From an uncultured bacterium (lineage in GTDB: Bacteria > Patescibacteriota > Dojkabacteria > J137), in contig OY969472.1 in assembly GCA_963700155.1 (NCBI GenBank), positions 808,690 through 872,689 on the forward strand: a DNA stretch of 64,000 nucleotides, given 5' to 3'. The position numbers were made by a program, and so were the translations under genes. Each line of letters starts with the position of its first letter. Within the stretch, counting starts at the first letter, position 1. Shown here one piece after another: positions 1 to 64,000 of the stretch. The notes below the pieces were generated by a model. That model did not search any database. It saw only the letters and a program-made list of their open reading frames with translations, and had not been told where the DNA came from.

Positions 1-247
1 AAGCTCTTTCAGATTCTGAATTTAAAAGTTCATTAGCACTACTGTATTTATAGTTAATTTCTTGAATAATGTCATTTAATGAAGTTTCTGTAGAGTTTCC
101 ATATTCACCAACAAGATATTGTTGAAGTAAAGTTATATCTCTATTTACATTAATCTCTGTAGCATTAGCTGGTGGATTATCCAAATCTCTAGAAGGAATT
201 AAAGGGGCTGGAATTGGTTGTACAACATAAACATCAGGAAAGTTCAT
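1..247 (-). CDS. hypothetical protein, N-terminal part only (gene continues past the window start)
   Basis: Reverse-strand ATG at 245-247 opens an ORF (MNFPDVYVVQPIPAPL...) that runs off the left edge. It is adjacent to the stop of the 250..507 ORF, so probably the same operon. Confidence 0.35.
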   Translation of the reverse strand, partial: MNFPDVYVVQPIPAPLIPSRDLDNPPANATEINVNRDITLLQQYLVGEYGNSTETSLNDIIQEINYKYSSANELLNSESERA

Positions 248-249
248 TA

Positions 250-507
250 TTAATATCCAGAATTATTTTTATCATCAATTTTTCTATTTAAAGATTTAAT
301 TTTATTTTTCTGCTCATTCCAGAATCGTTTTTCAGATTCGTTTTGATTTTCAATTTTATTAGCAATTTCACTCTTAATTCTATTTATTTCTGCTACAAAT
401 GACTTCATATCTTCAGGATTCCCACCGCTTATATTAAAACTGTTTATTCTGCTATCAGCTTGAGTTAATAATTGTGCAATTTCCGAATCCATCTGCATAG
501 ATAACAA
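250..507 (-). CDS. hypothetical coiled-coil protein (85 aa)
   Basis: ORF track. Lys/Glu-rich helical sequence with no recognisable motif. Confidence 0.4.
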   Translation of the reverse strand: MLSMQMDSEIAQLLTQADSRINSFNISGGNPEDMKSFVAEINRIKSEIANKIENQNESEKRFWNEQKNKIKSLNRKIDDKNNSGY

Positions 508-582
508 ATTAATAATTATACAAATATTTTAAGAAAATAGTCAGGTGATTTAGTTTATAAAGTGTAAGAATTTTGTAAAGAA

Positions 583-2481
583 TTAAACTAAAGCAGCTTT
601 GATTCTTCTAATACCTGCTCCGGAACTTTCTTGTTTTAGAATTTTAAATTTCTTTCCAGCTTCTGCTAATTCGGAAGTGTTTTGCACATGAGGTCCTCCG
701 CAGAATTCTTTCGAGAAATAGTCTGGATCATTTCCTATCAAATAAACTGAAACAACATCAGGGTATTTTGCTCCAAATTCCATTTGTGCACCTATTTTCT
801 CTGCTTCTTCTTTTGGCATTTCTTTTCGAACTACTGGAAGAGCTTCTTGAATTTTTTGATTAACAAGATCTTCAACTTGATTTATTTCATCATCTTCTAG
901 CTTTCTATTCAGATTAAAATCTACTCTTAATCTTTCAGCTGTAATGTTGCTTCCTTTTTGTTTGATGTTTGGGTCAACTATCTTCTGTAAAGCAGCTAAT
1001 AATAAATGATGAGCTGTATGTAACTTTGTTGTTTCTTTTGATTGATCTGCTAATCCACCTTTAAATTTCTGCTCTGCTCCAACTCTGGATTGTTCTCTGT
1101 GGGATTCTTCTTGTGAATAAAATTCTTTTGTAATTTGTTCAATTTTATCTTCTGGAAGATTTAATTCATCTAATATTAATTCTAAAGGAAATCCATAAGT
1201 TTCATAAATGAAAAATGCGATTTTGCCATCTATTTCCTGATCCTTTGATATTCTTTCTAACTCTTTTAACCCTTTGTCCAAAGTTCTTCTAAATTTAATT
1301 TCTTCTTTCTCAATTTCATCAACGATAAATGATTGATTTGCTTCAAGATGTGGATAGGCGTCTTTCATTTTCTCTATAACTGCTATTGCAAGATCTTTGG
1401 TGAAGTCCTGGGTTATTCCGAGTTTTAGTCCGAATCGAACTAATCTTCTAATAAATCTTCGTAAAATGTAACCTTGGTCTTTGTTTGAAGGTGCTACTCC
1501 ATCTGCCAAAATGAAAGACGCCGCACGAGCATGATCAGCCAGGATTCTGAAATATTTAGTGTCCTCACTTTCTTTACCATTTATTTTGTATTGCTTATCT
1601 GCTATTTCTTCAATTTTTTTTATTATAGGTTCGTAAATATCGCTTTCAAAAATATCATTTTTCCCTTGAATAATAAATAATACTCTTTCAAACCCACCTC
1701 CGAAATCGATATTTTTTTGTTCTAATGTCTGCCACTTCATATCTTCATCTAGCTTATATTCCATAAAAACATTATTACCAATTTCGATAAATCTTCCCGA
1801 ATCATCGTTAATGTGATATTTTTCTTGTTCCTGAGTAATTTCCCCCATATCATAAAATATTTCTGATGTTGGGCCTCCAAGTTCACCAACTGCATGAGCT
1901 CTTTCCCACCAGTTTTTCTTTTTCTCATATGGAAATATTCTATATTTCCAATTCTCTCCTTCAGATAGATCATGCGGAATTTTCGTGACGTCGTCCGAAA
2001 ATTCCGCTTCAATTTCATATTTTTTGAAAGCATTCTTCCATGTTTCAATAGCTAATTCATCTCTAGGTGCATCTTCATCACCTTTAAATACTGTTACATA
2101 AATTCTTTTTGGATCTAATCCAAATCTTTCAACCATTAACTCTAATATCCATGGAATTTGCTGTTCTTTTGTAAAATCACCTAAACTCCAATCTCCCATC
2201 ATTTCGAACATTAATGTGTGTCTATTATCTCCAATTTCTAACATTTCATCATAATTTGTTCTAAGGCATCTTTGAAAGTTGCAAAGTCTTTTCCCTAATG
2301 GATGTGGTTCACCTTGTAAATATGGAACTAATGGAAACATTCCTGAGTTAACATACAGCAAGGTTGAGTCTGCATTTGGTACAAGAGACATGTTTGGAAT
2401 AACTTTGAAATTTCTTGGTTCTTCTGTCCAAAATTTTATAAAGTCTTGTCGTATATCTTCTGATGTTTTCATATTAGTCAA
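583..2481 (-). CDS. alaS: alanyl-tRNA synthetase, compact form (catalytic + tRNA-binding + editing domains, no C-Ala domain)
   Basis: N-terminal class II AlaRS catalytic core (…NSGMFPLVPYL…, HTLMFEMMGDWSLGDF). Editing-domain motifs HTAHHLL and CGGPHV…GIRRI near the C-terminus. 632 aa versus about 870 aa for typical bacterial AlaRS. Confidence 0.85.
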   Translation of the reverse strand: MTNMKTSEDIRQDFIKFWTEEPRNFKVIPNMSLVPNADSTLLYVNSGMFPLVPYLQGEPHPLGKRLCNFQRCLRTNYDEMLEIGDNRHTLMFEMMGDWSLGDFTKEQQIPWILELMVERFGLDPKRIYVTVFKGDEDAPRDELAIETWKNAFKKYEIEAEFSDDVTKIPHDLSEGENWKYRIFPYEKKKNWWERAHAVGELGGPTSEIFYDMGEITQEQEKYHINDDSGRFIEIGNNVFMEYKLDEDMKWQTLEQKNIDFGGGFERVLFIIQGKNDIFESDIYEPIIKKIEEIADKQYKINGKESEDTKYFRILADHARAASFILADGVAPSNKDQGYILRRFIRRLVRFGLKLGITQDFTKDLAIAVIEKMKDAYPHLEANQSFIVDEIEKEEIKFRRTLDKGLKELERISKDQEIDGKIAFFIYETYGFPLELILDELNLPEDKIEQITKEFYSQEESHREQSRVGAEQKFKGGLADQSKETTKLHTAHHLLLAALQKIVDPNIKQKGSNITAERLRVDFNLNRKLEDDEINQVEDLVNQKIQEALPVVRKEMPKEEAEKIGAQMEFGAKYPDVVSVYLIGNDPDYFSKEFCGGPHVQNTSELAEAGKKFKILKQESSGAGIRRIKAALV

Positions 2482-3086
2482 AGATCTAAAATAATAAACT
2501 CATCGTTCTTTATTGTTTTTACTCTGTATTTAGTGTGTTCTTCGTATTTATTAAAATTTTCTTGTTCAGATTCTACATAATGAGGATAAACTTCAAAGTC
2601 TATTAAACTAAGTCCGGTTAGATTTGTTATACCTACAGTATTTTCATCAGTTTTGTTATTATAATTTAATGCTCCAGAAATTTTTATAGTGGGTGACATA
2701 ATAATTGCTCCAGCACTGAATCCGCCGAAAACGAAAGATCTTTTTTTTGTAAATTCTTTTATAGCTTGGAATAATCCAGATTGGTATAAATTATCTAATA
2801 ATATAAAAGTATTTCCACCTGTCACCATTAAAATATTAGCTGTAAGTAAGTTTTGTATTGCTTTTTTAGCTTCAACTCCTCTTTTTGTATTATCAATATA
2901 AATAAATTTAGCATTATTTTTCTCAACATAGTTTTCCCAGTAAGGTAGGTATTTATCATTATCAGCATGTCCGTTTGAAGGCATATAAGCGAAAATTTTA
3001 TTACTAAATTCATCTGGAAATAATTTAGACTTTATTTTTTCTAAAATATCTTCTGAAGGTTCAGAAAAAAGTATTAATCTCTTCAT
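2478..3086 (-). CDS. peptidase S51 family (dipeptidase E-like)
   Basis: MKRLILFSEPSED… and GGNTFILL…GFSAGA (Ser nucleophile context) are typical of PepE/S51. A 4-bp overlap with the alaS stop indicates an operon. Confidence 0.65.
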   Translation of the reverse strand: MKRLILFSEPSEDILEKIKSKLFPDEFSNKIFAYMPSNGHADNDKYLPYWENYVEKNNAKFIYIDNTKRGVEAKKAIQNLLTANILMVTGGNTFILLDNLYQSGLFQAIKEFTKKRSFVFGGFSAGAIIMSPTIKISGALNYNNKTDENTVGITNLTGLSLIDFEVYPHYVESEQENFNKYEEHTKYRVKTIKNDEFIILDL

Positions 3087-3088
3087 AG

Positions 3089-3556
3089 TTAATTTAAATC
3101 TTTATGTAAATCAATATATTCTTCGATGGCTCTAAAACCTCTATTTTCATGAAATTTTAGAGACATATCATTCTTTGTATAAACAGATGCAAATACTCCA
3201 ACTGCACCTTTCTCTTTAAAATTATTTTCAATATCATCTTCTAATTTTGTACCAATGCCTTTGTTTCTATATTTTTCATTAACAAACAATTCTTCAATTT
3301 TCCCATGCAGTTTTCCATCATAATCATAAGTGAATGTTTTTCCTGCAATATAACCAACTATTTCATCATTTTCTATTGCAATCAGAATTATGTAGTCATT
3401 CTTTATCAAGTTTTCAATGTGAGCTACATATTTTTGCAAACCAGGCATATCCCATTTGTCAAAAATCTTTACTTCTTTTTTATAATATTCATCTAGACCT
3501 TTTGCCAGAGTTGCAATCGCTACAATTTCATTTTTACTAGCTTTTCTAATGATCAT
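3089..3556 (-). CDS. GNAT family N-acetyltransferase
   Basis: 155 aa with the acetyl-CoA-binding signature …NEKYRNKGIGTKL… (Q/RxxGxG/A-like) and a GNAT-fold-sized protein. Confidence 0.65.
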   Translation of the reverse strand: MIIRKASKNEIVAIATLAKGLDEYYKKEVKIFDKWDMPGLQKYVAHIENLIKNDYIILIAIENDEIVGYIAGKTFTYDYDGKLHGKIEELFVNEKYRNKGIGTKLEDDIENNFKEKGAVGVFASVYTKNDMSLKFHENRGFRAIEEYIDLHKDLN

Positions 3557-3703
3557 TAATTTTTTTATTCAATAATAACAATGAAAATTATAGCAGGTTA
3601 GAAAAATAGAGACTAGTAAGTCGGAAAATATATTTATAATGACAGAACTTTGTAAGAAAAATTAAATATAAAGATAACTGGCTTAGCGATACTACTTTTA
3701 TTT

Positions 3704-3767
3704 ACAATAGATAGAAAGCACTAAAAGTGCACATTTTAGTGCAGATAATGTGCTTTCTATCTATTGT
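3704..3767. repeat. perfect 18-bp inverted repeat (acaatagatagaaagcac / gtgctttctatctattgt) flanking a nested palindrome centred on GTGCAC
   Basis: Arms at 3704-3721 and 3750-3767 are exact reverse complements. The 28-nt spacer contains cactaaaa-gtgcac-a-ttttagtg. It sits in a divergent promoter region between the GNAT gene and the RHH-like ORF. Confidence 0.8.
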
Positions 3768-3814
3768 TTGGAAATAGGATAGTCGTATCTAAAATAAATA
3801 TTAAAATTATTGTT

Positions 3815-4084
3815 ATGACAACGATCCCAAGATTTGAAAATCCTATCAGAAAAAATATCGTAATGTCAGAAAGAATGTATGAAGAATCATTGAAATTAGC
3901 TCGAGAAGAAGGAGTAAAATATACCCAGTATGTAAGAAATCTTATAAGAGACGATATTAAAAGAAAAAAGTATCCTCCAGAAATTCCTGAAGATATGAGT
4001 GAAGAAATGAGGAACTATACTTTTGCTACAAATAAAAGAGCAGAATTAATAAAAATTATGAGAGAAATGAGAAGGTTATTATAA
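3815..4084 (+). CDS. small ribbon-helix-helix (CopG/ParD-like) protein; true start probably ATG 3815 or 3863 (track start 3764 is a TTG inside the palindrome)
   Basis: The C-terminal 73 aa (MSERMYEESLKLAREEGVKYTQYVRNLIRDDI…) resemble RHH DNA-binding proteins. A large palindrome lies upstream. Confidence 0.4.
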   Translation: MTTIPRFENPIRKNIVMSERMYEESLKLAREEGVKYTQYVRNLIRDDIKRKKYPPEIPEDMSEEMRNYTFATNKRAELIKIMREMRRLL

Positions 4085-4092
4085 AGGTTTGC

Positions 4093-4740
4093 TTAGTCTT
4101 TGATTTCAGTTACCTCAATTTCAGCTTTTCTTCTTTTAAAGACTGCTTTGAAGACAAAATAAGCAATCCCAGCCAATATGGCAACAACAATCACTACTTC
4201 AAATTGCTTCATATATTCACCAAGCTTTTCCCATTCAGGTCCTAATAATGAAGAAATATATGCCAAAAGTGTACACCAGATAAAACTCCCAATGAAAGTA
4301 TAAAACCTGAATTTTACAAAATTTACTTTTAAAATCCCCAGCGGTAATGAGATAAAAGTTCGAACAATTGGAAGAAGCTGGAAAAAGAAAATCATTTTTT
4401 CACCAAATTTTTTAAACCATCCATCTACTCTTTCAAACTTTTCTTCATCAATATGAACATATTTCCCATATCTTTTTATTGCTGGATGCCCAGCTTTACT
4501 TCCTATAACATACATTATTGTCGAGCCTGTTGCGTTTCCTAATGCTCCTACTAATCCCACTAGCCATAAATTTAAATCACCTTTATAAACTAGAAATCCA
4601 GCAATACCCATAATAATTTCTGATGGAAGAGGAATACTAGCAGCTTCTATTCCCATTGCAATAAATATTCCCCCATACCCTAATGTAGATACTAATTGAA
4701 TTACCCAGACCGTGACTGCTTGTAAAATAGATGAAATCAT
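4093..4740 (-). CDS. DedA/TVP38 family membrane protein
   Basis: 215 aa with multiple TM helices and a DedA-like core (…GYGGIFIAMGIEAASIPLPSEIIM…). Confidence 0.65.
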   Translation of the reverse strand: MISSILQAVTVWVIQLVSTLGYGGIFIAMGIEAASIPLPSEIIMGIAGFLVYKGDLNLWLVGLVGALGNATGSTIMYVIGSKAGHPAIKRYGKYVHIDEEKFERVDGWFKKFGEKMIFFFQLLPIVRTFISLPLGILKVNFVKFRFYTFIGSFIWCTLLAYISSLLGPEWEKLGEYMKQFEVVIVVAILAGIAYFVFKAVFKRRKAEIEVTEIKD

Positions 4741-7298
4741 GTTTGCGGATTAACTTTGAAAATTCTTGTAACCAATATTATACCGATAAATACAATTAAA
4801 GCAATTAATCCAATCTGAGCATATATATCAACTGATAGCCTTATTACATGATAATAATCATTGAATGGGAAATAGAGGACTAAAGGAGTCCAGATAAATG
4901 ATAAAACTGCAATTCCAATCTTCTTTTTTAATGTTGAAGGTTTCAAAGTTTTTGCTAAAAGCTCCATTAAAATTGAACCACCTAATAATACAAATAATAT
5001 TATTACTATCCTATCAAGATCATTATCATATTGTGTCATAGGTAAAATTGTTTCAAAAATTCCAACCATTACCAGAACTGTAAAAATTGCCGCAGAATAA
5101 ATAAGGTTTCTTAATTTCTTTGATAACCAAATTTGATGCAAAGAATATAGTAAACTAATGATTAATATAAATATGATGATTGAAGTATTTATCTGTTCAG
5201 GACTATAAAATCTGTCTTTAAAAAAATAATAAATATATATTATTCCTGCTGTTATAGCTGCACTTTGTGGGATGGTGTTGCTAAGAACATCTCTGAAGAA
5301 TGTAACTCCATCTTGAACCTTCTGCCGTGTAAATACTATGACATAGCTTGGAGTACTACTTCCTAAGAAACTAAATATCAAAGTTGATGATGGATCTATT
5401 GGTAATGGGAGCTTCATTATAGTGAAATATAATCCAGTCATTATTGCAGCAAAAGATTTGAATAAGAATAATTTTGTTGAAAGTTTTAAATTATAAAGGA
5501 TATTTTCACCTTCGAAAAAAATCATAGGAACTTTTGAAAAATCATTATTTAAGAGCACTATATCAGCAGTGTCTCTCGCAATTTTTGAACCGTGTTCCAT
5601 TGAAATTGAAACATCTGCAGCTTTAATGCTTAGGACATCATTAATTCCATCTCCACTCATTGCAACACGTTTCCCCTTCATTTGAAGTGCTTTAATTATT
5701 GCAAGTTTATCTTCTGGTTTGGCGCGAGTGAAAACAGTTTTTGTTAAGGCTAGTTCTTCAAGGTTGTTTTCACTCGCGCTTAAGTCAACAGCTTGAGAAT
5801 CATCAATTCCAATCTTTTGTAATATTTTTTTTACTGAATTTAGACTGTCTCCAGAAATAATTTTAATTTCGAGTTCTTCTGATTTTAATTGATTTAAAAT
5901 ATCTTTTATTCCCGGGTTTAATTCTTCCTCAATGCTGAAGACTATTATATTCTTTGAAGGTTGTAGGTTCTCAAGACCAGGTTGGTCAGAAGTTTTTAAA
6001 TCTTTGTTTTTTAAGGGATTTTCACCTTCGGTGAAAATCCCTATCAGTACTCTATTCCCCTTAAGCTCTTCTTGTGTAACATAATCTCCAATATCTTTAT
6101 TTAACTTTTCATCAATTTTATCCTGTAAAACTGTATAAGCTCCGAACACTAATGTTTTATAGGTGCCTTTTACTTGAGCAGTCACCAAACTATATTTTTG
6201 TTTGGATGTAAAAGGTACCTGATCAAAATTGTCAAATTCAACTTTTTTATATTTTCCGAAATAATCATTTAATAAAGCTTGAGTTTTGTTAACCCCAACT
6301 ATTTTTTCTCTAACTGAATTGTAGAAGCCTCCAATTTCTTCTTCACCTATATTCATCAATTTAGTATCTAAAATTTTCATATTATTAGTTGTTATTGTCC
6401 CAGTTTTATCAAAGCAAATAACATTAATATTGGAAAGTTCTTCAATACTCCCCCCTTTTTGTATCAATACTCCTTTGTTATATAGTTTGGTAATTGAAAT
6501 TGTAAAAGTAAGAGTGAATAAGAAAATTAATGTTTGAGGAATTATCAAAACGATTATAGTTGTAAGGCTTAAAATTCTTGATTGAATAGTGACATCTGAA
6601 AACTGAGTTAGATAAAAATTTGCTAAGCCTAATGCAATTGAGGCGAATACTAAGAATAGTATTAACTTATCACCATTTCTTTGAAGCTTACTCTTCTTTT
6701 CTTTATATTTAAGAGCTTCTGTTCCTATCTTATTTAAATAGTTATTTTTCCCTACACTTTCAACTATATAAACACATTCTCCTGTGACAACAAAACTTCC
6801 TGCTTTAACCTCCTCATCTTTTTCTTTTTGGATATAATTAGATTCTCCTGTTAAAGCTGATTCATCAAGCTGTAAATAGTTGCTATATAAAACTTTACCA
6901 TCTGCAATTATTCCTTCTCCTTCTTTTGCATGTACATAGTCACCTTCAACAATTTCACTAATAGAAATCTCCTGCTCTTCATTTTCTCTTATTACTTTCG
7001 TTTTAATTTGAAATTGCTCCTTTAATTTATCAAGTTGTTTTTTTGCCCTAAGTTCATCAAGTGCCGAAACAACTGAGTTTACAATTGCAAATGTTCCAAA
7101 AGCTAACACTTCAGAATAAAGCTGAAAATATACGAGTGTTGCTAGTAAAGGTATTAAAACTATATTAATTAAATTGAATGTATTTCTTAATATTATTTTG
7201 AATCTTGAAGGAGTATATGCATCAATAACTTGATTAGAAAGTCCTAAACTCTTTTTTTGTTGAACTTCTGATAGAGTTAGGCCGGTGAATTCATTCAT
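4737..7298 (-). CDS. cation-transporting P-type ATPase
   Basis: DKTGTIT phosphorylation motif (CFDKTGTITTN), hinge GDGINDV (MSGDGINDVLSIKAAD) and 8-10 TM helices. No N-terminal CxxC metal-binding domain. Confidence 0.8.
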   Translation of the reverse strand: MNEFTGLTLSEVQQKKSLGLSNQVIDAYTPSRFKIILRNTFNLINIVLIPLLATLVYFQLYSEVLAFGTFAIVNSVVSALDELRAKKQLDKLKEQFQIKTKVIRENEEQEISISEIVEGDYVHAKEGEGIIADGKVLYSNYLQLDESALTGESNYIQKEKDEEVKAGSFVVTGECVYIVESVGKNNYLNKIGTEALKYKEKKSKLQRNGDKLILFLVFASIALGLANFYLTQFSDVTIQSRILSLTTIIVLIIPQTLIFLFTLTFTISITKLYNKGVLIQKGGSIEELSNINVICFDKTGTITTNNMKILDTKLMNIGEEEIGGFYNSVREKIVGVNKTQALLNDYFGKYKKVEFDNFDQVPFTSKQKYSLVTAQVKGTYKTLVFGAYTVLQDKIDEKLNKDIGDYVTQEELKGNRVLIGIFTEGENPLKNKDLKTSDQPGLENLQPSKNIIVFSIEEELNPGIKDILNQLKSEELEIKIISGDSLNSVKKILQKIGIDDSQAVDLSASENNLEELALTKTVFTRAKPEDKLAIIKALQMKGKRVAMSGDGINDVLSIKAADVSISMEHGSKIARDTADIVLLNNDFSKVPMIFFEGENILYNLKLSTKLFLFKSFAAIMTGLYFTIMKLPLPIDPSSTLIFSFLGSSTPSYVIVFTRQKVQDGVTFFRDVLSNTIPQSAAITAGIIYIYYFFKDRFYSPEQINTSIIIFILIISLLYSLHQIWLSKKLRNLIYSAAIFTVLVMVGIFETILPMTQYDNDLDRIVIILFVLLGGSILMELLAKTLKPSTLKKKIGIAVLSFIWTPLVLYFPFNDYYHVIRLSVDIYAQIGLIALIVFIGIILVTRIFKVNPQT

Positions 7299-7370
7299 CG
7301 TAAAATCAACTTTTAAATATTATGTAACGATTTGCATTATATATCTTTAATCTTTGAGAATCTAGAATTA

Positions 7371-7934
7371 CTATTTTGAATTGCGTGAATTCCAAATTGT
7401 TTCTTTAAATCCACTCTTTAAATTAATATATCTTGCTAATGTAAAGAAGTAGTCTGAAAGTCTATTAACAAAAGGTAAAATCTCACTCTCGTCTTTTAAA
7501 GATATCTCTTCAAAATAATCAACTAGTCTTCTCTCTGCCCTTCTACAAATAGCTCTGCTCAAATGGAGACTTGAAGAAATATTGCTTCCTCCAGGCAGGA
7601 TAAAATTTTGAAGTGGCTCTAATTCTTTGTCCATTTTGTCCATTCTGGACTCTAATTTTTTGGTTTGAAGCTTTAGATTCAATTTTATCCTGCCCCCAGC
7701 CAAAATTCCTCCAATTGAAAATATTATGCTTTGTGTATCTTCAAGGTCTTTTTCAATTTTTTTTAATAACTTTTGCTCAGTTTTTTCTGAGATTACTTTA
7801 TAAATTACAATTCCGAGTGAAGCATTTAGTTCATCTAAACTGCCAAGTGCGTCAATTAATTTTGAAGCTTTTGAAATTCTTTTACCGATGATTCCGGTTT
7901 GTCCTTTATCTCCTGTTTTTGTGTATATTTTCAT
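7371..7934 (-). CDS. ATP:cob(I)alamin adenosyltransferase, PduO-type
   Basis: N-terminus MKIYTKTGDKGQTGIIGKRISK…DALGSLDELNASLG matches the PduO/MMAB family signature (IYTRTGDxGxT…DELN). Confidence 0.8.
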   Translation of the reverse strand: MKIYTKTGDKGQTGIIGKRISKASKLIDALGSLDELNASLGIVIYKVISEKTEQKLLKKIEKDLEDTQSIIFSIGGILAGGRIKLNLKLQTKKLESRMDKMDKELEPLQNFILPGGSNISSSLHLSRAICRRAERRLVDYFEEISLKDESEILPFVNRLSDYFFTLARYINLKSGFKETIWNSRNSK

Positions 7935-7993
7935 AATTAATTTATATCATATTTATGGTTTTAAACCTATATTCATGAATTTTAGAATTCGAG

Positions 7994-8024
7994 TGTTGCA
8001 GTGTCGGATATGTTCTTATATACT
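7994..8024 (+). promoter_or_regulatory. candidate sigma70-like promoter TTGCAG-17-TATACT upstream of the 893-aa membrane protein gene
   Basis: TTGCAG at 7994-7999 and TATACT at about 8017-8022 with 17-bp spacing. This would give a very short or leaderless 5'UTR if translation starts at ATG 8034. Confidence 0.3.
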
Positions 8025-10682
8025 GAATTTGTTATGAAGATCTTCAAAAAGATAAACGAAAACAGGAGGGCTTTTTTTATAGCTCTTATTCTTATATTTA
8101 ATATTCCTTTGGCGTTTGGATTAACTAATCAGGTAAAGGCATATGTAGTTGATGGTACTTCAGACAGAATTCTTAATACACCATCTTCTCAAAACTTTTT
8201 TAATATTCTATCTCCAGATGCTGCAAAATTGGCTACTTCAACGGGTTGTGATGCTAATCTTGGAACTGGAAGCTTTTTTGATGGTGTAACAGCTCTTGAA
8301 TATGGGACTTTGGGTTACGAAGCTCAAACAGCTTTGTGTTTGAATAAAGCTGGTGATTTACAGGCTTTGAATAATTATTTTGATACTAATTCAGGTGGAG
8401 TTATGAATGCTGTAAGCAATATTCAAGCTACTATTCTAGATCAAAGACCAGCGAGTGCTGGTTATTATTTGGAGCAAAAAGTGTATGCATTACAAACTGC
8501 TGGACAAGTTTATGCTCAGGACAATACTTCTCCTGCACCATATTTCCCATCTGGAACTGGTTTCCAATTACTCCAACCTATCCAAGCTTTCTGGGGCTGG
8601 GCAGTAAATATAGTTTATGGATTTTTAATATTGATAATTATTGGTATAGCTTTTGCAATAGTATTTAGGAATAATTTGGGAGGAGCCCAAGTTGTTACCA
8701 TACAAAGTGCGATTCCAAGCATAGCTTTAGCAATGGTACTTGTTCCTTTAAGTTATGCAATTTCCGGAGTTTTTATTGATGCAATAACTGTTGGGACAAA
8801 TGTTGTACATGCTTTCTTATTAGGACCTGGTGCTCCTGGGCAGGCGGTTTATGATAACAGAGGTACAGGAACAGACGGATGTACTGATACTACAGATAAT
8901 CCTTGTGATCGTGGACTTTATGCTGATGATGATCGAGTAAACTGGTTTAACATTCAAAAAATGGTTGATATAAGTAAACCAGTTGAAAATGCAGCAGCTT
9001 CTATTCCTGATCCTTTCACCGGTGCTAAAGGGGGTTTGGTTAACAACTTTTTTGTATTTAAAATTGTAAGTACAATTCTTAACTTATTTAGTGGAAGTGA
9101 TAAACCTTCTGCATATTGGTTTGGGAAGATAATTAATCTTGTAATTGGACTTACAATGATTTGGATAGGTCTAAAGATTTTACTAAAGTTGTTTCAAAAG
9201 TATTTAATGTTGATTTTGATGCCTATTATGTCGCCATTTATTTTTGCAACTGCTGCAATTCCCGGAAATGGGACTAAAAGTATAATTGAATATGTAAAGG
9301 TTTTAGGTTCTGCTTCTCTCTTTTATATTGTGACATATGCGATGTTTTTGTTAACTATTATATTTACTAGTGAATCTTTTCAAAACCAGGTGCCAGATAT
9401 ACAGAGTGGAGCTTTTGTGCCACCATTAATGGGATTTAAAGATATTTTCCAAAATACAGGAGCACTTGGGAGTGTTCCTTTAACTCATTTTATATTTACG
9501 TTGGTTGGACTTGGAATTTATTTCTCAATTCCTAAGGTTCTGGAAGGGATAGATTCTGCACTTGGTGTGCCAACAGCAATACCGAACTTTATCTTGACAC
9601 CTATTAATTCGTTTAGAGAATCAACTAATGTTACATTTAGAGCAGTACAGCAGACAGGAAGAGCTGCCTCTGGTCTTAATCAGTTGAGACAAACCGCAGT
9701 ACCTCAAGCAAGTAGAACCATCCAAAATAGGTTAGATAGGTTAAGGGGATTAAAACCTGGTGAGATAGGAACCTGGGAATACAGAAGAAAGAATGAATTA
9801 TCTCAGCAAAGGGCAAATGCTGAAAGAGAGAAAAGAAAAGCACAAAATATTTTGGAAAATCCTAACGCTCCAGAATCAGAAAAGAATGCTGCTCGAAATA
9901 CAATAGCAGCATCAAATCGAGCTATTAGTAATGTAGATAGAGAGGTTAATAGATATGGATTTGAAGGGGTTGGATATTCTAAGGAGACACCTGAACCTGA
10001 ATTGAAAGTTGAAGTAAAAACAAAGAATGGCTTAGGGGGACCAAATATATTAGGAATAGACTCAGGTTTTATTGAATCTATGACTAGTGGCCCTGGTGGA
10101 TTTATGCTTCCATTAGATATGACAATTGAAGCGGTAGGATTTTCTATGCCAACCAATCCAATTATAACTATATATAGAACAGATCAATTATCAGCAAGTG
10201 AATATAAAAAAATAAATATTTTTGCCGAATTAACAAAAACATCGGGTAATAGCTTAGAGCTATTTGGATCCGCAGATTTCCCATGGAAAAACGATACGTC
10301 ACCTTTATTGCCTATTAACAAAGATGCTAAGGTGGAATTAACAACAGATCTTAATTCAACTAATGCCGATAAATCTTTTAACCCTGGAACTTCTGGAAAC
10401 AAATTAGTTATTCCACTTAAAGTTTTATTTAAGAACTTTGACCCAAATACAAGAAAAGCAGTTTTAGGAGAACAGAGTCCAAGTGGTAATTATATTAAAG
10501 GTCAAATTCAAAGATTTAAAGGAGGAGCGTTAACTTTTGGTGATACAATAAAAAATGGAACTTATACTACTCCAGCTTTAACTCCTGTCAATACAAACAA
10601 ATTAGTCTTTGCAATTACACTTGGTGATGGAAGAATTGCAGAAAGTAATGCAGTAAGTCCAGTAATAACCATTGCTTCTTAA
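8001..10682 (+). CDS. large polytopic membrane protein: signal peptide + ~150-aa exodomain + ~7 TM helices + ~390-aa C-terminal coiled-coil/soluble domain; architecture reminiscent of VirB6/TrbL and Gram-positive ConG/TcpH
   Basis: Cleavable-looking signal MKIFKK…PLAFG, assuming ATG 8034 is the start; the track uses GTG 8001. TM segments include AFWGWAVNIVYGFLILIIIGIAFAIVF, FGKIINLVIGLTMIWIGLKILLKLF, LMLILMPIMSPFIFATAAIPG and VLGSASLFYIVTYAMFLLTIIFT. The C-terminal region is Arg/Gln/Asn-rich helical. No catalytic motif. Confidence 0.45.
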   Translation: MSDMFLYTEFVMKIFKKINENRRAFFIALILIFNIPLAFGLTNQVKAYVVDGTSDRILNTPSSQNFFNILSPDAAKLATSTGCDANLGTGSFFDGVTALEYGTLGYEAQTALCLNKAGDLQALNNYFDTNSGGVMNAVSNIQATILDQRPASAGYYLEQKVYALQTAGQVYAQDNTSPAPYFPSGTGFQLLQPIQAFWGWAVNIVYGFLILIIIGIAFAIVFRNNLGGAQVVTIQSAIPSIALAMVLVPLSYAISGVFIDAITVGTNVVHAFLLGPGAPGQAVYDNRGTGTDGCTDTTDNPCDRGLYADDDRVNWFNIQKMVDISKPVENAAASIPDPFTGAKGGLVNNFFVFKIVSTILNLFSGSDKPSAYWFGKIINLVIGLTMIWIGLKILLKLFQKYLMLILMPIMSPFIFATAAIPGNGTKSIIEYVKVLGSASLFYIVTYAMFLLTIIFTSESFQNQVPDIQSGAFVPPLMGFKDIFQNTGALGSVPLTHFIFTLVGLGIYFSIPKVLEGIDSALGVPTAIPNFILTPINSFRESTNVTFRAVQQTGRAASGLNQLRQTAVPQASRTIQNRLDRLRGLKPGEIGTWEYRRKNELSQQRANAEREKRKAQNILENPNAPESEKNAARNTIAASNRAISNVDREVNRYGFEGVGYSKETPEPELKVEVKTKNGLGGPNILGIDSGFIESMTSGPGGFMLPLDMTIEAVGFSMPTNPIITIYRTDQLSASEYKKINIFAELTKTSGNSLELFGSADFPWKNDTSPLLPINKDAKVELTTDLNSTNADKSFNPGTSGNKLVIPLKVLFKNFDPNTRKAVLGEQSPSGNYIKGQIQRFKGGALTFGDTIKNGTYTTPALTPVNTNKLVFAITLGDGRIAESNAVSPVITIAS

Positions 10683-10700
10683 ATTTAGTATAATTCTTCT

Positions 10701-11156
10701 ATGTCTGATAAAGATACTACTGAGAAAACAAAATATATTGAACCTAGAGGATTAGGTAAGATTAATCCTATTGAAGCTTTTCGGGAAAAAGGTCCGGCGG
10801 ATAAGTTTCTCGACTTCATGGCGACTAAAGTTGGAAAACCTGGTGATAAGGAAGGAGATGCTTTTGTTAATGTATGGGGTGGAATAATGAAATCTCCAGA
10901 GAAACTACTGAGACTTGGTATAAAGGGAATTGGTTTAGCTGCATATCCTTTATATGCATTTGAATTAGCAAAAAGTGCAGTTGATAGAAGTATTTCAGAA
11001 GGTAAAGCAAGAGAATCAGATAGAGTAAAATTGATTGAAGAAGAAGCGAAACGTTTAAAAGATAGGATGGAAAGTGAACAAAGTTATCAAGAGTTTCTTG
11101 GTAATTCAGATGATTTTGATACCCTTTTGCCTGCTCAAAAGAGAGGCATTCTCTGA
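10701..11156 (+). CDS. hypothetical protein (151 aa) with one amphipathic/hydrophobic segment
   Basis: ORF 19 nt after the upstream stop. Segment LRLGIKGIGLAAYPLYAFELA. No motif. Confidence 0.5.
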   Translation: MSDKDTTEKTKYIEPRGLGKINPIEAFREKGPADKFLDFMATKVGKPGDKEGDAFVNVWGGIMKSPEKLLRLGIKGIGLAAYPLYAFELAKSAVDRSISEGKARESDRVKLIEEEAKRLKDRMESEQSYQEFLGNSDDFDTLLPAQKRGIL

Positions 11157-13161
11157 CAGATTAGATATAACAGATCCTGAACTCAAAGATATAATTCAGA
11201 ATGAGAATATCTATGCTTGGCTAGGAATAAAACCTGATGATTCTTCTGATCCAGAAAAATTAAAGATAGCGATTGAAAATAGAAAAAAATCGACAAGCAT
11301 ACTTCTTGATTTCTTTACAGATCCTGAAATAGCTAATCTTGCAGAAGAAGATGACATCTCTTTCTTACAAAGTTTAATATCATTTCTTACTAATCCAAAT
11401 TCTGAAAATATTAGCTTTTCGCCAGAAGAACAAAAGAAAATTAAAAGTAAACTTCAAGAAAAAACCGGAGTAAGTGGTGAAGAATTTAATGCTAAAAATC
11501 CAATAATTTATAGATTTATTCATGACCTTGAAAAAATAATAAAAAAGATGCAAAGAGGAGAAGAAAGGTCTGATGTTCTAGATCGAATTGATAAAATCAC
11601 TTCTGCAGCTGAAAAAATTACAACAAATATAGACGCTTCAAATATGTATAAAGATAGATGGTTATCTGCAGCTGCTTGTACTGTGACTCCTTTTAATGAT
11701 AGATTGGGGACTCAAACTCAAATGCCGGAAGATCTTAATATAGAGTTTCATGATAATGGAATGTTTGGAGGAGTAGATCCATTTTTATTTCTTGGATTTG
11801 TTGAGGTGCCAAATCAACAGGAAATTGATGATAAAAAAATTTCATTGGATAATCTTGCATCAAGAATTCCTTCTAAAAATGCGATAGAAGATAATATGCA
11901 AGTTATAAAAGATAAGTATAATATGTCTCAAATTAGACAAAATTGTGAAGTTATCTCTTCTCTCTCTAGAAGGCAGGTAGAATCTATGCATGTTTTATCT
12001 CAGATATTTTTACAGCTTGCTACTACTCCACCATCAACACAGTTTCAGTTTAATTTTGAAGGTAAGACATTAAATATAAATAATGCAGCATTAATTGAAA
12101 AAATTAGAAAAGTAATTTTTCCTGAGAAAGTACAAGGTGAAAATGTTAATTCTTCTGATAATATTTTATTAAGAAAATTTGAATTAAATGAATTGATTAA
12201 AGAAGTTGTTGAATTAGTGTCGAAAGATCCAAATTATGTAACTTTATTAAATTTATTACAAACGCTAAATGATTTTAGCCTGATGACCGAAGACTTAACC
12301 TTCGGATTAAATGATAAAGAAGGTAAAAAAAATACAGCATTAAATTTTATAAAAGACTTAAATTATCCGAATCCAATTTTTGAAGTAATGTATCAACTCT
12401 ATGATGGAGATATGACTAAATTGGTACATGAAAAAAGAAGATATTTTAAAAAATCGAATAGATTATCTCCTTCAAGATCAATCTATGAAGGAATGGTGTC
12501 TGTAATTTCATCAAAACAAGGTATAGTACAGAAACTATCTGACTTAAGAAAGGATGATGGTAAATTTCAGAAAATAGTAGATTTGCATCATCAATATTTA
12601 CAACGAATATCTGATGGAGATTTTGTTCTATCAGAAAATATAGAAGAGAAAAGAGATCCACAGAACTTTATAAAACAGCTTCATGATTTAGCAATAAATC
12701 TAGTTGATAGAAAGTATCCTCAATTAGCAAGGATTATGGGTGATACTTATATTAGTTTTGACGACATTGTACCCCCGAAAATTAAGTCAACTACTAAAAT
12801 CGAAGATTTAGGTAAGTATCCCGATATTCAGAAATTAATAGGACAATTGACATTAATTTCTAAGATACTGTTTAATAGGCAAGCAGAAATTTTAACGAGC
12901 GAGTTTGGAGCTGAACAGGTCAATCCAAAAATACAACAAGAAATGTTTTTTATTGAGCATCACTTAAGAATATTGGTAGCTTTAGGATTTGACATTGATA
13001 ATATAAAAGGGAATAATGTTATAAACTCAAAGCCTTTAATGATGTATCTGAACGGTTTATCAGTAAATCCGATAAATTCAGGAAGATATAAAATAAAGGA
13101 TAATTGTGGTAAGAGCAATTTTACTTTTTCTAGAACTGAAGAGAAACTTAAAATAGCATAA
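11074..13161 (+). CDS. hypothetical large protein (695 aa), N-terminal hydrophobic anchor or signal, mostly alpha-helical
   Basis: GTG start at 11074 preceded by AGGA at 11064-67. It overlaps the upstream gene by 83 nt (translational coupling). N-terminus MNKVIKSFLVIQMILIPFCLL. No Walker A or other motif. Confidence 0.5.
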   Translation: MNKVIKSFLVIQMILIPFCLLKREAFSDRLDITDPELKDIIQNENIYAWLGIKPDDSSDPEKLKIAIENRKKSTSILLDFFTDPEIANLAEEDDISFLQSLISFLTNPNSENISFSPEEQKKIKSKLQEKTGVSGEEFNAKNPIIYRFIHDLEKIIKKMQRGEERSDVLDRIDKITSAAEKITTNIDASNMYKDRWLSAAACTVTPFNDRLGTQTQMPEDLNIEFHDNGMFGGVDPFLFLGFVEVPNQQEIDDKKISLDNLASRIPSKNAIEDNMQVIKDKYNMSQIRQNCEVISSLSRRQVESMHVLSQIFLQLATTPPSTQFQFNFEGKTLNINNAALIEKIRKVIFPEKVQGENVNSSDNILLRKFELNELIKEVVELVSKDPNYVTLLNLLQTLNDFSLMTEDLTFGLNDKEGKKNTALNFIKDLNYPNPIFEVMYQLYDGDMTKLVHEKRRYFKKSNRLSPSRSIYEGMVSVISSKQGIVQKLSDLRKDDGKFQKIVDLHHQYLQRISDGDFVLSENIEEKRDPQNFIKQLHDLAINLVDRKYPQLARIMGDTYISFDDIVPPKIKSTTKIEDLGKYPDIQKLIGQLTLISKILFNRQAEILTSEFGAEQVNPKIQQEMFFIEHHLRILVALGFDIDNIKGNNVINSKPLMMYLNGLSVNPINSGRYKIKDNCGKSNFTFSRTEEKLKIA

Positions 13162-13164
13162 ACT

Positions 13165-13362
13165 ATGGATGATCAACAAAAATTAATACAATCTAAGTTA
13201 GTTTTTCAGAAAATAATTGATAGATTTAGAGAGGAACTACTAGATAAAAAAGATAAAGAAGGAAATTTGCTATACTCTCCTGATGAAATAAATCAAATGA
13301 TTGATGATTTAGTTGAAGCTTTTAATAAAAAGAAAATTAATCTTGTTAAAAAACAAACATGA
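13165..13362 (+). CDS. small hypothetical protein (65 aa)
   Basis: Begins 4 nt after the upstream stop and ends with an ATGA overlap into the 1307-aa gene. Charged and helical. Confidence 0.4.
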   Translation: MDDQQKLIQSKLVFQKIIDRFREELLDKKDKEGNLLYSPDEINQMIDDLVEAFNKKKINLVKKQT

Positions 13363-16300
13363 GTAATCTTAATGTTGATTATTTAAGTATGCATGAGAAA
13401 GCTCCTAACTCTGGAGTTTATGAAGTTTTATTAGGTGTCCGATATCCATTCAATCCAGCTACAGCTTTAGTTCTCCAGGATGTTGCAAAAGAATATGGTT
13501 ACGAAGTAACAGTAAACACAGGTACTGGAGAAATTAAAATTGAGAATTTAAATGCTGAAAATGGAATGACTATTAAGCAACAAATAGAAAATTTACAACG
13601 TGGAGTTGCTAATAATGTAAATAGTGCTCAGAATGTAAATTTAAATTTTACTACTCCAGTAACTTTTGCTACGGGTAGTGTTAATGCTCCAACTTCATAT
13701 AAAGATACTTTGTGGGAACGTTTTACTAGAGATAAAGATAAAGTTAGAGCAGAAAACAGGTTACAGCAATTACTTTTAAATACTAGTGATGCAGATATCA
13801 ACCATATAATTCAAGGAGGGATTGATAGGGTAGCTTTTCTAGATATTATGAATGCTGCTGAGCTTACACCAGTTGATGCAGATAATATTATAAAGTTCAT
13901 AGTATTACTTCAATCCAATCCTGATTATAAATTTGTAAAAAGTCCACTTAGAAAAAAAGTCTTAGATATAATATTAAAATTCGCTTACACAGAATTATTT
14001 CAATCTTCAGCGAAAAATTATTTCCAACAAATTATATCTCAACTAGGTACTCCACCAAATCTTGACTATAGAAAGCTAGATATTTCATCAATTAATATGC
14101 TTTTTGAACCAGTTGGATTAAGTTTTTATACTTTATCAGAAGAACAAAGATCATTTTTCGCAGATCTTTTAAGAAATATAAAATCACAACCTAAAACACC
14201 ACTAAGTCCTGAAGTTGATAAATTACTGGAAATTTTAGCTATGCCTGTAGGTATAAGTATAATTGAAACAGGTTCACTACCAAATGAAAGTATTGCACAT
14301 ATAATTAAAACTTTAAATTATAGTCCAGACGCTGAAGATGAACTAAGTAATCTGTTAAAGATAGAGAAAATCGATCCTAAATTCAGAAGCATATATAGAA
14401 ATCTCAGAATACTTTCTTTATTAGATTTATCCCCCGGAATGCTTGAAACATTAATATTCAAAGAAGATTTATCACCTGAAGGTAAAGATCAAATTGTTAT
14501 TGATATAATTGATAGAATAAATGAGAAAATTCCTGAATATCTATATAGGTCTCAATCGAGACCAAGAGATAGTCTTTTATATGGAGAAACTTTAGGTTTT
14601 CTTCAATATTTGTATCAAGATCCTTCAGGGAATCCAGGGATAACTCCAATTAGAGAATCATTTTTGAACGAATTAGCTAAGAAGTTTAATGCTAATCCTT
14701 TTGATGAGTTTCAAAAAGGTATGTTTGAAGTAATTCTGGAAATAATGAATTCTGGATTAGTGGTTGGGTATAAGAAAGAAAATGCTGATGAAAGAAGACA
14801 GGATAGAGTTGGAGAAGTTCTTAAACAAACTAAATCTCCAAAAACAAAATTAACACTTCCTTCGTATTCTAGAAGTAATTTTAAACCAACTTTACAAGTT
14901 AGTATCACTGGACTACCTGAGGATTATGAAGCTATTTCATTAAACTCTAAGGGAACTATCCCTGAGCTTGTCAATTTATACATTCAAAATCCTGAAGAAT
15001 TTGCTACAAATGCTAATTATGAGGATATTAGATTTAACATTCTTAAAATTATTGAATTTTTACAGTTGGAAGGAATATATGACTATATTGTTGATATACT
15101 TCAGAATTCAAGTGATGAGGATAATGCATATATAAGTCTTGTTGAGACCTTCTATAATACAGAACCTGTTAATAACCAAAGAATATATCCATATATTGAA
15201 AATTTAACAAATATTTTTAAGACATGTTTCAAATCTGGATTTGCTGATACTGATGAAGCATCAAAATATATTTCAGCAAGATTTATTGTAGATATGTTAG
15301 CAAAGCGTACTAAGAAAGATGAAGCTGCATCTAGGTTAGAAACTCCAGCTAATAAGTATGGGATAACAAAATTGTTAAACATACCTTCAGATTTACAAGG
15401 GATAATTCAAGAAGTATCAGATGCACAAGGTAATATAGATCTAACTAAACTTACTAGAATTCAACGGGAAATATTTATAAAAAGAATTAGAACTTTGGAA
15501 TTACAAAGAGGTATTATAAAGATTTTAGAAGATAAAAAAGATTCTCTAACTCCTGATGATATTGATAATCTCATTGATCAAGCTACACGAGCGTTTATTT
15601 CTAATGAAGGACTTGATGGAAAATCAGTTTTTGATATTAATGAGTCTAGTATTAATTTTAAAAAGAACTTGAAAGTCTTTATTGATGGGTTGTTGAATCC
15701 ACCAGATATAACTACAGGGTTAGGTATTAATTTTGAAAGTGAAAAGGAAAAAACTTTAGATACATTAGAGACAATGTACATTGTAATAGGAAAGAAAGGG
15801 AAACTTTTTGAGCTTAGACAAGGTCAAATTTATGATGATCTTGATAAAGTTGAAGAAGATATTAAGGTATTTGTTGAGAATTATAGAGAAGATATCCTTA
15901 ATAAAAATATTGAAATGGAACAAGGTAGGGATCTTGCTAATAATATGGAAGATTCGATAAATCACCTAAAGAATAAACTTAAAAGTCACTATGAGGAAAA
16001 TTATAAAGATGCCCCAAGTAGTGACTTTAGAGATACCTTTAGAAAAAATAGTCGGGTAAAAAATATAAAAAATACATACTTTAAAAGCTTCTTAAATGGT
16101 GTGAATATTACAACTAAAGAAGAATATTCGAATTATTTAGCTTTTGTTGATGTTATTGGAAATTTAATTGACTTAGAAAGTGAAAGAGATTATGAAATTT
16201 TATTTTATCTCTTAGTTGTTCCTGTCGGTATTTTTACGAGTACAGATTATAAATTAAGGTTTAAAGACAAAAAGACGAAGAAGGGTAATAGTTATCATGA

Positions 16301-17282
16301 AGAATTGAAGGGTTATAAACCAGCACCTCCGAGATCAGGTTATAGCGAAAAGGAGATTAAGAATTTAGCCAATCATCTATTAAAAGCTCAACTTAGAGCT
16401 GCAGTTGTTATTTATGAAGAACAAATTGCCCAGCAAAGAGAAGCTTCTAGACTTAATGAAAGAGATAATGAGAAGAAAGATAATAAAAAAGAATCTCATT
16501 CGAATCTTCAAAATACCCCAGAAACAATTAATATTAATGGTACTGAGGTAAAATCTCAACAAAATAAACGTTCGGTAAAAAAGTTAGCGCAATCTATTAT
16601 TAGAAATAGAGGTAAAATTGGAGCTGTGGCTGGAGAGGTTGCAGGAGGTGCATTTGTCTTAGGAATTGCTTCAACTGGAAATATTCCTGGAGCTCTAATC
16701 GCAGGAGAACTTTTCTTCCTCCCGGTAAGTTCAGCAAGAATTTTGCAGATAGGAGCCGACATGAGAAAAGATGATAGAAAAAAATATATTGAAACAATAA
16801 ATGCTAATGTAGAACTACTTAGACAGGATCTCCAGGGATTACCTGAAGTTGTTAGAAATCATACTCAAAATCTTATTAATGCAAAATTTGCTGAAAAATA
16901 TGTAGAAGAATCAAGAAAGAATTTAAAAAATATGAGAGAAAATATTTATCCTAAGATTCAATCTAAGTTAGATAAATCAAAAGCAAGTGAAATTCAAGAA
17001 ATAAATTTAAACTTAGTACCGAAAGCCACGAGAGTTATAGATAAATCTATGTCAGAAATCATGTCATTATTAAGAGATAATGCTTCAGGTAAGCCAATAG
17101 ATCCAGCAAAACTTGAAAAGAGAATTGTTGATTTATTAAGAAAAATAAATGAAGCTATGTTTGAGTTAACAACAATGCTGGAAAATTTAATAAATGATGT
17201 TAGATTAAGAAAGAAAAACTGGGGCGAGAATTGGTACAAAGAACTAAGAATTTTAGAAGAGTCTTATGGAAGTGCTGCTTAA
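13359..17282 (+). CDS. giant hypothetical protein (1307 aa), helical/repetitive, C-terminal glycine-zipper membrane hairpin followed by a coiled-coil
   Basis: No P-loop or enzymatic motif. Segment IGAVAGEVAGGAFVLGIASTGNIPGALIAGELFFLPV (GxxxG-rich). Downstream heptad-like region (…LQGLPEVVRNHTQNLINAKFAEKYVEESRKNLKNMREN…). Confidence 0.55.
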   Translation: MSNLNVDYLSMHEKAPNSGVYEVLLGVRYPFNPATALVLQDVAKEYGYEVTVNTGTGEIKIENLNAENGMTIKQQIENLQRGVANNVNSAQNVNLNFTTPVTFATGSVNAPTSYKDTLWERFTRDKDKVRAENRLQQLLLNTSDADINHIIQGGIDRVAFLDIMNAAELTPVDADNIIKFIVLLQSNPDYKFVKSPLRKKVLDIILKFAYTELFQSSAKNYFQQIISQLGTPPNLDYRKLDISSINMLFEPVGLSFYTLSEEQRSFFADLLRNIKSQPKTPLSPEVDKLLEILAMPVGISIIETGSLPNESIAHIIKTLNYSPDAEDELSNLLKIEKIDPKFRSIYRNLRILSLLDLSPGMLETLIFKEDLSPEGKDQIVIDIIDRINEKIPEYLYRSQSRPRDSLLYGETLGFLQYLYQDPSGNPGITPIRESFLNELAKKFNANPFDEFQKGMFEVILEIMNSGLVVGYKKENADERRQDRVGEVLKQTKSPKTKLTLPSYSRSNFKPTLQVSITGLPEDYEAISLNSKGTIPELVNLYIQNPEEFATNANYEDIRFNILKIIEFLQLEGIYDYIVDILQNSSDEDNAYISLVETFYNTEPVNNQRIYPYIENLTNIFKTCFKSGFADTDEASKYISARFIVDMLAKRTKKDEAASRLETPANKYGITKLLNIPSDLQGIIQEVSDAQGNIDLTKLTRIQREIFIKRIRTLELQRGIIKILEDKKDSLTPDDIDNLIDQATRAFISNEGLDGKSVFDINESSINFKKNLKVFIDGLLNPPDITTGLGINFESEKEKTLDTLETMYIVIGKKGKLFELRQGQIYDDLDKVEEDIKVFVENYREDILNKNIEMEQGRDLANNMEDSINHLKNKLKSHYEENYKDAPSSDFRDTFRKNSRVKNIKNTYFKSFLNGVNITTKEEYSNYLAFVDVIGNLIDLESERDYEILFYLLVVPVGIFTSTDYKLRFKDKKTKKGNSYHEELKGYKPAPPRSGYSEKEIKNLANHLLKAQLRAAVVIYEEQIAQQREASRLNERDNEKKDNKKESHSNLQNTPETININGTEVKSQQNKRSVKKLAQSIIRNRGKIGAVAGEVAGGAFVLGIASTGNIPGALIAGELFFLPVSSARILQIGADMRKDDRKKYIETINANVELLRQDLQGLPEVVRNHTQNLINAKFAEKYVEESRKNLKNMRENIYPKIQSKLDKSKASEIQEINLNLVPKATRVIDKSMSEIMSLLRDNASGKPIDPAKLEKRIVDLLRKINEAMFELTTMLENLINDVRLRKKNWGENWYKELRILEESYGSAA

Positions 17283-17298
17283 ATTTTAAAATAAAAAA

Positions 17299-17727
17299 AT
17301 GTATTTAGATGAAGCAATATTAAGAATATTATATACAATTCCAGTTGAGGTGGATATTACCTCGGAAAAAAAGACATATCTTATGACTTGTTTGCAGGCT
17401 GGTATTGAGGCATTGATTGTTTTTAAGCTTTCTAATCCAAGCGAGTATTCAGAAGAAAGTTTCAATGAAAAAGCAAATCTTTTAAATTCAGAATTAGAAA
17501 AAGAAGATCCTAATATTGATTTATTAATGGGCTTTATGCGAAATCTTCAAGAGAATAAAAATTTTAATTCATTATACGAAAGTTATTTAACTGAAATTAA
17601 TAAAGATATTTTTGAAAAAGCCTTTCAGAGACAGCCTCAACTTCAAGATGAAATAGTACAATATAGTAAAGGTGTTAGAGATAAAGCAATCAAAGAATAT
17701 ATTGAAACATTTGTTGATGTAGAATAA
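17299..17727 (+). CDS. hypothetical protein (142 aa)
   Basis: ORF 17 nt after the 1307-aa gene. Acidic and helical. Confidence 0.45.
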   Translation: MYLDEAILRILYTIPVEVDITSEKKTYLMTCLQAGIEALIVFKLSNPSEYSEESFNEKANLLNSELEKEDPNIDLLMGFMRNLQENKNFNSLYESYLTEINKDIFEKAFQRQPQLQDEIVQYSKGVRDKAIKEYIETFVDVE

Positions 17728-17748
17728 TCACAGTTAAAGCTTTACAAC

Positions 17749-18081
17749 ATGGATTCTAACGAAAATTCAACACAATCATTAGCTCAAAAAACACAATCTG
17801 CAATTAAAACTGCAAAAAAGATTAAGACCATTTGGTTTATTTTAACTTCAGTTGGACCTCTTTTGATTATAGTAATTATTTTTGGATTCCTTTTTTTAAA
17901 CATAAAAGCAAATCCTGTTGATAATGTTGATATACTTTATCAATGCCAAATTGCAGGTCAGCCTTTAGATAATACATGTATAAAAAACCTTAAAGAAAAA
18001 TTTAGAGATCAAATTTCTTCAGATGATCCAGATATTCAGGGAGGATCAGCAAATCCCCACCCTACTTATCCTCGAACTTAA
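17749..18081 (+). CDS. small single-pass membrane protein (110 aa)
   Basis: TM segment IWFILTSVGPLLIIVIIFGFLFL. Last gene of the + operon. Its stop abuts the stop of the convergent gene. Confidence 0.45.
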   Translation: MDSNENSTQSLAQKTQSAIKTAKKIKTIWFILTSVGPLLIIVIIFGFLFLNIKANPVDNVDILYQCQIAGQPLDNTCIKNLKEKFRDQISSDDPDIQGGSANPHPTYPRT

Positions 18082-20379
18082 TTAAGTATCTGTTGGAGTT
18101 GGTTCAACGAATTCAGCATCCTCTGCTCCATTATCATTTTTTACTCCTTGGAAAGGCTGAGGCGAAGATGGGGCTTGGGGTTCAGGTTGTTGAGGTTGGA
18201 TAGGCGCTTTTGATTGAGTTGCTTCTGTCGCCTCAGCCTGCAAACTTGGTTGTTCAGTAGTATTTTCTAAAGGTTGGGGTTGGTTTTCTACAACATTACT
18301 CTGCCCTGTTTCTCCAGGAGTTTCATTAAGATTTTGATCTACCACAGGCCTAGGTTGAAGCTGTTGTTCAGTAATATTATCAGGTCGTACCTCTTGGAAA
18401 GGTGTAATCTCATTATTATTTTCTTTTGGTTCTAATCTTTCTTGTTTAGGTTCACCTCCCATAACAACATTATTGTTTTGAGTCCCAGTTTCAATTGAAC
18501 TTGGTCCCGGTTGAATTGGTTGAGGTTGAATTACTTCTTCAGGTGGTTGTAAAGTTGGTGTTTCAGGAACTGGCTGACCCTTTCCTTGCCAGTAATTTTG
18601 TAATGATTGTTCAATTTCCTCTGTTGTTGGTGCTTGATAATTTTCACTTACTGTTGGCAGATTCTGAGGCGGTTCGCTCGGTGAATATGGTTGTAATGGT
18701 GGCAATGGCTCTGTAGAAACGGGTTGAAATTGTCCAAAATCCTGCGAACCGACTCCATTAAAACCTTGTATCCCATTCTCTTCATTTTTCTTTTTATTCT
18801 TCTTCCAAATTGTATAAAGAACCCAAGGTACAATTAATAAGATTAAAAATAAACCACAAACAAGGAATAATATTATCAAACTGTTTTTAGGAATTTCTCT
18901 TCCTAAGATCACAACATTTTCTTGTGTTAAGGTTTGTTCCTGTGGTTGTGTATTTATTGTAAATGTCCAGTTTATTGAAGCAACTTTTCCATTAGAATCT
19001 TTATAACTTACATTTACTGAATGTTTGCCATCTTCTAAAGGTTTGCTTATATCACAAGTGAAGCCAGACTCAGTTACTTTGCACTGTTTTGTTATATCAA
19101 CATCGTTAAGTAAAATTTTAATACTGCTTGTTACAACTTTCGAATCACTTGAAGGTACAAATTCTCCGGATAGTTGAGGTGATGATACATTTATTTCTGA
19201 TGTACTATCTGGTTTAAGATTTATTATTAATGGTTCACTTTGTGTTTCTTGGGTATTATTTTGAATCAAGAATGAATCCGAGACTCTATTAACTTCTGAA
19301 TTCTGTTTATCTGTAACTGTTATTCTTAAATAATAAATATCATCCGAGATTCTTGAAACGTCCCAAGTATAAGAATTGAATGTAAGTTCCTCTTCTTTAC
19401 TTAATGTTGCGATGGTTTTCCAATTTTTATCTGTATCTTTTGAATATTCTAAAACAATTTTTGCTACTCCATCTGGTTCATTAATATTCCACTTAATATC
19501 ATTACTAGAACCTTTCAATATTGAGTTATATACAGGATAAAGGATATCAATCTTTGTAGGTGTATTGTTTGTTTCCGGTTGTTCTGGAGTACTTGGTTCC
19601 TCAGGTGTTTGAGGTGTTTCTGGATTTGTGCTTGGAGGTGGCGTTGTTGGCTGATCTTTTACAATACTTAATGTAAATTCCTGTGTCGCACTTCCACTTA
19701 TTCCATCATCTACAGCAACTTTTATTTTATAATTTGCTTGATTTACTCCGGTAGGTAATGTTTTTGAATTGCTATTAGTTTTTATTAACCCAGTCTGTGA
19801 ATTTATCGATATAAAATTCGTTCCATAAACTAAGCTATAAGTTAAATGATCATTATCAGGATCATATGCTGTAACTTGATATTGCCATGAATCAGATTCG
19901 TGAATAGTTAAATTTGAAGGATTTGATGTAATTGTTGGGAGTGAATTATGATTTACAATTTTTACTATTCTTGAATTACATGCAGAATAAGAAGAACTCC
20001 CATTTTTCATAGCTGCACAAATCTGTAAGCAATAATTCCCATCAGGCAAATTTGTTGAACTCTGGGTATTATTAGTATTCCAACTTAATGAATTATCCTG
20101 ATTTTTATTTGACGTTCCACTCAAATTTGCATTGATGGTTCCATAATTTACATTCTCACAACTTGCGGCATCAAATAATTTCGCTGTGTATTGAATAGTT
20201 GATTGATCGTCATCCCACATTCTCCAAGTAATATTTATTGCCCCGCTTACTTTTTGATTTGCAGCTGGAGACGTAACATAAAAAATATCGTCAGGATCAC
20301 CTATCTCATAAGCTTTTATAATATTGAACCCGAGAAAGCTGATTAAAATTGTTAAAACTATTATTAATATTTTTTTCAT
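18082..20379 (-). CDS. type-I membrane surface protein: signal peptide, Ig-like/cadherin-like domains, Pro/Thr linker, single TM, ~250-aa cytoplasmic Pro/Gln-rich tail
   Basis: Signal MKKILIIVLTILISFLGFNIIKA. Motif …DNDHLTYSLVYGTNFISINSQTGLIK… (putative Ig / dystroglycan-type cadherin-like). TM IILFLVCGLFLILLIVPWVLYTIW followed by KKNKKKNEE and P/Q-rich low-complexity sequence to the C-terminus. Confidence 0.6.
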   Translation of the reverse strand: MKKILIIVLTILISFLGFNIIKAYEIGDPDDIFYVTSPAANQKVSGAINITWRMWDDDQSTIQYTAKLFDAASCENVNYGTINANLSGTSNKNQDNSLSWNTNNTQSSTNLPDGNYCLQICAAMKNGSSSYSACNSRIVKIVNHNSLPTITSNPSNLTIHESDSWQYQVTAYDPDNDHLTYSLVYGTNFISINSQTGLIKTNSNSKTLPTGVNQANYKIKVAVDDGISGSATQEFTLSIVKDQPTTPPPSTNPETPQTPEEPSTPEQPETNNTPTKIDILYPVYNSILKGSSNDIKWNINEPDGVAKIVLEYSKDTDKNWKTIATLSKEEELTFNSYTWDVSRISDDIYYLRITVTDKQNSEVNRVSDSFLIQNNTQETQSEPLIINLKPDSTSEINVSSPQLSGEFVPSSDSKVVTSSIKILLNDVDITKQCKVTESGFTCDISKPLEDGKHSVNVSYKDSNGKVASINWTFTINTQPQEQTLTQENVVILGREIPKNSLIILFLVCGLFLILLIVPWVLYTIWKKNKKKNEENGIQGFNGVGSQDFGQFQPVSTEPLPPLQPYSPSEPPQNLPTVSENYQAPTTEEIEQSLQNYWQGKGQPVPETPTLQPPEEVIQPQPIQPGPSSIETGTQNNNVVMGGEPKQERLEPKENNNEITPFQEVRPDNITEQQLQPRPVVDQNLNETPGETGQSNVVENQPQPLENTTEQPSLQAEATEATQSKAPIQPQQPEPQAPSSPQPFQGVKNDNGAEDAEFVEPTPTDT

Positions 20380-21959
20380 AAAACTCCTTTATTGCTAATT
20401 AATGTTTTTACATTTGTTTCTAATGTTGTCAATTGTCCTTGTGATACTGAATTCCCCTCAATTACTTTATTAAATGCCTCTTTTATATCCATTCCTTTTA
20501 CCATGTACCAAGTTTTAAGATTAGGAAGCGAATCATTATATATTTTTAGATATTGGTCATCAGATAATTCAGTTGCCATATCTTTTCTTGGATATAAAAT
20601 ACCAAAATATCCTTCATTTGTTTTGATATTGTCACTAAGTTCTTTTAATTTATCAGATTGAGTAATCCACTGTAGGAACTTCCAGGCTTCTGTTGAATTA
20701 GGTCTGTTTAATGCAACCATGTTTCCCCAATACTCAGGCCAGTTGATTACTGCTTGATCTTGTCCTTGTAGTTGAGGCAATTGGGCAACACCAATATTCA
20801 AGTTTAATCCATATTGCTCATTGTAATAAAGGATTTCTCTTAATCTATAGCTAGGTACAATAATCATTGCAACGTTTCCTTCTAAGAATGCTGCTGAATC
20901 ATTTTTTATATCTCTGCTCCATGTTCCTGTAGAGCTATTGGCAAAGTCCTTGTAGAATTGGAATGCTGAAACGGAATCTGTGTCTTCTGCAAATGTGGGG
21001 ACATCTTTGCTATCTGTAACACTAACTCCATTTTGGAATAATAATACATTCAATACATCAAATGAGTAAGAAACATTTGAAGATAATCCTCCTGCGAATC
21101 CTGCAACTTTTATTGTGTTTTTTTCTTTTGTTGTTAAGTTTTGAGCTAGACTTTTAAAGCTTGGCCAATCAGTTGGGACGTTTAGCACTGCTTTTGAAGC
21201 AAGAATATCTTTATTATAAACAACGGCTAATGTATCCAGCCAAAGGGGAACACCATTTATTGTGCCATTATGTGCAAAATCTTGTCCAACAACTTCATAA
21301 AAAGTATTGTTAAATGTTTCAGAATCATAAGATGTACTTGATTTGACATATCTCTCATAATCTCCAGCCCATGTACTACTTACCGAAAAAATATCAGGTA
21401 TTTGAACGGGATCGTTGGCTTTTAATATTCGGTCAAGTTCTGTTTTATAAGTTAAAGCTGCATCATCAGATGCTGTGTCAGCGGGAATCTTATTAGCATA
21501 TTCAATTGTTACATTTGGGTTCTCAGTATTATATTCATCCAATAAAGGCTGAACTTCAGAAGGATCCATAAATGCTCCCCACCATTGCAGGACTACTTTT
21601 TCTGATGATGTATTATTTTGATTCCCGCTGTTGTTACTGAAAAGTAAATTTATAACAAAAATCAAAACTATTATGCCAACGATCCCGATTATTATATATG
21701 GTAAGAATTTCCGTATATCTAATTTGTTTTTTTCAGGCTCGGAATTATTGACTAATGAGTTAGGGTTAAAGTTTGTTGGTGGCGGTGGGTTATAAGTCTG
21801 TTCAGGAATAATTGGTTGTGGCTGAACTGGTTGAAATTGTTGTGCAGTTTGGAATTGCTGATCTGTTGGCTGATACTGCTGTGGAGGTAAATCCACAGGT
21901 TGTGGTTCTACCAGATTTTGTGGTTGTTGTACGTTGTTAAAATTATAATTATCACTCAT
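20376..21959 (-). CDS. membrane-anchored extracellular solute-binding protein (family 1 SBP-like) with ~75-aa cytoplasmic Pro/Gln-rich N-terminal extension
   Basis: N-terminus …PQPVDLPPQQYQPTDQQFQTAQQFQPVQPQP…. TM FLPYIIIGIVGIIVLIFVINLLF, then VVLQWWGAFMDPSE…ENPNVTIEYANK…, typical of sugar-type ABC substrate-binding proteins. ATGA overlap with the downstream gene. Confidence 0.6.
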   Translation of the reverse strand: MSDNYNFNNVQQPQNLVEPQPVDLPPQQYQPTDQQFQTAQQFQPVQPQPIIPEQTYNPPPPTNFNPNSLVNNSEPEKNKLDIRKFLPYIIIGIVGIIVLIFVINLLFSNNSGNQNNTSSEKVVLQWWGAFMDPSEVQPLLDEYNTENPNVTIEYANKIPADTASDDAALTYKTELDRILKANDPVQIPDIFSVSSTWAGDYERYVKSSTSYDSETFNNTFYEVVGQDFAHNGTINGVPLWLDTLAVVYNKDILASKAVLNVPTDWPSFKSLAQNLTTKEKNTIKVAGFAGGLSSNVSYSFDVLNVLLFQNGVSVTDSKDVPTFAEDTDSVSAFQFYKDFANSSTGTWSRDIKNDSAAFLEGNVAMIIVPSYRLREILYYNEQYGLNLNIGVAQLPQLQGQDQAVINWPEYWGNMVALNRPNSTEAWKFLQWITQSDKLKELSDNIKTNEGYFGILYPRKDMATELSDDQYLKIYNDSLPNLKTWYMVKGMDIKEAFNKVIEGNSVSQGQLTTLETNVKTLISNKGVL

Positions 21960-21993
21960 TAATTTCTATTTAATAATTTTATTCATTATACTG

Positions 21994-23487
21994 TTAAACA
22001 CTTCCTGATGGTAGGATATCTAAAACGTTTACTCCAAGTATTCTTAAGATTAATACGCTAAATATTAAGACTGCAACTCCAGTTAGTGTAGCGATTAGCC
22101 TTTCTCTTGCTTTTTTTACACCTTCTTCATCACCTCTTTGATATTGAATTCCTACAAGAATTAATTCGAGCAATGCCACTCCACCGACAACTCCTAATGC
22201 AATTCTAATCAACCCAGTAATTATTCCTAATGGACTTGGGTCTAAGCAGCCGATTGCTGTTGGAATGCCACCACTAGCTCTACATTGAGCAATAAAGTCA
22301 GCATTTCCCTTATCAAGATTTTGACTAGCATTTATATATGCTAATGTATCGGCTACACTGTTATTAATTAAATCTGTTCTGTTGATAAAATTTGTACTAC
22401 CAGTGTCGCAAGTTATTAATTGTTGTTTATTTTCAGGATTAGTATTTTCATCTTCAATAAACATAGCTTCATTGTTAGTAAAACATTTCTGGCAACTTAG
22501 AGTATTACTGTCTAATGCTTCAGTACTTATAATAAAATAATCCTTTCCACTAGAAGTAATTTTTGTGTATGGTACAAACTGATTATCTGCAACATTATTT
22601 ACAACTGCACATCCTTTTGAAGCACATTTGAAATCAGAACCTGACATAGTCCCATCAAGTGATACATTATTAGCCGGGTATGATTGTCCCAATCCTAAAC
22701 CTAGTTGAGGTTTAATTATTCCCCCATCTGAAAAACTAAATTCAGATAAATCTGTAGTGTATCCACTTCCAGTACTTTTAATTCCAACAATTATATTACC
22801 CTGGTTTACACTATTAAGTGCTTCTTCAAAAGAGGAAGTATGTGAAGCTTTTTGAGAGGTATTAGGTATAATTACATTTCCTGATTCATCTTGACAACCT
22901 CCAGAAGTTGGATTTGGATCCCACTTTGTTGGGTTAAGACCAGAACCCACTCGGCAGCAGACACCATTAATATAAGCCTCTGCAGAACTTTCCTGTGCTA
23001 CATTTACAAATTTAAAATCTGTTGGACAGCACCCAGTTGAATATCCTACGAAAGTAGTGATTTTATGAGGTGCTTCTTGTGCAGTCCATCCTTGTGGACA
23101 TGCCCTTGGTATTATTTGCTGGTCGTTATTTGAGCCAATAGAATTTAAATTTTGATTAGGAAAGTTTTTAAGTTCGCTGTTAGTTAAATATCTGACTGTG
23201 AAATTTGTATACTCTTGATTTACACATACTTTGTTAGCATTATCTCCATATGTATCAGATATACTATTAATAAAGCTTTCTTGATTTAAATCTAAATATT
23301 GTGAAGCATTATCAGCTAAATTTAATAGGTTATATTTTCCAGCGGGACAATCTCCATAATTTCTGACGCATTGACTTCCAAACCCATTTAGCTGTGCTTC
23401 GGCTTTGCCAGAAAATCTAGTTGCTCCAACAATAAATAGCACACTTACTATTATCAACAATATAATACTAACTTTTCCTTTAAGCAT
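21994..23487 (-). CDS. secreted Cys-rich protein (497 aa) with C-terminal double-TM hairpin (pilin/VirB2-like topology)
   Basis: Signal MLKGKVSIILLIIVSVLFIVGA. About 20 Cys in the exodomain. C-terminus …GLIRIALGVVGGVALLELILVGIQYQRGDEEG…LIATLTGVAVLIFSVLILRILGV (two hydrophobic helices separated by a short charged loop). Confidence 0.5.
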   Translation of the reverse strand: MLKGKVSIILLIIVSVLFIVGATRFSGKAEAQLNGFGSQCVRNYGDCPAGKYNLLNLADNASQYLDLNQESFINSISDTYGDNANKVCVNQEYTNFTVRYLTNSELKNFPNQNLNSIGSNNDQQIIPRACPQGWTAQEAPHKITTFVGYSTGCCPTDFKFVNVAQESSAEAYINGVCCRVGSGLNPTKWDPNPTSGGCQDESGNVIIPNTSQKASHTSSFEEALNSVNQGNIIVGIKSTGSGYTTDLSEFSFSDGGIIKPQLGLGLGQSYPANNVSLDGTMSGSDFKCASKGCAVVNNVADNQFVPYTKITSSGKDYFIISTEALDSNTLSCQKCFTNNEAMFIEDENTNPENKQQLITCDTGSTNFINRTDLINNSVADTLAYINASQNLDKGNADFIAQCRASGGIPTAIGCLDPSPLGIITGLIRIALGVVGGVALLELILVGIQYQRGDEEGVKKARERLIATLTGVAVLIFSVLILRILGVNVLDILPSGSV

Positions 23488-23508
23488 TTTATTACTTTAA
23501 AATATTAT

Positions 23509-24714
23509 TTATTCTACCCTTTTTATAGCTTCAATATAATATGTGAACTCAGCCTGCCTGCCATCATTCATCTCAGCTCTACCCTTAAAGATATATATAG
23601 GATAAACATATCCTGTCCAATCTTTAGGTTCATAATATCCTAAAAGAGTTTTACTTCTATCCGCAACAAACTTTCTTACCGATACTGTATCAGGTTGATC
23701 CCCAAAATAATTTCCACTCTGAGGAATTAATGAAACAAGTGAACCTTGTCCCTGTTGAATCTTTGTCCAAGCTTCTTCAGGTGTAATTATTAAATATGAA
23801 CCTCGTAAAAGACCATCTGCACTATTACTATCAATACTATACTCGTAATCTGTAAAGTTCAATTCAAAGACATCTTTTTTATAATCACTCAATTTATTTG
23901 AAGCTATCACATGTATTTCTCCAATTCTTGGATCTGCTGTATAAACATATGCATCAATTGGTTTTGGAATCAAAGCTTTATTATCTGTTTGAGGAAGCTC
24001 ATCAGTTGGCTTTAAATCTGCAAAAGATAGATTCCTAAATATATTTATTACAACATAGTCGGCTTCAGCAGGATTGTCATTGTTAAAGAAAGTTCCATTA
24101 TTATATTTAGCAAATCTTGCATCAACCAGACCAGTATCAAAACCTGTGGTATCAAATCCAAGGCTTTTTATTAAACTTAATGCAGATCTTTCATAAGGAT
24201 CAATAGTATTATTTAGTGTCTTGATTCTTTTTGCTTCAATATTATTTGTATAATCAGTCGTCATACTCCAAGTCAAATTCTCCTTATCGTACTTAATAAC
24301 TTTAGTCCCACTAGCTGTTTCCCAGGTGAACAAATTATTATCAGTTGTATAAACAAGCGGATTGAATCCAAGTTTATTTACACTAGTTTGTGCAGCTTCA
24401 AATGATCCTAATTTTTCTCTTGGTTTATCTATTTTATATACATATGCAACATCTGGAAGTACAGTAAATACACTTTCCAGTGAGTATGATGGTGTAACTG
24501 AAGAGTCCAAAGAGATACCTGGAATATTAGGACGAGAAATGTCACCAAAAGCTCTATCAGGATTCATATAATATCTCGCAGTGTTTGTTGGAGTTAAAAT
24601 TGCAGCCTGTTGGGCATTTGAAATAGTTTCGATAACTAAAACTAAGAGTGTAAATATAAGAAAGCCAAAAAGAACTTTTCTCCCAGTTTTTGAAGCGTCA
24701 TAAAGTGTAGCCAT
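23509..24714 (-). CDS. N-terminally membrane-anchored extracellular protein (401 aa); first gene of the surface operon
   Basis: Anchor VLFGFLIFTLLVLVIETI followed by a Ser/Thr/Asn-rich exodomain. No motif. Confidence 0.5.
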   Translation of the reverse strand: MATLYDASKTGRKVLFGFLIFTLLVLVIETISNAQQAAILTPTNTARYYMNPDRAFGDISRPNIPGISLDSSVTPSYSLESVFTVLPDVAYVYKIDKPREKLGSFEAAQTSVNKLGFNPLVYTTDNNLFTWETASGTKVIKYDKENLTWSMTTDYTNNIEAKRIKTLNNTIDPYERSALSLIKSLGFDTTGFDTGLVDARFAKYNNGTFFNNDNPAEADYVVINIFRNLSFADLKPTDELPQTDNKALIPKPIDAYVYTADPRIGEIHVIASNKLSDYKKDVFELNFTDYEYSIDSNSADGLLRGSYLIITPEEAWTKIQQGQGSLVSLIPQSGNYFGDQPDTVSVRKFVADRSKTLLGYYEPKDWTGYVYPIYIFKGRAEMNDGRQAEFTYYIEAIKRVE

Positions 24715-24773
24715 TTAGTAAAATTTTGTATAAAAGTTTTCTTATACATAATAATGTAAATGAAGAAGTTTAA

Positions 24774-25190
24774 CAATGTAGGTTTGATTTAATATATGTT
24801 GATTTTGATCTGTCAAAATTATATGGAGTTGAAACAAAAATTTTAAAAAGACAGGTAAGGAGAAATATTAAACGATTTCCAGCTGATTTTATGTTTCAGT
24901 TAAATAAAAATGAATGGAGAGAACTGGTGCCAAATTGGCACCAGTTCGAAAAGGTAAAACACACTTCATCTCTGACCTATGTTTTTACAGAACAAGGTGT
25001 TGCAATGTTATCTAGCGTTCTGAGAAGTGATAAAGCTATTGATGTTAATATTGTAATTATGAGAGCTTTTGTAGAGCTCAAAAAGTTCATAATAAATAAC
25101 CAAGAAGTATTACAAAAGATTACTGATCTCGAGACTGACGTTAAATTAAAGTTCTTTGAACAGGATAAACAAATAAGTTTAATTTTCTAA
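24774..25190 (+). pseudogene. ORF6N-domain protein remnant, N-terminally truncated (no start codon upstream of the conserved core)
   Basis: In-frame translation after the stop at 24771-73 gives QCRFDLIYVDFDLSKLYGVETKILKRQVRRNIKRFPADFMFQLNKNEWRELV… The LYxVETKxLxxxVxRNxxRFPxDFMFQL signature of the phage/mobile-element ORF6N domain is present. No ATG/GTG/TTG lies in frame before 24891. Confidence 0.55.
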
Positions 25191-25255
25191 GTTATTAAGA
25201 AAATTATGAAAGATGATATTGAAAATAATAGTAGAAAGATTGGTTTTTCTATAGA

Positions 25256-27094
25256 TTAACCTTTTCTAAGTTCATACATTCTAATAATTTCACCGACAGT
25301 ATTTGGATAGTCTTTATCATCTCTATTCCAGATCTTCATTCTAGGAAATCTAATTGAAAGACCTTTTGAAGAATCATCGTTTTTTACTTTTGCTTTCTTG
25401 CCTCTTGCTGCAGTGTGAGCTGGACTTCTTGTAATCTCGTCGGCGATAATTTCCATAATAATTTCAGGTTTTACCCAAACATCTGGATAAAGCATTTTTT
25501 CAACAATAACATTTTCAGGCTGCTTTTCTACTTTTATTTTCTCCATGGTTTTAAACATTTTTCCCATTTGTTCCTCAGTAAACCCACTCCCAACTTTCCC
25601 TATACTATAATATTTTTCTTCTTTAGGATCATAAACACCTGCTAACAATGCTCCAAATCCAAATCTAGCTCTATCACCTTTACCTGTGTAATATCCTAAT
25701 ACTACAACGTCAATAGTATCAACAAGATCACTTCTTGTATTTGCCTTTAATTTTATCCATTTGAAGTTTCTTGTTCCTGGATCATAATTTGTCCCTAATT
25801 CTTTTGTGATGATTCCTTCAAGACCTTTTTTAACATTGAATGTAAAGTACTCTTGCAGTTCTTCTTCAGACTTTACTTGCTTAGTTTCTAGCATCCTAAG
25901 GCTTGAGGTTGAGTCTTTGAGGACCTGACTCAGAATCTTTATTCTATCTTCAATAGGTTTCTGAGTCAGGTCCTCTCTGTTCAGATACAAAATATCAAAA
26001 CACATCGCCCTAACAGGGATACTTTTGGAAAATTTTCCGATATCATATTTCCTTTTCCTTTGCATGGTTTCTTGATATGTTAAATATTCTGAGTTCTTTT
26101 CAGTTGATTTATTCTGGGTTAAATCGTGTGGATGGCCATTTTTATTATTATCTTCTTTCACACCAATAATTTCAGAGTCTAAAATTATTGAATCAACTTT
26201 TAATTTTTCTAAACTCTCGGTTAGTTCAGGGAATTGATCAGTCATTGTCTCCATATTTCTGCTGAAGACTGCTGTTTTACCCTCAATCATTCCTAAGCCT
26301 TTCTTATCATAATGAAGTTGACCTCTCAGTCCATCTAATTTAGGTTGTACATAGCAGTTAGACATTCTTTCCCAAATAGCTTTTGAATTCTTCTCTCTTT
26401 CAACAAGTTTTGAAGCAACTGGTGTCCCAGGCTGGACTTTTAGTTTGTTTAATGTTGCTGTCAGATTTTCTTTTGAATCAATTACAGTTTCTGCTAGTTC
26501 TCCAATATCAGCTTTTTTACCAAAAGCATAATCTAATTCTGATCTTAAACTTTTATCTCCAGTTTTAAACCATGATAGTGAATCAAGAATTGTTTTATCG
26601 CTAATTCCAAGTCTTAAATTTCCAATAATAATTCTTGTAGCAAACTTTGCACTTAAAGAATCCAATGAATTAATCAACTCGAAATATTTATTCATTTTTT
26701 CATCTTGTGAACCTTTTCCGGTTGCTTTAGCAATATTAGTCAATTCTTTATAAGTTTTTTCTATACTGTAATTTTTGTCTTTATTCTTTATATCCTTATC
26801 TTTAATTAAACTTTCAGCTACTAAACCAGTATCGCCAAGTTTTCTGTAAAGTGAATTAACTTTTTTTTCATCTTTTATTGATTCTCCCAATGCTCTTAAA
26901 ATTAGCTTTTGAGAGATATTAAATTCTAAGTTGACGAATTTTGGGACTAATCTACCTTGTATCAAATACATTGCATATTTGATTTCATCCCCTTTAAGTT
27001 CTTTAAAAAGTTCTGAAACGATGATTGTCATATCTGTCCTGCCAGAAGTATTTGAGATTTTTTCTAAATATTCTGCAAATTTTTTAAATTCCAT
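25256..27094 (-). CDS. ATP-dependent DNA ligase
   Basis: 612 aa. Adenylation motif I KLDGLRGQLH (KxDG) and an OB-fold C-terminal region. Resembles archaeal/eukaryotic-type ATP-dependent ligases. Confidence 0.8.
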   Translation of the reverse strand: MEFKKFAEYLEKISNTSGRTDMTIIVSELFKELKGDEIKYAMYLIQGRLVPKFVNLEFNISQKLILRALGESIKDEKKVNSLYRKLGDTGLVAESLIKDKDIKNKDKNYSIEKTYKELTNIAKATGKGSQDEKMNKYFELINSLDSLSAKFATRIIIGNLRLGISDKTILDSLSWFKTGDKSLRSELDYAFGKKADIGELAETVIDSKENLTATLNKLKVQPGTPVASKLVEREKNSKAIWERMSNCYVQPKLDGLRGQLHYDKKGLGMIEGKTAVFSRNMETMTDQFPELTESLEKLKVDSIILDSEIIGVKEDNNKNGHPHDLTQNKSTEKNSEYLTYQETMQRKRKYDIGKFSKSIPVRAMCFDILYLNREDLTQKPIEDRIKILSQVLKDSTSSLRMLETKQVKSEEELQEYFTFNVKKGLEGIITKELGTNYDPGTRNFKWIKLKANTRSDLVDTIDVVVLGYYTGKGDRARFGFGALLAGVYDPKEEKYYSIGKVGSGFTEEQMGKMFKTMEKIKVEKQPENVIVEKMLYPDVWVKPEIIMEIIADEITRSPAHTAARGKKAKVKNDDSSKGLSIRFPRMKIWNRDDKDYPNTVGEIIRMYELRKG

Positions 27095-27097
27095 TAT

Positions 27098-27970
27098 TTA
27101 ATTATAAAATACAAAACTTTGATGTGGTCTGTAAGGTAAAAATTCTTTTGGTACAGTTCTCTTTGTCATTTTATCAGCTCCGGGGCGGATGTATCTATCT
27201 AAAACAAAATTTTTCAAATTAGTACTAAAGAAGATAAATCCGCCCCTTCTGAGCAGATTATCCTGCAGCTCTTTTATTAGTGTTGCATGATCTTCTTGAA
27301 CATTAAAATGTGAATCTTTATTCCGTGAGAATGTAGGCGGGTCAAAAACAATTATGTCGTATTGTTCATTAGTTTCTTTTGCAATTTTAATAAATTCAAA
27401 TACATCTTCTTTCCAAATCAAATTTGAACTTTCAGGATTTGAATGATTGTAGTTTGCTGTCATTCCATTAGCTTCAAAGTTTCTTTTTGTCCATTCACAA
27501 TAGGTGTTAGACAAGTCAACCGTTGTAGTTGTTTTTGACCCGCCTTTGGCTGCATAAACACTGAATGATCCTGTATATGCAAATAAATTCAATACATCTT
27601 TTCCTTTGCACTCTTCTTTTATTAATTCTCTGGATGGTCGATGGTCTAAGAATAATCCAACATCTAATCTTTCTTTAAGTTTTACAATGAACTTTAAATC
27701 ATTTTCTACAACTTCGATTTCATCAGGTGCTTCTTTTCCAGCGACTAACTCTGTTAAAATTTCAGTCTTTTTTGGATCGTTTATATATCTTTTTTTAAGA
27801 TAAATTCCAGTGAGTTTATATTTTTTTAATAATTCTTTTGCTAATTTTTTTATATCTTTTCCTAAATCTTGGTATTCTTGAAGCACTGCAAAATCAGCAT
27901 ATTTATCTAAAGCCCATTCAAGTTCTGTTTCAGATATTACTTTTTGTTCTAATCTAAATGTGTTTGTCAT
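27098..27970 (-). CDS. class I SAM-dependent methyltransferase (RlmI/RlmK-like rRNA MTase fold)
   Basis: SAM motif VLNLFAYTGSFSVYAAKGG and …DIIVFDPPTFSR… (DPP[TF] catalytic motif). Confidence 0.55.
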   Translation of the reverse strand: MTNTFRLEQKVISETELEWALDKYADFAVLQEYQDLGKDIKKLAKELLKKYKLTGIYLKKRYINDPKKTEILTELVAGKEAPDEIEVVENDLKFIVKLKERLDVGLFLDHRPSRELIKEECKGKDVLNLFAYTGSFSVYAAKGGSKTTTTVDLSNTYCEWTKRNFEANGMTANYNHSNPESSNLIWKEDVFEFIKIAKETNEQYDIIVFDPPTFSRNKDSHFNVQEDHATLIKELQDNLLRRGGFIFFSTNLKNFVLDRYIRPGADKMTKRTVPKEFLPYRPHQSFVFYN

Positions 27971-29352
27971 GAGTATTTTTTATATATTTTAGATTTTTTT
28001 ATTATATCTAATATCTCTTTTTCATCATATGAAGAATTAACCCAAATTATAGGTGGAATTTTAAAAAATTTCTTAGTGAAGTTTAGTAAAACTTCTGGTG
28101 AAAGTTTTTTTGCAGTTGATTTAGCTCTTTTATAATCAAACTTTATAAAACTATTATCCAATAAATCTATAGCTATATCTTCTGCATAATCTTCATCATG
28201 CTCATTATTTCTATGATATATGTAAAAACTAAGAATATTATCAAACCATCTTTTACCTTCAGCACTCTTTAGAAATTTCTCAAATTCAAACTCTATCATC
28301 TGATAAATTCCTTCTAAAACTTTACCTAAATTTGAAAAGCTAAGGTTAAGTGAAAATCCTCTATTTTTATTTTTAAAGACAGCTCTATCATTTATTGCAC
28401 TAATATCATATGTCAAACCTAAATCCTCTCTTATATAATCATATGATACTTTATTAATTAGATCTGTTAGAAAAATAAATAACCTATCTTTAATATATTC
28501 ATCATCTGTTTCTAATCTATCTTTTAATTCGTAGAAGTAATTAAAACTCATAAATATTTCTCGAGACTGTTCATTTTTAAATGTATAAATTCTAAAATCA
28601 GGCTTAAAACCTTTTCTTATTTTTGTTAGTTTTTTAGGAGGATTTGCTTTATTTAATGAAGAAGATAAGCTGGTTATTAAATCAATCTCTTCTTTATTTA
28701 ATTTTTTGGATGTTTGTATTGCAAGAACTGAAGTAACAGTGGTAAAAGTGCTATTGTAAAACTTAATAAGATCATTTGCAGTTATTTCTTTTATATCTTT
28801 GACTTCACCAATAATATCACGATCATATGGAGCAAATTCTTTCCCAAATATTTTTTTATCATATTGAAGTGCTGACCATTTTTCATCAATAGGCCTCCTA
28901 TTTTTCTCTTCAATAACAATATTTTTTTCTTTATCTATATATTTAGAGAAGTTTTCAAGAGGATAAAGTAATTGAGAAGTTAAATACTTTATCATTCTAA
29001 TTTTTGCATTCTCATGACCATGAGCATAAAGATACATAAATTCTCTTGTTGTATATGCATTTGATTCAAAAGAAGCTCTTTTTTTATTTCCCATCTGATA
29101 CTCTACAAATTCTTTTTTTGTTTTTAAAAATTTATTTGGATTCCCAAATGGAAGATGTTCTAGTAAATGTGCTGTTCCGAAAGGTACTCCTAATTGTTCC
29201 TCATAATAAGCACCTGCATTTACAACAAAAGAAATATCGAAATCAACTGTATTCTTATTTATTGATTCTACAACTCTAAGACCTTCTTCGGTTTGATAAA
29301 TATTTGTTTTTATTTTTGTTACTTGATCAAAGTAGCTATCTATTTTTTTCAT
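27967..29352 (-). CDS. M16 family (insulinase-like) zinc peptidase
   Basis: Inverted zinc motif HLLEHLPFG (HxxEH) in the N-terminal domain. 461 aa. Confidence 0.7.
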   Translation of the reverse strand: MKKIDSYFDQVTKIKTNIYQTEEGLRVVESINKNTVDFDISFVVNAGAYYEEQLGVPFGTAHLLEHLPFGNPNKFLKTKKEFVEYQMGNKKRASFESNAYTTREFMYLYAHGHENAKIRMIKYLTSQLLYPLENFSKYIDKEKNIVIEEKNRRPIDEKWSALQYDKKIFGKEFAPYDRDIIGEVKDIKEITANDLIKFYNSTFTTVTSVLAIQTSKKLNKEEIDLITSLSSSLNKANPPKKLTKIRKGFKPDFRIYTFKNEQSREIFMSFNYFYELKDRLETDDEYIKDRLFIFLTDLINKVSYDYIREDLGLTYDISAINDRAVFKNKNRGFSLNLSFSNLGKVLEGIYQMIEFEFEKFLKSAEGKRWFDNILSFYIYHRNNEHDEDYAEDIAIDLLDNSFIKFDYKRAKSTAKKLSPEVLLNFTKKFFKIPPIIWVNSSYDEKEILDIIKKSKIYKKYS

Positions 29353-29353
29353 A

Positions 29354-29860
29354 TCATGATTCTTCTGAAGGGTAAGGAATAATTGGATAATCTTTTAATA
29401 ATTCTGCAAATCTATTTGGTTTAGAAAGTATATCTTCAGCCATAAGTATGGCTTCTTTATCTGAGATTACTTTACCATAAATTTCTTTTTCAGAGACTAA
29501 TACTAATAAAGCCAATGCAAAATCCTCATTAGCTATATCTCTAACTGAGGTACCTATTGGTGCTCTCATCTCTAAAGCATTAGCTGCCTGTATTATCTCT
29601 TCATCAGAATTCAATCTTGTAAATCCGAACTCATGTAATATATAACTTATTCTTCTTTTTGAAGAAGGTTTAAGTTTATTTGATAAAGCTAAACTGCATA
29701 GATTAAAAATATCCGTATCGGAAATTTGCTTAAATGGCAAACTTCTTATGTAAGATTCTATATTATCTATGTTTTCTCTTTCTTCAGCTGGCTCACAACT
29801 ATTAATAGAATCCAATATTCTTTCCCAATTAAATTCTGATATTTTATCTAAATCACTCAT
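29354..29860 (-). CDS. hypothetical protein (168 aa)
   Basis: ORF with a 4-bp overlap with the uvrC stop. No motif. Confidence 0.4.
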   Translation of the reverse strand: MSDLDKISEFNWERILDSINSCEPAEERENIDNIESYIRSLPFKQISDTDIFNLCSLALSNKLKPSSKRRISYILHEFGFTRLNSDEEIIQAANALEMRAPIGTSVRDIANEDFALALLVLVSEKEIYGKVISDKEAILMAEDILSKPNRFAELLKDYPIIPYPSEES

Positions 29861-31380
29861 TTTTTCTTCTTAACTTCTAAATTTTTATCTTCAGTTTTTC
29901 CAAGCTCTCTTACCATTTGTTTTGATCTTAACTTTCTATGATAAGTTATTCCAAATCTGTGAGCCTCATCTCGAATTCTCTGCACTAAGTATAACGCTTC
30001 CGAACCTCTTGGCAAAAAGATTCTAGTAAATGTTTTCATTGATACATCTTGATAATCAGGATCGATGAATTGCTTTGTGAATTCAAAAATTTCTTCTTCT
30101 CTTTTTGCCAATCCTACAATTGGAATTGTATTGTGTAAATTAAAATTTCTAAGGATTTTGTAAGTTGAAGCAAGTTGGCCTTTTCCACCATCAATGATTA
30201 TTAAGTCAGGCATTTGGGAGAAAGATTCATCGAATTCGGGTTTTTGTTCTCCTTCAGATTCATCAGAAGTATTAAATCTTTTGACCAAATGCCTGAACCT
30301 TCGGCTTAAAACTTCCTGAAGCATTGCGAAATCATTTGGTTCATTTTTCATTCTGATTCTAAATCTTCTATATAAATCAGTTCTTAATTTACCGTTTATC
30401 ATAACTGTCATTGCACCAACTGCATTAGTTCCTTGAATATTACTTATGTCATAACATTCAATTCTAAATTCAGGATGGTATTTAATATGTTCAGCTGGAA
30501 ATTTTAAATGTTCTATAAGATTTTTTACGGCATTTTCTCTCTCTTCTTCTTTCAATAATGAAACTACAACATCATCTACATTATTATCTATCGAGACACT
30601 TCTGGTCACATATTTAATATCGTTAATTTTATCTCTTACTTCAGCTGCACTCTCATAATCCTGATTTTTTGAATAAATTCCCATCTCTTTTTCTAATTCA
30701 TGAAGGATATCAACCTTTTCGCCTTTGAAAAATTTTTTAATATTATTAAAGTTTTTCATGTAATCTTTTTTTGATTCAAGACTTGCACAAGGTGCATTGC
30801 AAAGCCCTAAATGGTAATAAAGACAAGGAACTGAATTATTAGTGTCAACTTCCAAAGGAGTTTCTGAAACTTCGACTAATCTTCTATTACAACTCACATA
30901 AGGGAAAATTTTTCGAATTCGTTTAAGGATATTCTTGAGTGGAAGGGTGTTCGGGTAGGGCCCGAAGTATTCTGCTTTTGGATCATCCTTACTTCTGACA
31001 ATTCTTATTCTTGGGAAATCCCGAACACCTTTTATTGGTTTTTCAAATTTTACCCAGCTATAATTCTTGTCATCAGTCATTAATGAGTTATATTTCGGTC
31101 GATATTTTTTTATTAAATTTGTTTCTAGAATTAATGCTTCAACTTCAGAATCAACAGTGTAGTATTGAATATCTACGGCTTGATCAATCATGTTCTGGAT
31201 CTTTATATCCAGTTTTTTGTAATTAATAAAATAACTTTTTACTCGATTTCTTAATATTTTTGCTTTTCCAATATAAAGAATTTTATCTTTAGAATTCTTA
31301 TACAAATAACACCCCGGTTCTTTAGGGGCATTGTTAACTTTGTCTTGAAATTGTTGAGATTTTGTTTCTAGAATATTCAT
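29857..31380 (-). CDS. uvrC: excinuclease ABC subunit C (UvrC); probable start at reverse-strand ATG 31378-31380 rather than track start 31494
   Basis: GIY-YIG motif (…EPGCYLYKNSKDKILYIGKAKILRNRV…), UvrBC-interaction and RNase H-like/HhH regions. The upstream 38 codons of the track ORF are hydrophobic and non-UvrC-like. Confidence 0.8.
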   Translation of the reverse strand: MNILETKSQQFQDKVNNAPKEPGCYLYKNSKDKILYIGKAKILRNRVKSYFINYKKLDIKIQNMIDQAVDIQYYTVDSEVEALILETNLIKKYRPKYNSLMTDDKNYSWVKFEKPIKGVRDFPRIRIVRSKDDPKAEYFGPYPNTLPLKNILKRIRKIFPYVSCNRRLVEVSETPLEVDTNNSVPCLYYHLGLCNAPCASLESKKDYMKNFNNIKKFFKGEKVDILHELEKEMGIYSKNQDYESAAEVRDKINDIKYVTRSVSIDNNVDDVVVSLLKEEERENAVKNLIEHLKFPAEHIKYHPEFRIECYDISNIQGTNAVGAMTVMINGKLRTDLYRRFRIRMKNEPNDFAMLQEVLSRRFRHLVKRFNTSDESEGEQKPEFDESFSQMPDLIIIDGGKGQLASTYKILRNFNLHNTIPIVGLAKREEEIFEFTKQFIDPDYQDVSMKTFTRIFLPRGSEALYLVQRIRDEAHRFGITYHRKLRSKQMVRELGKTEDKNLEVKKKK

Positions 31381-31533
31381 TAGGATAATTATATCAGTTC
31401 TGGTTATATAGTCTATTTTTATTGTTAAATTGGGGGATAGATTGATATAATTATATATTGGGTATTGATATATCCATCCTAATGATGGAAACATCTTAGG
31501 GCTTTTTGAAAATCCATAGAACTAAGGAGAAGT

Positions 31534-32103
31534 GTGATGAAAAGGTCAAGATCTGTGTTAGGGTTTCTTCTGATCTGCGTTTCGGTGATGTTCCTGGTCA
31601 CTACATACAATTTTGACCAGGTAGTGAATCCGGAGCCGACGTGCGATATAATATCTCACGCCGGGATAATTTACGATGGCATGGGAAATTTGGAAGGGTA
31701 CGCTGTAGAATTGTACGGCGGACCATGTGCATTGTCATTCAAGCAGAATGAATCCAGGCTATACTATGTGTTTACAGGCGATGAAGACATCGTTAGCATA
31801 GCAGATCGAGGTGATCATATTGAGAATACCCTTCTTCCTGCATGGGGACAGTGGGCGTTTACCTATCCAGCGACTTTTAAAGTCAATGATAGGGAATCAG
31901 TAATACCGACAATGATATACATAATTTATGCAGATAGGAGCGAAGAAGCTCTAAGCAGATTCTGCAATATTATTACCTTTCACTCCCCTATCTGCCCGCC
32001 ACCTGCCCCGCTTGATTCTCAATCGGGACAATCAACAACGTTCTATGGAGAAGGGACCGCGCTTCGCGCGGTCCCCAAATCCAAAATAAAATTTAACTTG
32101 TAA
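31534..32103 (+). CDS. GC-rich (≈45% vs ≈30% flanks) secreted/membrane-anchored hypothetical protein; likely horizontally acquired
   Basis: Strong SD AAGGAGA at 31524-30. GTG/ATG start. N-terminal signal-anchor MMKRSRSVLGFLLICVSVMFLV. Codon composition is visibly richer in G/C than neighbouring genes. Confidence 0.55.
   Translation: MMKRSRSVLGFLLICVSVMFLVTTYNFDQVVNPEPTCDIISHAGIIYDGMGNLEGYAVELYGGPCALSFKQNESRLYYVFTGDEDIVSIADRGDHIENTLLPAWGQWAFTYPATFKVNDRESVIPTMIYIIYADRSEEALSRFCNIITFHSPICPPPAPLDSQSGQSTTFYGEGTALRAVPKSKIKFNL
32053..32075. repeat. GC palindrome gggaccgcgc-ttc-gcgcggtccc (10-bp arms) inside the 3' end of the GC-rich gene; contains the GCGAAGC-type mini-hairpin core (as CGCTTCGCG)
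   Basis: Read directly. 10-bp perfect arms with a 3-nt loop. Highly unusual in an AT-rich context. Confidence 0.8.
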
Positions 32104-32154
32104 TATTATTTTAAAAACTTTATTATTTTTTTGGCCTAATTTTTAAAAAATATT

Positions 32155-32457
32155 ATGGTCGACTATAATAGTTTCCAAGACACACTAGATCAAGGAGCTC
32201 CACTTCCTTTCACTCCCCCACTTTCCCATCAAGAACAATTAATAAAAAATGCAAAAGAATTTCCTTCACAGCTTTTATTAAATCTTTCTGGTATGTCAGT
32301 TGGAGCTTTATATAATTCAAGTAATTGTAAGTTGTTAAAAGCTTTAGAATGCAAAATTGATATGAATAATATCCAGATGAGTAAATCTATACCAGAATTT
32401 GCACATATCATAGAACTTATTAAAGCTTTAAAATGTTGCCCAGATTGTGAAAGTTAA
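32155..32457 (+). CDS. hypothetical small protein (100 aa), Cys pairs near C-terminus (CCPDCES)
   Basis: ORF track only. Confidence 0.35.
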   Translation: MVDYNSFQDTLDQGAPLPFTPPLSHQEQLIKNAKEFPSQLLLNLSGMSVGALYNSSNCKLLKALECKIDMNNIQMSKSIPEFAHIIELIKALKCCPDCES

Positions 32458-32520
32458 TATACTTCAATTCCTAGCGTCAATTCTTTAAACATAGTAAAAT
32501 ATCTGCATATTTAATCAATA

Positions 32521-33648
32521 TTGTTTATGGAACTGTTAAATTTTATTACTTCAGTTATTCTTCTTTCTGGAATAATCAGCTTTGTAATAGCTTTCCCAAT
32601 AATAGCCTTACTTTATAAATTAAATATTACTAGGCGGATGACTGTTGATTTTAGTGCTACTTTAATTGAAAAAAGGAATTTAAAAGTTGGTGTGCCTATC
32701 ATGGGAGGATTAATTTTAGTAATAACAATTTTTATTTTAAATTTAGTATTTAATCAAAACATTGGAATTTATCTTGTCTTACTTATATTTTTAATTTCTG
32801 CGATTTTAGGTGGAGTTGATGATGTTTTAAATATTTATGGTTCTGAAAGAGAGAAACCAAGATCTATAGGTAGAACGTTAAGATTAATAAGAGTTCATAA
32901 GAATTTAAGGAAAAGAGTGTTTCTAATAATTACTTTACCTTGGGAAGTATACAAAGGGTTCTTTTATATTTTAGGATCAAATCCAGGTAAGGGAATTCAA
33001 GCACATGAGAAAATATTAGTTCAATCAATTGTAGGAATTCTTTTAGGGTTTGGATTATATTCATTTACTCCCCTATCAAATCCGGAAGTATTACATATCC
33101 CAATATTTAATTCATATATTAATCTAGGAATTTTAATAATTCCATTTGCATGGATTACAGTTTTATTAATGTCCAATGCAGTAAATTTTGCTGACGGTAT
33201 GGACGGACTTTCTTCAAATGAATTATTATTTTCATTTGCAGGATTTTTAATCATTGCTATTTTAAAACAAGATATGAGTGTAATATTTTTAATTGCAACT
33301 GCAATTGGAGCTTTGGTTTCGTATATATATTTTAATATTCCTCCTGCAAGATTTCAAATGGGGGATGTTGGATCACTTGCGATGGGAACACTTTTAGCAT
33401 CAGTTGCGTTCTTACTAGACGAACCTTTAATGCTCTTGTTTATTTCATTCCCATTTGTCATTACTCTACTTTCAACAGTTATTCAAGGATTAGGAAGAAG
33501 GATTCTGGGAAGGCGAATCTTTGCAATGGCACCAATTCATTATCACTTTCAAATTAAATATGGCTGGAGCGAAGAAAAAGTTGTTATGAGATTCGCCTTG
33601 TTTAGTATTATGTGTGCGATAATCGGATTGTTTATCTTTACCTTATAA
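32521..33648 (+). CDS. mraY: phospho-N-acetylmuramoyl-pentapeptide transferase / GT4 family (MraY/WecA-like)
   Basis: Ten-ish TM helices. Motifs LGGVDDVLNI (GxxDD) and NAVNFADGMDGLS (NxxNxxDGxDGL), diagnostic of the MraY/WecA PNPT family. Confidence 0.65.
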   Translation: MFMELLNFITSVILLSGIISFVIAFPIIALLYKLNITRRMTVDFSATLIEKRNLKVGVPIMGGLILVITIFILNLVFNQNIGIYLVLLIFLISAILGGVDDVLNIYGSEREKPRSIGRTLRLIRVHKNLRKRVFLIITLPWEVYKGFFYILGSNPGKGIQAHEKILVQSIVGILLGFGLYSFTPLSNPEVLHIPIFNSYINLGILIIPFAWITVLLMSNAVNFADGMDGLSSNELLFSFAGFLIIAILKQDMSVIFLIATAIGALVSYIYFNIPPARFQMGDVGSLAMGTLLASVAFLLDEPLMLLFISFPFVITLLSTVIQGLGRRILGRRIFAMAPIHYHFQIKYGWSEEKVVMRFALFSIMCAIIGLFIFTL

Positions 33649-33653
33649 AATTT

Positions 33654-34760
33654 ATGCCTCAAAAAGTTATTATCTCTTACAGAACTATTCTGCTGGTAAT
33701 TTTTACGATTATCGCATTTTGGTTGTCTTATGAACTGAGAGCAATAATTCTTATATTATTTCTTGCTTATATTGTAAATGCTGGGCTCAGACCAATTGTA
33801 GAATTTCTTACTAAAAAATTTAGATTTAAGAGAGGTATAGCTATAACTATAACTTATCTTCTTATATTTTTAGGTGTTGGACTTATTATTTCAGTAATAA
33901 TAAGTGCTGCAGTTGATCAAATAAGTGAATTTATAACTACATTAACCACTAGAGTTAGCAATTTAAATCATTTCATTGAACAGGTCCCAATTTTAGGACG
34001 ATATATCAATACAACTGATTTAGTAAAAGCTATTAACGATTCTAATCTATTAAACTTTAGTCCTGAAAAAATTTATGATTTAATTTTAGGTGCAGTAAAT
34101 ACTATAGGGTTTCAAGGGTTGAATATTCTTGGAGGTGTTATTAGTTTTATATTCAATGTAGTACTAATAATAATAATTTCAGTTTATATGATTCAAAGCA
34201 AAAAGAATATTTATCATGGGGTTTTAGAATTAATACCTGATAAATATGCTAAGAGGCTTGATCCGGTTTTAACTAAAATCGAAAGTAGTTTGGGTTCTTG
34301 GCTTCTTGGGCAGACTATTTTGATGTTTGCGATCGGGATTGCCTCTTATATTGCTTTACAGATTCCAAGATTTTTTGATGGAGATTACCAAACTTTTAAG
34401 TTTGCATTGGTAATATCGATAATGGCAGCAATCTTTGAGGCAATCCCGAACATAGGACCATTATTAACTCTAATTTTAGCTACGGTTATCGCTATATTTA
34501 GCGGAGCAGGTATTCCAATAATCATTTATATAATAATTTCTTTTACAGTAATACAACAACTAGAAGGTTTGTATCTTGTCCCAAGAATAATGAACAGGGC
34601 GATTGATTTAAATCCAATTATTACGATTGCAGGAGTCACTGCAGGTTTTGAACTTGGGGGGCCTGTTGGTGCTTTAATTGCAGTTCCATTCCTTGGAGTA
34701 GCTCAGATTGTTGTGAAGGAGTTGAGCTACGAATGGAAAAAAAATGCTGAGAAGAGTTAA
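33654..34760 (+). CDS. AI-2E family transporter (PerM-like permease)
   Basis: Probable ATG at 33654, after the mraY stop at 33648. 8 TM helices. C-terminal GxxxG-rich region typical of AI-2E/UPF0118. Confidence 0.6.
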   Translation: MPQKVIISYRTILLVIFTIIAFWLSYELRAIILILFLAYIVNAGLRPIVEFLTKKFRFKRGIAITITYLLIFLGVGLIISVIISAAVDQISEFITTLTTRVSNLNHFIEQVPILGRYINTTDLVKAINDSNLLNFSPEKIYDLILGAVNTIGFQGLNILGGVISFIFNVVLIIIISVYMIQSKKNIYHGVLELIPDKYAKRLDPVLTKIESSLGSWLLGQTILMFAIGIASYIALQIPRFFDGDYQTFKFALVISIMAAIFEAIPNIGPLLTLILATVIAIFSGAGIPIIIYIIISFTVIQQLEGLYLVPRIMNRAIDLNPIITIAGVTAGFELGGPVGALIAVPFLGVAQIVVKELSYEWKKNAEKS

Positions 34761-35131
34761 GATTCAGCGTATCTTCGGTCAATCATTTGTTTTAGACCTC
34801 TTAGAAGTTTGTTAGCTTTTTCTTTACCTAAAGTTGATATCAACTGTAAATAAAATTTGTTTCTCTGCTCTACGCTCATTATTACAACTTCTCCTGTACC
34901 TTTGGCATAATTAGTCAAAGCAACATAGGTTTCGTATAACTCTGGCGCTGTTTGAGAAAGTTGAGTTTCGATTCCCATCAGGTTCGTTCTATTCCAGGCA
35001 TTTTCTGGAATTCCTGAATTTTGTGGAATCCTAATTGAAGGGTTGGTCTCCTCTCTCGTTTCTGTAGAATCCTTAGCGAAATCTTCGTGAAAAAACTTTC
35101 TAACCATATATAAAAATAAAAAGTAAAACAT
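34757..35131 (-). CDS. hypothetical protein (124 aa)
   Basis: ORF track. Convergent 4-bp overlap with the AI-2E gene. Confidence 0.35.
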   Translation of the reverse strand: MFYFLFLYMVRKFFHEDFAKDSTETREETNPSIRIPQNSGIPENAWNRTNLMGIETQLSQTAPELYETYVALTNYAKGTGEVVIMSVEQRNKFYLQLISTLGKEKANKLLRGLKQMIDRRYAES

Positions 35132-35217
35132 GAAATTGTAAACTTTTTCATCAAAAATTGGAAACAGAAATTTTATATTTTTATTTCTAAAAAGGAGAAT
35201 TATAGATTCTTGAGAAC

Positions 35218-35244
35218 CAGGGATTTCGCGAAGCGAAATCCCTG
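35218..35244 (-). terminator. stem-loop cagggatttcgc-GAA-gcgaaatccctg (12-bp stem) downstream of nrdJ; candidate terminator/attenuator
   Basis: Perfect 12-bp inverted repeat with a GAA loop (GCGAAGC core), 19 nt after the nrdJ stop on the - strand. The T-tract is weak. Confidence 0.4.
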
Positions 35245-35262
35245 ATTAATTATTGTTTATTC

Positions 35263-38200
35263 TTAACTACATCCGGTTGTTGTCCCACAGTCAGTACAAA
35301 CTAAACATGACCCATTCCTCTTCATATTCATACCTCCGCAGTTTGAGCACATATCACCTGTAAACCCCATAGATCGAGCTTTCTTAATTTTTTCGGTCAT
35401 AGGATCTTTGTTTGCCTCTAATGTATCTTGAACAGGAGTTACTGCGGCAGCATCTAATTTCATTTGAGCAGGTTCAATTGCATCTGGAGTTGGTTCTGGT
35501 GTATCATCATATCTTACACTTGTAGCAGATGCTACTGTAGAATACGAAACATTACCTATAAGTCCATTCTCGGCTTCTATATCAATATATTTTGTTGTTT
35601 TTATTTCAGTATGTCCCTTACCATTTATATGTGGTATCAATACCCTGTAATTATTTCCTCCAGGCATATAGGATTTTTCAACAAGTTCTTCGTTATGATA
35701 TAGTTTTGCAGTTTCAGGTTCTAAGAATTTAACAGCAAGCCATCTGCCAATATAGTCCATAATAGATTTTGCCATTGGAATTTCTTTGTTTGTTGTCATT
35801 CCACTAGGGTCAAATCGCGCATTTGTTAATTTCCTTACGATAACTTCCAGTGGGACTCCAAATTGCAAATTTAGTGACAGTGAAATTGCAAATGAATCCA
35901 TAATACCATTTAAAAAACTACCTCCTGTACTCATATTTATAAATACTTCACCAGGAGTTCCATCTTCATATAAACCTACTGTAATATATCCTTCATGTCC
36001 TCCTACACTGAATTTATGGGTAATACTATGTCTTTCATCTGGAAGTCTTCTTCTTTTTGGGGCGGCAACCATTTGCTCCTTCATAATTACCTGTTGTACT
36101 TCTTTTTGGGTAACTGATTCTTCTACAACTTCTTCATCATCAAAGTTGAATAATTCTGCATAGGCTGAATTTTCTGATGCAGACGAATTTAAAGGTTGGC
36201 TTAATTTTGATCCATCTCTATATAATGCATTAGATTTAAGCATTAATTTCCAACCTTGTATATATGAATCTTCAATATCTTTTAATGTTGCTTCTTCAGG
36301 TAGATTTACTGTTTTACTTATAGATCCGGAAAGGAATGGTTGTGCTGCTGCCATTTGTTTTAAATGTCCCATAGTTTTTATATATCTCTGACCTTTTTTC
36401 CCACATTTATTAGCACAATCGAATACTTGGTAATGCTCTTCTTTTAAATAAGGAGCGCCTTCAATCATCATTGTGCCACATACATAATCTTCAGCTTCTT
36501 GTATTTCTCTATCTGTGAATCCTAAGCGTTTCAAAAGATTGAAGGCGCTATCATTCATTTCATCATCAGAAATTCCAATTTTTCTCAAAAAATCTTCTCC
36601 TAAAGTCCACTTACTAAAGACACTATTCAGGTCATAAATATTTGAAAGTCTTTCTTCCATAATCATTAGTTCTTTTTCAGTGAACCCTTTTTCTTTCAAG
36701 GATTCGAAATTTATATATGGTGCATCTTGAAGAGTTTGATGTCCTATAATATATTTCTCAATTTCCTCAATTTGTTTTGGACTATAACCTAAAACTTCTA
36801 ATCCAGGTCTAACTGATTGATTTACAATTTTGAAATATCCACCACCAACTAATTTTTTAAATTTGACTAAAGCAAAATCAGGCTCAACTCCAGTTGTATC
36901 AAAGTCCATTAATAATCCTATGGTTCCTGTTGGTGCGATTAAAGTTGTCTGAGCATTCCTGAAACCGAATTCTTTTCCAAGTTCTAAGGCATAATCCCAT
37001 GATTCCTTCGCAGATTTGCTTAAATATTCCGGAATAATATCTGAATTAATTCCCATAGGAGCTATTGAAAGTCCTTCATATTCTGACTCATCTGAGGCAT
37101 ATGTAGCTCTTCTATGGTTCCTTATAACTCTTAACATATCTTTTTTATTCGTTTCGTATCTGTCAAAAACTCCAACAACTTTTGCCATCTCTGCTGAAGT
37201 TGCATAAGATTCACCACCCATAATGGCTGTTATTGCACCTGTTATTGCATAACCTTCTTCACTTTCATAAGGAATTCCTTGTTGCATTAATAATGCTCCG
37301 ATATTTCCATAACCTAATCCTAAGGTTCTATACAAAAATGTTTTCTCTGCAACAGTTTTAGTAGGTAGATGAGCCATTAATATTGAGATTTCTAGAATAA
37401 TTGTCCATAATCTTGTGGCATGGATAAATTCTTCAGTTCTAAATTCTTTATTTTCCTGATCATAAAATTTAATTAAATTTAATGATGCAAGATTACATGC
37501 AGTGTCATCCAAGAACATATATTCAGAACAGGGATTACTTCCATTAATTTTCCCATCTTGTGGGCAAGTATGCCATTCATTGATTGTAGTATCATACTGC
37601 ACACCAGGATCAGCACTCTGCCAAGCTGCTTCAAGAACCTGTTTCCATAAATCCTTCGCTTTTAGTGTTTTAAAAACTTGTCCATCTGTTCTATTAATTA
37701 AATCCCAATTCTTATCTTTTTCCAAAGCATCAAAAAATTTATTTGATATTCTTACAGAATTATTCGAATTTTGCCCACCAACTGTTGTGTAAGCATCGGA
37801 TCTAAAATCTGTATCATATCTTTCCAAAGTAAATTCTTCGGACGATACTCCATTTTCAACAAGCATTAATGCTCTTTTTATATAATTTAAAGGAACATAA
37901 TCTTTGTTTGCTTCTTTTATTAGATTTTTTAATTCTGGATTTTTTCTTGGATCTATTCCATTAACTTCAGCTGATTTCATTATCTTTTTTAGATGCTCAT
38001 AATTTGTATGAGAACCTGCAACCAAGGCTGCAACTTTTTGCTCTTCAATTACTTTCCAATTAATAAACTTCTCAACTTCGGGATGATCCATATTTAAACA
38101 AACCATTTTTGCAGCTCTTCTTGTAGTCCCGCCTGATTTAATTGCTCCAGCAGCAGCATCAAATACTTTCAAAAAACTCATAAGTCCAGATGATTTTCCG

Positions 38201-38967
38201 CCTCCAGAAAGCGATTCATTTTCTCCACGGATATTAGAAAAGTTTATTCCACTTCCGGATCCATATTTAAAAATTCTTGCTTCAGTTGTAACCATATCAA
38301 AAATACCACCTGGGTTTACCAAATCATCGTTTATTGAAAGAATAAAGCATGCATGTGGCTGCCCCCTAGTATAGGCATCTTCAGATTGTTTAACTTCTTT
38401 TGTTTCAGGATCAACATACCAGTGACCTTGAGGTTTCCCAGTAATATTATATGCATGAGAAAGACCAGTGTTAAACCATTGTGGGCTGTTTGGGGCAGCC
38501 ATTTGGGTCATAAGCATATAAGATACTTCATCTTCAAATGATTGTCCATCTTCTTTTGAATCAAAGTAATTATATTTTTCACCCCACCATCTCCAAGTCG
38601 AGGCAAGCCTATTTACAGCCTGTTTTACTGAAGTTTCTGCTCCTAAAATAGGCTTGCCGTTCTTATCTTTTTTTAATTCGCCTTTTTTATTGTATTGAGG
38701 AACTCCTTGTTTTCTGAAGTATTTTTGAGCAATTATATCTGTTGCAATCTGGCTCCACTCTTTTGGAATTTCAATATTATTCATCTCGAATACGACTGAT
38801 CCATCAGGATTAGTAATTTTAGAAGTTCTATATTCAAATTCTACATCTTTATAAATATCTTCACCTGTCTTTGTGAACATTCTTTTTATTTTCAATCCCT
38901 TCTTCCCAATATTAGTTTTAATTCTTTTATCAATATCTTTTTTTGTAACTATAGGATCTGTGGCCAT
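35263..38967 (-). CDS. nrdJ: ribonucleoside-triphosphate/diphosphate reductase, class II (adenosylcobalamin-dependent), long form with C-terminal Cys-rich zinc ribbon
   Basis: Class II signature …[37 protein letters not shown]…, active-site [10 protein letters not shown], C-terminal CSNCGG…CLVCTDCG. 1234 aa with no intein signatures. Confidence 0.85.
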   Translation of the reverse strand: [1234 protein letters not shown]

Positions 38968-39015
38968 GATGCATCTATCAATAAAATATAAATTAGTTTC
39001 AACTATAATAAGTTT

Positions 39016-39462
39016 TTAAGTACTTAATCTTTCTAGTTCACTTTGAACCTCTTCTAAGCTTTTAAATTCTTTGTAAACTGATGCAAAAAGTAATGCCGAT
39101 AACTTATCTAATTGTGTCAATTTTTTTAAAACAAGTTCCCCAATATAAACAGAGCTGATTGTTTGTTGATCATTGTTCATTAAAAGTTGCTCAACTTCTA
39201 AAACTAACTCATCAACTTTTTCTTCAGGTACTCCTCTCTTACTTGTAGCTTTTAAAACACCTCTTTTTAATTTTTCTCTATCGAATTCTTCAATTTTTCC
39301 GTTTCTTTTTAGGACATTGAGATTTACATTCTCAATTCTTTCATATGTAGTAAATCTTTTGCCACATTTTTCACACTCTCTCCTTCTTCGAGTTGCAGTT
39401 TCTGTATCTCTCTTATCTACTACTCTTGTACAGCTGTTGTTTTTACAAAAAGGACAAACCAT
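39016..39462 (-). CDS. nrdR: transcriptional repressor NrdR (zinc ribbon + ATP-cone)
   Basis: MVCPFCKNNSCTRVVDKRDTE…RRRRECEKCGKRFTTYE…, the classic NrdR N-terminus. 48 nt upstream of nrdJ, so an operon. Confidence 0.85.
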   Translation of the reverse strand: MVCPFCKNNSCTRVVDKRDTETATRRRRECEKCGKRFTTYERIENVNLNVLKRNGKIEEFDREKLKRGVLKATSKRGVPEEKVDELVLEVEQLLMNNDQQTISSVYIGELVLKKLTQLDKLSALLFASVYKEFKSLEEVQSELERLST

Positions 39463-39509
39463 TTCTATCTATAATTTATATCAAGTATACCTTTCTAACA
39501 AAATCAAAA

Positions 39510-39592
39510 CCTACAACTAATTGTAGGTAGTGTATAGACTACCTACTATATGTTGTGGTGTCAAATAGTTTCTCTCTACACACTGTTGTGGT
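39510..39592. promoter_or_regulatory. cluster of palindromes upstream of nrdR: cctacaa-ctaa-ttgtagg (39510-27), gtaggtagt-gtatag-actacctac (39523-46), and two NrdR-box-like 16-mers ctactatatgttgtgg (39543-58) and tacacactgttgtggt (39577-92)
   Basis: Read directly. The two 16-mers share a TGTTGTGG half-site and resemble the NrdR-box consensus (acaCwAtATaTwGtgt), with centre-to-centre spacing of about 34 bp. They lie 48-130 nt upstream of the nrdR start. Confidence 0.45.
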
Positions 39593-39944
39593 TAATGAAT
39601 CGCAGTTTCACATATTTTCCCCAGAGTATTTTGATGTTATAGGGTATCGATTTAATTTAAAATTTACAAAAGTTTTATAGTATTTAATTAAAACCGATTA
39701 TAGTGATTGGAATATCTTATAGTAATGTTTAGCTACATTTTTATTAGCAATTTTAATAACATCATTTTTTGTTGAGTATTTATGATCCAGAAAAGAGAAA
39801 AGAATAAGAAATATTTACAATACTTCTGAAACTTTCGTAGAAAGAATAGAACATAAATGTATAGTTGTCTAAAGGTAATATCAGCAGTAAGATATTAATT
39901 TCCTTTTTCTTCAGTTATAATAAAAACATTGTTAAATAAAATTT

Positions 39945-41366
39945 ATGAAGTGGTTTCATGCAATTGGTATATGCGGGAAAGCAACTTCAAATGTTGCAAA
40001 AATGTTTAAAGATATGGGTTGGTTTGTTACCGGCTCAGATTTACAATACTTCCCTCCAGTAAGTATCCAGCTTGAAAAGTGGAATATTCCAACAGTCGAA
40101 GGCTACAATTATGAACATTTAACAAAAGAATTTTGGAGCGAGAAACTGGGACAAGATAAAGCTTCAGAAATTCCAGATATACCTGATTTATGTTTAATAA
40201 TAGATACTGCTACTCCACTAAATAAAGAATATCTTTTTGCAAAAAAGAAAGGTATAGATGTAAGACCATATTCTCAAATTTTAGGTGAATATTTAGTAAA
40301 AGAAGAGTCAATTGTCGTTACTGGAACTGCAGGAAAAACAACTACTACAGCTTTGGTTGTAAGAATGCTGCAAGAGCAGGGTCTTGATCCAAGTTATATG
40401 GTTGGTGCAGAAGTTATTGATTTTGAACAATCATTAAGAAATACAAAAGGAAGATGGTCGGTTCTTGAAGGCGATGAATTTCATAACAGAGAAATTTCTA
40501 ATGGTGCTAAATTTTTAGAATATAAACCAAAATATTTAGTTATAACTAATATAGGATGGGAGCATCAGGATATTTTTCAGACACAGGACAGTTATATTTA
40601 TGAGTTTGCAAAAGCTGTTGAATTAGTTCCAGAGGATGGAATAATAGTGGCTCATGCTGGTGACGAAAATATAAATAAAGCCTTATCTGGGGCAAGATGT
40701 AAAGTTATAAGATATGGTGTTGATGCTTTGGGCAGCTGGAGTATAAAAAAATCAGGAGAATGGAACGCAATTTTCGATGATAAAGGAAGTTTGATAATGC
40801 AATTTCAAACTTCCTTGCTAGGAACTTATAATTTAGAGAATATTTTAGGTGCGGTAGCTTTAATAAAAACTATTCTGCCTGCTGTTGATTTAGATAAGAT
40901 CCAATATGCAATTGAGAATTTTAAAGGTCCAAAAAAAAGATTAGAGATACTTCATAAAGATGAAAGTTTTGTTGTTGTAGATGATTTTGGAGTTGCTCCT
41001 GAAAGGGCGAAAAATTCTTTAAAAACCTTAAAGGAGTATTTTTCGCAATATAAAATTATCGCAGTTTTTGAGCCAAATTCAGGAAGCAGAATAAGAGATT
41101 TAGAAACATTTAACCAGCTTTATAAAGGTACTTTTAAAGATGCGATGGAAGTAATAATTCCAGATCTCTCCACAACTAATAATGAACTGATAACTGCTGA
41201 AGAATTGGTTTCAAGACTAAAAGTTTTAGGTACAAATGCAATTCATGTACAATCATCTGAGCTTATGAATTATTTAACCGAGCTGAAAAATTCAAATCAA
41301 AAAATACTTTTTGTATTTTTCAGCTCTTATAGACTCACTGAAATTGCTGAAAATTTATTTAAATAA
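39945..41366 (+). CDS. murC: Mur ligase family protein, MurC-like (UDP-N-acetylmuramate--L-alanine ligase) or Mpl
   Basis: N-terminal MKWFHAIGICGKATSNVAKMF…GWFVTGSD (MurC-type Rossmann domain). Mur ligase P-loop VVTGTAGKTTTTALV. Confidence 0.65.
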   Translation: MKWFHAIGICGKATSNVAKMFKDMGWFVTGSDLQYFPPVSIQLEKWNIPTVEGYNYEHLTKEFWSEKLGQDKASEIPDIPDLCLIIDTATPLNKEYLFAKKKGIDVRPYSQILGEYLVKEESIVVTGTAGKTTTTALVVRMLQEQGLDPSYMVGAEVIDFEQSLRNTKGRWSVLEGDEFHNREISNGAKFLEYKPKYLVITNIGWEHQDIFQTQDSYIYEFAKAVELVPEDGIIVAHAGDENINKALSGARCKVIRYGVDALGSWSIKKSGEWNAIFDDKGSLIMQFQTSLLGTYNLENILGAVALIKTILPAVDLDKIQYAIENFKGPKKRLEILHKDESFVVVDDFGVAPERAKNSLKTLKEYFSQYKIIAVFEPNSGSRIRDLETFNQLYKGTFKDAMEVIIPDLSTTNNELITAEELVSRLKVLGTNAIHVQSSELMNYLTELKNSNQKILFVFFSSYRLTEIAENLFK

Positions 41367-41385
41367 TATTTTTTAGGATTGATTT

Positions 41386-41787
41386 ATGGACGATTATGAT
41401 CTTTTCTACGAAAGAATTCCCAATACACAAGAAGCTAGAATGTTTATTAGCTTACTAAAAAAAGCATGGAAAACAGATAATAGTGTCATTTTAAAAGAAT
41501 CTATTATAGAGATGTATAATTTATTACAAAGAACTCAAGATCGAAGAGAAACTCTTGAATTTTCTGGTATCAATTTAGACACTTTAGGTAATAGAGATAT
41601 AAAACTATGTTTAGAAAGAGGTGAATTATTTAGACTCCAGAAAAAAGCTCATAAATTATTTGGATCTCAAATGGATGATAAGTTTAATTATATAAGAGAG
41701 AGTCTTTATGGAATAGTTATTACATGGACTCGTGAGTTACAATTATATTTCCTTAGAGAATTTGGTATTAATCGTTTAGAAATTTGA
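41386..41787 (+). CDS. hypothetical protein (133 aa)
   Basis: ORF 20 nt after murC. No motif. Confidence 0.4.
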   Translation: MDDYDLFYERIPNTQEARMFISLLKKAWKTDNSVILKESIIEMYNLLQRTQDRRETLEFSGINLDTLGNRDIKLCLERGELFRLQKKAHKLFGSQMDDKFNYIRESLYGIVITWTRELQLYFLREFGINRLEI

Positions 41788-42024
41788 ATCCAAAAAAAGA
41801 TAGTAATACTTTTTACTTACTCTTTTACAATTTAGTTAAGCTCCCCCAGTTATTTCCTTCTACTTAATAAAATTACAATATGATTTTTTTTAATTCTTTA
41901 AGTTCTTTTTTAATATTATAATTATAAGTTTTTAGGTAAAAACTTGAAACTAAACTATAGGATATTGCAACATTTTAACTTTCAATCTTAAACTGAGACT
42001 ACTTTAGATTAAAAGTTTTGAACA

Positions 42025-42951
42025 ATGTCTTTAACCACAGCTCATGATATCCTAACAAAAATAAATATTCTTGATCCAGAAGAAAAAATCGCAGCTTCAA
42101 AACGCCACCCAAAAAATGAATTTCAAGCATATGCATATAAATTAGCGCATGATCTTAATGATCTTCAACATTTGCAAATTTATATGAGACTAGCAAAAAA
42201 TATAGATAGAGTTGTTATGGAAAAAGCATATTCGTTTGTTTCAGACAGTTCTTCAAATGATCGGGGAAGATTGTTTCTATGGAAATTAAAGCAGATCCGA
42301 AAAGATGAAAAAAGGAAAAGAGATATGAAAAACTTTGATTATGATTTTGTTATCTCTAGAATGTCTAAAGTCCGAGATATTTTATCGGAGTTAATTCGTG
42401 AAAAGGTTGAATCAGAATATTCAATAGAAGATAAAAAAATGTTTCATGATGTATTTAAAGAAGTTTTAAGTGAAAAAAAAGATTCTAAGCGTGGAACAAT
42501 TAAGATATTAATTTTAGGCTACTGCTCTACTAGACAGCTTGTTGATATAAAAACTGCAGGATTTAATATTTATGGAATGGAAGTTTCTAAAAAACTTACT
42601 AAGTTTTTAAAAAATACTTCTAAAGAACTGGATTTAAAGCTGAAGTGGGTTTCGAAAGATTTTCTGAAAAATTCTTTCGAAACCCACTTTTTTGATGCAA
42701 TACTAATTAGCAGCTATTGGTCAGTAGTTCCAAAGGATTCAGAAATAAGATTCCTAAAAGAAGTAAGGAAAGTTTTGAAAAAAAACGGGAAATTGATTAT
42801 AAATTCTAAGGCTTCAAAATCTGAAAAAGAAGAATGGAAAATTGTAAGATATAAAGGCGAAGATATTGAATGCTTTTATAAAAAAGAAAGTTTTTCAGAG
42901 TTAAAAGAGACTCTAGGTGTATTATTTAATTCAGTGATTTATTTAAAATAA
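42025..42951 (+). CDS. hypothetical protein with C-terminal class-I-methyltransferase-like fold but degenerate SAM motif I (ILILGYCSTRQ)
   Basis: C-terminal half shows Rossmann-MTase-like spacing (ILILGYCS…ELDLKLKWVSKDF…FDAILISSYW…VLKKNGKLIIN) but lacks GxGxG. Confidence 0.35.
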   Translation: MSLTTAHDILTKINILDPEEKIAASKRHPKNEFQAYAYKLAHDLNDLQHLQIYMRLAKNIDRVVMEKAYSFVSDSSSNDRGRLFLWKLKQIRKDEKRKRDMKNFDYDFVISRMSKVRDILSELIREKVESEYSIEDKKMFHDVFKEVLSEKKDSKRGTIKILILGYCSTRQLVDIKTAGFNIYGMEVSKKLTKFLKNTSKELDLKLKWVSKDFLKNSFETHFFDAILISSYWSVVPKDSEIRFLKEVRKVLKKNGKLIINSKASKSEKEEWKIVRYKGEDIECFYKKESFSELKETLGVLFNSVIYLK

Positions 42952-42968
42952 TTAATCTTTTCATTATT

Positions 42969-44639
42969 ATGGATAATAGTGAGTATATAGTGTCACATAC
43001 TGAGACTAAAGATACAGGAATTCGATTATTTAGTGTTAAGAATCCGCATAATGGTTTTTTACTTACTTTTGCAGAATTTAATCCAGATTTTGATGTACAT
43101 GTAAGTGTTGCTTGGACTGGTGCAAGAACTTCAAGGTCTGATGATCCATATAATCAGATTTTTCAAGAGGTTATGGATTTAGTACAAAGTGATCCAAAAG
43201 CTGCTGCTGAGAAAATAGAAAAATTTGGGCTAAACTATGGACATAGTTCTATACTAGGTATGGTTCCAATATTTTTATTTATAAATAATATTCCGATAGA
43301 AATGCCATTCTGGTTATTTAATCATACTAGTATTGGTGATGGTCAAGAATTATCCAGCAGATATGTTAACTTTAAAGATTTATCAATTACAGACATTGTT
43401 AAATTTGTTGATTTTGAGAAACTTAAGCTGGAGGAAAGAGAACTAGTTCGTAAGAAATGGATAGAATTACAAGAGAAAGCTGTTGGAAATTATGAAAAAT
43501 GGAAAGAAAAAGTTCGAGATAGATATATTAAACAATTTATGGATGATGATCAAAATATTAAGATTCCTGAAAGTACACTTACTGCTAGGGTTTTGGATAT
43601 TGCAAGAATGTGGATACCAATTGGAGCTACAACGTCAATGTGTCTTCTTGGTAATTTAAGAATGTGGAATGAGTTTATAAAGAAGCTTAAAGAGACTGGA
43701 GAGAAAGAGTATATTGAACTTGCAGATCAAATTAAATATTTACTTCAGCTAAAAGAAACTGATGAAGGAAAAGATATTCAGGCAAATCTTTCAGGTCTGG
43801 TAAAACATACTGATCCCAAATTTATTATTCAAAATAATTTAGATGATTTAAAAACTTATTTAGAGGATTTTCCTAACTTCCACAATTTTCTGTTGAATGC
43901 AAGAAAGAACTCTAGGGAATATGTTACTGAGACTAACGTCACTAAAGTCGAGTCTGTAAGTGTCGGAGAAATATTGGTTATGCAATATATTTTAGTTCTA
44001 TATCCATTCTTAGATGAGGCAGAAATATTAGCATTTTTAAGAACACTTACTGCTGAGGTTAAGAAAAAATTAGGTGAAATTATATTAAATAATCATAATC
44101 AGTTTGATTTAATGGGGAATATGGGAGATGTAAGAGGAGATGTGTATATAGTTGAAACAGCAATTGCTTATTTAAGGGACTTAAATAGACATCGAGCTAA
44201 TGGCAGAATGATAACTATGTTAGAAACTGAAGATGTTAACTCGCTTATTGATAATGGTTTTAATAAAAATTATCAACTTATGGAAACTGAGGGATTAAAG
44301 GATTTACTGCCTGAGTGGGAGTCTGATGCAGAGGAATATTATAATGATTTAAGATATTTACATGATTTATTGAGTGAGAAATTTCCAGAAGTTAATCTGT
44401 CATTTTTAAGAAAATTATTCCCATTAGGACATCAAACAAAAATGCATTTTAGTGCTCCAATAACCCAATGGAATTATCTTCTAAACCTAAGAAGCACAGG
44501 CGGAAATGATTTTGGTAATAGAAATATTGTATATAAAATTTTATTAAATCATAGACAAGATGAGTATCTAGCTGGAATGCTACCTCAGATAAATGAACCA
44601 AAGCCGAACTCATTGGAAGAATTTAAATCAAGAAAATAA
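42969..44639 (+). CDS. hypothetical protein (556 aa)
   Basis: ORF 18 nt after the upstream gene. No recognisable motif. Confidence 0.45.
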   Translation: MDNSEYIVSHTETKDTGIRLFSVKNPHNGFLLTFAEFNPDFDVHVSVAWTGARTSRSDDPYNQIFQEVMDLVQSDPKAAAEKIEKFGLNYGHSSILGMVPIFLFINNIPIEMPFWLFNHTSIGDGQELSSRYVNFKDLSITDIVKFVDFEKLKLEERELVRKKWIELQEKAVGNYEKWKEKVRDRYIKQFMDDDQNIKIPESTLTARVLDIARMWIPIGATTSMCLLGNLRMWNEFIKKLKETGEKEYIELADQIKYLLQLKETDEGKDIQANLSGLVKHTDPKFIIQNNLDDLKTYLEDFPNFHNFLLNARKNSREYVTETNVTKVESVSVGEILVMQYILVLYPFLDEAEILAFLRTLTAEVKKKLGEIILNNHNQFDLMGNMGDVRGDVYIVETAIAYLRDLNRHRANGRMITMLETEDVNSLIDNGFNKNYQLMETEGLKDLLPEWESDAEEYYNDLRYLHDLLSEKFPEVNLSFLRKLFPLGHQTKMHFSAPITQWNYLLNLRSTGGNDFGNRNIVYKILLNHRQDEYLAGMLPQINEPKPNSLEEFKSRK

Positions 44640-44644
44640 ATTTT

Positions 44645-45406
44645 ATGGCAGGAAATGGAAATTATTTACAAGAAAGATTTAATGGTGAGTCACAAAAACT
44701 CACTTATGAACCAATTGACCCCGATTATTTATTAATGCGGCCAATTTCAAATGCTATTATGCGTATTCAAGCTGGGAATGGGACTATGGAAGATCAAAGG
44801 TTATTAATGACCAATAAAGTATTTTTACCTATGCAGGAATTAAAAGATGTTTGTAAAAGTAAACCAATTATTTGTTATATAGTTGATCCAAAGTCAGGGT
44901 TAATATTTGCAGCAAATAATGGGACTCGTTCAAGAATACCTTATTGTGTAAGACATGCTCTTCAAACTGATCCGGAAAATTTATACAAAGAATGTATAAC
45001 TATATGTCATCAACCCGCACATGCAGAAGTAATGGCGATAATAAATTATCTTATGTGGACTGGAAAATTAAATGAAGAACAATTTAATCGAATATTCCCA
45101 ATTTTAGGAAAAGCCGATGATGAAGAGAGATTTGAAGTTGTCGATCACAACTTTTTACTACAATGTATAAAAGAAAGTAATATTAGTTTTGGGGATGGTG
45201 TTGAAGTTTATTTATATGGTCATGAGATTTGTTGTGATTCATGTGCTAAATTACTATTAGCCTTAGGAGTATCAAGTATAAAACTATCCCCAGAAACCCA
45301 TGAAGATGAAAAGATAAGAAGAACAAAGCTACATAATAAAATGACGAATAGTGATTTACAACATTTAAAAATACTCGCACAAAATACCACTATCCAAGAA
45401 AGCTAA
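44645..45406 (+). CDS. cytidine/deoxycytidylate deaminase-like zinc-binding protein (CDA fold), with N-terminal extension and long insert
   Basis: CHQPAHAEVMAI (H-A-E zinc/catalytic motif) and YGHEICCDSCAKLLLALGVSSI, resembling the (P)CxxCAKxI motif of dCMP deaminase/ComEB. Spacing between the motifs is about 75 aa, longer than canonical. Confidence 0.45.
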   Translation: MAGNGNYLQERFNGESQKLTYEPIDPDYLLMRPISNAIMRIQAGNGTMEDQRLLMTNKVFLPMQELKDVCKSKPIICYIVDPKSGLIFAANNGTRSRIPYCVRHALQTDPENLYKECITICHQPAHAEVMAIINYLMWTGKLNEEQFNRIFPILGKADDEERFEVVDHNFLLQCIKESNISFGDGVEVYLYGHEICCDSCAKLLLALGVSSIKLSPETHEDEKIRRTKLHNKMTNSDLQHLKILAQNTTIQES

Positions 45407-45414
45407 TTCATCAT

Positions 45415-45699
45415 TTACTCTCCTCTTGAAGTTGATTCTTCAAGCTCTTCGCCATCTTCAGGATCTTGAGGTTCTGAGTAACTTACAGTTGGTTCAGAAC
45501 GTTCTTCAATATCTTCTAACTCTTCTTCAGGCTCATCGCCACCTTCTTCATCTTGGCTTTCTAAATCAGTATCCATTTCCTCATCCATTTCACCATACTC
45601 ATCATCATTTACAACATCTTTTAATTGGTTTTCACCAACTTCATCCAAATTAGGATTTTTGACATCTTCGTTTGGAGTTGTTTTTACATCATCGTCCAT
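45415..45699 (-). CDS. hyper-acidic small protein (94 aa, ~40% Asp/Glu)
   Basis: MDDDVKTTPNEDVK…DEEGGDEPEEELEDIEERSEP…EELEES. The antisense His-rich ORF (45426..45653 +) is the mirror artefact of the GAA/GAT-rich coding strand. Confidence 0.4.
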   Translation of the reverse strand: MDDDVKTTPNEDVKNPNLDEVGENQLKDVVNDDEYGEMDEEMDTDLESQDEEGGDEPEEELEDIEERSEPTVSYSEPQDPEDGEELEESTSRGE

Positions 45700-45789
45700 A
45701 CTCTTTGTAATAATAATTAAGATAAACGATAATTACATTTATTCTATCAAAATTTGTATAATTTAAATATTATTTCAAAGAAATTTTAA

Positions 45790-46452
45790 ATGGATATAAA
45801 GCTTGAGGATTCATGGAAAGAAAAATTAAAAAGTGAGTTTGAGAAACCATATTTTAAAGAGCTTGTTGAGTTTGTAAAAAATGAATATCAATCGGAAACT
45901 GTTTATCCACCAGGTCCATATATTTTCAGAGCTTTAAATGAATGTCCTTTTGATAAAGTCGAAGTTGTAATAATTGGACAGGATCCTTATCATACGCCAG
46001 GTGTTGCCAATGGATTGGCATTTGGAGCTGCTGATGGTAAAAGAATACCACCATCATTATTGAATATTTATAAAGAGATTCATGATGAATTTGGGACCCC
46101 TATTCCGGCTTCGCCTAATTTGGAACGTTGGGCTAATCAAGGTGTTTTGTTATTAAATGCAACATTAACTGTTCGCAAGGGCGAAGCCGGCTCCCATCAG
46201 CATAAGGGTTGGGAAGAATTTACAGATGCAATAATAAAAACAGTATCGGATGATAAAGAAAATCTTGTATTTTTACTTTGGGGCGCATATGCTCAGAAAA
46301 AAGGTGCTGTAATTGACTCCTCAAAACATTTAGTCTTAGAATCAGCACACCCTTCACCATTTTCAGCTGATCGAGGCTTTTTTGGAAATGGTCATTTCAA
46401 AAAAGCCAACGAGTATCTTAAAGAGCATGGGAAAAAAGAAATCAAATGGTAA
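45790..46452 (+). CDS. ung: uracil-DNA glycosylase, family 1
   Basis: Motifs VIIGQDPYH (water-activating loop) and ESAHPSPFSA (HPSPLS-type leucine-loop region). 220 aa. Confidence 0.85.
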   Translation: MDIKLEDSWKEKLKSEFEKPYFKELVEFVKNEYQSETVYPPGPYIFRALNECPFDKVEVVIIGQDPYHTPGVANGLAFGAADGKRIPPSLLNIYKEIHDEFGTPIPASPNLERWANQGVLLLNATLTVRKGEAGSHQHKGWEEFTDAIIKTVSDDKENLVFLLWGAYAQKKGAVIDSSKHLVLESAHPSPFSADRGFFGNGHFKKANEYLKEHGKKEIKW

Positions 46453-46533
46453 CTTCTCTTTTGGAAAACTTTTGTATTGATTTTGTAAAAATAATGTAAT
46501 AGATTTGTAAAAGTAGTTAATAATTTAAAATTA

Positions 46534-47193
46534 ATGCTAGATACTTTAGGAAATCAAACTGATGAATACCCTAAGTATATTGCCCCTCCCCTAAATAATC
46601 CAATTCCAATCCAAGAACCTAATTTTATAAAAACTGAACTTTTTGATCCTAACTATTCTATTCCAGTTGATGATCCTAATGAAGATGTTCTAATAAAGGA
46701 GCCAGTTGTTAATCAAAAACTTAAACTTGAAATTCCACAAGATATTTTTGATTTATTAATGTATGAAGTATATTCAGATGGGAAATGCTTGGAAGTTGTA
46801 AACATTAATGGTGAACTAAGAATTGTTTTGGATGTCAATGTAAGTGACGAAATAAGAGAACCTCATCATATTTTCAATCCTCAAAAACCAAAGTGGCAGT
46901 GTCCAACGATTTTGATTGATGCAGCAAATTTTAATGGTTTAAGTATTCTTTATATGCCTATCATCAAAAATGATCAACATACAAAACTTCATCAAATTTT
47001 TAGAGATTCTCAGTTTAAATTTAATAGAATTAATAATTTGTTTTCTTATGCACATATTAAATTTCTTACTGATAATTTAGAATTATTGAGAGGGAAAATT
47101 TCTAAAAGAGAATATAATGCTTTAGTTTATACTAAAGAGTCATTAAATAATTTAAATTATTCTCCACTACTATACCCAGAATTAGAAATGTAA
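46534..47193 (+). CDS. hypothetical protein (219 aa)
   Basis: ORF track. No motif. Confidence 0.4.
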   Translation: MLDTLGNQTDEYPKYIAPPLNNPIPIQEPNFIKTELFDPNYSIPVDDPNEDVLIKEPVVNQKLKLEIPQDIFDLLMYEVYSDGKCLEVVNINGELRIVLDVNVSDEIREPHHIFNPQKPKWQCPTILIDAANFNGLSILYMPIIKNDQHTKLHQIFRDSQFKFNRINNLFSYAHIKFLTDNLELLRGKISKREYNALVYTKESLNNLNYSPLLYPELEM

Positions 47194-47254
47194 ATTTACT
47201 TTAAGTTTACCAATTTCTAATAATACTTTAATTTCAATATGGTTTAAATATAAT

Positions 47255-47785
47255 ATGATATTCATAAATTTAGTAACAAAAAGAAAATTGTTTCAGATAA
47301 TCCTAATAGTACTATTCTTTATTTTTGCATATAGTCTTTTGTCACAAAAAGTTTTAGCAGCTGAGCAAGGTGATATTGTAAATATTTCTGGAGTTCTAGA
47401 AAATAATCTAAATACAGCATTCACACATAAAATTGGAGGTTATAATTTTATTTTGAATAATTCTGTTAACCAGTATTTGAATAAAGAAGTTATAGCAAAG
47501 GTTCAGTATTTAGATTCTTTTAATTTTAAGGTGATATCTGTTTCTTCTTCTACTACACCAATTCAAGCTACGGGTAGTTCTCAAACTGCTATTACAACCG
47601 GGAACTTTACAGAAATAAAAGGAGTTTTGGAGAAAAATCCGAATACTTCATTTACACATAAAATTGATGGTTTTAACTTTATACTTCATTCAGACTTGAA
47701 TGATTGGGTTGGCAAGGAAGTCGTTATAACTGTACAGTATACAGATGGATTTAATTTCAAAGTTATTTCTTCTAAATTGGCTTAG
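47255..47785 (+). CDS. secreted protein with two tandem ~60-aa repeats
   Basis: Signal/TM LFQIILIVLFFIFAYSLLSQKVLA. Repeat 1 GDIVNISGVLENNLNTAFTHKIGGYNFILNNS…VQYLDSFNFKVISVS. Repeat 2 GNFTEIKGVLEKNPNTSFTHKIDGFNFILHSD…VQYTDGFNFKVISSK. Confidence 0.55.
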   Translation: MIFINLVTKRKLFQIILIVLFFIFAYSLLSQKVLAAEQGDIVNISGVLENNLNTAFTHKIGGYNFILNNSVNQYLNKEVIAKVQYLDSFNFKVISVSSSTTPIQATGSSQTAITTGNFTEIKGVLEKNPNTSFTHKIDGFNFILHSDLNDWVGKEVVITVQYTDGFNFKVISSKLA

Positions 47786-47826
47786 CAGTCTTTTTAAGCT
47801 TGCAAGTGTTGAATATGTATAACCAT

Positions 47827-48786
47827 TTACTTGGTACTCTCAACTCTCACCCAAGTTCTTACAAAATCTTTTTTCTTTATTTTTCTTTCCCAGAATATTT
47901 GAATCCAAAGCCAAAGGCGGATTGGATAAAGCATTAGTGACCAGAAGAATTGTTTTATATTTTTTGCATAAGTTATAGGAAACCAGAAATACTCTAATTC
48001 TCTCCAGAAAGATCTAGTTTTTGTTTCAGGTTTTACAACACCATATTCCCAAAGCTGCATATATCCACCAGTTGATCTCTTCTTTTGTTTAAAGTAATCA
48101 TTTAAATTTCTAGGATATTTTACAAATGCTACTGCTTCAGGTTCATACTCTATTTTCCAACCGTTGTTAAAAGCCTGATAAGAAATATACGCATCATCAA
48201 CCAAGGTATCTTCTGGAAATCTAAAATCTGTTTTGCTCATTGCATAAATATATCCACTAACAGGAAAGAATGCTCTTTTTCTAACGAAAGTTAAACTCTT
48301 ACCTTCTGGATGTTCAGTTAAATCAATTTTTCGTTTATGGTTTGCTGCATCTGAAAGTAAATGGCCGAAATATCCCATCATATTGTTCATCGAGTCTTCA
48401 GATTTCGGCCTTCCTGTTACCATTAATTTATTAGTTGTGTTATTGTAGTGATTTAATAGTTTTCCAACAGCTCTTTCAGCATAATAAACATCACCATCAG
48501 TAAAAATCCAAACATCACCTTTTGCTCCTGACATTAACATGTTTAAGGCTGCTGGCTTGCCCTTTCCTGGATCTTTTATGAATCTGAATTTATTTTGAAC
48601 CCCGAGTTCATTTACTGCATTCAAAGCTGCTTGATGAGTTTCCTCATCAGGGCAAGCCAGAAGTATTTCAAAGTTCTCAGAGATTCCTGAATAATTTGGA
48701 TCTGCAATACATTTTATTGCCTTTGCGATGCTCTTATCTTCTTTCCAGGCAGTAATTAACACAGAAACTAAAATATTTGATGTCAT
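47827..48786 (-). CDS. glycosyltransferase family 2-like
   Basis: N-terminal ILVSVLITAWKEDKSIAKAI (GT-A Rossmann start) and …IFTDGDVYY… (DxD-like). Confidence 0.55.
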   Translation of the reverse strand: MTSNILVSVLITAWKEDKSIAKAIKCIADPNYSGISENFEILLACPDEETHQAALNAVNELGVQNKFRFIKDPGKGKPAALNMLMSGAKGDVWIFTDGDVYYAERAVGKLLNHYNNTTNKLMVTGRPKSEDSMNNMMGYFGHLLSDAANHKRKIDLTEHPEGKSLTFVRKRAFFPVSGYIYAMSKTDFRFPEDTLVDDAYISYQAFNNGWKIEYEPEAVAFVKYPRNLNDYFKQKKRSTGGYMQLWEYGVVKPETKTRSFWRELEYFWFPITYAKNIKQFFWSLMLYPIRLWLWIQIFWERKIKKKDFVRTWVRVESTK

Positions 48787-48836
48787 TGGTATAATCTAAG
48801 GTATAATTTAAAGTTATTATAGCAGGAAAGAATATT

Positions 48837-49523
48837 ATGAAAACTTTTAACTTTAAAAGTAAGCTGAAATCGAAAATTCAATTGAATGAGTTCACATATG
48901 AATTCAAATATACTGTATCTGATGATTTTGAATTTAAACCGGGACAATTTGTTGTTCTTTTAGTGACTCCACCATTTAGACGTTCTTATTCAATTGTAGA
49001 AGTAAAAAATGGTTTAATAACGCTTTTGATAGATGTAAAACCTACTGGACCAGCACATGATTATTTTATAAATAGTAAAATTGATGATGAAACAACGATA
49101 ATGGGACCCTATGGACTATATTCACTCCAAGAGACTACTTTGAACAAGGTTTTTATAGCATCAAGCACTGGGATTGCTCCACTTTATCCTATGATTAATG
49201 AATTAAGAAATTCAGGAAAAACGATATATGATGATATTAAAATAGATTTTTTTTATGGATCAAGATTGATAAAGAACGATATTGCACACGATTATTTGAA
49301 ACAGTTTGAAGGGGACAACTTCAGTTATTATCGCTGTATTACTCAGCCGGAAGATAATTCAAAACCATATAAATTGGGTCGTGTAACTGAAGTTGTCCCC
49401 TCGATGAACTATGATTATCAAAATACTGAATTTTATATTTGCGGAGCACCTGAAATGGTAACTCATATGCGAGATATTCTAAAAAACTTAGGAGCCGATA
49501 AAGTTTATTTTGAGAAGTATTAA
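48837..49523 (+). CDS. FAD/NAD(P)-binding oxidoreductase (ferredoxin-NADP reductase / PyrK-like fold)
   Basis: FAD motif RSYSIVE (RxYS) and NAD(P) motif SSTGIAP (GxGxxP). C-terminal CGAPEMV. Confidence 0.55.
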   Translation: MKTFNFKSKLKSKIQLNEFTYEFKYTVSDDFEFKPGQFVVLLVTPPFRRSYSIVEVKNGLITLLIDVKPTGPAHDYFINSKIDDETTIMGPYGLYSLQETTLNKVFIASSTGIAPLYPMINELRNSGKTIYDDIKIDFFYGSRLIKNDIAHDYLKQFEGDNFSYYRCITQPEDNSKPYKLGRVTEVVPSMNYDYQNTEFYICGAPEMVTHMRDILKNLGADKVYFEKY

Positions 49524-49852
49524 GGTTCTTCTGAATCTAAAAGACCTTCAATCGAGTTAAGTAATGTGTCAATTTCCTGATTTGTTCCCTCAACAAATAT
49601 TTTATCTCTTAATTCTGATACTAAATTTAATAAAAAGTTAGCAACTTCTTGGTCAATATTCATTGAGTTCTTTGTAAGGAATAATTTAATCATTTCAAGA
49701 TCATTTATAAATTTATTTACTGAAGAATATTGACTCATATTTTCACTAGAATTACATACCAAGTTTAATCTAGTGATTGCAGTTTGGATTTTATGGTCAG
49801 GAAAGGATTCTAATAAGTTTATTAAAGTTAAAAGTTTTTCAGATCTTTTCAT
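49520..49852 (-). CDS. hypothetical acidic protein (110 aa)
   Basis: ORF track. Confidence 0.35.
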   Translation of the reverse strand: MKRSEKLLTLINLLESFPDHKIQTAITRLNLVCNSSENMSQYSSVNKFINDLEMIKLFLTKNSMNIDQEVANFLLNLVSELRDKIFVEGTNQEIDTLLNSIEGLLDSEEP

Positions 49853-49854
49853 AA

Positions 49855-50424
49855 TTAGTCGATAATAAGTTCAAGACCCATTTTTTGCAGTTCATTGCTC
49901 ATTTTCTCTGCTAATCTAGCATTTTTATGAGAGTCCTGAAGATGAATTTCCCCGATCCCTAAATCGGAGGCTGCTAATAAAGTTTTTGCAATTAGTCTTA
50001 AATAAAGCGATTCGAGCATACTCGCAAATATATCCCCACTTTGATTTTGATCGAGTTCTCTTCGTATTTCTTCGCTCATGTCAACATCTCTATATTCTTG
50101 CTCTAATTCACTTGCGTATTTCATTAAATCATCAAATAAATTTTGAATATTAAATTCTATCGAGTCAGTATTTATATCATTAAATTCATCTAGGTAAAAT
50201 TCATCAGACTTTCTGGCTTTAGATAGAAGTTCTTCGTATAAATTATCTCTATTCTGCTCAGATTCCGAAGTGTCAAGATTTAAATTCTGTGTTGCTTGAA
50301 TCATCCTATCTAAAATATTTTCCTCTTGGTGAGTCATTTTTCTTGACATACCATCATCAGGGAAATAATAAATACTAGGGACAAAATCTTCAATTTTTAA
50401 GGCTACATAAGGACTCATATGCAT
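49855..50424 (-). CDS. hypothetical acidic protein (189 aa)
   Basis: ORF track. A 2-nt gap to the downstream gene suggests an operon. Confidence 0.4.
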   Translation of the reverse strand: MHMSPYVALKIEDFVPSIYYFPDDGMSRKMTHQEENILDRMIQATQNLNLDTSESEQNRDNLYEELLSKARKSDEFYLDEFNDINTDSIEFNIQNLFDDLMKYASELEQEYRDVDMSEEIRRELDQNQSGDIFASMLESLYLRLIAKTLLAASDLGIGEIHLQDSHKNARLAEKMSNELQKMGLELIID

Positions 50425-50553
50425 AAATTATATTAAAATTACTAGGTTAATTTTAACATACCATTCAAGATTTTCATGATATTGTACATTTTAAGTATTT
50501 AACTAATCGTTCTAAAATTTTGCTAGAATATTTTATAAAAGTTTATTAAATCT

Positions 50554-52938
50554 ATGGATTCAGAGTTAAAAGGGTTAACAACTAAGGAAGCTGAAAGCCA
50601 AATGCGGAAGTTTGGTAAAAATGTGATTGAAGCTAAACAGGAAGGAGCTGTAGAGATTTTTCTTAAGCAGTTTTTAAATCCTCTAATTTACCTACTTATT
50701 ATTGCAGGGTTTTTATCACTACTTTTAAGAAATTATACTGATTGTCTCATAATTTTCATTATAATTTTAATAAATACCTTTCTAGGTTTCTTTCAACAGT
50801 ACAGAGTTAATCAGGAATTTAAAAAACTAAGTGCTTTAATATCTTCAGATATTGAAGTTCTTAGAGATGGAGAAAGGAAATTGATAAAAAAATCTTTAAT
50901 TGTTCCTGGTGATATTGTATTTTTAAAACTTGGAGATAAAGCTCCGGCGGATGGATTTATAGTAAAGCAAGAAGATTTTCAAATTGATGAGTCTGCTTTG
51001 ACAGGTGAATCAATGGTAGTAACTAAAAAGATTAATAGTAAAGAAGATATTGAATTTAAAGAAGGAATTATTTATTCAGGAACTAATATAGAGAAAGGTT
51101 CAGGAGTTATTAAAGTATTTGCTACAGGTAATAACAGTAAATTTGGGAATATTGCAAAGTTATCAATTCAAACCAAAAAAGTTAGCGAATATGAATTAAA
51201 TCTTAAGAATTTAAGTCGAAGATTTTTATTTATCTCAATTGTGGCTTTGGCTGGTATATTTTTAGCACATGCATTAATAAAACAATCAGATAATTTAATT
51301 GATATATTCTTCTTCACGGTTGCTATATCTATTACAATTATTCCAGAAGCATTACCGATTGTTGCAAATTTAACTTTATCAAAAAGTGCATTTAAACTAG
51401 GTAAAAAAGGAGTGATTGTGAAAAGAGCTGCTGCAATAGAAGATTTGGGGAATATTGATCTTGTATGTACAGATAAAACAGGTACATTAACAAAAAATGA
51501 AATTGCAGTTATAGATGTTCATAAATCAAAAAATCCTGATTTTTTAAAATATGCATCTCTTCTTTCTGAAACAAGTACAGATCAATTTGATACTGCGGTT
51601 AAAAAATATTTGGATAAAAATGGCTTCAAACTTAATAAATCGGATGACGAAAAGATAAAGGAAGGGTTTGAAGATGTCCCATTTGATCCTGCGAAAAAGG
51701 TTTCCTCAAGGAAGTTTCTTGACTTTAAAATTATAAAAGGTGCACCAGAAAGTATTATTAATCTTACTAATTATAAAGATAAGGACTTCGATCAACTTTT
51801 AGCAACAAATGCCTCAAAGGGATGGAGAGCTTTATCTTTAGCATTAGAAAAAAATGGGAATCTTGAATATTTAGGAACATTTTTTATGTTTGATGAGATT
51901 AAGGAAGATGTAGAAGCGGTAATAAAAAGAGCAGAAAAATTAGGAATTGAAATTAAGATTATAACTGGTGATTCAGAAGAAGTTTCGAAATATGTTGGAT
52001 ATAAAGTTGGGTTAATTAAATCTGATGATGAGGTTATTGAATCAAAAGATTTGAAGTTTGATGATAGTGTTTTTTTTGAAGAACAAGTTGCTTCTCATTC
52101 GATATTCACTAGATGTGACCCAATTCAGAAATATAAAATTTTAGAAGCTCTTCAAAAAAAACACTTCTTAGGCTATATAGGAGATGGAATTAATGATTCA
52201 CCATCTCTTAAATTAGCGAATGTAAGTATTGTTGTAAACTCAGCAACTGATATTGCAAAAGAAAATGCTGATTTAATAATGCTTAGAAAAAATTTAAATG
52301 TGTTAATAGATGGAATTTCCGAAGGAAGAAAAGCATTTGAAAATATTGATAAATATCTTCGACAGACATTAGTTGGAAACTTTGGGAATTTTTTTACTAT
52401 TGGGATTGTCTCATTATTCTTAAGTTACTTGCCAATGTTGCCTATTCAAATTCTAATAAGCAATTTGCTTACCGATATTCCATCTTTAGCGATTGCTGAT
52501 GATAATGTGGATCATAATGAACTAAAACGTCCTAAACAACATAATTTATCAGGTGTGATTAGAAATGGTTTTTGGCTTGCTGTGCTTTCAAGTGCTTTTG
52601 ATTTAGTGTTTTTTCTGATAATTCTAAATAATCCCGTATATACAATTCAAACATTATGGTTTGCTTTCTCAACTGTTTCAGAAATTCTTGTCTTATTTTC
52701 ACTAAGAACTAAAAAAGGTATTTTTTCAAAAGGTACTTCAAAGCCTTCACTAATTTTAGGATTTTCAATTATATTTACTCTAGTTATATGTACGCTTTTA
52801 TTTGTGGTTGGGTCAAATGTATTCAGTGTTCAGAAAGTAAGTAATAATTTCATAGTTGTAATTTTTGCAATGACAATTTTGTATGTAATTGCAAATGAGC
52901 TGCTTAAAAAAGTGATATGGAAGGATAACTCCAAATAA
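50554..52938 (+). CDS. cation-transporting P-type ATPase (Ca2+/Mg2+-type P2/P3-like)
   Basis: CTDKTGTLTKN, IGDGINDSPSLKLANV, a TGES-like actuator motif (LTGESMVV) and 10 TM helices. No heavy-metal CPx. Confidence 0.8.
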   Translation: MDSELKGLTTKEAESQMRKFGKNVIEAKQEGAVEIFLKQFLNPLIYLLIIAGFLSLLLRNYTDCLIIFIIILINTFLGFFQQYRVNQEFKKLSALISSDIEVLRDGERKLIKKSLIVPGDIVFLKLGDKAPADGFIVKQEDFQIDESALTGESMVVTKKINSKEDIEFKEGIIYSGTNIEKGSGVIKVFATGNNSKFGNIAKLSIQTKKVSEYELNLKNLSRRFLFISIVALAGIFLAHALIKQSDNLIDIFFFTVAISITIIPEALPIVANLTLSKSAFKLGKKGVIVKRAAAIEDLGNIDLVCTDKTGTLTKNEIAVIDVHKSKNPDFLKYASLLSETSTDQFDTAVKKYLDKNGFKLNKSDDEKIKEGFEDVPFDPAKKVSSRKFLDFKIIKGAPESIINLTNYKDKDFDQLLATNASKGWRALSLALEKNGNLEYLGTFFMFDEIKEDVEAVIKRAEKLGIEIKIITGDSEEVSKYVGYKVGLIKSDDEVIESKDLKFDDSVFFEEQVASHSIFTRCDPIQKYKILEALQKKHFLGYIGDGINDSPSLKLANVSIVVNSATDIAKENADLIMLRKNLNVLIDGISEGRKAFENIDKYLRQTLVGNFGNFFTIGIVSLFLSYLPMLPIQILISNLLTDIPSLAIADDNVDHNELKRPKQHNLSGVIRNGFWLAVLSSAFDLVFFLIILNNPVYTIQTLWFAFSTVSEILVLFSLRTKKGIFSKGTSKPSLILGFSIIFTLVICTLLFVVGSNVFSVQKVSNNFIVVIFAMTILYVIANELLKKVIWKDNSK

Positions 52939-52989
52939 TATACAAAATCCTAAAGGTTTGTTAAGATTCAGAATCTTTTATGGATTGCT

Positions 52990-53724
52990 ATGTCCGATGA
53001 ATTTAAATTTACATCAAATCTAGAATTCCCTGTTGCCCTAAAAGGGCAGGTTATATTTAACGAAGAAGTTATAAAAATGATATGCCAAATAGTTGGCATT
53101 GATTCTTTAGATATATCTAGCACGGAAGGTAGAACTGTTGTGACTATTTCAGGTTTTAATGCAGATGGCTCTGCTACTATGGGTAAAGCTAAGGATATTC
53201 CTGATAGTTTTTCAAGTTTAGAAAACTTAAAAAATATGGTTGATTTTTCTTCGATGAATTATAGTAATGGGAAAATATTACTTGATTTGAAAAGAATTGA
53301 AGATGAACTTCTATCAAATGGAGCTAATCGTTTGTCTGAAAGGAATTCAGAATTATGGGCAAGGAAATTAAATAGTGTATTAAAACGTGAATTGCTTAAA
53401 TTAATTTTAGAAAAACAAAAATCAAATGTTACATATAATTTTGTTGAAAACTCTTTTTTACTTTCTTTTTTGGTTTCTTTTGGTTTATTGATTAGATGTT
53501 TAACAATTTATAATAATTTAACTGCTCCTGTAGAAATTCTAGAAGAATGTTTATTAGCAGTTGGGTTTTCATTAACTCCTAAAATTATTTTTCAAATTGG
53601 AAATATGGAGCAAAGGAAAAGAATATCGATTTTTCTTCCATATTCATTAGAATTAGATAGAGCTCTTATTGCCTCTTTTTTAGTAATGTATCATACTTTG
53701 GTTGCTGGTGTTGTTGAAAGCTAA
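52990..53724 (+). CDS. hypothetical protein (244 aa) with hydrophobic C-terminal third
   Basis: ORF track. No motif. Confidence 0.4.
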   Translation: MSDEFKFTSNLEFPVALKGQVIFNEEVIKMICQIVGIDSLDISSTEGRTVVTISGFNADGSATMGKAKDIPDSFSSLENLKNMVDFSSMNYSNGKILLDLKRIEDELLSNGANRLSERNSELWARKLNSVLKRELLKLILEKQKSNVTYNFVENSFLLSFLVSFGLLIRCLTIYNNLTAPVEILEECLLAVGFSLTPKIIFQIGNMEQRKRISIFLPYSLELDRALIASFLVMYHTLVAGVVES

Positions 53725-53774
53725 CAAATAATAATGCTTATATTGTATAATTGCACTGCCATTTGTTGGATATT

Positions 53775-53862
53775 GGAGAGGTACCCAAGTGGCTGAAGGG
53801 GCGGGTTTGCTAAACCCGTAGTAGGATTCGTCCTAGCGGGGGTTCGAATCCCCCTCTCTCCG
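53775..53862 (+). tRNA. tRNA-Ser (anticodon GCU), class II with long variable arm
   Basis: Acceptor ggagagg…cctctcc. Anticodon stem cgggt/acccg with loop ttGCTaa. Long variable arm gtagtaggattcgtcctagc. T-arm gggggttcgaatccccc. 88 nt. Confidence 0.85.
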
Positions 53863-53941
53863 AATTTTTAGTTCTAGTCTTCTGTAAAATTTCTTTAAAT
53901 AGTTGTAAGGTAAAAATATAATATTTTTTATCTTTACCTCT

Positions 53942-54211
53942 ATGCAAAAACTTGACGTAAAATCATTTGCTCTTGCCTTCGGCGTCTCCTTTGGAATATT
54001 CGTAATGTTCCTTGGTTGGGCAGCAATTTTCGGATGGGGAGATATTATAGTTCATGGACTATCTTCATTTTATAAAGGATATGATGCAACTTTCGTTGGA
54101 GGAATAATCGGGGGAGTCTGGGCTTTTTTTGATTGGGGAATTGGAGGAGCAATAATAGCCTTGGTATATAATTCTTTTATCGAAAGAATGTCTAAAAAGG
54201 GAAATGTATAA
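53942..54211 (+). CDS. small glycine-zipper membrane protein (89 aa)
   Basis: Two TM segments rich in GxxxG (VGGIIGGVWAFFDWGIGGAIIAL). Confidence 0.45.
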   Translation: MQKLDVKSFALAFGVSFGIFVMFLGWAAIFGWGDIIVHGLSSFYKGYDATFVGGIIGGVWAFFDWGIGGAIIALVYNSFIERMSKKGNV

Positions 54212-54287
54212 CCAGATTATTAAATTGACAGCCTAGTTTTATATCTTTAGAATAAGTTTAATACTTACTTTTTACTATTTTTTCCTT

Positions 54288-54797
54288 ATGCAAAAAATTA
54301 CCCCATTTCTATGGTTCGATCAAAATTGTGAAGAAGCAATAAATTATTATGTAAAAGTATTTTCTGAGTCGCCTCATAAAAGTGATGAATCAGAAATTAT
54401 TAGTATTGCAAGATACGAAGAAGGAATGCAGACTCCCGACAATGACAAAATGATTGGAAAAGTTATTACAGCAGTCTTTAAGTTGAATGGACAACGATTT
54501 ATGGCTTTAGATGGCGGTCCGATTTTTAAGTTTAATGAATCAGTATCATTTTATGTTGAATGTGAGGATCAAGTCGAAGTTGATTATTTTTGGGAAAAGC
54601 TTTCAGCAGTTCCTGAGTCGGAACAGTGCGGTTGGTTAAAAGATAAGTTTGGATTGTCATGGCAGATTATTCCTAAACAATTGGATGAATTAATATCTGA
54701 TTCAGATCATAAGAAATCTTTAGCAGTTGTTAATGCTATGCTTGAAATGAAAAAAATAGATGTATCAGAGTTACAAAAAGCTCGTGATGAAGCTTAA
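54288..54797 (+). CDS. VOC/glyoxalase-superfamily protein (PhnB-like)
   Basis: N-terminal MQKITPFLWFDQNCEEAINYY is typical of the PhnB / 3-demethylubiquinone-9 3-methyltransferase-domain family. Confidence 0.55.
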   Translation: MQKITPFLWFDQNCEEAINYYVKVFSESPHKSDESEIISIARYEEGMQTPDNDKMIGKVITAVFKLNGQRFMALDGGPIFKFNESVSFYVECEDQVEVDYFWEKLSAVPESEQCGWLKDKFGLSWQIIPKQLDELISDSDHKKSLAVVNAMLEMKKIDVSELQKARDEA

Positions 54798-56564
54798 TTA
54801 ATACAGCTCAAATTTCTTTAATAGTTTTTTATTACCTTCAATCTGGTAATTTAGCAATTCCGAATAAATACCTTCACGTTTTGCAAGTTCCTGAGGAGTA
54901 CCAATATCTTCAATTTTATGATTATTTAAAACAACTACTTTATTTGCATTCTGCAAAGTCGAAAACCTATGCGCTATAATTATTGTGAGCCTGTCCTTCA
55001 TTAAATTTTCTAAAGCATCTTGAACTTCATTTTCCGACTTTGCATCAAGATTACTTGTTGCTTCATCTAGAATTAAGATTGGTGCATCTTTAAGAATAGC
55101 TCTAGCAATTTGAATTCTTTGTTTTTGTCCCCCAGATAATTTTATTCCACGTTCTCCTATAGCAGAATGTATTCCCTCTGGGAGTTTTTCTACAAATTCA
55201 TATGCATTTGCTAGTTTTAAAGCTTCAATAACTTGATCATCTCCAGCCTTCATTCCATAAGATACATTTTCTCTTATAGTTGAAGAGAATAGCTCATTTT
55301 CCTGAAAGACTAATGCAATATTAGACCTAATAAATCTGTGATTTAAATTTTTATAGTCTTTGCTATTTAGTAAGATTTTACCTTTTGTAGGTTCATATAG
55401 TTTTAAAATCAAGTTAATTACAGTAGACTTCCCTGCCCCACTTGGACCAACTAAAGCTACTATTTCATTTTTATTTAATGAGAATGAAATATTTTGTAAA
55501 ACTTCTTCAGAATGATCGTAAGAAAATGAAACATTTTTAAATTCAATTTTAGGGTTTCTAATGTGTTTCACTATTCCGTCTTCTTCATATTTTTCATTTG
55601 ATTCTAAATTTAAAACTTCTAAGAATTCTTTTGAACCACTCTCAGCTTTTTGAATCTGTTCTAAAATAAATGACATACCAAAGAGAGGTCTTCTTGCTTG
55701 AGCAACTAATTGAAGAATTAAGACCAAATCTCCAAGACTCAGTTGTCCTTGAAACGTTTGATAGAATACAACAATATTTATTCCAAGAAGAATAATATTC
55801 AAACTTAGATTTCTTAGAAAATCAAATATATGGAATTCTCTGCTTTGTTTATCATATATTCTGTTTATTTCGCTTAAATTATTAGAAACAAGTTCATATT
55901 CTTCTTTTTCATTGGTGTAGCCTTTAACTAATCTGATATTAGAAATAACTTCTTGAAGCCTTCCTCTTGTGACATCTTCAATTTTATTTTTTTGCTCTTC
56001 TTTAATTCCCCATTTTTTTGTTGAATATCTACTTATAAAAATATAAACAGGAAATAATATTGCAATAAATATTCCCAAAAGTACATTGTAATGAAGCAAT
56101 ATTACAACTGTCAAAACACTTTGGAGAATTGCTGGAAGTATAAAATTAGTCCCTGTATTTATAAAATCTTGAATTGAAACTATCCCTCTACTTAATTGGT
56201 TAACAATTTTCCCTGAAATCTCTGAATCAAAATAACTTTGAGGAAGTGTTAGAACTTTATTATAAAATTTTTCAGTGAGGAATTTCCTTATCTCTCCTGC
56301 GAAATGATCTCCAAGTCGATTGCTTAAAGCTGTAATTATTATACTAAGTAAACTTAAAACGAATCCAAGCCCAATAAAGAAATATAATCTGCTTAAATCA
56401 CCAGTTTGGTTCGTTAACTGGTTTGAAATTTCATCCACAATGAATTTAGATGCAAATGGAACAACTAAATCTAAAACTGAACTTAGGAGGATTAAAAATG
56501 AAATAAATATTACTAGTTTATGTAATGGTTTCGAAATTTTTATTATTTGTATAATATTCTTCAT
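54798..56564 (-). CDS. ABC transporter, fused permease/ATP-binding (type I exporter, MsbA-like)
   Basis: 6-TM N-domain. Walker A GPSGAGKST, signature LSGGQKQRIQIARAIL, Walker B ILILDEATSNLD. Confidence 0.85.
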   Translation of the reverse strand: MKNIIQIIKISKPLHKLVIFISFLILLSSVLDLVVPFASKFIVDEISNQLTNQTGDLSRLYFFIGLGFVLSLLSIIITALSNRLGDHFAGEIRKFLTEKFYNKVLTLPQSYFDSEISGKIVNQLSRGIVSIQDFINTGTNFILPAILQSVLTVVILLHYNVLLGIFIAILFPVYIFISRYSTKKWGIKEEQKNKIEDVTRGRLQEVISNIRLVKGYTNEKEEYELVSNNLSEINRIYDKQSREFHIFDFLRNLSLNIILLGINIVVFYQTFQGQLSLGDLVLILQLVAQARRPLFGMSFILEQIQKAESGSKEFLEVLNLESNEKYEEDGIVKHIRNPKIEFKNVSFSYDHSEEVLQNISFSLNKNEIVALVGPSGAGKSTVINLILKLYEPTKGKILLNSKDYKNLNHRFIRSNIALVFQENELFSSTIRENVSYGMKAGDDQVIEALKLANAYEFVEKLPEGIHSAIGERGIKLSGGQKQRIQIARAILKDAPILILDEATSNLDAKSENEVQDALENLMKDRLTIIIAHRFSTLQNANKVVVLNNHKIEDIGTPQELAKREGIYSELLNYQIEGNKKLLKKFELY

Positions 56565-56637
56565 TAATACTTCATGCTTAAAAATAGATACCTGAACATA
56601 TTAGCATAGGGATACTTTGACTTTTGAGAATTTGAGC

Positions 56638-56670
56638 AAAAAAAGGCGGGGCTGAAAGCCCCGCCTTTTT
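56638..56670 (-). terminator. rho-independent terminator (aaaaaaa-GGCGGGGCT-gaa-AGCCCCGCC-ttttt), bidirectional-capable, after hsp20
   Basis: 9-bp perfect GC stem at 56645-53/56657-65 with A- and T-tracts on either side, located 18 nt after the hsp20 stop on the - strand. Confidence 0.8.
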
Positions 56671-56687
56671 AGTTATCTCTAAATATT

Positions 56688-57122
56688 TTATTTCTTAGAT
56701 GGTTTAATTGTAATTGTTTTAGGTTTAACTTCTTCCATCTTTGGAAGTGTCACTTTGATCATTCCATTTTCAAAACTTGCTTCTGCTTTTTCTGCATTAA
56801 CTTTTGTTGGAAGGCTGATTGATCTTGAAAAGGACTGCTGGCTCATTTCTTTAATATGATATTTTCTATTCTTTTTCTCTTCATTCTCTTCACTTGCTGT
56901 TCCTTCAATCGTCAAAATATAATCTTCAACTCTAACGCTGATATCTTCTTCTTTATATCCTGGAACTTTTGCTTCTACTACAACATCATTATCAGTTTCA
57001 TACATATCTATTTCAATGTTTGACATAATTGTACTTAGGCCAGTTCCCGTATTAAAGAATTCATCCATAAATGTGTCCCACATTTGTGATGGTCTAACTA
57101 AAGTTATTCTTCTATTGTTCAT
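56688..57122 (-). CDS. Hsp20/alpha-crystallin family small heat-shock protein
   Basis: 144 aa. Alpha-crystallin-domain pattern (…DVVVEAKVPGYKEEDISVRVEDYILTIEG…GMIKVTLPK). Confidence 0.7.
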   Translation of the reverse strand: MNNRRITLVRPSQMWDTFMDEFFNTGTGLSTIMSNIEIDMYETDNDVVVEAKVPGYKEEDISVRVEDYILTIEGTASEENEEKKNRKYHIKEMSQQSFSRSISLPTKVNAEKAEASFENGMIKVTLPKMEEVKPKTITIKPSKK

Positions 57123-57193
57123 AATAGAAAAGTTAATATTTTAAATAAGTTAGCAGCATAACCATTCAACTGCTAGTCTAATATTAAAACTAA

Positions 57194-58417
57194 GTGATAT
57201 TTTTTGTCAAGAAAAATAATGAATTCCTTTATGGTAAAATACTTTCAGCTATGAAAACAAGAAAAGATATTAAAACAAAACATGGAGATATTCAACTTCC
57301 GGCATTTATGCCTGATGCGACTTATGGCTCAATAAAAGCTATAAGTTTCGAGGATGCTAAAAAAGCTGGAGTTCAAGAGATTGTTACTACTACTCTTCAT
57401 ATAGAACAAAAGATTGGTAGTCAATATATAAAAGATTTTGGAGGAATTCATAAATTCTTTAGCTGGGATAGACCTATTCTTACTGATAGTGGTGGATGGC
57501 AGGTTTTTTCTTTGATAAACTCTAAAAATTCTAGTAGTAGTAAGAAAAAACCTGCCAACAAATCCAACCATTCTAAAAATAAAATTTCGGAATTAGGCTG
57601 CAGTTTTGTAGATCCAAATACAGGAAACCAATCTCTTTTAACGCCTGAATCATCTCAAGTTATTCAATATAATTTGGGAGCTGATATTGTTACAGCTTTA
57701 GATGATCCAATTTTAGGAGATGCAAGTTATAAAGAACGGAAAGAATGTGTAAAAATTAATACTAAATGGGCAAAGAGGTCTAAACAGAAATTTCTAGAAC
57801 TGAGGACTAAAAAGGAATTAGAAGCTGATGATAGAACTTTAATAGGATGTGTGATTCAAGGTGGAAATGACTATGAACTTAGAAAACAAAGTGCTGCAGA
57901 ATTAATAGACCTAGATTATGATATTTATAATTTCGGAGGTTTACCTTTGCATACTCCAGAAACATGGAAAACAGAAAATCCTGAAGGATTTTTTCATGAG
58001 ATGCTTCAATACGTTTCAGAATTAATACCAGAAACCAAACTAAAATATGCTATGGGTGTTGGTCAGCCAGAAGATATAGCGTACTGTGTAGATATAGGCT
58101 GGGATCTTTTTGATACTGTACTTCCTACTAGAAATGCTAGGCACGGCTTACTTTATGTTTCTGAAAATCAAGGTGAACTAACTAAAGGTTACAAAAACTT
58201 AAAGTATGATGTAATTCACTTAAAAAGTGAAAAATACAAGTTAGATGAAAAACCTTTGGATGAAAACTGCTCCTGCGAAGCATGTCGGACTGTAAGCCGT
58301 GCCTATCTAAGACATTTATTAAGAATTCAAGAACCTTCAGGTTTAAGATTAGCAACAATTCATAATCTTCAATTTTATTCAGAGTGGATGAAAAAAATTA
58401 GGAACAATACAAAATAG
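57194..58417 (+). CDS. tgt: queuine tRNA-ribosyltransferase (tRNA-guanine transglycosylase)
   Basis: LPAFMPDATYGS, TDSGGWQVFSL (DSGGFQ), zinc site CSCEACRTV…H. Contains a Ser/Lys-rich insert. Confidence 0.75.
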   Translation: MIFFVKKNNEFLYGKILSAMKTRKDIKTKHGDIQLPAFMPDATYGSIKAISFEDAKKAGVQEIVTTTLHIEQKIGSQYIKDFGGIHKFFSWDRPILTDSGGWQVFSLINSKNSSSSKKKPANKSNHSKNKISELGCSFVDPNTGNQSLLTPESSQVIQYNLGADIVTALDDPILGDASYKERKECVKINTKWAKRSKQKFLELRTKKELEADDRTLIGCVIQGGNDYELRKQSAAELIDLDYDIYNFGGLPLHTPETWKTENPEGFFHEMLQYVSELIPETKLKYAMGVGQPEDIAYCVDIGWDLFDTVLPTRNARHGLLYVSENQGELTKGYKNLKYDVIHLKSEKYKLDEKPLDENCSCEACRTVSRAYLRHLLRIQEPSGLRLATIHNLQFYSEWMKKIRNNTK

Positions 58418-58503
58418 TTTCTATTATAGATTTGCAAATTTGCTTTTAAATTTTATTACCATTAATATATTATCGCAGGATATTAAATTTTAATTTTGTT
58501 TGT

Positions 58504-60060
58504 TTGGCTGAGGAAATTAATAGACCAAAACCAGTAGTTTTAGCAGTTATGGATGGTGTAGGTGTTGCTCCCCCTAGCGATGGAAATGCAGTGACACTTT
58601 CCGATACTGAAAATTTAGATAGATTATGGCCTTTATATCCACATACGTATTTAGAAGCTTCTGGACTCAATGTAGGTCTTCCACCAGGAACAGATGGAAA
58701 TAGTGAAGTTGGACATATGGCCTTAGGAGCAGGAAAAGTAATTTTTCAAAACTTACCTAGAATTGATAATGCTATAACAAGCGGATCATTCTTCCAAAAT
58801 GAGGTTATTAAAGCTGCTTTTGAACATGCTAAGAAATATAAGAGTAATCTTCATTTAATTGGACTAGTAGGAAGTGGTTTAGTGCATTCATCTCTTCAAC
58901 ACCTCTTTGCATTAATAGAATTTGCAGCTTTAGAAAAAATGCAGTCTGATAAAGTTTTTGTACATGCGTTTACCGATGGAAGAGATTCACCACCTGATAA
59001 AGGAATAGATATTTTAGGACAGATTGAAGCAGTATGTTTGCAAAAACATATTGGAAGGTTAGCTACAATTATTGGAAGAGCTTATGCAATGGATAGAAAC
59101 CGAAATTGGCAAAAGACAAAAATAGCCTATGATTTATTAACTGAATCGAAAGGATTGGTAGTTCAGGATTGGAAAAAAGCTATGCAGGAGTCGTATAAGA
59201 AAAATGTAATGGATGAATATATTGATCCCATAGCCATAACTCTTGAAGATGGTAATCCTGTGAAGATTCGGGAAAATGATGCAGTGATTTTCTATAACTT
59301 TAGACCTGATAGAGCTGTACAACTTACAATGGCTTTTGAAGATGATAACTTTAAAGGTTTTGAAAGGGAAGAAATTAAAAATTTATATTTTGTTGGAATG
59401 ACTGATTATGAAGAAGGCTTTCCTAAAAATAAAGCTTTCCCTCCTGAGAAAGTACTAAATCCAATGGGAAAGGTTTTATCAGATCATAAATTAAAACAAT
59501 TAAGAATAGCTGAATCTGAAAAATTCCCTCATGTTACATACTTTTTTAATGGAGCAAATAAAGAAATTTATCCATTAGAAACTTGGCTTGAAATACCATC
59601 ACCAAAGGATGTTTCAACTTATGATCAGAAACCTGAGATGAGTATGAAGTGGGTTACTGATGTTTTATTAGACAAGATAAATTCTGATGAATATGATTTT
59701 TGCCTTGTGAATTATGCTGGTCCTGATATGGTCGCACACACAGGTAACTTGCAAGCATCAATCAAAGCTATGGAAGTGTGCGACCAATGTATTGGCAGAT
59801 TAGTTGATGCCGTTTTAGCTAAGAATGGTGTTTTGTTTATCACTGCTGACCATGGAAATTGTGAAGAGTTAGTAGATCTTAATACTGGTAATGAGGATAC
59901 AAAACACTCTACTAACCAAGTCCCTTTTATTGTTATCGGAAATGGTTTAGCTGGCAGGGAATTGACTGTTGGAGGATTAACTGATGTTGCCCCAACAATT
60001 TTAAAAATGATGGGTATTGAAACTCCAGCTGAAATGACAGGAAGAGATCTTTTAGCTTAA
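58504..60060 (+). CDS. gpmI: 2,3-bisphosphoglycerate-independent phosphoglycerate mutase
   Basis: TTG start. PVVLAVMDGVGVAPPSDGNAV N-terminus and C-terminal …ITADHGNCEE… metal site typical of iPGM. Confidence 0.8.
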   Translation: MAEEINRPKPVVLAVMDGVGVAPPSDGNAVTLSDTENLDRLWPLYPHTYLEASGLNVGLPPGTDGNSEVGHMALGAGKVIFQNLPRIDNAITSGSFFQNEVIKAAFEHAKKYKSNLHLIGLVGSGLVHSSLQHLFALIEFAALEKMQSDKVFVHAFTDGRDSPPDKGIDILGQIEAVCLQKHIGRLATIIGRAYAMDRNRNWQKTKIAYDLLTESKGLVVQDWKKAMQESYKKNVMDEYIDPIAITLEDGNPVKIRENDAVIFYNFRPDRAVQLTMAFEDDNFKGFEREEIKNLYFVGMTDYEEGFPKNKAFPPEKVLNPMGKVLSDHKLKQLRIAESEKFPHVTYFFNGANKEIYPLETWLEIPSPKDVSTYDQKPEMSMKWVTDVLLDKINSDEYDFCLVNYAGPDMVAHTGNLQASIKAMEVCDQCIGRLVDAVLAKNGVLFITADHGNCEELVDLNTGNEDTKHSTNQVPFIVIGNGLAGRELTVGGLTDVAPTILKMMGIETPAEMTGRDLLA

Positions 60061-60062
60061 TT

Positions 60063-60548
60063 TTAACCTTCTACTTGGCTTCCTCTTATAACATAAGATT
60101 CTTCTATTATTTTCATTAATTCACTTATTTTTATTTCTATTTTGATATCATCATTTATATTTAGTAACTCATTTAATAAAGAATAAAATAATCCAGCAAA
60201 AGAATTAGCTCTATTATTTAACAATTCTTTCATGTTTGCTAATACAGTATCTATATTACCTTCTTCATACAAATCCCTTAAACAAAATTGGATAAATTTC
60301 TTAACTTCGACATCATTTTTTAGGTGTGAGTAAAATTTATAATCAGGTTTACCATTATTAATTTCTCCATTCTTCGGGGCTAATTCTTCTTTCTCATAAG
60401 CTGTATTTTGTAATACTAAATTTAAATTGAATCTTGAAAGACCTTCACTATCAGCACTTGATATTAATTCATTGAAGTTTACTTTTAATGTATTATAATC
60501 CAGACTTCTTATATCGATTTCTGCTGGTATTCGCTTTGTTTTATCCAT
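60063..60548 (-). CDS. hypothetical protein (161 aa)
   Basis: ORF track. Confidence 0.4.
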   Translation of the reverse strand: MDKTKRIPAEIDIRSLDYNTLKVNFNELISSADSEGLSRFNLNLVLQNTAYEKEELAPKNGEINNGKPDYKFYSHLKNDVEVKKFIQFCLRDLYEEGNIDTVLANMKELLNNRANSFAGLFYSLLNELLNINDDIKIEIKISELMKIIEESYVIRGSQVEG

Positions 60549-60565
60549 TTATATATTATTAATAA

Positions 60566-62242
60566 TTATAATTTTCCTTTTTTCTTTTTTTCACTTGCTT
60601 TAACAAATTCTAAAAAGAAAGGATGAGGTGTCATTGGTGTTGATTTGTACTCAGGATGTGCTTGAGTTGCAATAAAAAACGGATGTAATTTCTTTGGAAG
60701 CTCTATCATTTCAACAAAGAAATCATCAGGTGAAACTCCACTAAAAACTAACCCTTTTTCACTCAAAGGTTTTCTAAATTCATTATTAAACTCATATCTA
60801 TGTCTATGTCTTTCTGAGACTACAATATCCCCACTCTTTAAAGATTTCCCATATCCATACTTTTTATAAATATCATAAATTCTTGTACCTTTTTTAACTA
60901 CACAGTCATAAGCTCCAAGTCTCATAGATGTTCCCTTACCTTTAATTGTTTGATATTTTGGATCGAATGGAATTGTATGAATTATTTTATATTTAGTATT
61001 TGGATCAACTTCTTCAGAATTTGCACCTTTTAGATTTGCAACATCTCTTGCAAATTCAACACAAGCTAATTGCATACCAAAACAAAGACCAAGATAAGGA
61101 ATATTATTTTCTCTAGCGTATTTAACAGCAGCAATTTTACCTTCTACTCCCCTGCTTCCCCAACCAATTGGAACTATTATTCCATCAGCTTTATTCAAAT
61201 ATTTTTCTGCTCCGTGTTTCTCAATTTCTTCTGTATTAACAAATATGAAATCTACTCCAATCCCAGTCCCCCAGCTTGCATGTTTTAATGCGTGCAATAA
61301 TGAATTATATGCATCGGGTAAGCTGAAACTTCCTGTTGCAAAATACTTTCCTGCAATAGCAATTTTTACTCTATTATTTCGCTTTGTTGTTACTACATCA
61401 ACGAGATCTTTCCATTTTCCTAATTTTAATGTTCGCACAGGAAGTTTCAGCTGTTTAAGAATCTTCTTATCAAAATCTTGTTTAGCAAATTTCATAGGAA
61501 GTTCATAAATACTTTTTATATTTGCATTCATAATAATGTTGTCCTTTGGAATGTTACATTGAATGGCTACTTTATCTTTTCTTAATGTATCAATTGCTTT
61601 ATTTGATCTAAGAACAAGAAAATCAGGTTGAATACCCGACATATTTAAGAATCTTATTGAAAGTTGAGTAGGTTTAGTTTTTGGTTCACCTAAATGGCTT
61701 GGAACAGGAATATATGTAACATGCACATGCGCTACATTCTCAGGGTCTAACAGTTTCATCATCCTAGCAGCCTCGTAGTTGTAAATATTTTGTAGTTCTC
61801 CTGCTGTTCCTCCTAACTCAACCATACAAATTTCATATCCTTTTGCAGCTTCTTTTATTCTATCAATTATTTCGTTTGGAATTACAGGTATAGCATCTAC
61901 AGTTTTACCATTAAACCCCATTGATCTTTCTTTATCAATAATAGTCCTGTAAACTTGTCCCATTGTTATAAAATTTTTAAAACCAACTTCGAGTCCGAGG
62001 AATCTTTCATATGTACCTAAATCCATATCAGCTTCAAGTCCATCATCACATAAAAAGGGATCACCATGTTCAATTGGGTTAATTGTTCCCGAATCTACAT
62101 TTAAATAAGTCTCACATTTTATAGCTGTTACCTTATAACCATGAGATTGCAGTAATCTACCAAGTGCAGCAGAAGTAACTCCTTTACCGATTCCTGAGAT
62201 AACACCACCTGATATAAAAATATATTTTGTAGGCTTTGCCAT
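60566..62242 (-). CDS. pyrG: CTP synthase
   Basis: MAKPTKYIFISGGVISGIGKGVTSAALGRLL N-terminus and GATase domain …LGLCFGMQLA…. Confidence 0.9.
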   Translation of the reverse strand: MAKPTKYIFISGGVISGIGKGVTSAALGRLLQSHGYKVTAIKCETYLNVDSGTINPIEHGDPFLCDDGLEADMDLGTYERFLGLEVGFKNFITMGQVYRTIIDKERSMGFNGKTVDAIPVIPNEIIDRIKEAAKGYEICMVELGGTAGELQNIYNYEAARMMKLLDPENVAHVHVTYIPVPSHLGEPKTKPTQLSIRFLNMSGIQPDFLVLRSNKAIDTLRKDKVAIQCNIPKDNIIMNANIKSIYELPMKFAKQDFDKKILKQLKLPVRTLKLGKWKDLVDVVTTKRNNRVKIAIAGKYFATGSFSLPDAYNSLLHALKHASWGTGIGVDFIFVNTEEIEKHGAEKYLNKADGIIVPIGWGSRGVEGKIAAVKYARENNIPYLGLCFGMQLACVEFARDVANLKGANSEEVDPNTKYKIIHTIPFDPKYQTIKGKGTSMRLGAYDCVVKKGTRIYDIYKKYGYGKSLKSGDIVVSERHRHRYEFNNEFRKPLSEKGLVFSGVSPDDFFVEMIELPKKLHPFFIATQAHPEYKSTPMTPHPFFLEFVKASEKKKKGKL

Positions 62243-62396
62243 GTTTTAGGGGATAAAATTTAAAAAGAAATAATTTCTTAGGAATAATCTGAATTTACTC
62301 AAATATACTTCAACCATTTATAAATTTGTTAATTTTCGAAGACTCAAACGACCAAATGATAGCAAATTTTTTATGAAAGATATAAAAATTTGTATA

Positions 62397-63155
62397 TTAT
62401 TTTTTTCTTGCTAACCAGAAGCGGTTTCTACCGTTATAATCTATTTTGACTTCAATAAACCAATTATCTGAAAATTCAGAGGCTGTTTTTTTATTATGTA
62501 TATCGTCAACCTCCATAATAATAATTCCCTTCTTTTCCAAATATTTATCGGCACTATTTAGAAGTTTTCTTATCTGTTCTAATCCATCATTCCCACCGTC
62601 CAAAGCACTGATTGGTTCAAACTCTCTAACTGAAATTGGAAGATTTGGAATTCTTGCAGTTGGGATATATGGAAGGTTAGCAAAAATAATATCGAATTTC
62701 TCCTTAGGATAAAATCTGAAAAGATCTGATTTTACAGTCCTTATCGGTAATTTTGTTCCGTAAATTTTACAATATTCTTCTAAATTCTTTTTAGCTACTT
62801 TAAGGGCGCCATCGGAAATATCACTTAGAATACCTTGGTAACTTATATTTCTTTTCTGTAACTCTATTGCAAAACTCAATCCGATGGCGCCCGATCCTGT
62901 CCCTACGTCACAAAATTTCACACTTCTTAATTTTGAATCACAAACAAATTTTAACCCAATTTCAATTAGAAACTCTGTCTCTACTCTTGGGATTAATGTA
63001 TTTTTTGTAAGATAAAACTCGTTTTCAAAGAATTCCCCGATTTTAGTAACATATTCTATAGGAATATTCCTGTCGATTTTTGCAGCTATTTTTACCGGAT
63101 CGAATCCATATTTTATTAATAAATTTGTCTCGTAAGGAGTTAACTTTCTATTCAT
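62397..63155 (-). CDS. prmC: HemK/PrmC-family protein-(glutamine-N5) methyltransferase-like
   Basis: SAM motif DVGTGSGAIGLS and FANLPYIP (NPPY-like catalytic motif, variant N-L-P-Y). Confidence 0.55.
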   Translation of the reverse strand: MNRKLTPYETNLLIKYGFDPVKIAAKIDRNIPIEYVTKIGEFFENEFYLTKNTLIPRVETEFLIEIGLKFVCDSKLRSVKFCDVGTGSGAIGLSFAIELQKRNISYQGILSDISDGALKVAKKNLEEYCKIYGTKLPIRTVKSDLFRFYPKEKFDIIFANLPYIPTARIPNLPISVREFEPISALDGGNDGLEQIRKLLNSADKYLEKKGIIIMEVDDIHNKKTASEFSDNWFIEVKIDYNGRNRFWLARKK

Positions 63156-63167
63156 CTTATGATGTAT

Positions 63168-63644
63168 TTAGTTTCTAAAGAATTGTCTTTGGGGTTTTTT
63201 CTTTTTATCACCTTCATCTTTCATTTCTTTTAGAATATTTACGATTTTTAATTTTCTTCCGTTTCTTTTTACTTCTTCTTGTGCTGATTCCAAAAGTTCA
63301 ATTCGGATCAATTCTTTTAGTAACTCCATCCTTTCTTTTGTCCCTTGTATCTTTTCTGTTAGATTTCTAATATTTTCATTTTCCTTTATTTTTTCTCTTA
63401 ATTCTTTAACTCTTTTCGTTAATTTTTCGAGTTCTTCAGTTTCTTCCATCTGAACTTTTAAATCTTTAAGATCGTTTCTTAAAGTTCTTGTAGCGTCCTT
63501 TAATTTGAAATATTCTTCAACTTTATCAAGATTCTCATCTGTTAAAAGTTTTGCTTTATCTTCTTCATTACTCATAAACATTAAATTAAAAAATATTGTA
63601 CTTTTCAAGAAAATTTTAACTTGGTAGTGATTGATATGATACAA
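63168..63644 (-). CDS. hypothetical coiled-coil protein (158 aa)
   Basis: Lys/Glu-rich heptad-like sequence. Confidence 0.4.
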   Translation of the reverse strand: MYHINHYQVKIFLKSTIFFNLMFMSNEEDKAKLLTDENLDKVEEYFKLKDATRTLRNDLKDLKVQMEETEELEKLTKRVKELREKIKENENIRNLTEKIQGTKERMELLKELIRIELLESAQEEVKRNGRKLKIVNILKEMKDEGDKKKKPQRQFFRN

Positions 63645-63727
63645 GAAAGTCGGATTATAAACAATTTGTATTTTGTATTTTTCTAAGGTAAGCTTTTAAT
63701 GAATTGGATTTATTAATGTAAATATCT

Positions 63728-64000
63728 ATGCTGATTTTAAATCTCAAAACTTTTAATGAAAGTACAGGAGAAAATCTTGAAAATTTAATCGCTGAAATAA
63801 GAGAGTTTTCATCTGAGAGTAACTTATATATTTCTCCTGAAATGATAGAACTGATGAGTATCAAAAAAACTTTCCCAAATTTTCAGATAATATCGCAAAA
63901 TGTTGATCAATCTGTTCAAGGAGAATCCACGGGATGGACCCCAGCAGAAAGTTTGATTGAAAATGGAATTGAGTTTTCTTTATATAATCATAGTGAACAC
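63728..64000 (+). CDS. tpiA: triosephosphate isomerase, N-terminal part (continues past window end)
   Basis: …GESTGWTPAESLIENGIEFSLYNHSEH matches the TIM motif GAFTGE(I/V)SxxML…V(I/L)xGHSERR. ATG at 63728. Confidence 0.55.
   Translation, partial: MLILNLKTFNESTGENLENLIAEIREFSSESNLYISPEMIELMSIKKTFPNFQIISQNVDQSVQGESTGWTPAESLIENGIEFSLYNHSEH

Follow-up and report, generated by a model that had tools for sequence, protein, structure and literature searches.

A divergent, extended VirB6/TrbL-like membrane protein of Dojkabacteria, probably a subunit of a dispersed chromosomal type IV secretion system

Introduction

The gene at 8034..10682 of the window (the whole 64-kb stretch of DNA analysed here) probably encodes a very divergent, extended VirB6/TrbL-type subunit of a dispersed chromosomal type IV secretion system (T4SS), with VirB4 elsewhere in the genome. 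This reading, which agrees with the VirB6-like assignment made in an earlier note on this DNA, is based on transitive homology to TrbL, on a top fold match to TrwI/VirB6 and on the close genomic association, in sister lineages, of the protein family with VirB4, PrgI and pilin genes. The T4SS stands alone as a secretion machine that a cultivated patescibacterium has been shown to need for its life as an epibiont. Patescibacteria, Dojkabacteria among them, commonly encode it, and do so on the chromosome; according to PMC12102498 its VirB6 channel subunit is scarce or missing in large classes of the phylum. The HMM screens of that study yielded no more than 480 VirB6 homologues from 3,035 genomes, and the subunit was called 'scarce' in Microgenomatia, which was ascribed to divergence.

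Results

Reading frame, architecture and topology

The longest open reading frame covers 8001..10682 on the + strand (893 aa, GTG start). Database entry P0001 begins at the ATG at 8010 (890 aa), and for residue numbering we took the ATG at 8034 (882 aa, MKIFKK...), because a typical signal peptide results. A protein database search found about 90 full-length homologues in Dojkabacteria; the frame ending at 10682 is therefore not a chance ORF, and the ORF at 8001-10682 proposed in the earlier note is real. A scan for promoters and terminators gave counts no higher than chance. The features of the gene are listed below with the evidence used to place them.

8034..10682, + strand: gene for an extended VirB6/TrbL-like polytopic membrane protein (ORF, homologues, hhalign, fold match)
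8034..8141, + strand: signal peptide, residues 1-36 (hydropathy, sequence, family consensus)
8142..8573, + strand: N-terminal outside (extracytoplasmic) domain of ~145 aa, residues 37-180 (charge and Cys statistics, hhalign)
8574..9563, + strand: polytopic membrane core, residues 181-510 (AF2, positive-inside analysis, profile matches)
9564..10679, + strand: C-terminal extension of 372 aa, Dojkabacteria-specific (AF2 secondary structure, homologue comparison)

The signal peptide has a K/R-rich n-region and a hydrophobic segment within residues 11-34 (hydrophobic stretch 14-30), followed by VKA with the boundary before Y; the family consensus at this point is V-x-A or A-Q. The outside domain that follows is acidic and contains about two conserved Cys, as judged from charge and Cys statistics over 66 homologues, and it is common to the whole Patescibacteria family. 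A signal peptide and an extracellular domain of roughly 150 aa had been anticipated, and both were found.

Kyte-Doolittle analysis of the core gave six hydrophobic segments (~183-218, 218-254, 362-388, 390-411, 423-447 and 477-499), and the AF2 model has five long helices (181-210, 217-263, 359-406, 415-445 and 481-510; pLDDT ~90). A central outside loop of ~95 aa (residues 264-358, nt 8823-9107) splits the core. From hydropathy, the AF2 helices and positive-inside charge statistics over the 66 homologues, we infer a topology with the N-terminus outside, five transmembrane (TM) passes, the large central loop outside and the C-terminus inside. This arrangement obeys the positive-inside rule at all six loops; a 6-TM topology with the C-terminus outside is the alternative. 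The 5-TM topology agrees with the one that Jakubowski et al. reportedly described for VirB6 in 2004 (N-terminus out, five TM, central outside loop, C-terminus in), and we count this agreement for the VirB6-like reading. The earlier note had expected about seven TM helices: the multi-TM core is present, but five or six segments follow the signal peptide, and seven are reached only when the signal peptide itself is included.

The tail is predicted to be cytoplasmic. It had been described as a soluble coiled-coil domain of ~390 aa, and although a soluble tail is indeed found, the coiled-coil description holds only in part: in the AF2 model four long helices (residues 518-641, ~125 aa) are followed by a beta-rich domain (656-880, ~225 aa). 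Across the 66 homologues the tail is net positive and nearly free of Cys. An extracellular tail, which weak Ig-like or adhesin fold matches might suggest, is less likely in view of this charge and Cys content and of the fit of the 5-TM topology to the positive-inside rule.

Linkage of the family to VirB4 in related lineages

The window protein falls within a Patescibacteria family of ~5,900 clusters (50% identity), whose members occur as long forms, with an extended tail, and as short forms. Aligned by hhalign with the short-form family (A2 versus A4), it gave a probability of 100% (E 8e-81) over 414 columns covering residues 32-514, so that the alignment takes in the outside domain.

We examined 80 species-level VirB4 loci, the best 80 from a scan of a genome collection, none of which is labelled Dojkabacteria. 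A family member is present in 34 of them, and the window protein used alone matches ORFs in 32 (best E 1e-26). Of the 37 Microgenomatia loci with 9 kb or more of DNA upstream, 28 have the family gene no further than 10 kb from VirB4, usually on the same strand and 2-9 kb upstream; we estimate that a random single-copy gene would be linked by chance in ~2% of cases (a 20-kb neighbourhood in a 1-Mb genome). The gene order is family gene, ~1000-aa gene, PrgI, TraC-like, VirB4 in locus L013, and in L009 the family gene is followed at some distance by four pilin genes, PrgI, TraC-like and VirB4.

A conserved Dojkabacteria block and the probable location of the ATPase

In Dojkabacteria the VirB6-like gene is syntenic among housekeeping genes (AlaRS, P-type ATPase, cobalamin adenosyltransferase and DNA ligase). 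Its neighbours in the window are as follows.

10701..18081, + strand: six tightly packed genes encoding 151, 695, 65, 1307, 142 and 110 aa (ORF list)
18082..20379, - strand: 765-aa Ig-like (Big_13/DUF6941) membrane protein (Pfam matches just under curated cut-offs)
20376..21959, - strand: membrane-anchored protein resembling solute-binding proteins (SBP_bac_1) (orthologue comparison)
21994..23487, - strand: 497-aa protein with a C-terminal VirB2-like T4SS_pilin domain (PF18895, phmmer)
23509..24714, - strand: 401-aa N-terminally anchored protein (orthologues in L001, L005 and L006)

The block conserved in Dojkabacteria consists of the VirB6-like, Ig-like, SBP-like, 401-aa and pilin-domain genes. 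Orthologues of the Ig-like protein occupy the same position in loci L001, L005, L006 and L008. The SBP-like protein matches its L005 orthologue, which carries PF01547/PF13416, with E 7e-156. In the 497-aa protein, which has two C-terminal TM helices, the pilin domain covers residues 425-482 (nt 22042-22215). Its match to PF18895 (E 0.0019) is under the cut-off; phmmer comparison with large PF18895 pilin proteins gave E-values of 1e-12 to 3e-14, and these large proteins lead pilin arrays upstream of PrgI-VirB4 in Microgenomatia. The pilin-domain gene lies 11.3 kb from the VirB6-like gene and is kept in L005 and L006, so that the VirB6-like gene is associated with a pilin gene. In Dojkabacteria the 401-aa protein gene always accompanies the pilin-domain gene. 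The VirB4 neighbourhoods described above also hold homologues of the SBP-like protein (5 of 80) and weak homologues of the 401-aa protein (6 of 80). A truncated ORF6N (antirepressor-type) fragment is located at 24891..25190.

Walker A motifs are absent from every ORF between 8001 and 24714, which bears out the earlier statement that the operon holds no P-loop protein; the sole in-gene Walker A of the 64-kb window belongs to an ABC transporter (54798..56564). Pfam scans of essentially all window ORFs of at least 90 aa detected no VirB4/VirD4-type domain, and phmmer with Patescibacteria VirB4 gave no match among ORFs of at least 80 aa. The window extends 8 kb to the upstream side of the VirB6-like gene and 53 kb to its downstream side; it contains no VirB4, and VirD4, PrgI and TraC-like genes are likewise absent from it; Pfam scans of the window also found no relaxase or coupling protein. 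None of VirB4, VirD4, PrgI or a TraC-like gene was found within 10 kb of the VirB6-like gene at five other Dojkabacteria loci. When we searched for the VirB4 of this genome, the matches were filled by Microgenomatia VirB4 proteins of 70-80% identity, with no Dojkabacteria VirB4 among them.

The gene for the motor ATPase most likely lies in another part of this genome. A published survey lists VirB4 for 2,417 of 3,035 assemblies of Patescibacteria, with Dojkabacteria included (PMC12102498), and for this reason an ATPase supplied in trans, by a VirB4 presumed to be present in this genome, is the best of the remaining options that the earlier note had offered. It is unlikely that the VirB6-like platform and the pilin-domain protein have instead been uncoupled from the T4SS motor to form, with the Ig-like, SBP-like and 401-aa proteins, a VirB4-independent surface apparatus, such as an attachment or uptake device that is otherwise powered or passive. 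The lack of an ATPase in the conserved block across six Dojkabacteria loci speaks for such a device, as does the finding that the gene has parted from VirB4 only in this class, where the long tail also arose. However, Dojkabacteria are named among the lineages with T4SS/VirB4, and homologues of the SBP-like, pilin-like and 401-aa proteins adjoin VirB4 in some Microgenomatia, which makes a split T4SS locus the simpler reading.

Probable membership of the VirB6/TrbL family

The window protein has no Pfam match at E <=0.1 and does not reach the gathering score of PF04610, and in a Pfam scan none of 57 long-form Dojkabacteria proteins matched TrbL at E <=1; a direct check against this profile, which the earlier note had proposed, was therefore negative. 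An NCBIfam scan of the window protein gave nothing significant. Searches of PDB sequences by phmmer and by hmmsearch with the family profile returned coiled-coil noise and no VirB6, the profile reaching neither TrwI nor any other VirB6 in the PDB at E <=10, and the 16 matches of a word-indexed search with the A1 profile did not extend to annotated VirB6 proteins.

Homology to PF04610 is transitive, through the profile-profile match to the short-form family, which has a PF04610 member. This is P0250, which the window protein matches in pairwise BLASTP (E 9e-13) and which scores above the Pfam gathering threshold for TrbL/VirB6 (32.0 versus 25.9 bits, E 1.3e-7) over profile positions 42-209 of 215. 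Mapped via the BLASTP alignment, the counterpart of this stretch in the window protein is residues ~316-498 (nt 8979-9527). TrbL is the commonest Pfam match in the short-form family, being found in 8 of 86 members and in 2 of 25 in another sample. Among NCBIfam models, P0103 matches NF045889 (E 1.9e-6) and P0097 matches NF045848 (E 3.6e-3), to which the window protein itself has a weak match (E 0.037, residues 173-256).

Foldseek searches with two independent AF2 models, of the window protein and of P0103, were run against 350,542 PDB chains. Chains of R388 TrwI/VirB6 were the top PDB match in both cases, with a Foldseek probability of 0.92-0.97, a target TM-score of at most 0.46 and E-values of 0.04 and 0.055, which are not significant alone. 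Other folds scored at most 0.33 in the P0103 search; for the window protein no other core-matching fold exceeded 0.54, and Ig-like folds gave weak matches of ~0.6 on the tail.

We consider it quite improbable that the protein belongs to an unrelated family of polytopic Patescibacteria proteins, for example transporters or membrane anchors, whose likeness to VirB6 is superficial and whose nearness to T4SS genes reflects shared regulation or chance synteny. The lack of a direct Pfam, NCBIfam or PDB sequence match for the window protein and all long forms would be explained in this way, the E-values of the fold searches are non-significant, and compositional artefacts easily arise when helical membrane proteins are matched. 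Set against this, one family member lies above the Pfam TrbL threshold and TrbL recurs as the top family, both models ranked VirB6 first, linkage to VirB4 far exceeds the ~2% expected, and weak matches to conjugation membrane proteins of Mollicutes ICEs were obtained independently.

A lineage-specific tail and a variable gene spot

The tail measures 305-405 aa in all 49 long forms and 43-226 aa in short forms. Pairwise identity among the 49 long forms is 47-66% in the core and 17-22% in the tail, and short-form lineages have the gene at the same position without the tail. The tail is a Dojkabacteria-specific addition that evolves fast at conserved length. In Dojkabacteria, the only class in which the gene is apart from VirB4, it has left the VirB4 locus and has also acquired its long C-terminal extension, predicted to be cytoplasmic.

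A gene in decay after the loss of a T4SS or an integrated conjugative element, as the missing ATPase, relaxase and coupling protein and the hint of former mobile DNA in the ORF6N fragment might suggest, and as the earlier note had considered, is highly improbable, because the intact 882-aa ORF, the ~90 full-length orthologues, the core identity among the long forms and the retained synteny speak for vertical inheritance under purifying selection.

The six genes downstream are co-directional with the VirB6-like gene, with gaps or overlaps of at most 21 bp, and are probably co-transcribed with it. None reaches the curated cut-off of a Pfam model (best E 0.0045) or carries a Walker A motif, and the syntenic loci L001, L005, L006 and L008 hold no homologues of them. 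Their GC content is 28-29%, compared with 32-36% in the adjoining stretches. At the same spot other lineages have unrelated proteins of ~180-1000 aa (up to 900-1000 aa in L001 and L008); the six genes are a lineage-specific filling of a variable spot. For the 695-aa and 1307-aa proteins no informative PDB or Pfam match was found. Their sole PDB match is a Legionella Dot/Icm effector, with a non-significant E-value of 0.016.

Discussion

Proposed mechanism and significance

In the mechanism that we propose, which is modelled on R388 TrwI/VirB6 and VirB6 of A. tumefaciens, the signal peptide would be cleaved and the protein would span the membrane five times, its N-terminus and large central loop lying outside and its C-terminus inside. 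An oligomer would then form the membrane platform on which the VirB2-like pilin assembles and through which substrate crosses, the pilin being supplied by the domain encoded 11 kb away (21994..23487). VirB4, encoded elsewhere on the 1.14-Mb chromosome and docked via a PrgI/VirB3-like protein, would energize this platform. The 372-aa tail, with its helical stalk and beta domain, would be a lineage-specific cytoplasmic add-on, with a probable role as a module that docks or regulates either the ATPase or cargo.

More speculatively, and with little likelihood in our view, the Dojkabacteria platform could be an autonomous 'cargo gate' in which the tail acts as a built-in receptor for substrate or as a coupling module, standing in for VirD4 or binding a VirB4 supplied in trans, and the hypervariable downstream genes encode secreted effectors. 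The 151-, 695-, 65-, 1307-, 142- and 110-aa proteins would then be delivered to the host cell, and the locus would be an effector-diversification hotspot tied to a channel subunit.

Our results indicate that the 'missing' VirB6 of Patescibacteria is a large family, ~5,900 clusters strong, which almost always escapes the current Pfam and NCBIfam models and whose hallmark is a secreted, Cys-containing ectodomain. Its recognition allows better annotation of microbial dark matter, and the ectodomain, the tail and the adjoining variable genes provide defined structural and genetic targets for parasite-host contact. The VirB6-like finding does not overturn the current understanding of T4SSs.

Comparison with known systems

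The window protein resembles R388 TrwI/VirB6 (PDB 7O3V, 8RT9 and 8RTD) and A. tumefaciens VirB6 in having a polytopic core with a large central outside loop. It differs from TrbL/VirB6 (PF04610) in that its own sequence similarity is undetectable and the TM-score does not exceed 0.46. Canonical VirB6 (~300 aa) lacks the signal peptide, the 145-aa Cys-containing ectodomain and the 372-aa tail, and the host of the window protein is a monoderm without VirB7, VirB9 and VirB10.

'Extended VirB6' is a recognized class of proteins in which large hydrophilic domains lie centrally or near the C-terminus (PMC12857230). The layout of pCW3 TcpH and ICEBs1 ConG, with an N-terminal multi-TM region and a long soluble C-terminal region in proteins of ~800-900 aa from monoderms, is the same as that found here, and to this extent the likeness to ConG/TcpH drawn in the earlier note stands, as that of a generic extended VirB6. 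From the ConG/TcpH family we compared TcpH alone, and for it a specific relation was rejected: when the family profile was aligned by hhalign with the single pCW3 TcpH sequence, the probability was 5.9% and only a 42-residue TM stretch was aligned. Since the short-form gene at the same position has no tail, the TcpH-type and Dojkabacteria tails are unrelated and of independent origin. The TcpH operon also holds TcpF (VirB4-like) and TcpA (FtsK-like), whereas the VirB6-like gene here has no ATPase neighbour.

Proteins of mycoplasma ICEs (the NF045889 Mbov_0396 and NF045848 MMCAP2_0566 families) show collinear sub-threshold matches over the TM core, at 13-28 bits, far under the curated cut-offs of 70-90 bits. 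CDS16 of these ICEs is regarded as a VirB6-like component (PMC12857230). They belong to T4SSs of the MPF-FATA type in wall-less or monoderm bacteria, and Patescibacteria VirB4 is related to that class; however, they serve conjugative DNA transfer, and the window holds no relaxase.

A further comparison is with the chromosomal T4SS of Patescibacteria, the same phylum (Quinonero-Coronel et al. 2025, PMC12102498; Wang et al. 2023 on Southlakia epibionticum, cited in PMC12857230). The machine context of VirB4, PrgI/VirB3, TraC-like protein and VirB2-like pilin arrays is shared, and that system is chromosomal and does not serve conjugation. There the short-form relatives of the window protein lie 2-9 kb from VirB4; compared with them, the Dojkabacteria form is not near VirB4 and adds a tail of ~350 aa.

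The gene and its surroundings

The open reading frame at 8001..10682 (+) is present as the earlier note described it, and the gene is real and conserved. Its most plausible start is the ATG at 8034 (882 aa, MKIFKK...), from which residues are numbered here; the database entry for the identical protein starts at the ATG at 8010. The window has a GC content of about 30% and carries a housekeeping set typical of a reduced genome (AlaRS, UvrC, NrdR, Mur ligase, ATP-dependent DNA ligase, class II ribonucleotide reductase and ThyX). Three further features were observed:

24891-25190, plus strand: 99-aa ORF between the 401-aa gene and the DNA ligase gene, matching the C-terminal half only of the ORF6N (antirepressor/KilA-N-related) domain
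35263-38967, minus strand: class II ribonucleotide reductase, 1234 aa
42969-44639, plus strand: ThyX (Thy1) homologue, 556 aa, with a domain match limited to residues 52-259

The ORF6N fragment is probably a remnant of mobile DNA. In the reductase, the barrel domain is matched in two stretches and an odd TACO1/YebC_N-like match lies within the protein, which suggests an insertion, possibly an intein or inserted domain. ThyX proteins are usually about half as long as the homologue found here.

Relationship to VirB6

Taken by itself, the window protein gave no match in Pfam, a single match in NCBIfam (NF045848, 'MMCAP2_0566 family conjugal transfer protein', E 0.037) and none among PDB sequences, whether the query was the protein alone or the family profile. 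TrbL was matched by 0 of 57 relatives of the long, tail-bearing form. These direct searches were negative, but several indirect lines of evidence agree on a VirB6-like protein. The protein has about 90 full-length relatives of ~820-920 aa, those labelled being Candidatus Dojkabacteria, a class of the Patescibacteria (CPR), and more remote ones of 490-720 aa elsewhere in the Patescibacteria. Exhaustive HMMER searching with a profile of the short forms retrieved 5,882 cluster representatives at E ≤1e-3 and 2,839 at E ≤1e-30; the VirB6-like family is very large.

Among 86 representatives of this family, TrbL was the commonest Pfam match (8 of 86; 2 of 25 in an earlier sample). The earlier note had proposed a profile search against PF04610 (TrbL/VirB6), which was negative for the window protein but placed one family member, P0250, above the curated threshold (32.0 bits versus 25.9, E 1.3e-7, profile positions 42-209 of 215). 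The window and short-form families align with an hhalign probability of 100% (E 8e-81, window residues 32-514), and the TrbL-matching stretch corresponds to window residues ~316-498. Two other members matched NCBIfam models: P0103 matched NF045889, a Mycoplasma ICE membrane-protein model (E 1.9e-6), and the match of P0097 to NF045848 spans most of the core. Mycoplasma ICEs encode an MPF-FATA-type T4SS, in which the polytopic CDS16 is regarded as VirB6-like (PMC12857230). UniRef gives a further relative, P0092, the name 'Type IV secretion system protein'. A 796-aa member, P0129 (L013, 679-3069), also has a weak match to PF04956 (TrbC/VirB2), which may reflect a VirB6-pilin fusion or a compositional match.

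When the model of the window protein was compared with 350,542 PDB chains using Foldseek, R388 TrwI/VirB6 ranked first (E 0.04, probability 0.92-0.95, several chains), and it did so again for an independent model of P0103, a short form (probability 0.97, 0.93 and 0.85). Competing folds reached at most 0.33 for P0103 and at most 0.54 on the membrane core of the window protein. TM-scores for the TrwI/VirB6 matches were ≤0.46, and the Foldseek E-values are non-significant by themselves.

Linkage to VirB4 in Microgenomatia-type genomes

ORFs of the best 80 species-level VirB4 loci were searched with the family HMM. A family member was present in 34 of the 80, and in 28 of the 37 loci (76%) with at least 9 kb upstream of VirB4, usually 2-9 kb upstream of VirB4 and on the same strand. 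We estimate the chance expectation at ~2% (a 20-kb neighbourhood and a single-copy gene in a ~1-Mb genome). Used alone as query, the window protein found ORF matches at 32 of the 80 loci, the strongest at E 1e-26. In Microgenomatia-type genomes the surroundings of the family gene are fixed, as follows:

L009, order up to VirB4: NUDIX, family gene, convergent 900-1100-aa gene, a few genes, 3-4 PF18895 pilin genes, PrgI (VirB3-like), TraC-like, VirB4
L002, L010, L011: family gene, convergent gene and pilin array, with PrgI in L002 and L010; the DNA covered stops short of any VirB4
L013: family gene 4 kb from PrgI and 8 kb from VirB4
Convergent 900-1100-aa gene, all minus strand: L002 11671-14970; L009 11705-14419; L010 11626-14910; L011 11812-14640; L013 3201-6245

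In a published survey, VirB6 proved 'scarce' among Microgenomatia, a result put down to extreme divergence (PMC12102498). The Patescibacteria family of the window protein is the obvious candidate for this missing subunit.

The fast-evolving convergent gene, always immediately downstream of the VirB6-like gene in these genomes, may encode an unrecognised T4SS-associated component. Across Woykebacteria, Curtissbacteria, Gottesmanbacteria, Shapirobacteria and WWE3, VirB4 identity in the 80 loci is 61-81%, and the VirB6-like gene beside it is only ~20-30% identical to the Dojkabacteria form. Many of the MAG records concerned are mis-titled 'uncultured Gammaproteobacteria', 'Nanoarchaeia' or 'Clostridia'.

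A probable split locus in Dojkabacteria

Four other Dojkabacteria loci (L005, L006, L001 and L008) have the gene in the position that it occupies in the window, with the following neighbours:

Upstream side: cobalamin adenosyltransferase and, farther out in L005 and L006, a P-type ATPase and AlaRS
Downstream side: a variable stretch, then a conserved block of an Ig-like membrane protein, an SBP-like protein and a ~400-aa protein
After the conserved block in L005 and L006: pilin-domain gene, 400-500 aa, the C-terminal ~90 aa being a VirB2-like T4SS_pilin domain
18082..24714 in the window, minus strand: conserved block and pilin-domain gene

The pilin-domain protein is homologous to the large pilin proteins at the head of the Microgenomatia arrays (E 1e-12 to 3e-14), and a few VirB4 loci likewise contain relatives of the SBP-like, pilin-like and 401-aa proteins. 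In the window, the genes for the 401-aa, pilin-domain, SBP-like and Ig-like proteins all point the same way and might constitute a single operon. The pair of 400-aa and pilin genes lies, in L005 and L006, on the strand opposite to the SBP-like and Ig-like pair, and this difference implies an inversion in the window lineage.

The earlier note's remark that no ATPase lies nearby was borne out. The ORFs between 8001 and 24714 all lack a Walker A motif; the sole genuine one in the window is that of an ABC transporter (54798..56564). Pfam scans of essentially all window ORFs of at least 90 aa found no VirB4, VirD4, FtsK or relaxase domain, and a full-length Patescibacteria VirB4 used as phmmer query matched none of the window ORFs of at least 80 aa. 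VirB4, PrgI and TraC-like genes were absent from 8 kb upstream to 53 kb downstream of the gene in the window, and within 10 kb of it in each of the other Dojkabacteria loci.

Read most simply, these arrangements mean a T4SS locus divided in two in Dojkabacteria, with the membrane and pilin half here and the ATPase half elsewhere. The system may instead be ATPase-independent, as the earlier note allowed, but we know of no precedent for a system of this sort. The note's suggestion of a decayed T4SS is contradicted by the conservation pattern. As to the ATPase half of a split locus, the VirB4 of this genome was not among the matches listed in two large searches, which were dominated by the very conserved Microgenomatia VirB4. 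VirB4 has been recorded in 2,417 of 3,035 Patescibacteria assemblies, two Dojkabacteria assemblies are flagged as VirB4-positive and Dojkabacteria are listed among the T4SS-bearing lineages (PMC12102498).

Topology, tail and downstream genes

Kyte-Doolittle hydropathy revealed a signal-type N-terminal segment at residues 11-34, with VKA|Y after it, and further hydrophobic stretches at ~183-254, 362-411, 423-447 and 477-499. The AlphaFold2 model, built from an alignment of 66 homologues (mean pLDDT 76.7, ~90 in the membrane core), comprises a helical N-terminal domain, five long core helices (181-210, 217-263, 359-406, 415-445 and 481-510), a ~95-aa loop at 264-358, and a tail of four long helices (518-641) followed by a beta-rich domain (656-880). 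Over the 66 homologues, the N-terminal domain, the central loop and the 447-480 loop are acidic, the first two bearing the cysteines; K/R-rich sequence marks the short loops that follow TM1 and lie around residues 385-422; and the tail is net positive and nearly devoid of cysteine. On these charge statistics, the simplest predicted topology is N-out with five TM passes, a large central outside loop and C-in. A six-TM, C-out arrangement may be considered, but it breaks the positive-inside rule at three places. The layout given in the earlier note mostly stands, except that there are 5-6 TM helices rather than about seven, and that the tail, described as coiled coil, is in part beta-rich.

The residues after the last TM helix number 305-405 in 49 of 49 long forms and 43-226 in short forms. 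Since some short forms (those of L001 and L008) occupy the same syntenic position as long forms, the long form is the same gene with a tail gained in its lineage, rather than a paralogue. Pairwise identity falls from 66% in TM1-2 and 47% in TM3-6 to 22% in the tail's helices and 17% in its beta domain; the tail module keeps its length while its sequence evolves fast.

Directly behind the gene lies a further group:

10701..18081, plus strand: six packed genes (151, 695, 65, 1307, 142 and 110 aa)

Their GC content (28-29%) is below that of neighbouring stretches. No homologue of any of them turned up in the other Dojkabacteria loci, and they lack both a P-loop and any significant Pfam domain; other lineages carry different, unrelated genes at the same spot. 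The 1307-aa protein is helical, with a Gly-zipper-like hydrophobic stretch near residues 1085-1125, and its match in the PDB, a Legionella Dot/Icm effector (6VVC/6VVE), fell short of significance (E 0.016). That the six genes encode T4SS cargo is speculation, and we think it improbable.

Comparison with known secretion systems

Overall, the window protein is likely to be a highly divergent, extended VirB6/TrbL-type channel or platform subunit of a Patescibacteria T4SS, encoded apart from its ATPase. The gene is of value chiefly for annotation and as a starting point for studies of host contact, and specialists will not find it surprising. The published topology of Agrobacterium tumefaciens VirB6 (N-out, five TM, large central outside loop, C-in) is identical to that predicted here. 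The earlier note had likened the protein to ConG/TcpH-type channels. A specific relation to TcpH found no support, the hhalign probability for the family being only 5.9% and the tails being independent acquisitions, but the broader likeness fits the established concept of 'extended VirB6' proteins, which combine at least five hydrophobic helices with large hydrophilic central or C-terminal domains (PMC12857230).

Follow-up and report, generated by a model that had tools for sequence, protein, structure and literature searches.

A conserved pair of Candidatus Dojkabacteria surface proteins whose predicted disordered cytoplasmic tails may act as docking tethers

Membrane-anchored solute-binding proteins (SBPs) are the norm in monoderm bacteria, and the anchored family-1 (CUT1-type) members of monoderm bacteria and archaea (such as Thermococcus TMBP, Clostridium thermocellum CbpB and MalE) share with the SBP described here the two-lobed fold, the sequence family and an N-terminal anchor that holds the domain at the outer membrane face. 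Unlike these, the SBP of Candidatus Dojkabacteria (CPR/Patescibacteria) has a conserved, motif-bearing cytoplasmic extension of 20-230 aa before its anchor, has no adjacent permease or ATPase gene in the loci examined and is invariably paired with a cadherin-like protein, the product of what we term gene A. The latter resembles the classical and desmosomal cadherins of animals in its signal peptide, tandem beta-sandwich repeats, single transmembrane (TM) segment and disordered, acidic, motif-bearing tail. Nevertheless, a Pfam scan yields no cadherin match, the Foldseek TM-scores are low (0.1-0.2, i.e. similarity at the level of the repeat only) and the tail motifs are unrelated to the catenin-binding sequences; the likeness is best taken as one of functional analogy only. 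In the wall-less, reduced-genome mycoplasmas, adjacent genes encode the adhesin pairs P1/P40-P90 (M. pneumoniae) and P140/P110 (M. genitalium), each of which crosses the membrane once and has, on the cytoplasmic side, a Pro-rich tail that is thought to be linked to an internal structure. The Dojkabacteria pair has the same layout of adjacent genes for two surface proteins, each with a single TM and a cytoplasmic tail, but it includes an SBP, no sequence or fold relationship to the adhesins was detected, and Foldseek relates gene A to cadherins and not to P1/P110.

Low-complexity cytoplasmic linkers occur in SSB (Pro/Gln/Gly-rich, with an acidic DDDIPF tip), in FtsZ (a C-terminal linker followed by a C-terminal peptide) and, Pro/Gln-rich, in ZipA and FtsK. 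The tails of the Dojkabacteria pair resemble those of SSB and FtsZ in that a low-complexity linker, variable in length and not conserved, is capped by a short conserved acidic/aromatic/Pro peptide, which in SSB and FtsZ is a docking site; however, the linkers of all four proteins join cytoplasmic modules, whereas the Dojkabacteria tethers hang from extracytoplasmic proteins via a single TM. In FtsN and PilN, a short cytoplasmic N-terminal peptide of a bitopic protein binds an actin-like ATPase (FtsA and PilM, respectively). The SBP likewise is an N-in, single-pass protein whose extreme cytoplasmic N-terminus carries a conserved peptide, the remainder lying outside the membrane, although the FtsN and PilN tails span only about 10-30 aa and are basic, whereas those of 20-230 aa described here are acidic, Tyr-rich and attached to an SBP. 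The M. tuberculosis ABC transporter Rv1747 has a disordered cytoplasmic linker in which phospho-Thr sites drive clustering. Both cases involve a cytoplasmic, disordered, Thr-containing region on a transport-related membrane protein, which in Rv1747 mediates higher-order assembly, but Rv1747 has FHA domains and a known kinase, whereas no kinase or FHA protein was identified for the Dojkabacteria pair.

In the window (the whole stretch of 64,000 nucleotides that was analysed) the pair comprises the following features:

20376-21959, minus strand: SBP gene, encoding a 527-aa membrane-anchored family-1 (oligosaccharide-type) SBP with a cytoplasmic N-terminal tail (ORF, PDB and NCBIfam matches, orthologues, AlphaFold2 (AF2) and Foldseek)
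21732-21959, minus strand: SBP N-terminal tail, aa 1-76, predicted to be disordered and cytoplasmic (composition, pLDDT, orthologous tails)
21891-21959, minus strand: tip of the SBP tail, aa 1-23, MSDNYNFNN...QNLVEPQPVD (local version of a Tyr/aromatic N-terminal motif)
21639-21734, minus strand: basic cluster EKNKLDIRK and 23-aa signal-anchor TM helix, aa 76-107 (hydropathy, AF2, positive-inside statistics)
20379-21602, minus strand: extracytoplasmic two-lobed SBP domain, aa 120-527 (pLDDT above 90, Foldseek, invariant columns)
18082-20379, minus strand: gene A, encoding a type-I membrane protein of 765 aa that has four Ig/cadherin-like beta-sandwich domains outside and a long tail in the cytoplasm (ORF, AF2, Foldseek, orthologues)
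20308-20379, minus strand: gene A signal peptide, aa 1-24 (hydropathy, sequence)
18889-20307, minus strand: gene A exodomain (AF2 secondary structure and pLDDT, Foldseek, conserved Cys and Trp columns)
18784-18879, minus strand: gene A TM helix (aa 501-525) and stop-transfer cluster KKNKKKN (526-532) (hydropathy, AF2, charge statistics)
18085-18807, minus strand: gene A cytoplasmic tail, aa 525-765, net acidic and predicted to be disordered (composition, AF2, orthologous tails)
18577-18648, minus strand: gene A tail motifs SENYQAPTTEE and EEIEQSLQNYWQGKG (AF2 helix, motif counts versus shuffles)
18085-18120, minus strand: gene A extreme C-terminal motif DAEFVEPTPTDT (family consensus [DE]x[FY][VIFY]EP[TKE]x[TIK][DNST])

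The ORF coordinates bear out the first-pass annotation. The overlap between the genes is 4 bp (ATGA); their products are a type-I protein of 765 aa with a 240-aa tail and an SBP of 527 aa with a 76-aa extension. The Shine-Dalgarno sequence of gene A (AAAGGAG) sits within the 3' end of the SBP gene, and gene A is translationally coupled to it. The order SBP-then-gene-A is kept on the same strand in about 30 related Dojkabacteria genomes, the distance between the two genes being -4 to about +50 bp at nearly all of these loci and larger (95, 211 and 547 bp) at three; the SBP family was found in 34 related loci and the gene-A family in 33. We propose that the pair is a conserved cassette of Candidatus Dojkabacteria with coupled translation, both products of which are placed at the cell surface.

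A Pfam search with the 527-aa protein itself returned no SBP match, and its assignment comes from PDB phmmer hits (4g68, E = 3.9e-9; the trehalose/maltose-binding protein 1eu8, E = 5e-9), an NCBIfam MalE match under the curated cut-off (E = 3.8e-9), 91 orthologues, most of which are annotated as PF13416/PF01547, and the AF2 model (pLDDT above 90 across residues 122-527), for which Foldseek ranks oligosaccharide SBPs first among PDB structures (E about 1e-22 for the top; CbpB, a mannooligosaccharide SBP, TMBP and MalE at 1e-22 to 1e-18). In gene A, AF2 predicts four beta-sandwich domains, spanning about aa 30-141, 148-240, 276-372 and 384-475, the second and third of which are joined by a Pro/Thr linker (241-275). 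Its best PDB matches in Foldseek are ectodomains of desmocollin and cadherin (E about 1e-11); the only Pfam hits, Kre9_KNH and Big_13, are sub-threshold. The folded domains of both proteins are modelled at a pLDDT above 85-90.

The first-pass annotation had put both P/Q-rich regions in the cytoplasm and called them disordered. Charge (positive-inside rule) and AF2, i.e. predictions only, support both claims. The SBP has a single hydrophobic segment (85-107 by hydropathy; AF2 helix 86-107), and among its orthologues K+R is higher on the N-side flank in 67 of 72 and the reverse in none; for gene A, the C-side flank is the richer one in 21 of 26. Since gene A has a signal peptide and one further TM, its C-terminal tail should lie inside. 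The predicted pLDDT is below 50 over the gene A tail and for most of SBP residues 1-81.

In composition the two tails are indeed unusual, as had been claimed: the window has 55 ORFs of 100 aa or more, and a P+Q fraction above 0.30 in any 40-aa stretch is reached by these two proteins alone (0.60 and 0.42), the remainder being at or below 0.28. The gene A tail (P 16%, Q 14%, E 12%, N 9%, T 8%) contains 36 D/E versus 13 K/R; the SBP tail (Q 21%, P 21%, N 14%) contains no K/R at all. A search in relatives upheld conservation of the pair with both tails across Dojkabacteria, but not of the P/Q richness, which on the sequences compared is a feature of the window's lineage and not of the family: tails of other orthologues are Thr-, Ser-, Asn- or Glu-rich (many with poly-Thr tracts), variable in length and not alignable. 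The similarity between the two tails that had been noted did not hold up as homology (BLASTP E = 0.15), and the cross-scan of motifs between them gave a weak signal (z about 3.3 and 4.5, single matches of at most 8 bits).

What is conserved are short motifs. Nearly all SBP orthologues at 42-62% identity have N-terminal extensions of 20-230 aa, with averages of 8% Tyr and a net charge of -6.7 per 100 aa, and Tyr-rich motifs such as PDYYEQPxYL occupy the extreme N-terminus in 74 of 93 (fewer than 1 in shuffles). The window's own SBP is atypical in that it does not have the common YYEQP motif; tips related to its own occur in P0002, P0010, P0012 and P0036. The tails of 127 distinct gene-A orthologues are all 50-392 aa long (median 171 aa), with a net charge of -10 per 100 aa, 4.6% Tyr and several aromatic motifs, namely NYYxP (50/127 versus 7.3 in shuffles), PxWL (42/127 versus 0.5) and a helical class (48/127 versus 0.9; F..YEDYL.A / DDYYSYVNP / YPELYG). 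In the window, NYYxP is degenerate, with SENYQAPTTEE as a weak form of NYYxPE, and EEIEQSLQNYWQGKG, the sole predicted helix of the tail (AF2 helix 586-598), is the local form of the helical motif. The C-terminal tip, here EFVEPTPTDT, belongs to a [FY]-hydrophobic-Glu-Pro class: [FYLM]xEP lies within the last 20 aa of 33 of 52 tails (0.45 in shuffles), the C-terminal motif is present in 60 of the 127 in the larger set, and of the window's ORFs with 60 aa or more, gene A alone matches it. The tail motifs are confined to the SBP and gene A in the roughly 600 kb of related loci. Codons vary synonymously beneath the conserved residues, which rules out a nucleotide-level signal, and the sequences thus support selection on the tail motifs at the peptide level.

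Several observations connect the two tails. The SBP tip has LVEPQPVD, which resembles FVEPTPTD at the gene A C-terminus, and scores 5.7 bits when scanned with the profile of that terminus. Within genomes, the Thr contents of the two tails are correlated (rho = 0.54, p = 0.009). Of the 22 genomes with an SBP tail, 16 have the C-terminal EP motif in gene A, versus 0 of 8 without (Fisher p = 5e-4, kinship ignored), a co-occurrence that is confounded by phylogeny, since the tail-less SBPs may be one clade. We consider it about an even chance (probability roughly 0.5) that the tails are flexible cytoplasmic tethers presenting docking peptides to one or more putative cytoplasmic partner proteins. 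The SBP would be held at the surface by its N-terminal signal anchor next to the four-domain cadherin/Ig-like type-I protein, each sending an intrinsically disordered, net-acidic tail into the cytoplasm. The bulk of each tail would be a fast-evolving linker of variable length, P/Q-rich here and Thr/Ser/Asn/Glu-rich in other lineages, and the functional parts would be the short conserved peptides, mainly at the membrane-distal tips: in the SBP the Tyr-rich extreme N-terminus (here MSDNYNF...LVEPQPVD), in gene A the extreme C-terminal [FY]-hydrophobic-E-P together with the internal amphipathic helix, NYYxP and PxWL. Docking could then localise, cluster or couple an extracellular glycan-binding/adhesion module to an intracellular machine. 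The arrangement suggests an outward-facing pair that is hooked to something inside the cell; we infer the binding of the motifs to a partner, the joint action of the two proteins and a common partner. That both share a single partner, as the first-pass annotation supposed, is plausible but unproven: the conserved motifs and their co-occurrence fit it, but a conserved cytoplasmic partner was not found in the neighbourhood at the related loci.

The same co-occurrence also fits direct binding of tail to tail, in which Tyr/Phe 'stickers' set among polar, Pro-rich 'spacers' would gather the two proteins in membrane patches by condensate-type or multivalent weak interactions, with no dedicated docking protein. 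The Tyr-rich tails with their T/P/S/Q/N background, the covariation in Thr content and the multiple aromatic motifs per gene-A tail agree with such self-association, but net-acidic tails disfavour simple coacervation, the conserved elements are position-specific tip peptides rather than mere composition, and the window's tails are comparatively Tyr-poor; we regard it as unlikely. Improbable to the same degree is that the tails have no signalling role, being tolerated low-complexity expansions or entropic spacers, while the terminal peptides would, for example, direct the protein to or into the membrane, provide the context for translation initiation or be recognised by a protease. The conserved motifs could be used in biogenesis or turnover instead of docking, and the variable, non-alignable tails, the roughly 10 of 91 SBP relatives that are tail-less (with a lipoprotein or short signal instead) and the 46 of 127 gene-A tails outside the four C-terminal regex classes would accord with this. 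Against it, many of those 46 contain a related PY.DYGLA motif, four or five distinct motifs are kept across a family of more than 100 clusters at 50% identity, the synonymous variation excludes a nucleotide-level signal, the tail-coding DNA has no meaningful tandem repeats that would point to recent slippage, and an N-terminal degron or targeting signal cannot explain co-occurrence with the neighbour's C-terminal motif.

Ordinary uptake, in which the SBP would serve a CUT1-type oligosaccharide importer encoded elsewhere, its tail docking on the ATPase or the cytoplasmic side of that importer so that the anchored SBP stays close, and the cadherin-like protein acting as an accessory glycan-capture or adhesion factor, appears quite doubtful. 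The fold and closest structures are those of bona fide oligosaccharide ABC-importer SBPs, the thirty invariant columns of the family alignment, many of them Trp/Tyr, are consistent with a conserved binding site, and anchoring is usual in monoderms. Yet, as the first-pass annotation had noted for the locus, no importer permease or ATPase gene adjoins the SBP, either in the window or in the inspected loci, distant CPR relatives included, and the tail and motifs of the cadherin-like protein would be left unexplained. The case for oligosaccharide catabolism is further weakened by the report that Dojkabacteria do not have complete glycolysis and pentose-phosphate pathways (PMC5113843). Very improbable is an inverted topology with the low-complexity regions as extracellular, possibly glycosylated stalks; Pro/Thr-rich segments are common as extracellular linkers, and the gene A exodomain has one, but with its N-tail outside, the SBP would have its binding domain in the cytoplasm, and the tail-side K/R clusters and the TM count of gene A likewise speak against it.

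The suggested link of the pair to the products of the 8-18 kb region is not supported for the genes at 10.7-18.08 kb, which are lineage-specific and not conserved partners, because homologues are missing from all of the about 34 related loci. The 893-aa membrane protein encoded at 8001-10682 is the sole recurrent neighbour in that region. The recurrent soluble neighbours are housekeeping proteins only (AlaRS, ATP-dependent DNA ligase, UvrC and a methyltransferase). Two further genes recur:

23509-24714, minus strand: p401, a bitopic protein of 401 aa at the cell surface, conserved next to the pair (in 29 of 34 related loci, mostly divergent from the SBP gene)
21994-23487, minus strand: p497, a secreted, Cys-rich protein that has two TM helices at its C-terminus (about 12-20 related loci have homologues)

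For p401, an assignment as VanW-like was rejected, and a weak similarity to desmoglein-2 (E = 0.0085) was seen; p497 gives a weak, sub-threshold match to T4SS_pilin (E = 0.0019).

The two genes under study are adjacent and lie on the same strand:

20376..21959, - strand: SBP gene, ORF of 527 aa encoding a membrane-anchored family-1 solute-binding protein (SBP) with an N-terminal tail
18082..20379, - strand: gene A, ORF of 765 aa encoding a type-I membrane protein with a long cytoplasmic tail

The genes overlap by 4 bp (ATGA) and an AAAGGAG Shine-Dalgarno sequence for gene A sits within the 3' end of the SBP gene, so that the two are probably translationally coupled. The gene A product consists of a signal peptide (residues 1-24), an exodomain, a hydrophobic helix (501-525), a basic cluster KKNKKKN (526-532) and a tail of some 230-240 aa that is rich in P (16%), Q (14%), E (12%), N (9%) and T (8%) and holds 36 acidic vs 13 basic residues. 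The SBP starts with 76 residues (Q 21%, P 21%, N 14%) that include no Lys or Arg at all, followed by EKNKLDIRK, a 23-residue hydrophobic helix and the globular domain. The window holds 55 ORFs of 100 aa or longer, and only for the two genes of the pair does the P+Q fraction of a 40-residue stretch exceed 0.30 (0.60 and 0.42, vs at most 0.28 for the rest). The ORFs and their composition thus reproduce in every particular what the first-pass annotation had read from the sequence, i.e. the 4-bp overlap, the gene A tail and the SBP extension. The G+C content of the window is around 30% and that of the tail-coding DNA is raised (0.38-0.44 for the gene A tail and ~0.40 for the SBP tail, vs ~0.30), as expected from Pro and Gln codons. 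Significant tandem repeats were absent from the tail-coding DNA, where TRF gave only trivial repeats of 19-29 bp, and the tails can therefore not be viewed as recent DNA-repeat expansions. A scan of the AT-rich window DNA for promoters and terminators returned the same counts as in shuffles.

Homologs of both proteins are found in genomes named Candidatus Dojkabacteria (CPR/Patescibacteria). A scan of species-representative genomes recovered 565 relatives of the SBP, the closest ~30 loci being from Dojkabacteria, and in essentially all of these gene A lies directly 3' of the SBP gene on the same strand, usually at a distance of -4 to about +50 bp (larger in three loci, namely 95, 211 and 547 bp). 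Nearly all close SBP orthologs carry an N-terminal extension of 20-230 aa; some ten more distant relatives have a lipoprotein or short signal in its place. The gene A tails comprise 127 distinct sequences, all between 50 and 392 aa long (median 171). The tails of the window pair are the most P/Q-rich (0.39 and 0.30), and those of other genomes contain poly-Thr tracts or are rich in Ser, Asn or Glu; all tails taken together, T, P, S, E and N predominate and the net charge is negative (-10 per 100 residues for gene A and -6.7 for the SBP). Orthologous tails of either protein can not be aligned. No homology was detected between the two window tails either (BLASTP E = 0.15), which excludes that they are homologous duplicates. 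The pair and its tails are real and conserved, with a function that can only be inferred; the shared P/Q richness is thus a property of the lineage of the window and not of the system. The search of related genomes that the first-pass annotation proposed therefore bears out the presence of tails, but not their P/Q-rich composition.

The orientation of the tails was evaluated by counting Lys and Arg in the 15 residues that flank the helix on its N-side and its C-side. These residues were more numerous on the N-side in 67 of 72 SBP orthologs (the reverse in none) and on the C-side of the TM helix in 21 of 26 gene A orthologs. With just one helix in the SBP, and one plus a signal peptide in gene A, both low-complexity regions are predicted to be cytoplasmic. 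In the AlphaFold2 models the pLDDT stays below 50 over most of both tails, the exception being a short helix in that of gene A (586-598). The claim in the first-pass annotation that the tails are cytoplasmic and disordered is thus borne out by charge-rule and model predictions, and an inverted topology, given counts of this kind, is very improbable.

Short peptides recur within the otherwise unalignable tails, in particular at the free ends. The C-terminal consensus for gene A reads [DE]x[FY][VIFY]EP[TKE]x[TIK][DNST] (window form DAEFVEPTPTDT; other examples DYVEPTETN, EYFEPTPKD and SYYEPEATS) and is present within the last 20 residues of 33 out of 52 tails, vs 0.45 for shuffled tails (at most 4 in 1000 shuffles), and in 60 out of 127 in a larger set. 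Three internal motifs were also overrepresented: a helix-forming motif (F..YEDYL.A, DDYYSYVNP or YPELYG; 48/127 vs 0.9 shuffled), which in the window takes the form SLQNYWQG and corresponds to the sole helix predicted in the tail, NYYxP(E) close to the membrane (50/127 vs 7.3) and PxWL (42/127 vs 0.5). Likewise, 74 of the 93 distinct SBP tails hold within their first 45 residues at least one of four Tyr motifs, i.e. [YF]YEQP (e.g. MPDYYEQPAYLKE), [QE]PYT[VI]E, AYTTQTYGY and the YNF type, vs fewer than one when shuffled. Across the window and ~600 kb of related loci, no other encoded protein carried the tail motifs, apart from a housekeeping-type protein of 411 aa with a globular segment DYYQPEAY. 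The codons beneath the motif residues vary synonymously among genomes, so that it is the peptides that are under selection; that the tails are functionless or merely biogenesis-related appears quite unlikely next to such conservation, even if the linkers themselves do not align.

Gene A tails of other clades end in [FY]GYGxK[VI]D, PY.DYGLA or DPYGFG. In clades with a tail-less SBP the ends read [FY]GYGxK[VI]D[NE], PY.DYGLA and DDGSDPYGFG[DE]Y, usually preceded by PxWL and the F..YEDYL.A helix, and since these conserved peptides differ, the gene A family has several alternative tip motifs:

Related loci L012, L024, L027 and L029; proteins P0137, P0151-P0154, P0165 and P0181, also P0219-P0240: alternative gene A tips

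A sequence Y[VI]NP is embedded in the gene A tail motif DDYYSYVNP / DYYKYINP of six related loci (L006, L008, L010, L014, L023 and L026). An Esx effector used by host Actinobacteria against Saccharibacteria was recently reported to need a conserved motif, GYVNP/GYNVP, in its disordered C-terminus (2026 preprint, PMC13622651). With a motif of 4-5 residues the likeness is probably a coincidence; it would become interesting if host effectors mimic the tail motifs of epibionts.

The C-terminal motif of gene A was also considered as a sorting signal (LPXTG/sortase, PEP-CTERM, GlyGly-CTERM or exosortase-type). In such signals the extreme C-terminus is made up of a signature motif, a TM helix immediately after it, and then a short basic tail. 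The order in gene A is reversed, i.e. TM helix, basic cluster, ~230-aa tail and [FY]xEP at the very end, and this possibility was therefore rejected.

The globular part of the 527-aa protein is a member of extracellular solute-binding protein family 1 (SBP_bac_1 PF01547 / SBP_bac_8 PF13416). The protein itself has no Pfam SBP match, even at E-values up to 10, and scores below the curated cut-off of NCBIfam MalE (E = 3.8e-9); sequence matches were obtained, however, to family-1 sugar-binding proteins of known structure (PDB, E = 4e-9 to 1e-5), and orthologs at 42-62% identity carry PF13416/PF01547. An AlphaFold2 model built from 33 orthologs has a pLDDT above 90 across residues 122-527 and displays the two-lobed alpha/beta fold of periplasmic binding proteins. 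The top 50 Foldseek matches in the PDB were nearly all oligosaccharide SBPs (E = 1e-22 to 1e-18, target TM-score 0.7-0.8), the best being cellodextrin CbpB, a mannooligosaccharide SBP, trehalose/maltose TMBP and MalE. The domain is predicted to reside outside the cytoplasmic membrane on the basis of the single N-terminal helix with Lys/Arg on its N-side. The alignment of the 33 orthologs contains 30 invariant columns, many of them Trp or Tyr, which is consistent with a conserved sugar site.

A CUT1-type ABC importer combines an SBP with two permeases and an ATPase, and the gene context gives no support for such a system: genes for an importer permease or ATPase are missing beside the SBP gene in the window, in the related loci L001 and L002, in ~34 Dojkabacteria loci and in nine distant CPR loci, so that the initial remark that none is adjacent holds for all loci inspected. 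A classical importer encoded elsewhere, on which the SBP tail would dock, would suit the fold of the protein, but seems decidedly unlikely in view of this context. According to a published report (PMC5113843), neither glycolysis nor the pentose-phosphate pathway is complete in Dojkabacteria; taken together with the absence of adjacent permease genes, this is a reason to consider that the SBP may have a role other than transport.

For gene A the AlphaFold2 model comprises four beta-sandwich domains and a long TM helix (498-530). Foldseek relates it to the ectodomains of desmocollin-2, N-cadherin and protocadherins (E = 1e-11 to 1e-8; the global TM-scores are low), and two orthologs have been named 'cadherin repeat domain-containing protein' by NCBI. 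Pfam yields only sub-threshold Ig-like hits, to Kre9_KNH and Big_13, and no match to a cadherin profile. As to Ca2+-binding linker motifs, a DPDND stretch in domain 2 would be a candidate. The modeled protein thus resembles the cadherins in design and repeat fold, but fails the sequence-profile test.

Tailed SBPs extend beyond the Dojkabacteria. In 10 of 46 loci, distant CPR relatives (26-32% identity) have Pro-rich N-tails of 54-217 aa that precede a lone TM helix, and cytoplasmic Pro-rich N-tails of 36-217 aa are carried by the SBPs of the following loci:

Loci L036-L042, L047, L070, L073 and L076 (Pacebacteria and others), SBP gene at ~10 kb in each: tailed distant SBP

These tails have conserved tips of their own, M(N/S)xPLPKP and MDPxNSAxQ..SPFVSQSFDAPPT, and the genes occur without gene A, divergent from a gene that encodes VanW + PG_binding_4 (+G5). 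As the distant relatives are tailed too, with neighbors that differ by lineage, the tailed and apparently orphan SBP is a recurrent theme within the CPR. A recent study (PMC10980060) showed that VanW-domain proteins of the above architecture are L,D-transpeptidases, and the VanW neighbors in the distant relatives hint at a cell-wall-related role for the SBP family.

All ORFs from the related Dojkabacteria loci were clustered into families, among them the SBP (34 loci), gene A (33), p401 (29), an ATP-dependent DNA ligase (23) and p893 (17). The neighbors in the window, named by length where they recur, are:

8001-10682, + strand: p893, six TM helices and a C-terminal soluble part of ~430 aa; recurs in 17 related loci
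10701-18081, + strand: block of five genes (151, 695, 1307, 142 and 110 aa)
21994-23487, - strand: p497, Cys-rich, two C-terminal TM helices, sub-threshold T4SS_pilin match
23509-24714, - strand: p401, bitopic, ~400 aa, weak desmoglein-like stretch (E = 0.0085)

The neighborhood provided no candidate for a conserved cytoplasmic partner, the recurrent soluble neighbors all being housekeeping proteins; a 642-aa protein considered as such turned out to be alanyl-tRNA synthetase. The operon products at 8-18 kb, put forward earlier as possible partners, fare no better: the five genes at 10701-18081 have no homolog in ~34 related loci and only sub-threshold Pfam matches, and p893, which has neither a Pfam nor a PDB sequence match, alone recurs.

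Are the two tails linked? The C-terminal EP motif of gene A is present in 16 of the 22 genomes in which the SBP is tailed vs none of the eight in which it is not, where the C-terminus of gene A shows either a GYG-type motif or none that is recognized; the association (Fisher p = 5e-4) is not corrected for phylogeny and hence only suggestive. When the profile of the gene A C-terminus was run on the SBP tails, and that of SBP YYEQP on the gene A tails, the aggregate scores exceeded those of all shuffles (z ~3.3 and 4.5), but individual matches were weak (at most 8 bits), and a single identical motif common to both tails was therefore rejected. Look-alikes in the window are QNLVEPQPVD in the SBP and AEFVEPTPTD in gene A. 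Within genomes the Thr content of the two tails correlates (rho = 0.54, p = 0.009) and their P+Q content does not do so significantly. Co-occurrence, cross-scans and Thr correlation together make it plausible, at the level of sequence, that the tails have a common partner or contact one another directly.

We propose, with a probability of about one half, that the tails are flexible cytoplasmic tethers, the free ends and internal motifs of which would dock one or more cytoplasmic proteins and thereby position, cluster or couple an extracellular glycan-binding and adhesion module. The synteny, the predicted topology and disorder, the conservation of the motifs, the peptide-level selection and the co-occurrence are established as its basis; the motifs would then mediate the binding, and the SBP and gene A may act jointly and share a partner. 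That the two tails associate with each other would also fit the co-occurrence and the Thr correlation, but is quite unlikely. Similarly speculative, and on balance unlikely, is a view of the cadherin-like protein and the tailed SBP as one transmembrane receptor, which would couple glycan binding to a cytoplasmic machine via the Tyr-motif tails. The bacterium would be an episymbiont of the CPR whose surface binds the ligand, a host-cell or environmental glycan, and the SBP would be a ligand sensor and not a transporter subunit. The machine, for which cytoskeleton, divisome, secretion or a kinase would be candidates, would be contacted through short linear motifs on disordered tails, and the Pro-rich N-tail on an orphan SBP would have been reused elsewhere in the CPR beside VanW L,D-transpeptidases. 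Such a system would be to bacteria what the tails of adhesion receptors are to eukaryotes.

The tethers that we propose would follow a known design principle, as disordered tethers with docking peptides occur in SSB, FtsZ and ZipA, which combine a variable disordered linker with a conserved terminal peptide. Both tails match this design, since each is a non-conserved, low-complexity linker of variable length, with pLDDT below 50, that carries a short conserved peptide at its free end. The N-terminal cytoplasmic peptide of the SBP also recalls FtsN-FtsA and PilN-PilM, where such a peptide is likewise found on a bitopic protein. A search of the literature on tailed SBPs, disordered CPR surface proteins and Dojkabacteria retrieved no description of the architecture and, as far as could be determined, the finding has not been described before. 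The CPR/Patescibacteria constitute a large and mostly uncultured share of bacterial diversity and many of them are thought to live attached to other cells; next to nothing is known about the way in which they connect events at the surface with the inside of the cell. Here, a surface pair is conserved phylum-wide, and all that is conserved of it on the cytoplasmic side is a set of short peptides within disordered tails; these defined peptides of 8-15 residues offer concrete and testable handles to fish for an intracellular partner. If confirmed, the tether and docking-peptide design of SSB, FtsZ and ZipA would be extended to extracytoplasmic solute-binding and adhesion proteins, and it would be demonstrated that an SBP with no ABC transporter beside it can relay information or positioning through the membrane.

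Some further observations concern the surroundings of the pair. Together, p401, p497, the SBP and gene A make up a four-gene cluster of surface proteins. The genes for p401 and p497 are conserved beside the pair and, as they are divergent from the SBP gene in most genomes but share its strand in the window, a local inversion is implied. A VanW-like identity for p401 was rejected (hhalign probability 1% for p401 orthologs vs CPR VanW, no Pfam match). The five-gene block looks like a lineage-specific insertion, since it lacks homologs in the related loci and is placed between the conserved p893 gene and gene A. Position 18081 is the end of its last gene and 18082 that of gene A, which is convergent, so that not a single intergenic base is left and there is no room for a terminator. 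Further along, a class II ribonucleotide reductase of 1234 aa (35263-38967, - strand) has its barrel domain matched in two stretches, next to a TSCPD domain and an additional weak match to TACO1/YebC_N (residues 304-367); the length and the split barrel match suggest an insertion, possibly an intein. Finally, a 556-aa protein (42969-44639, + strand) has a lone Thy1 (ThyX) match at residues 52-259 and, being roughly twice the usual length of ThyX, holds some 300 residues that this domain does not explain.
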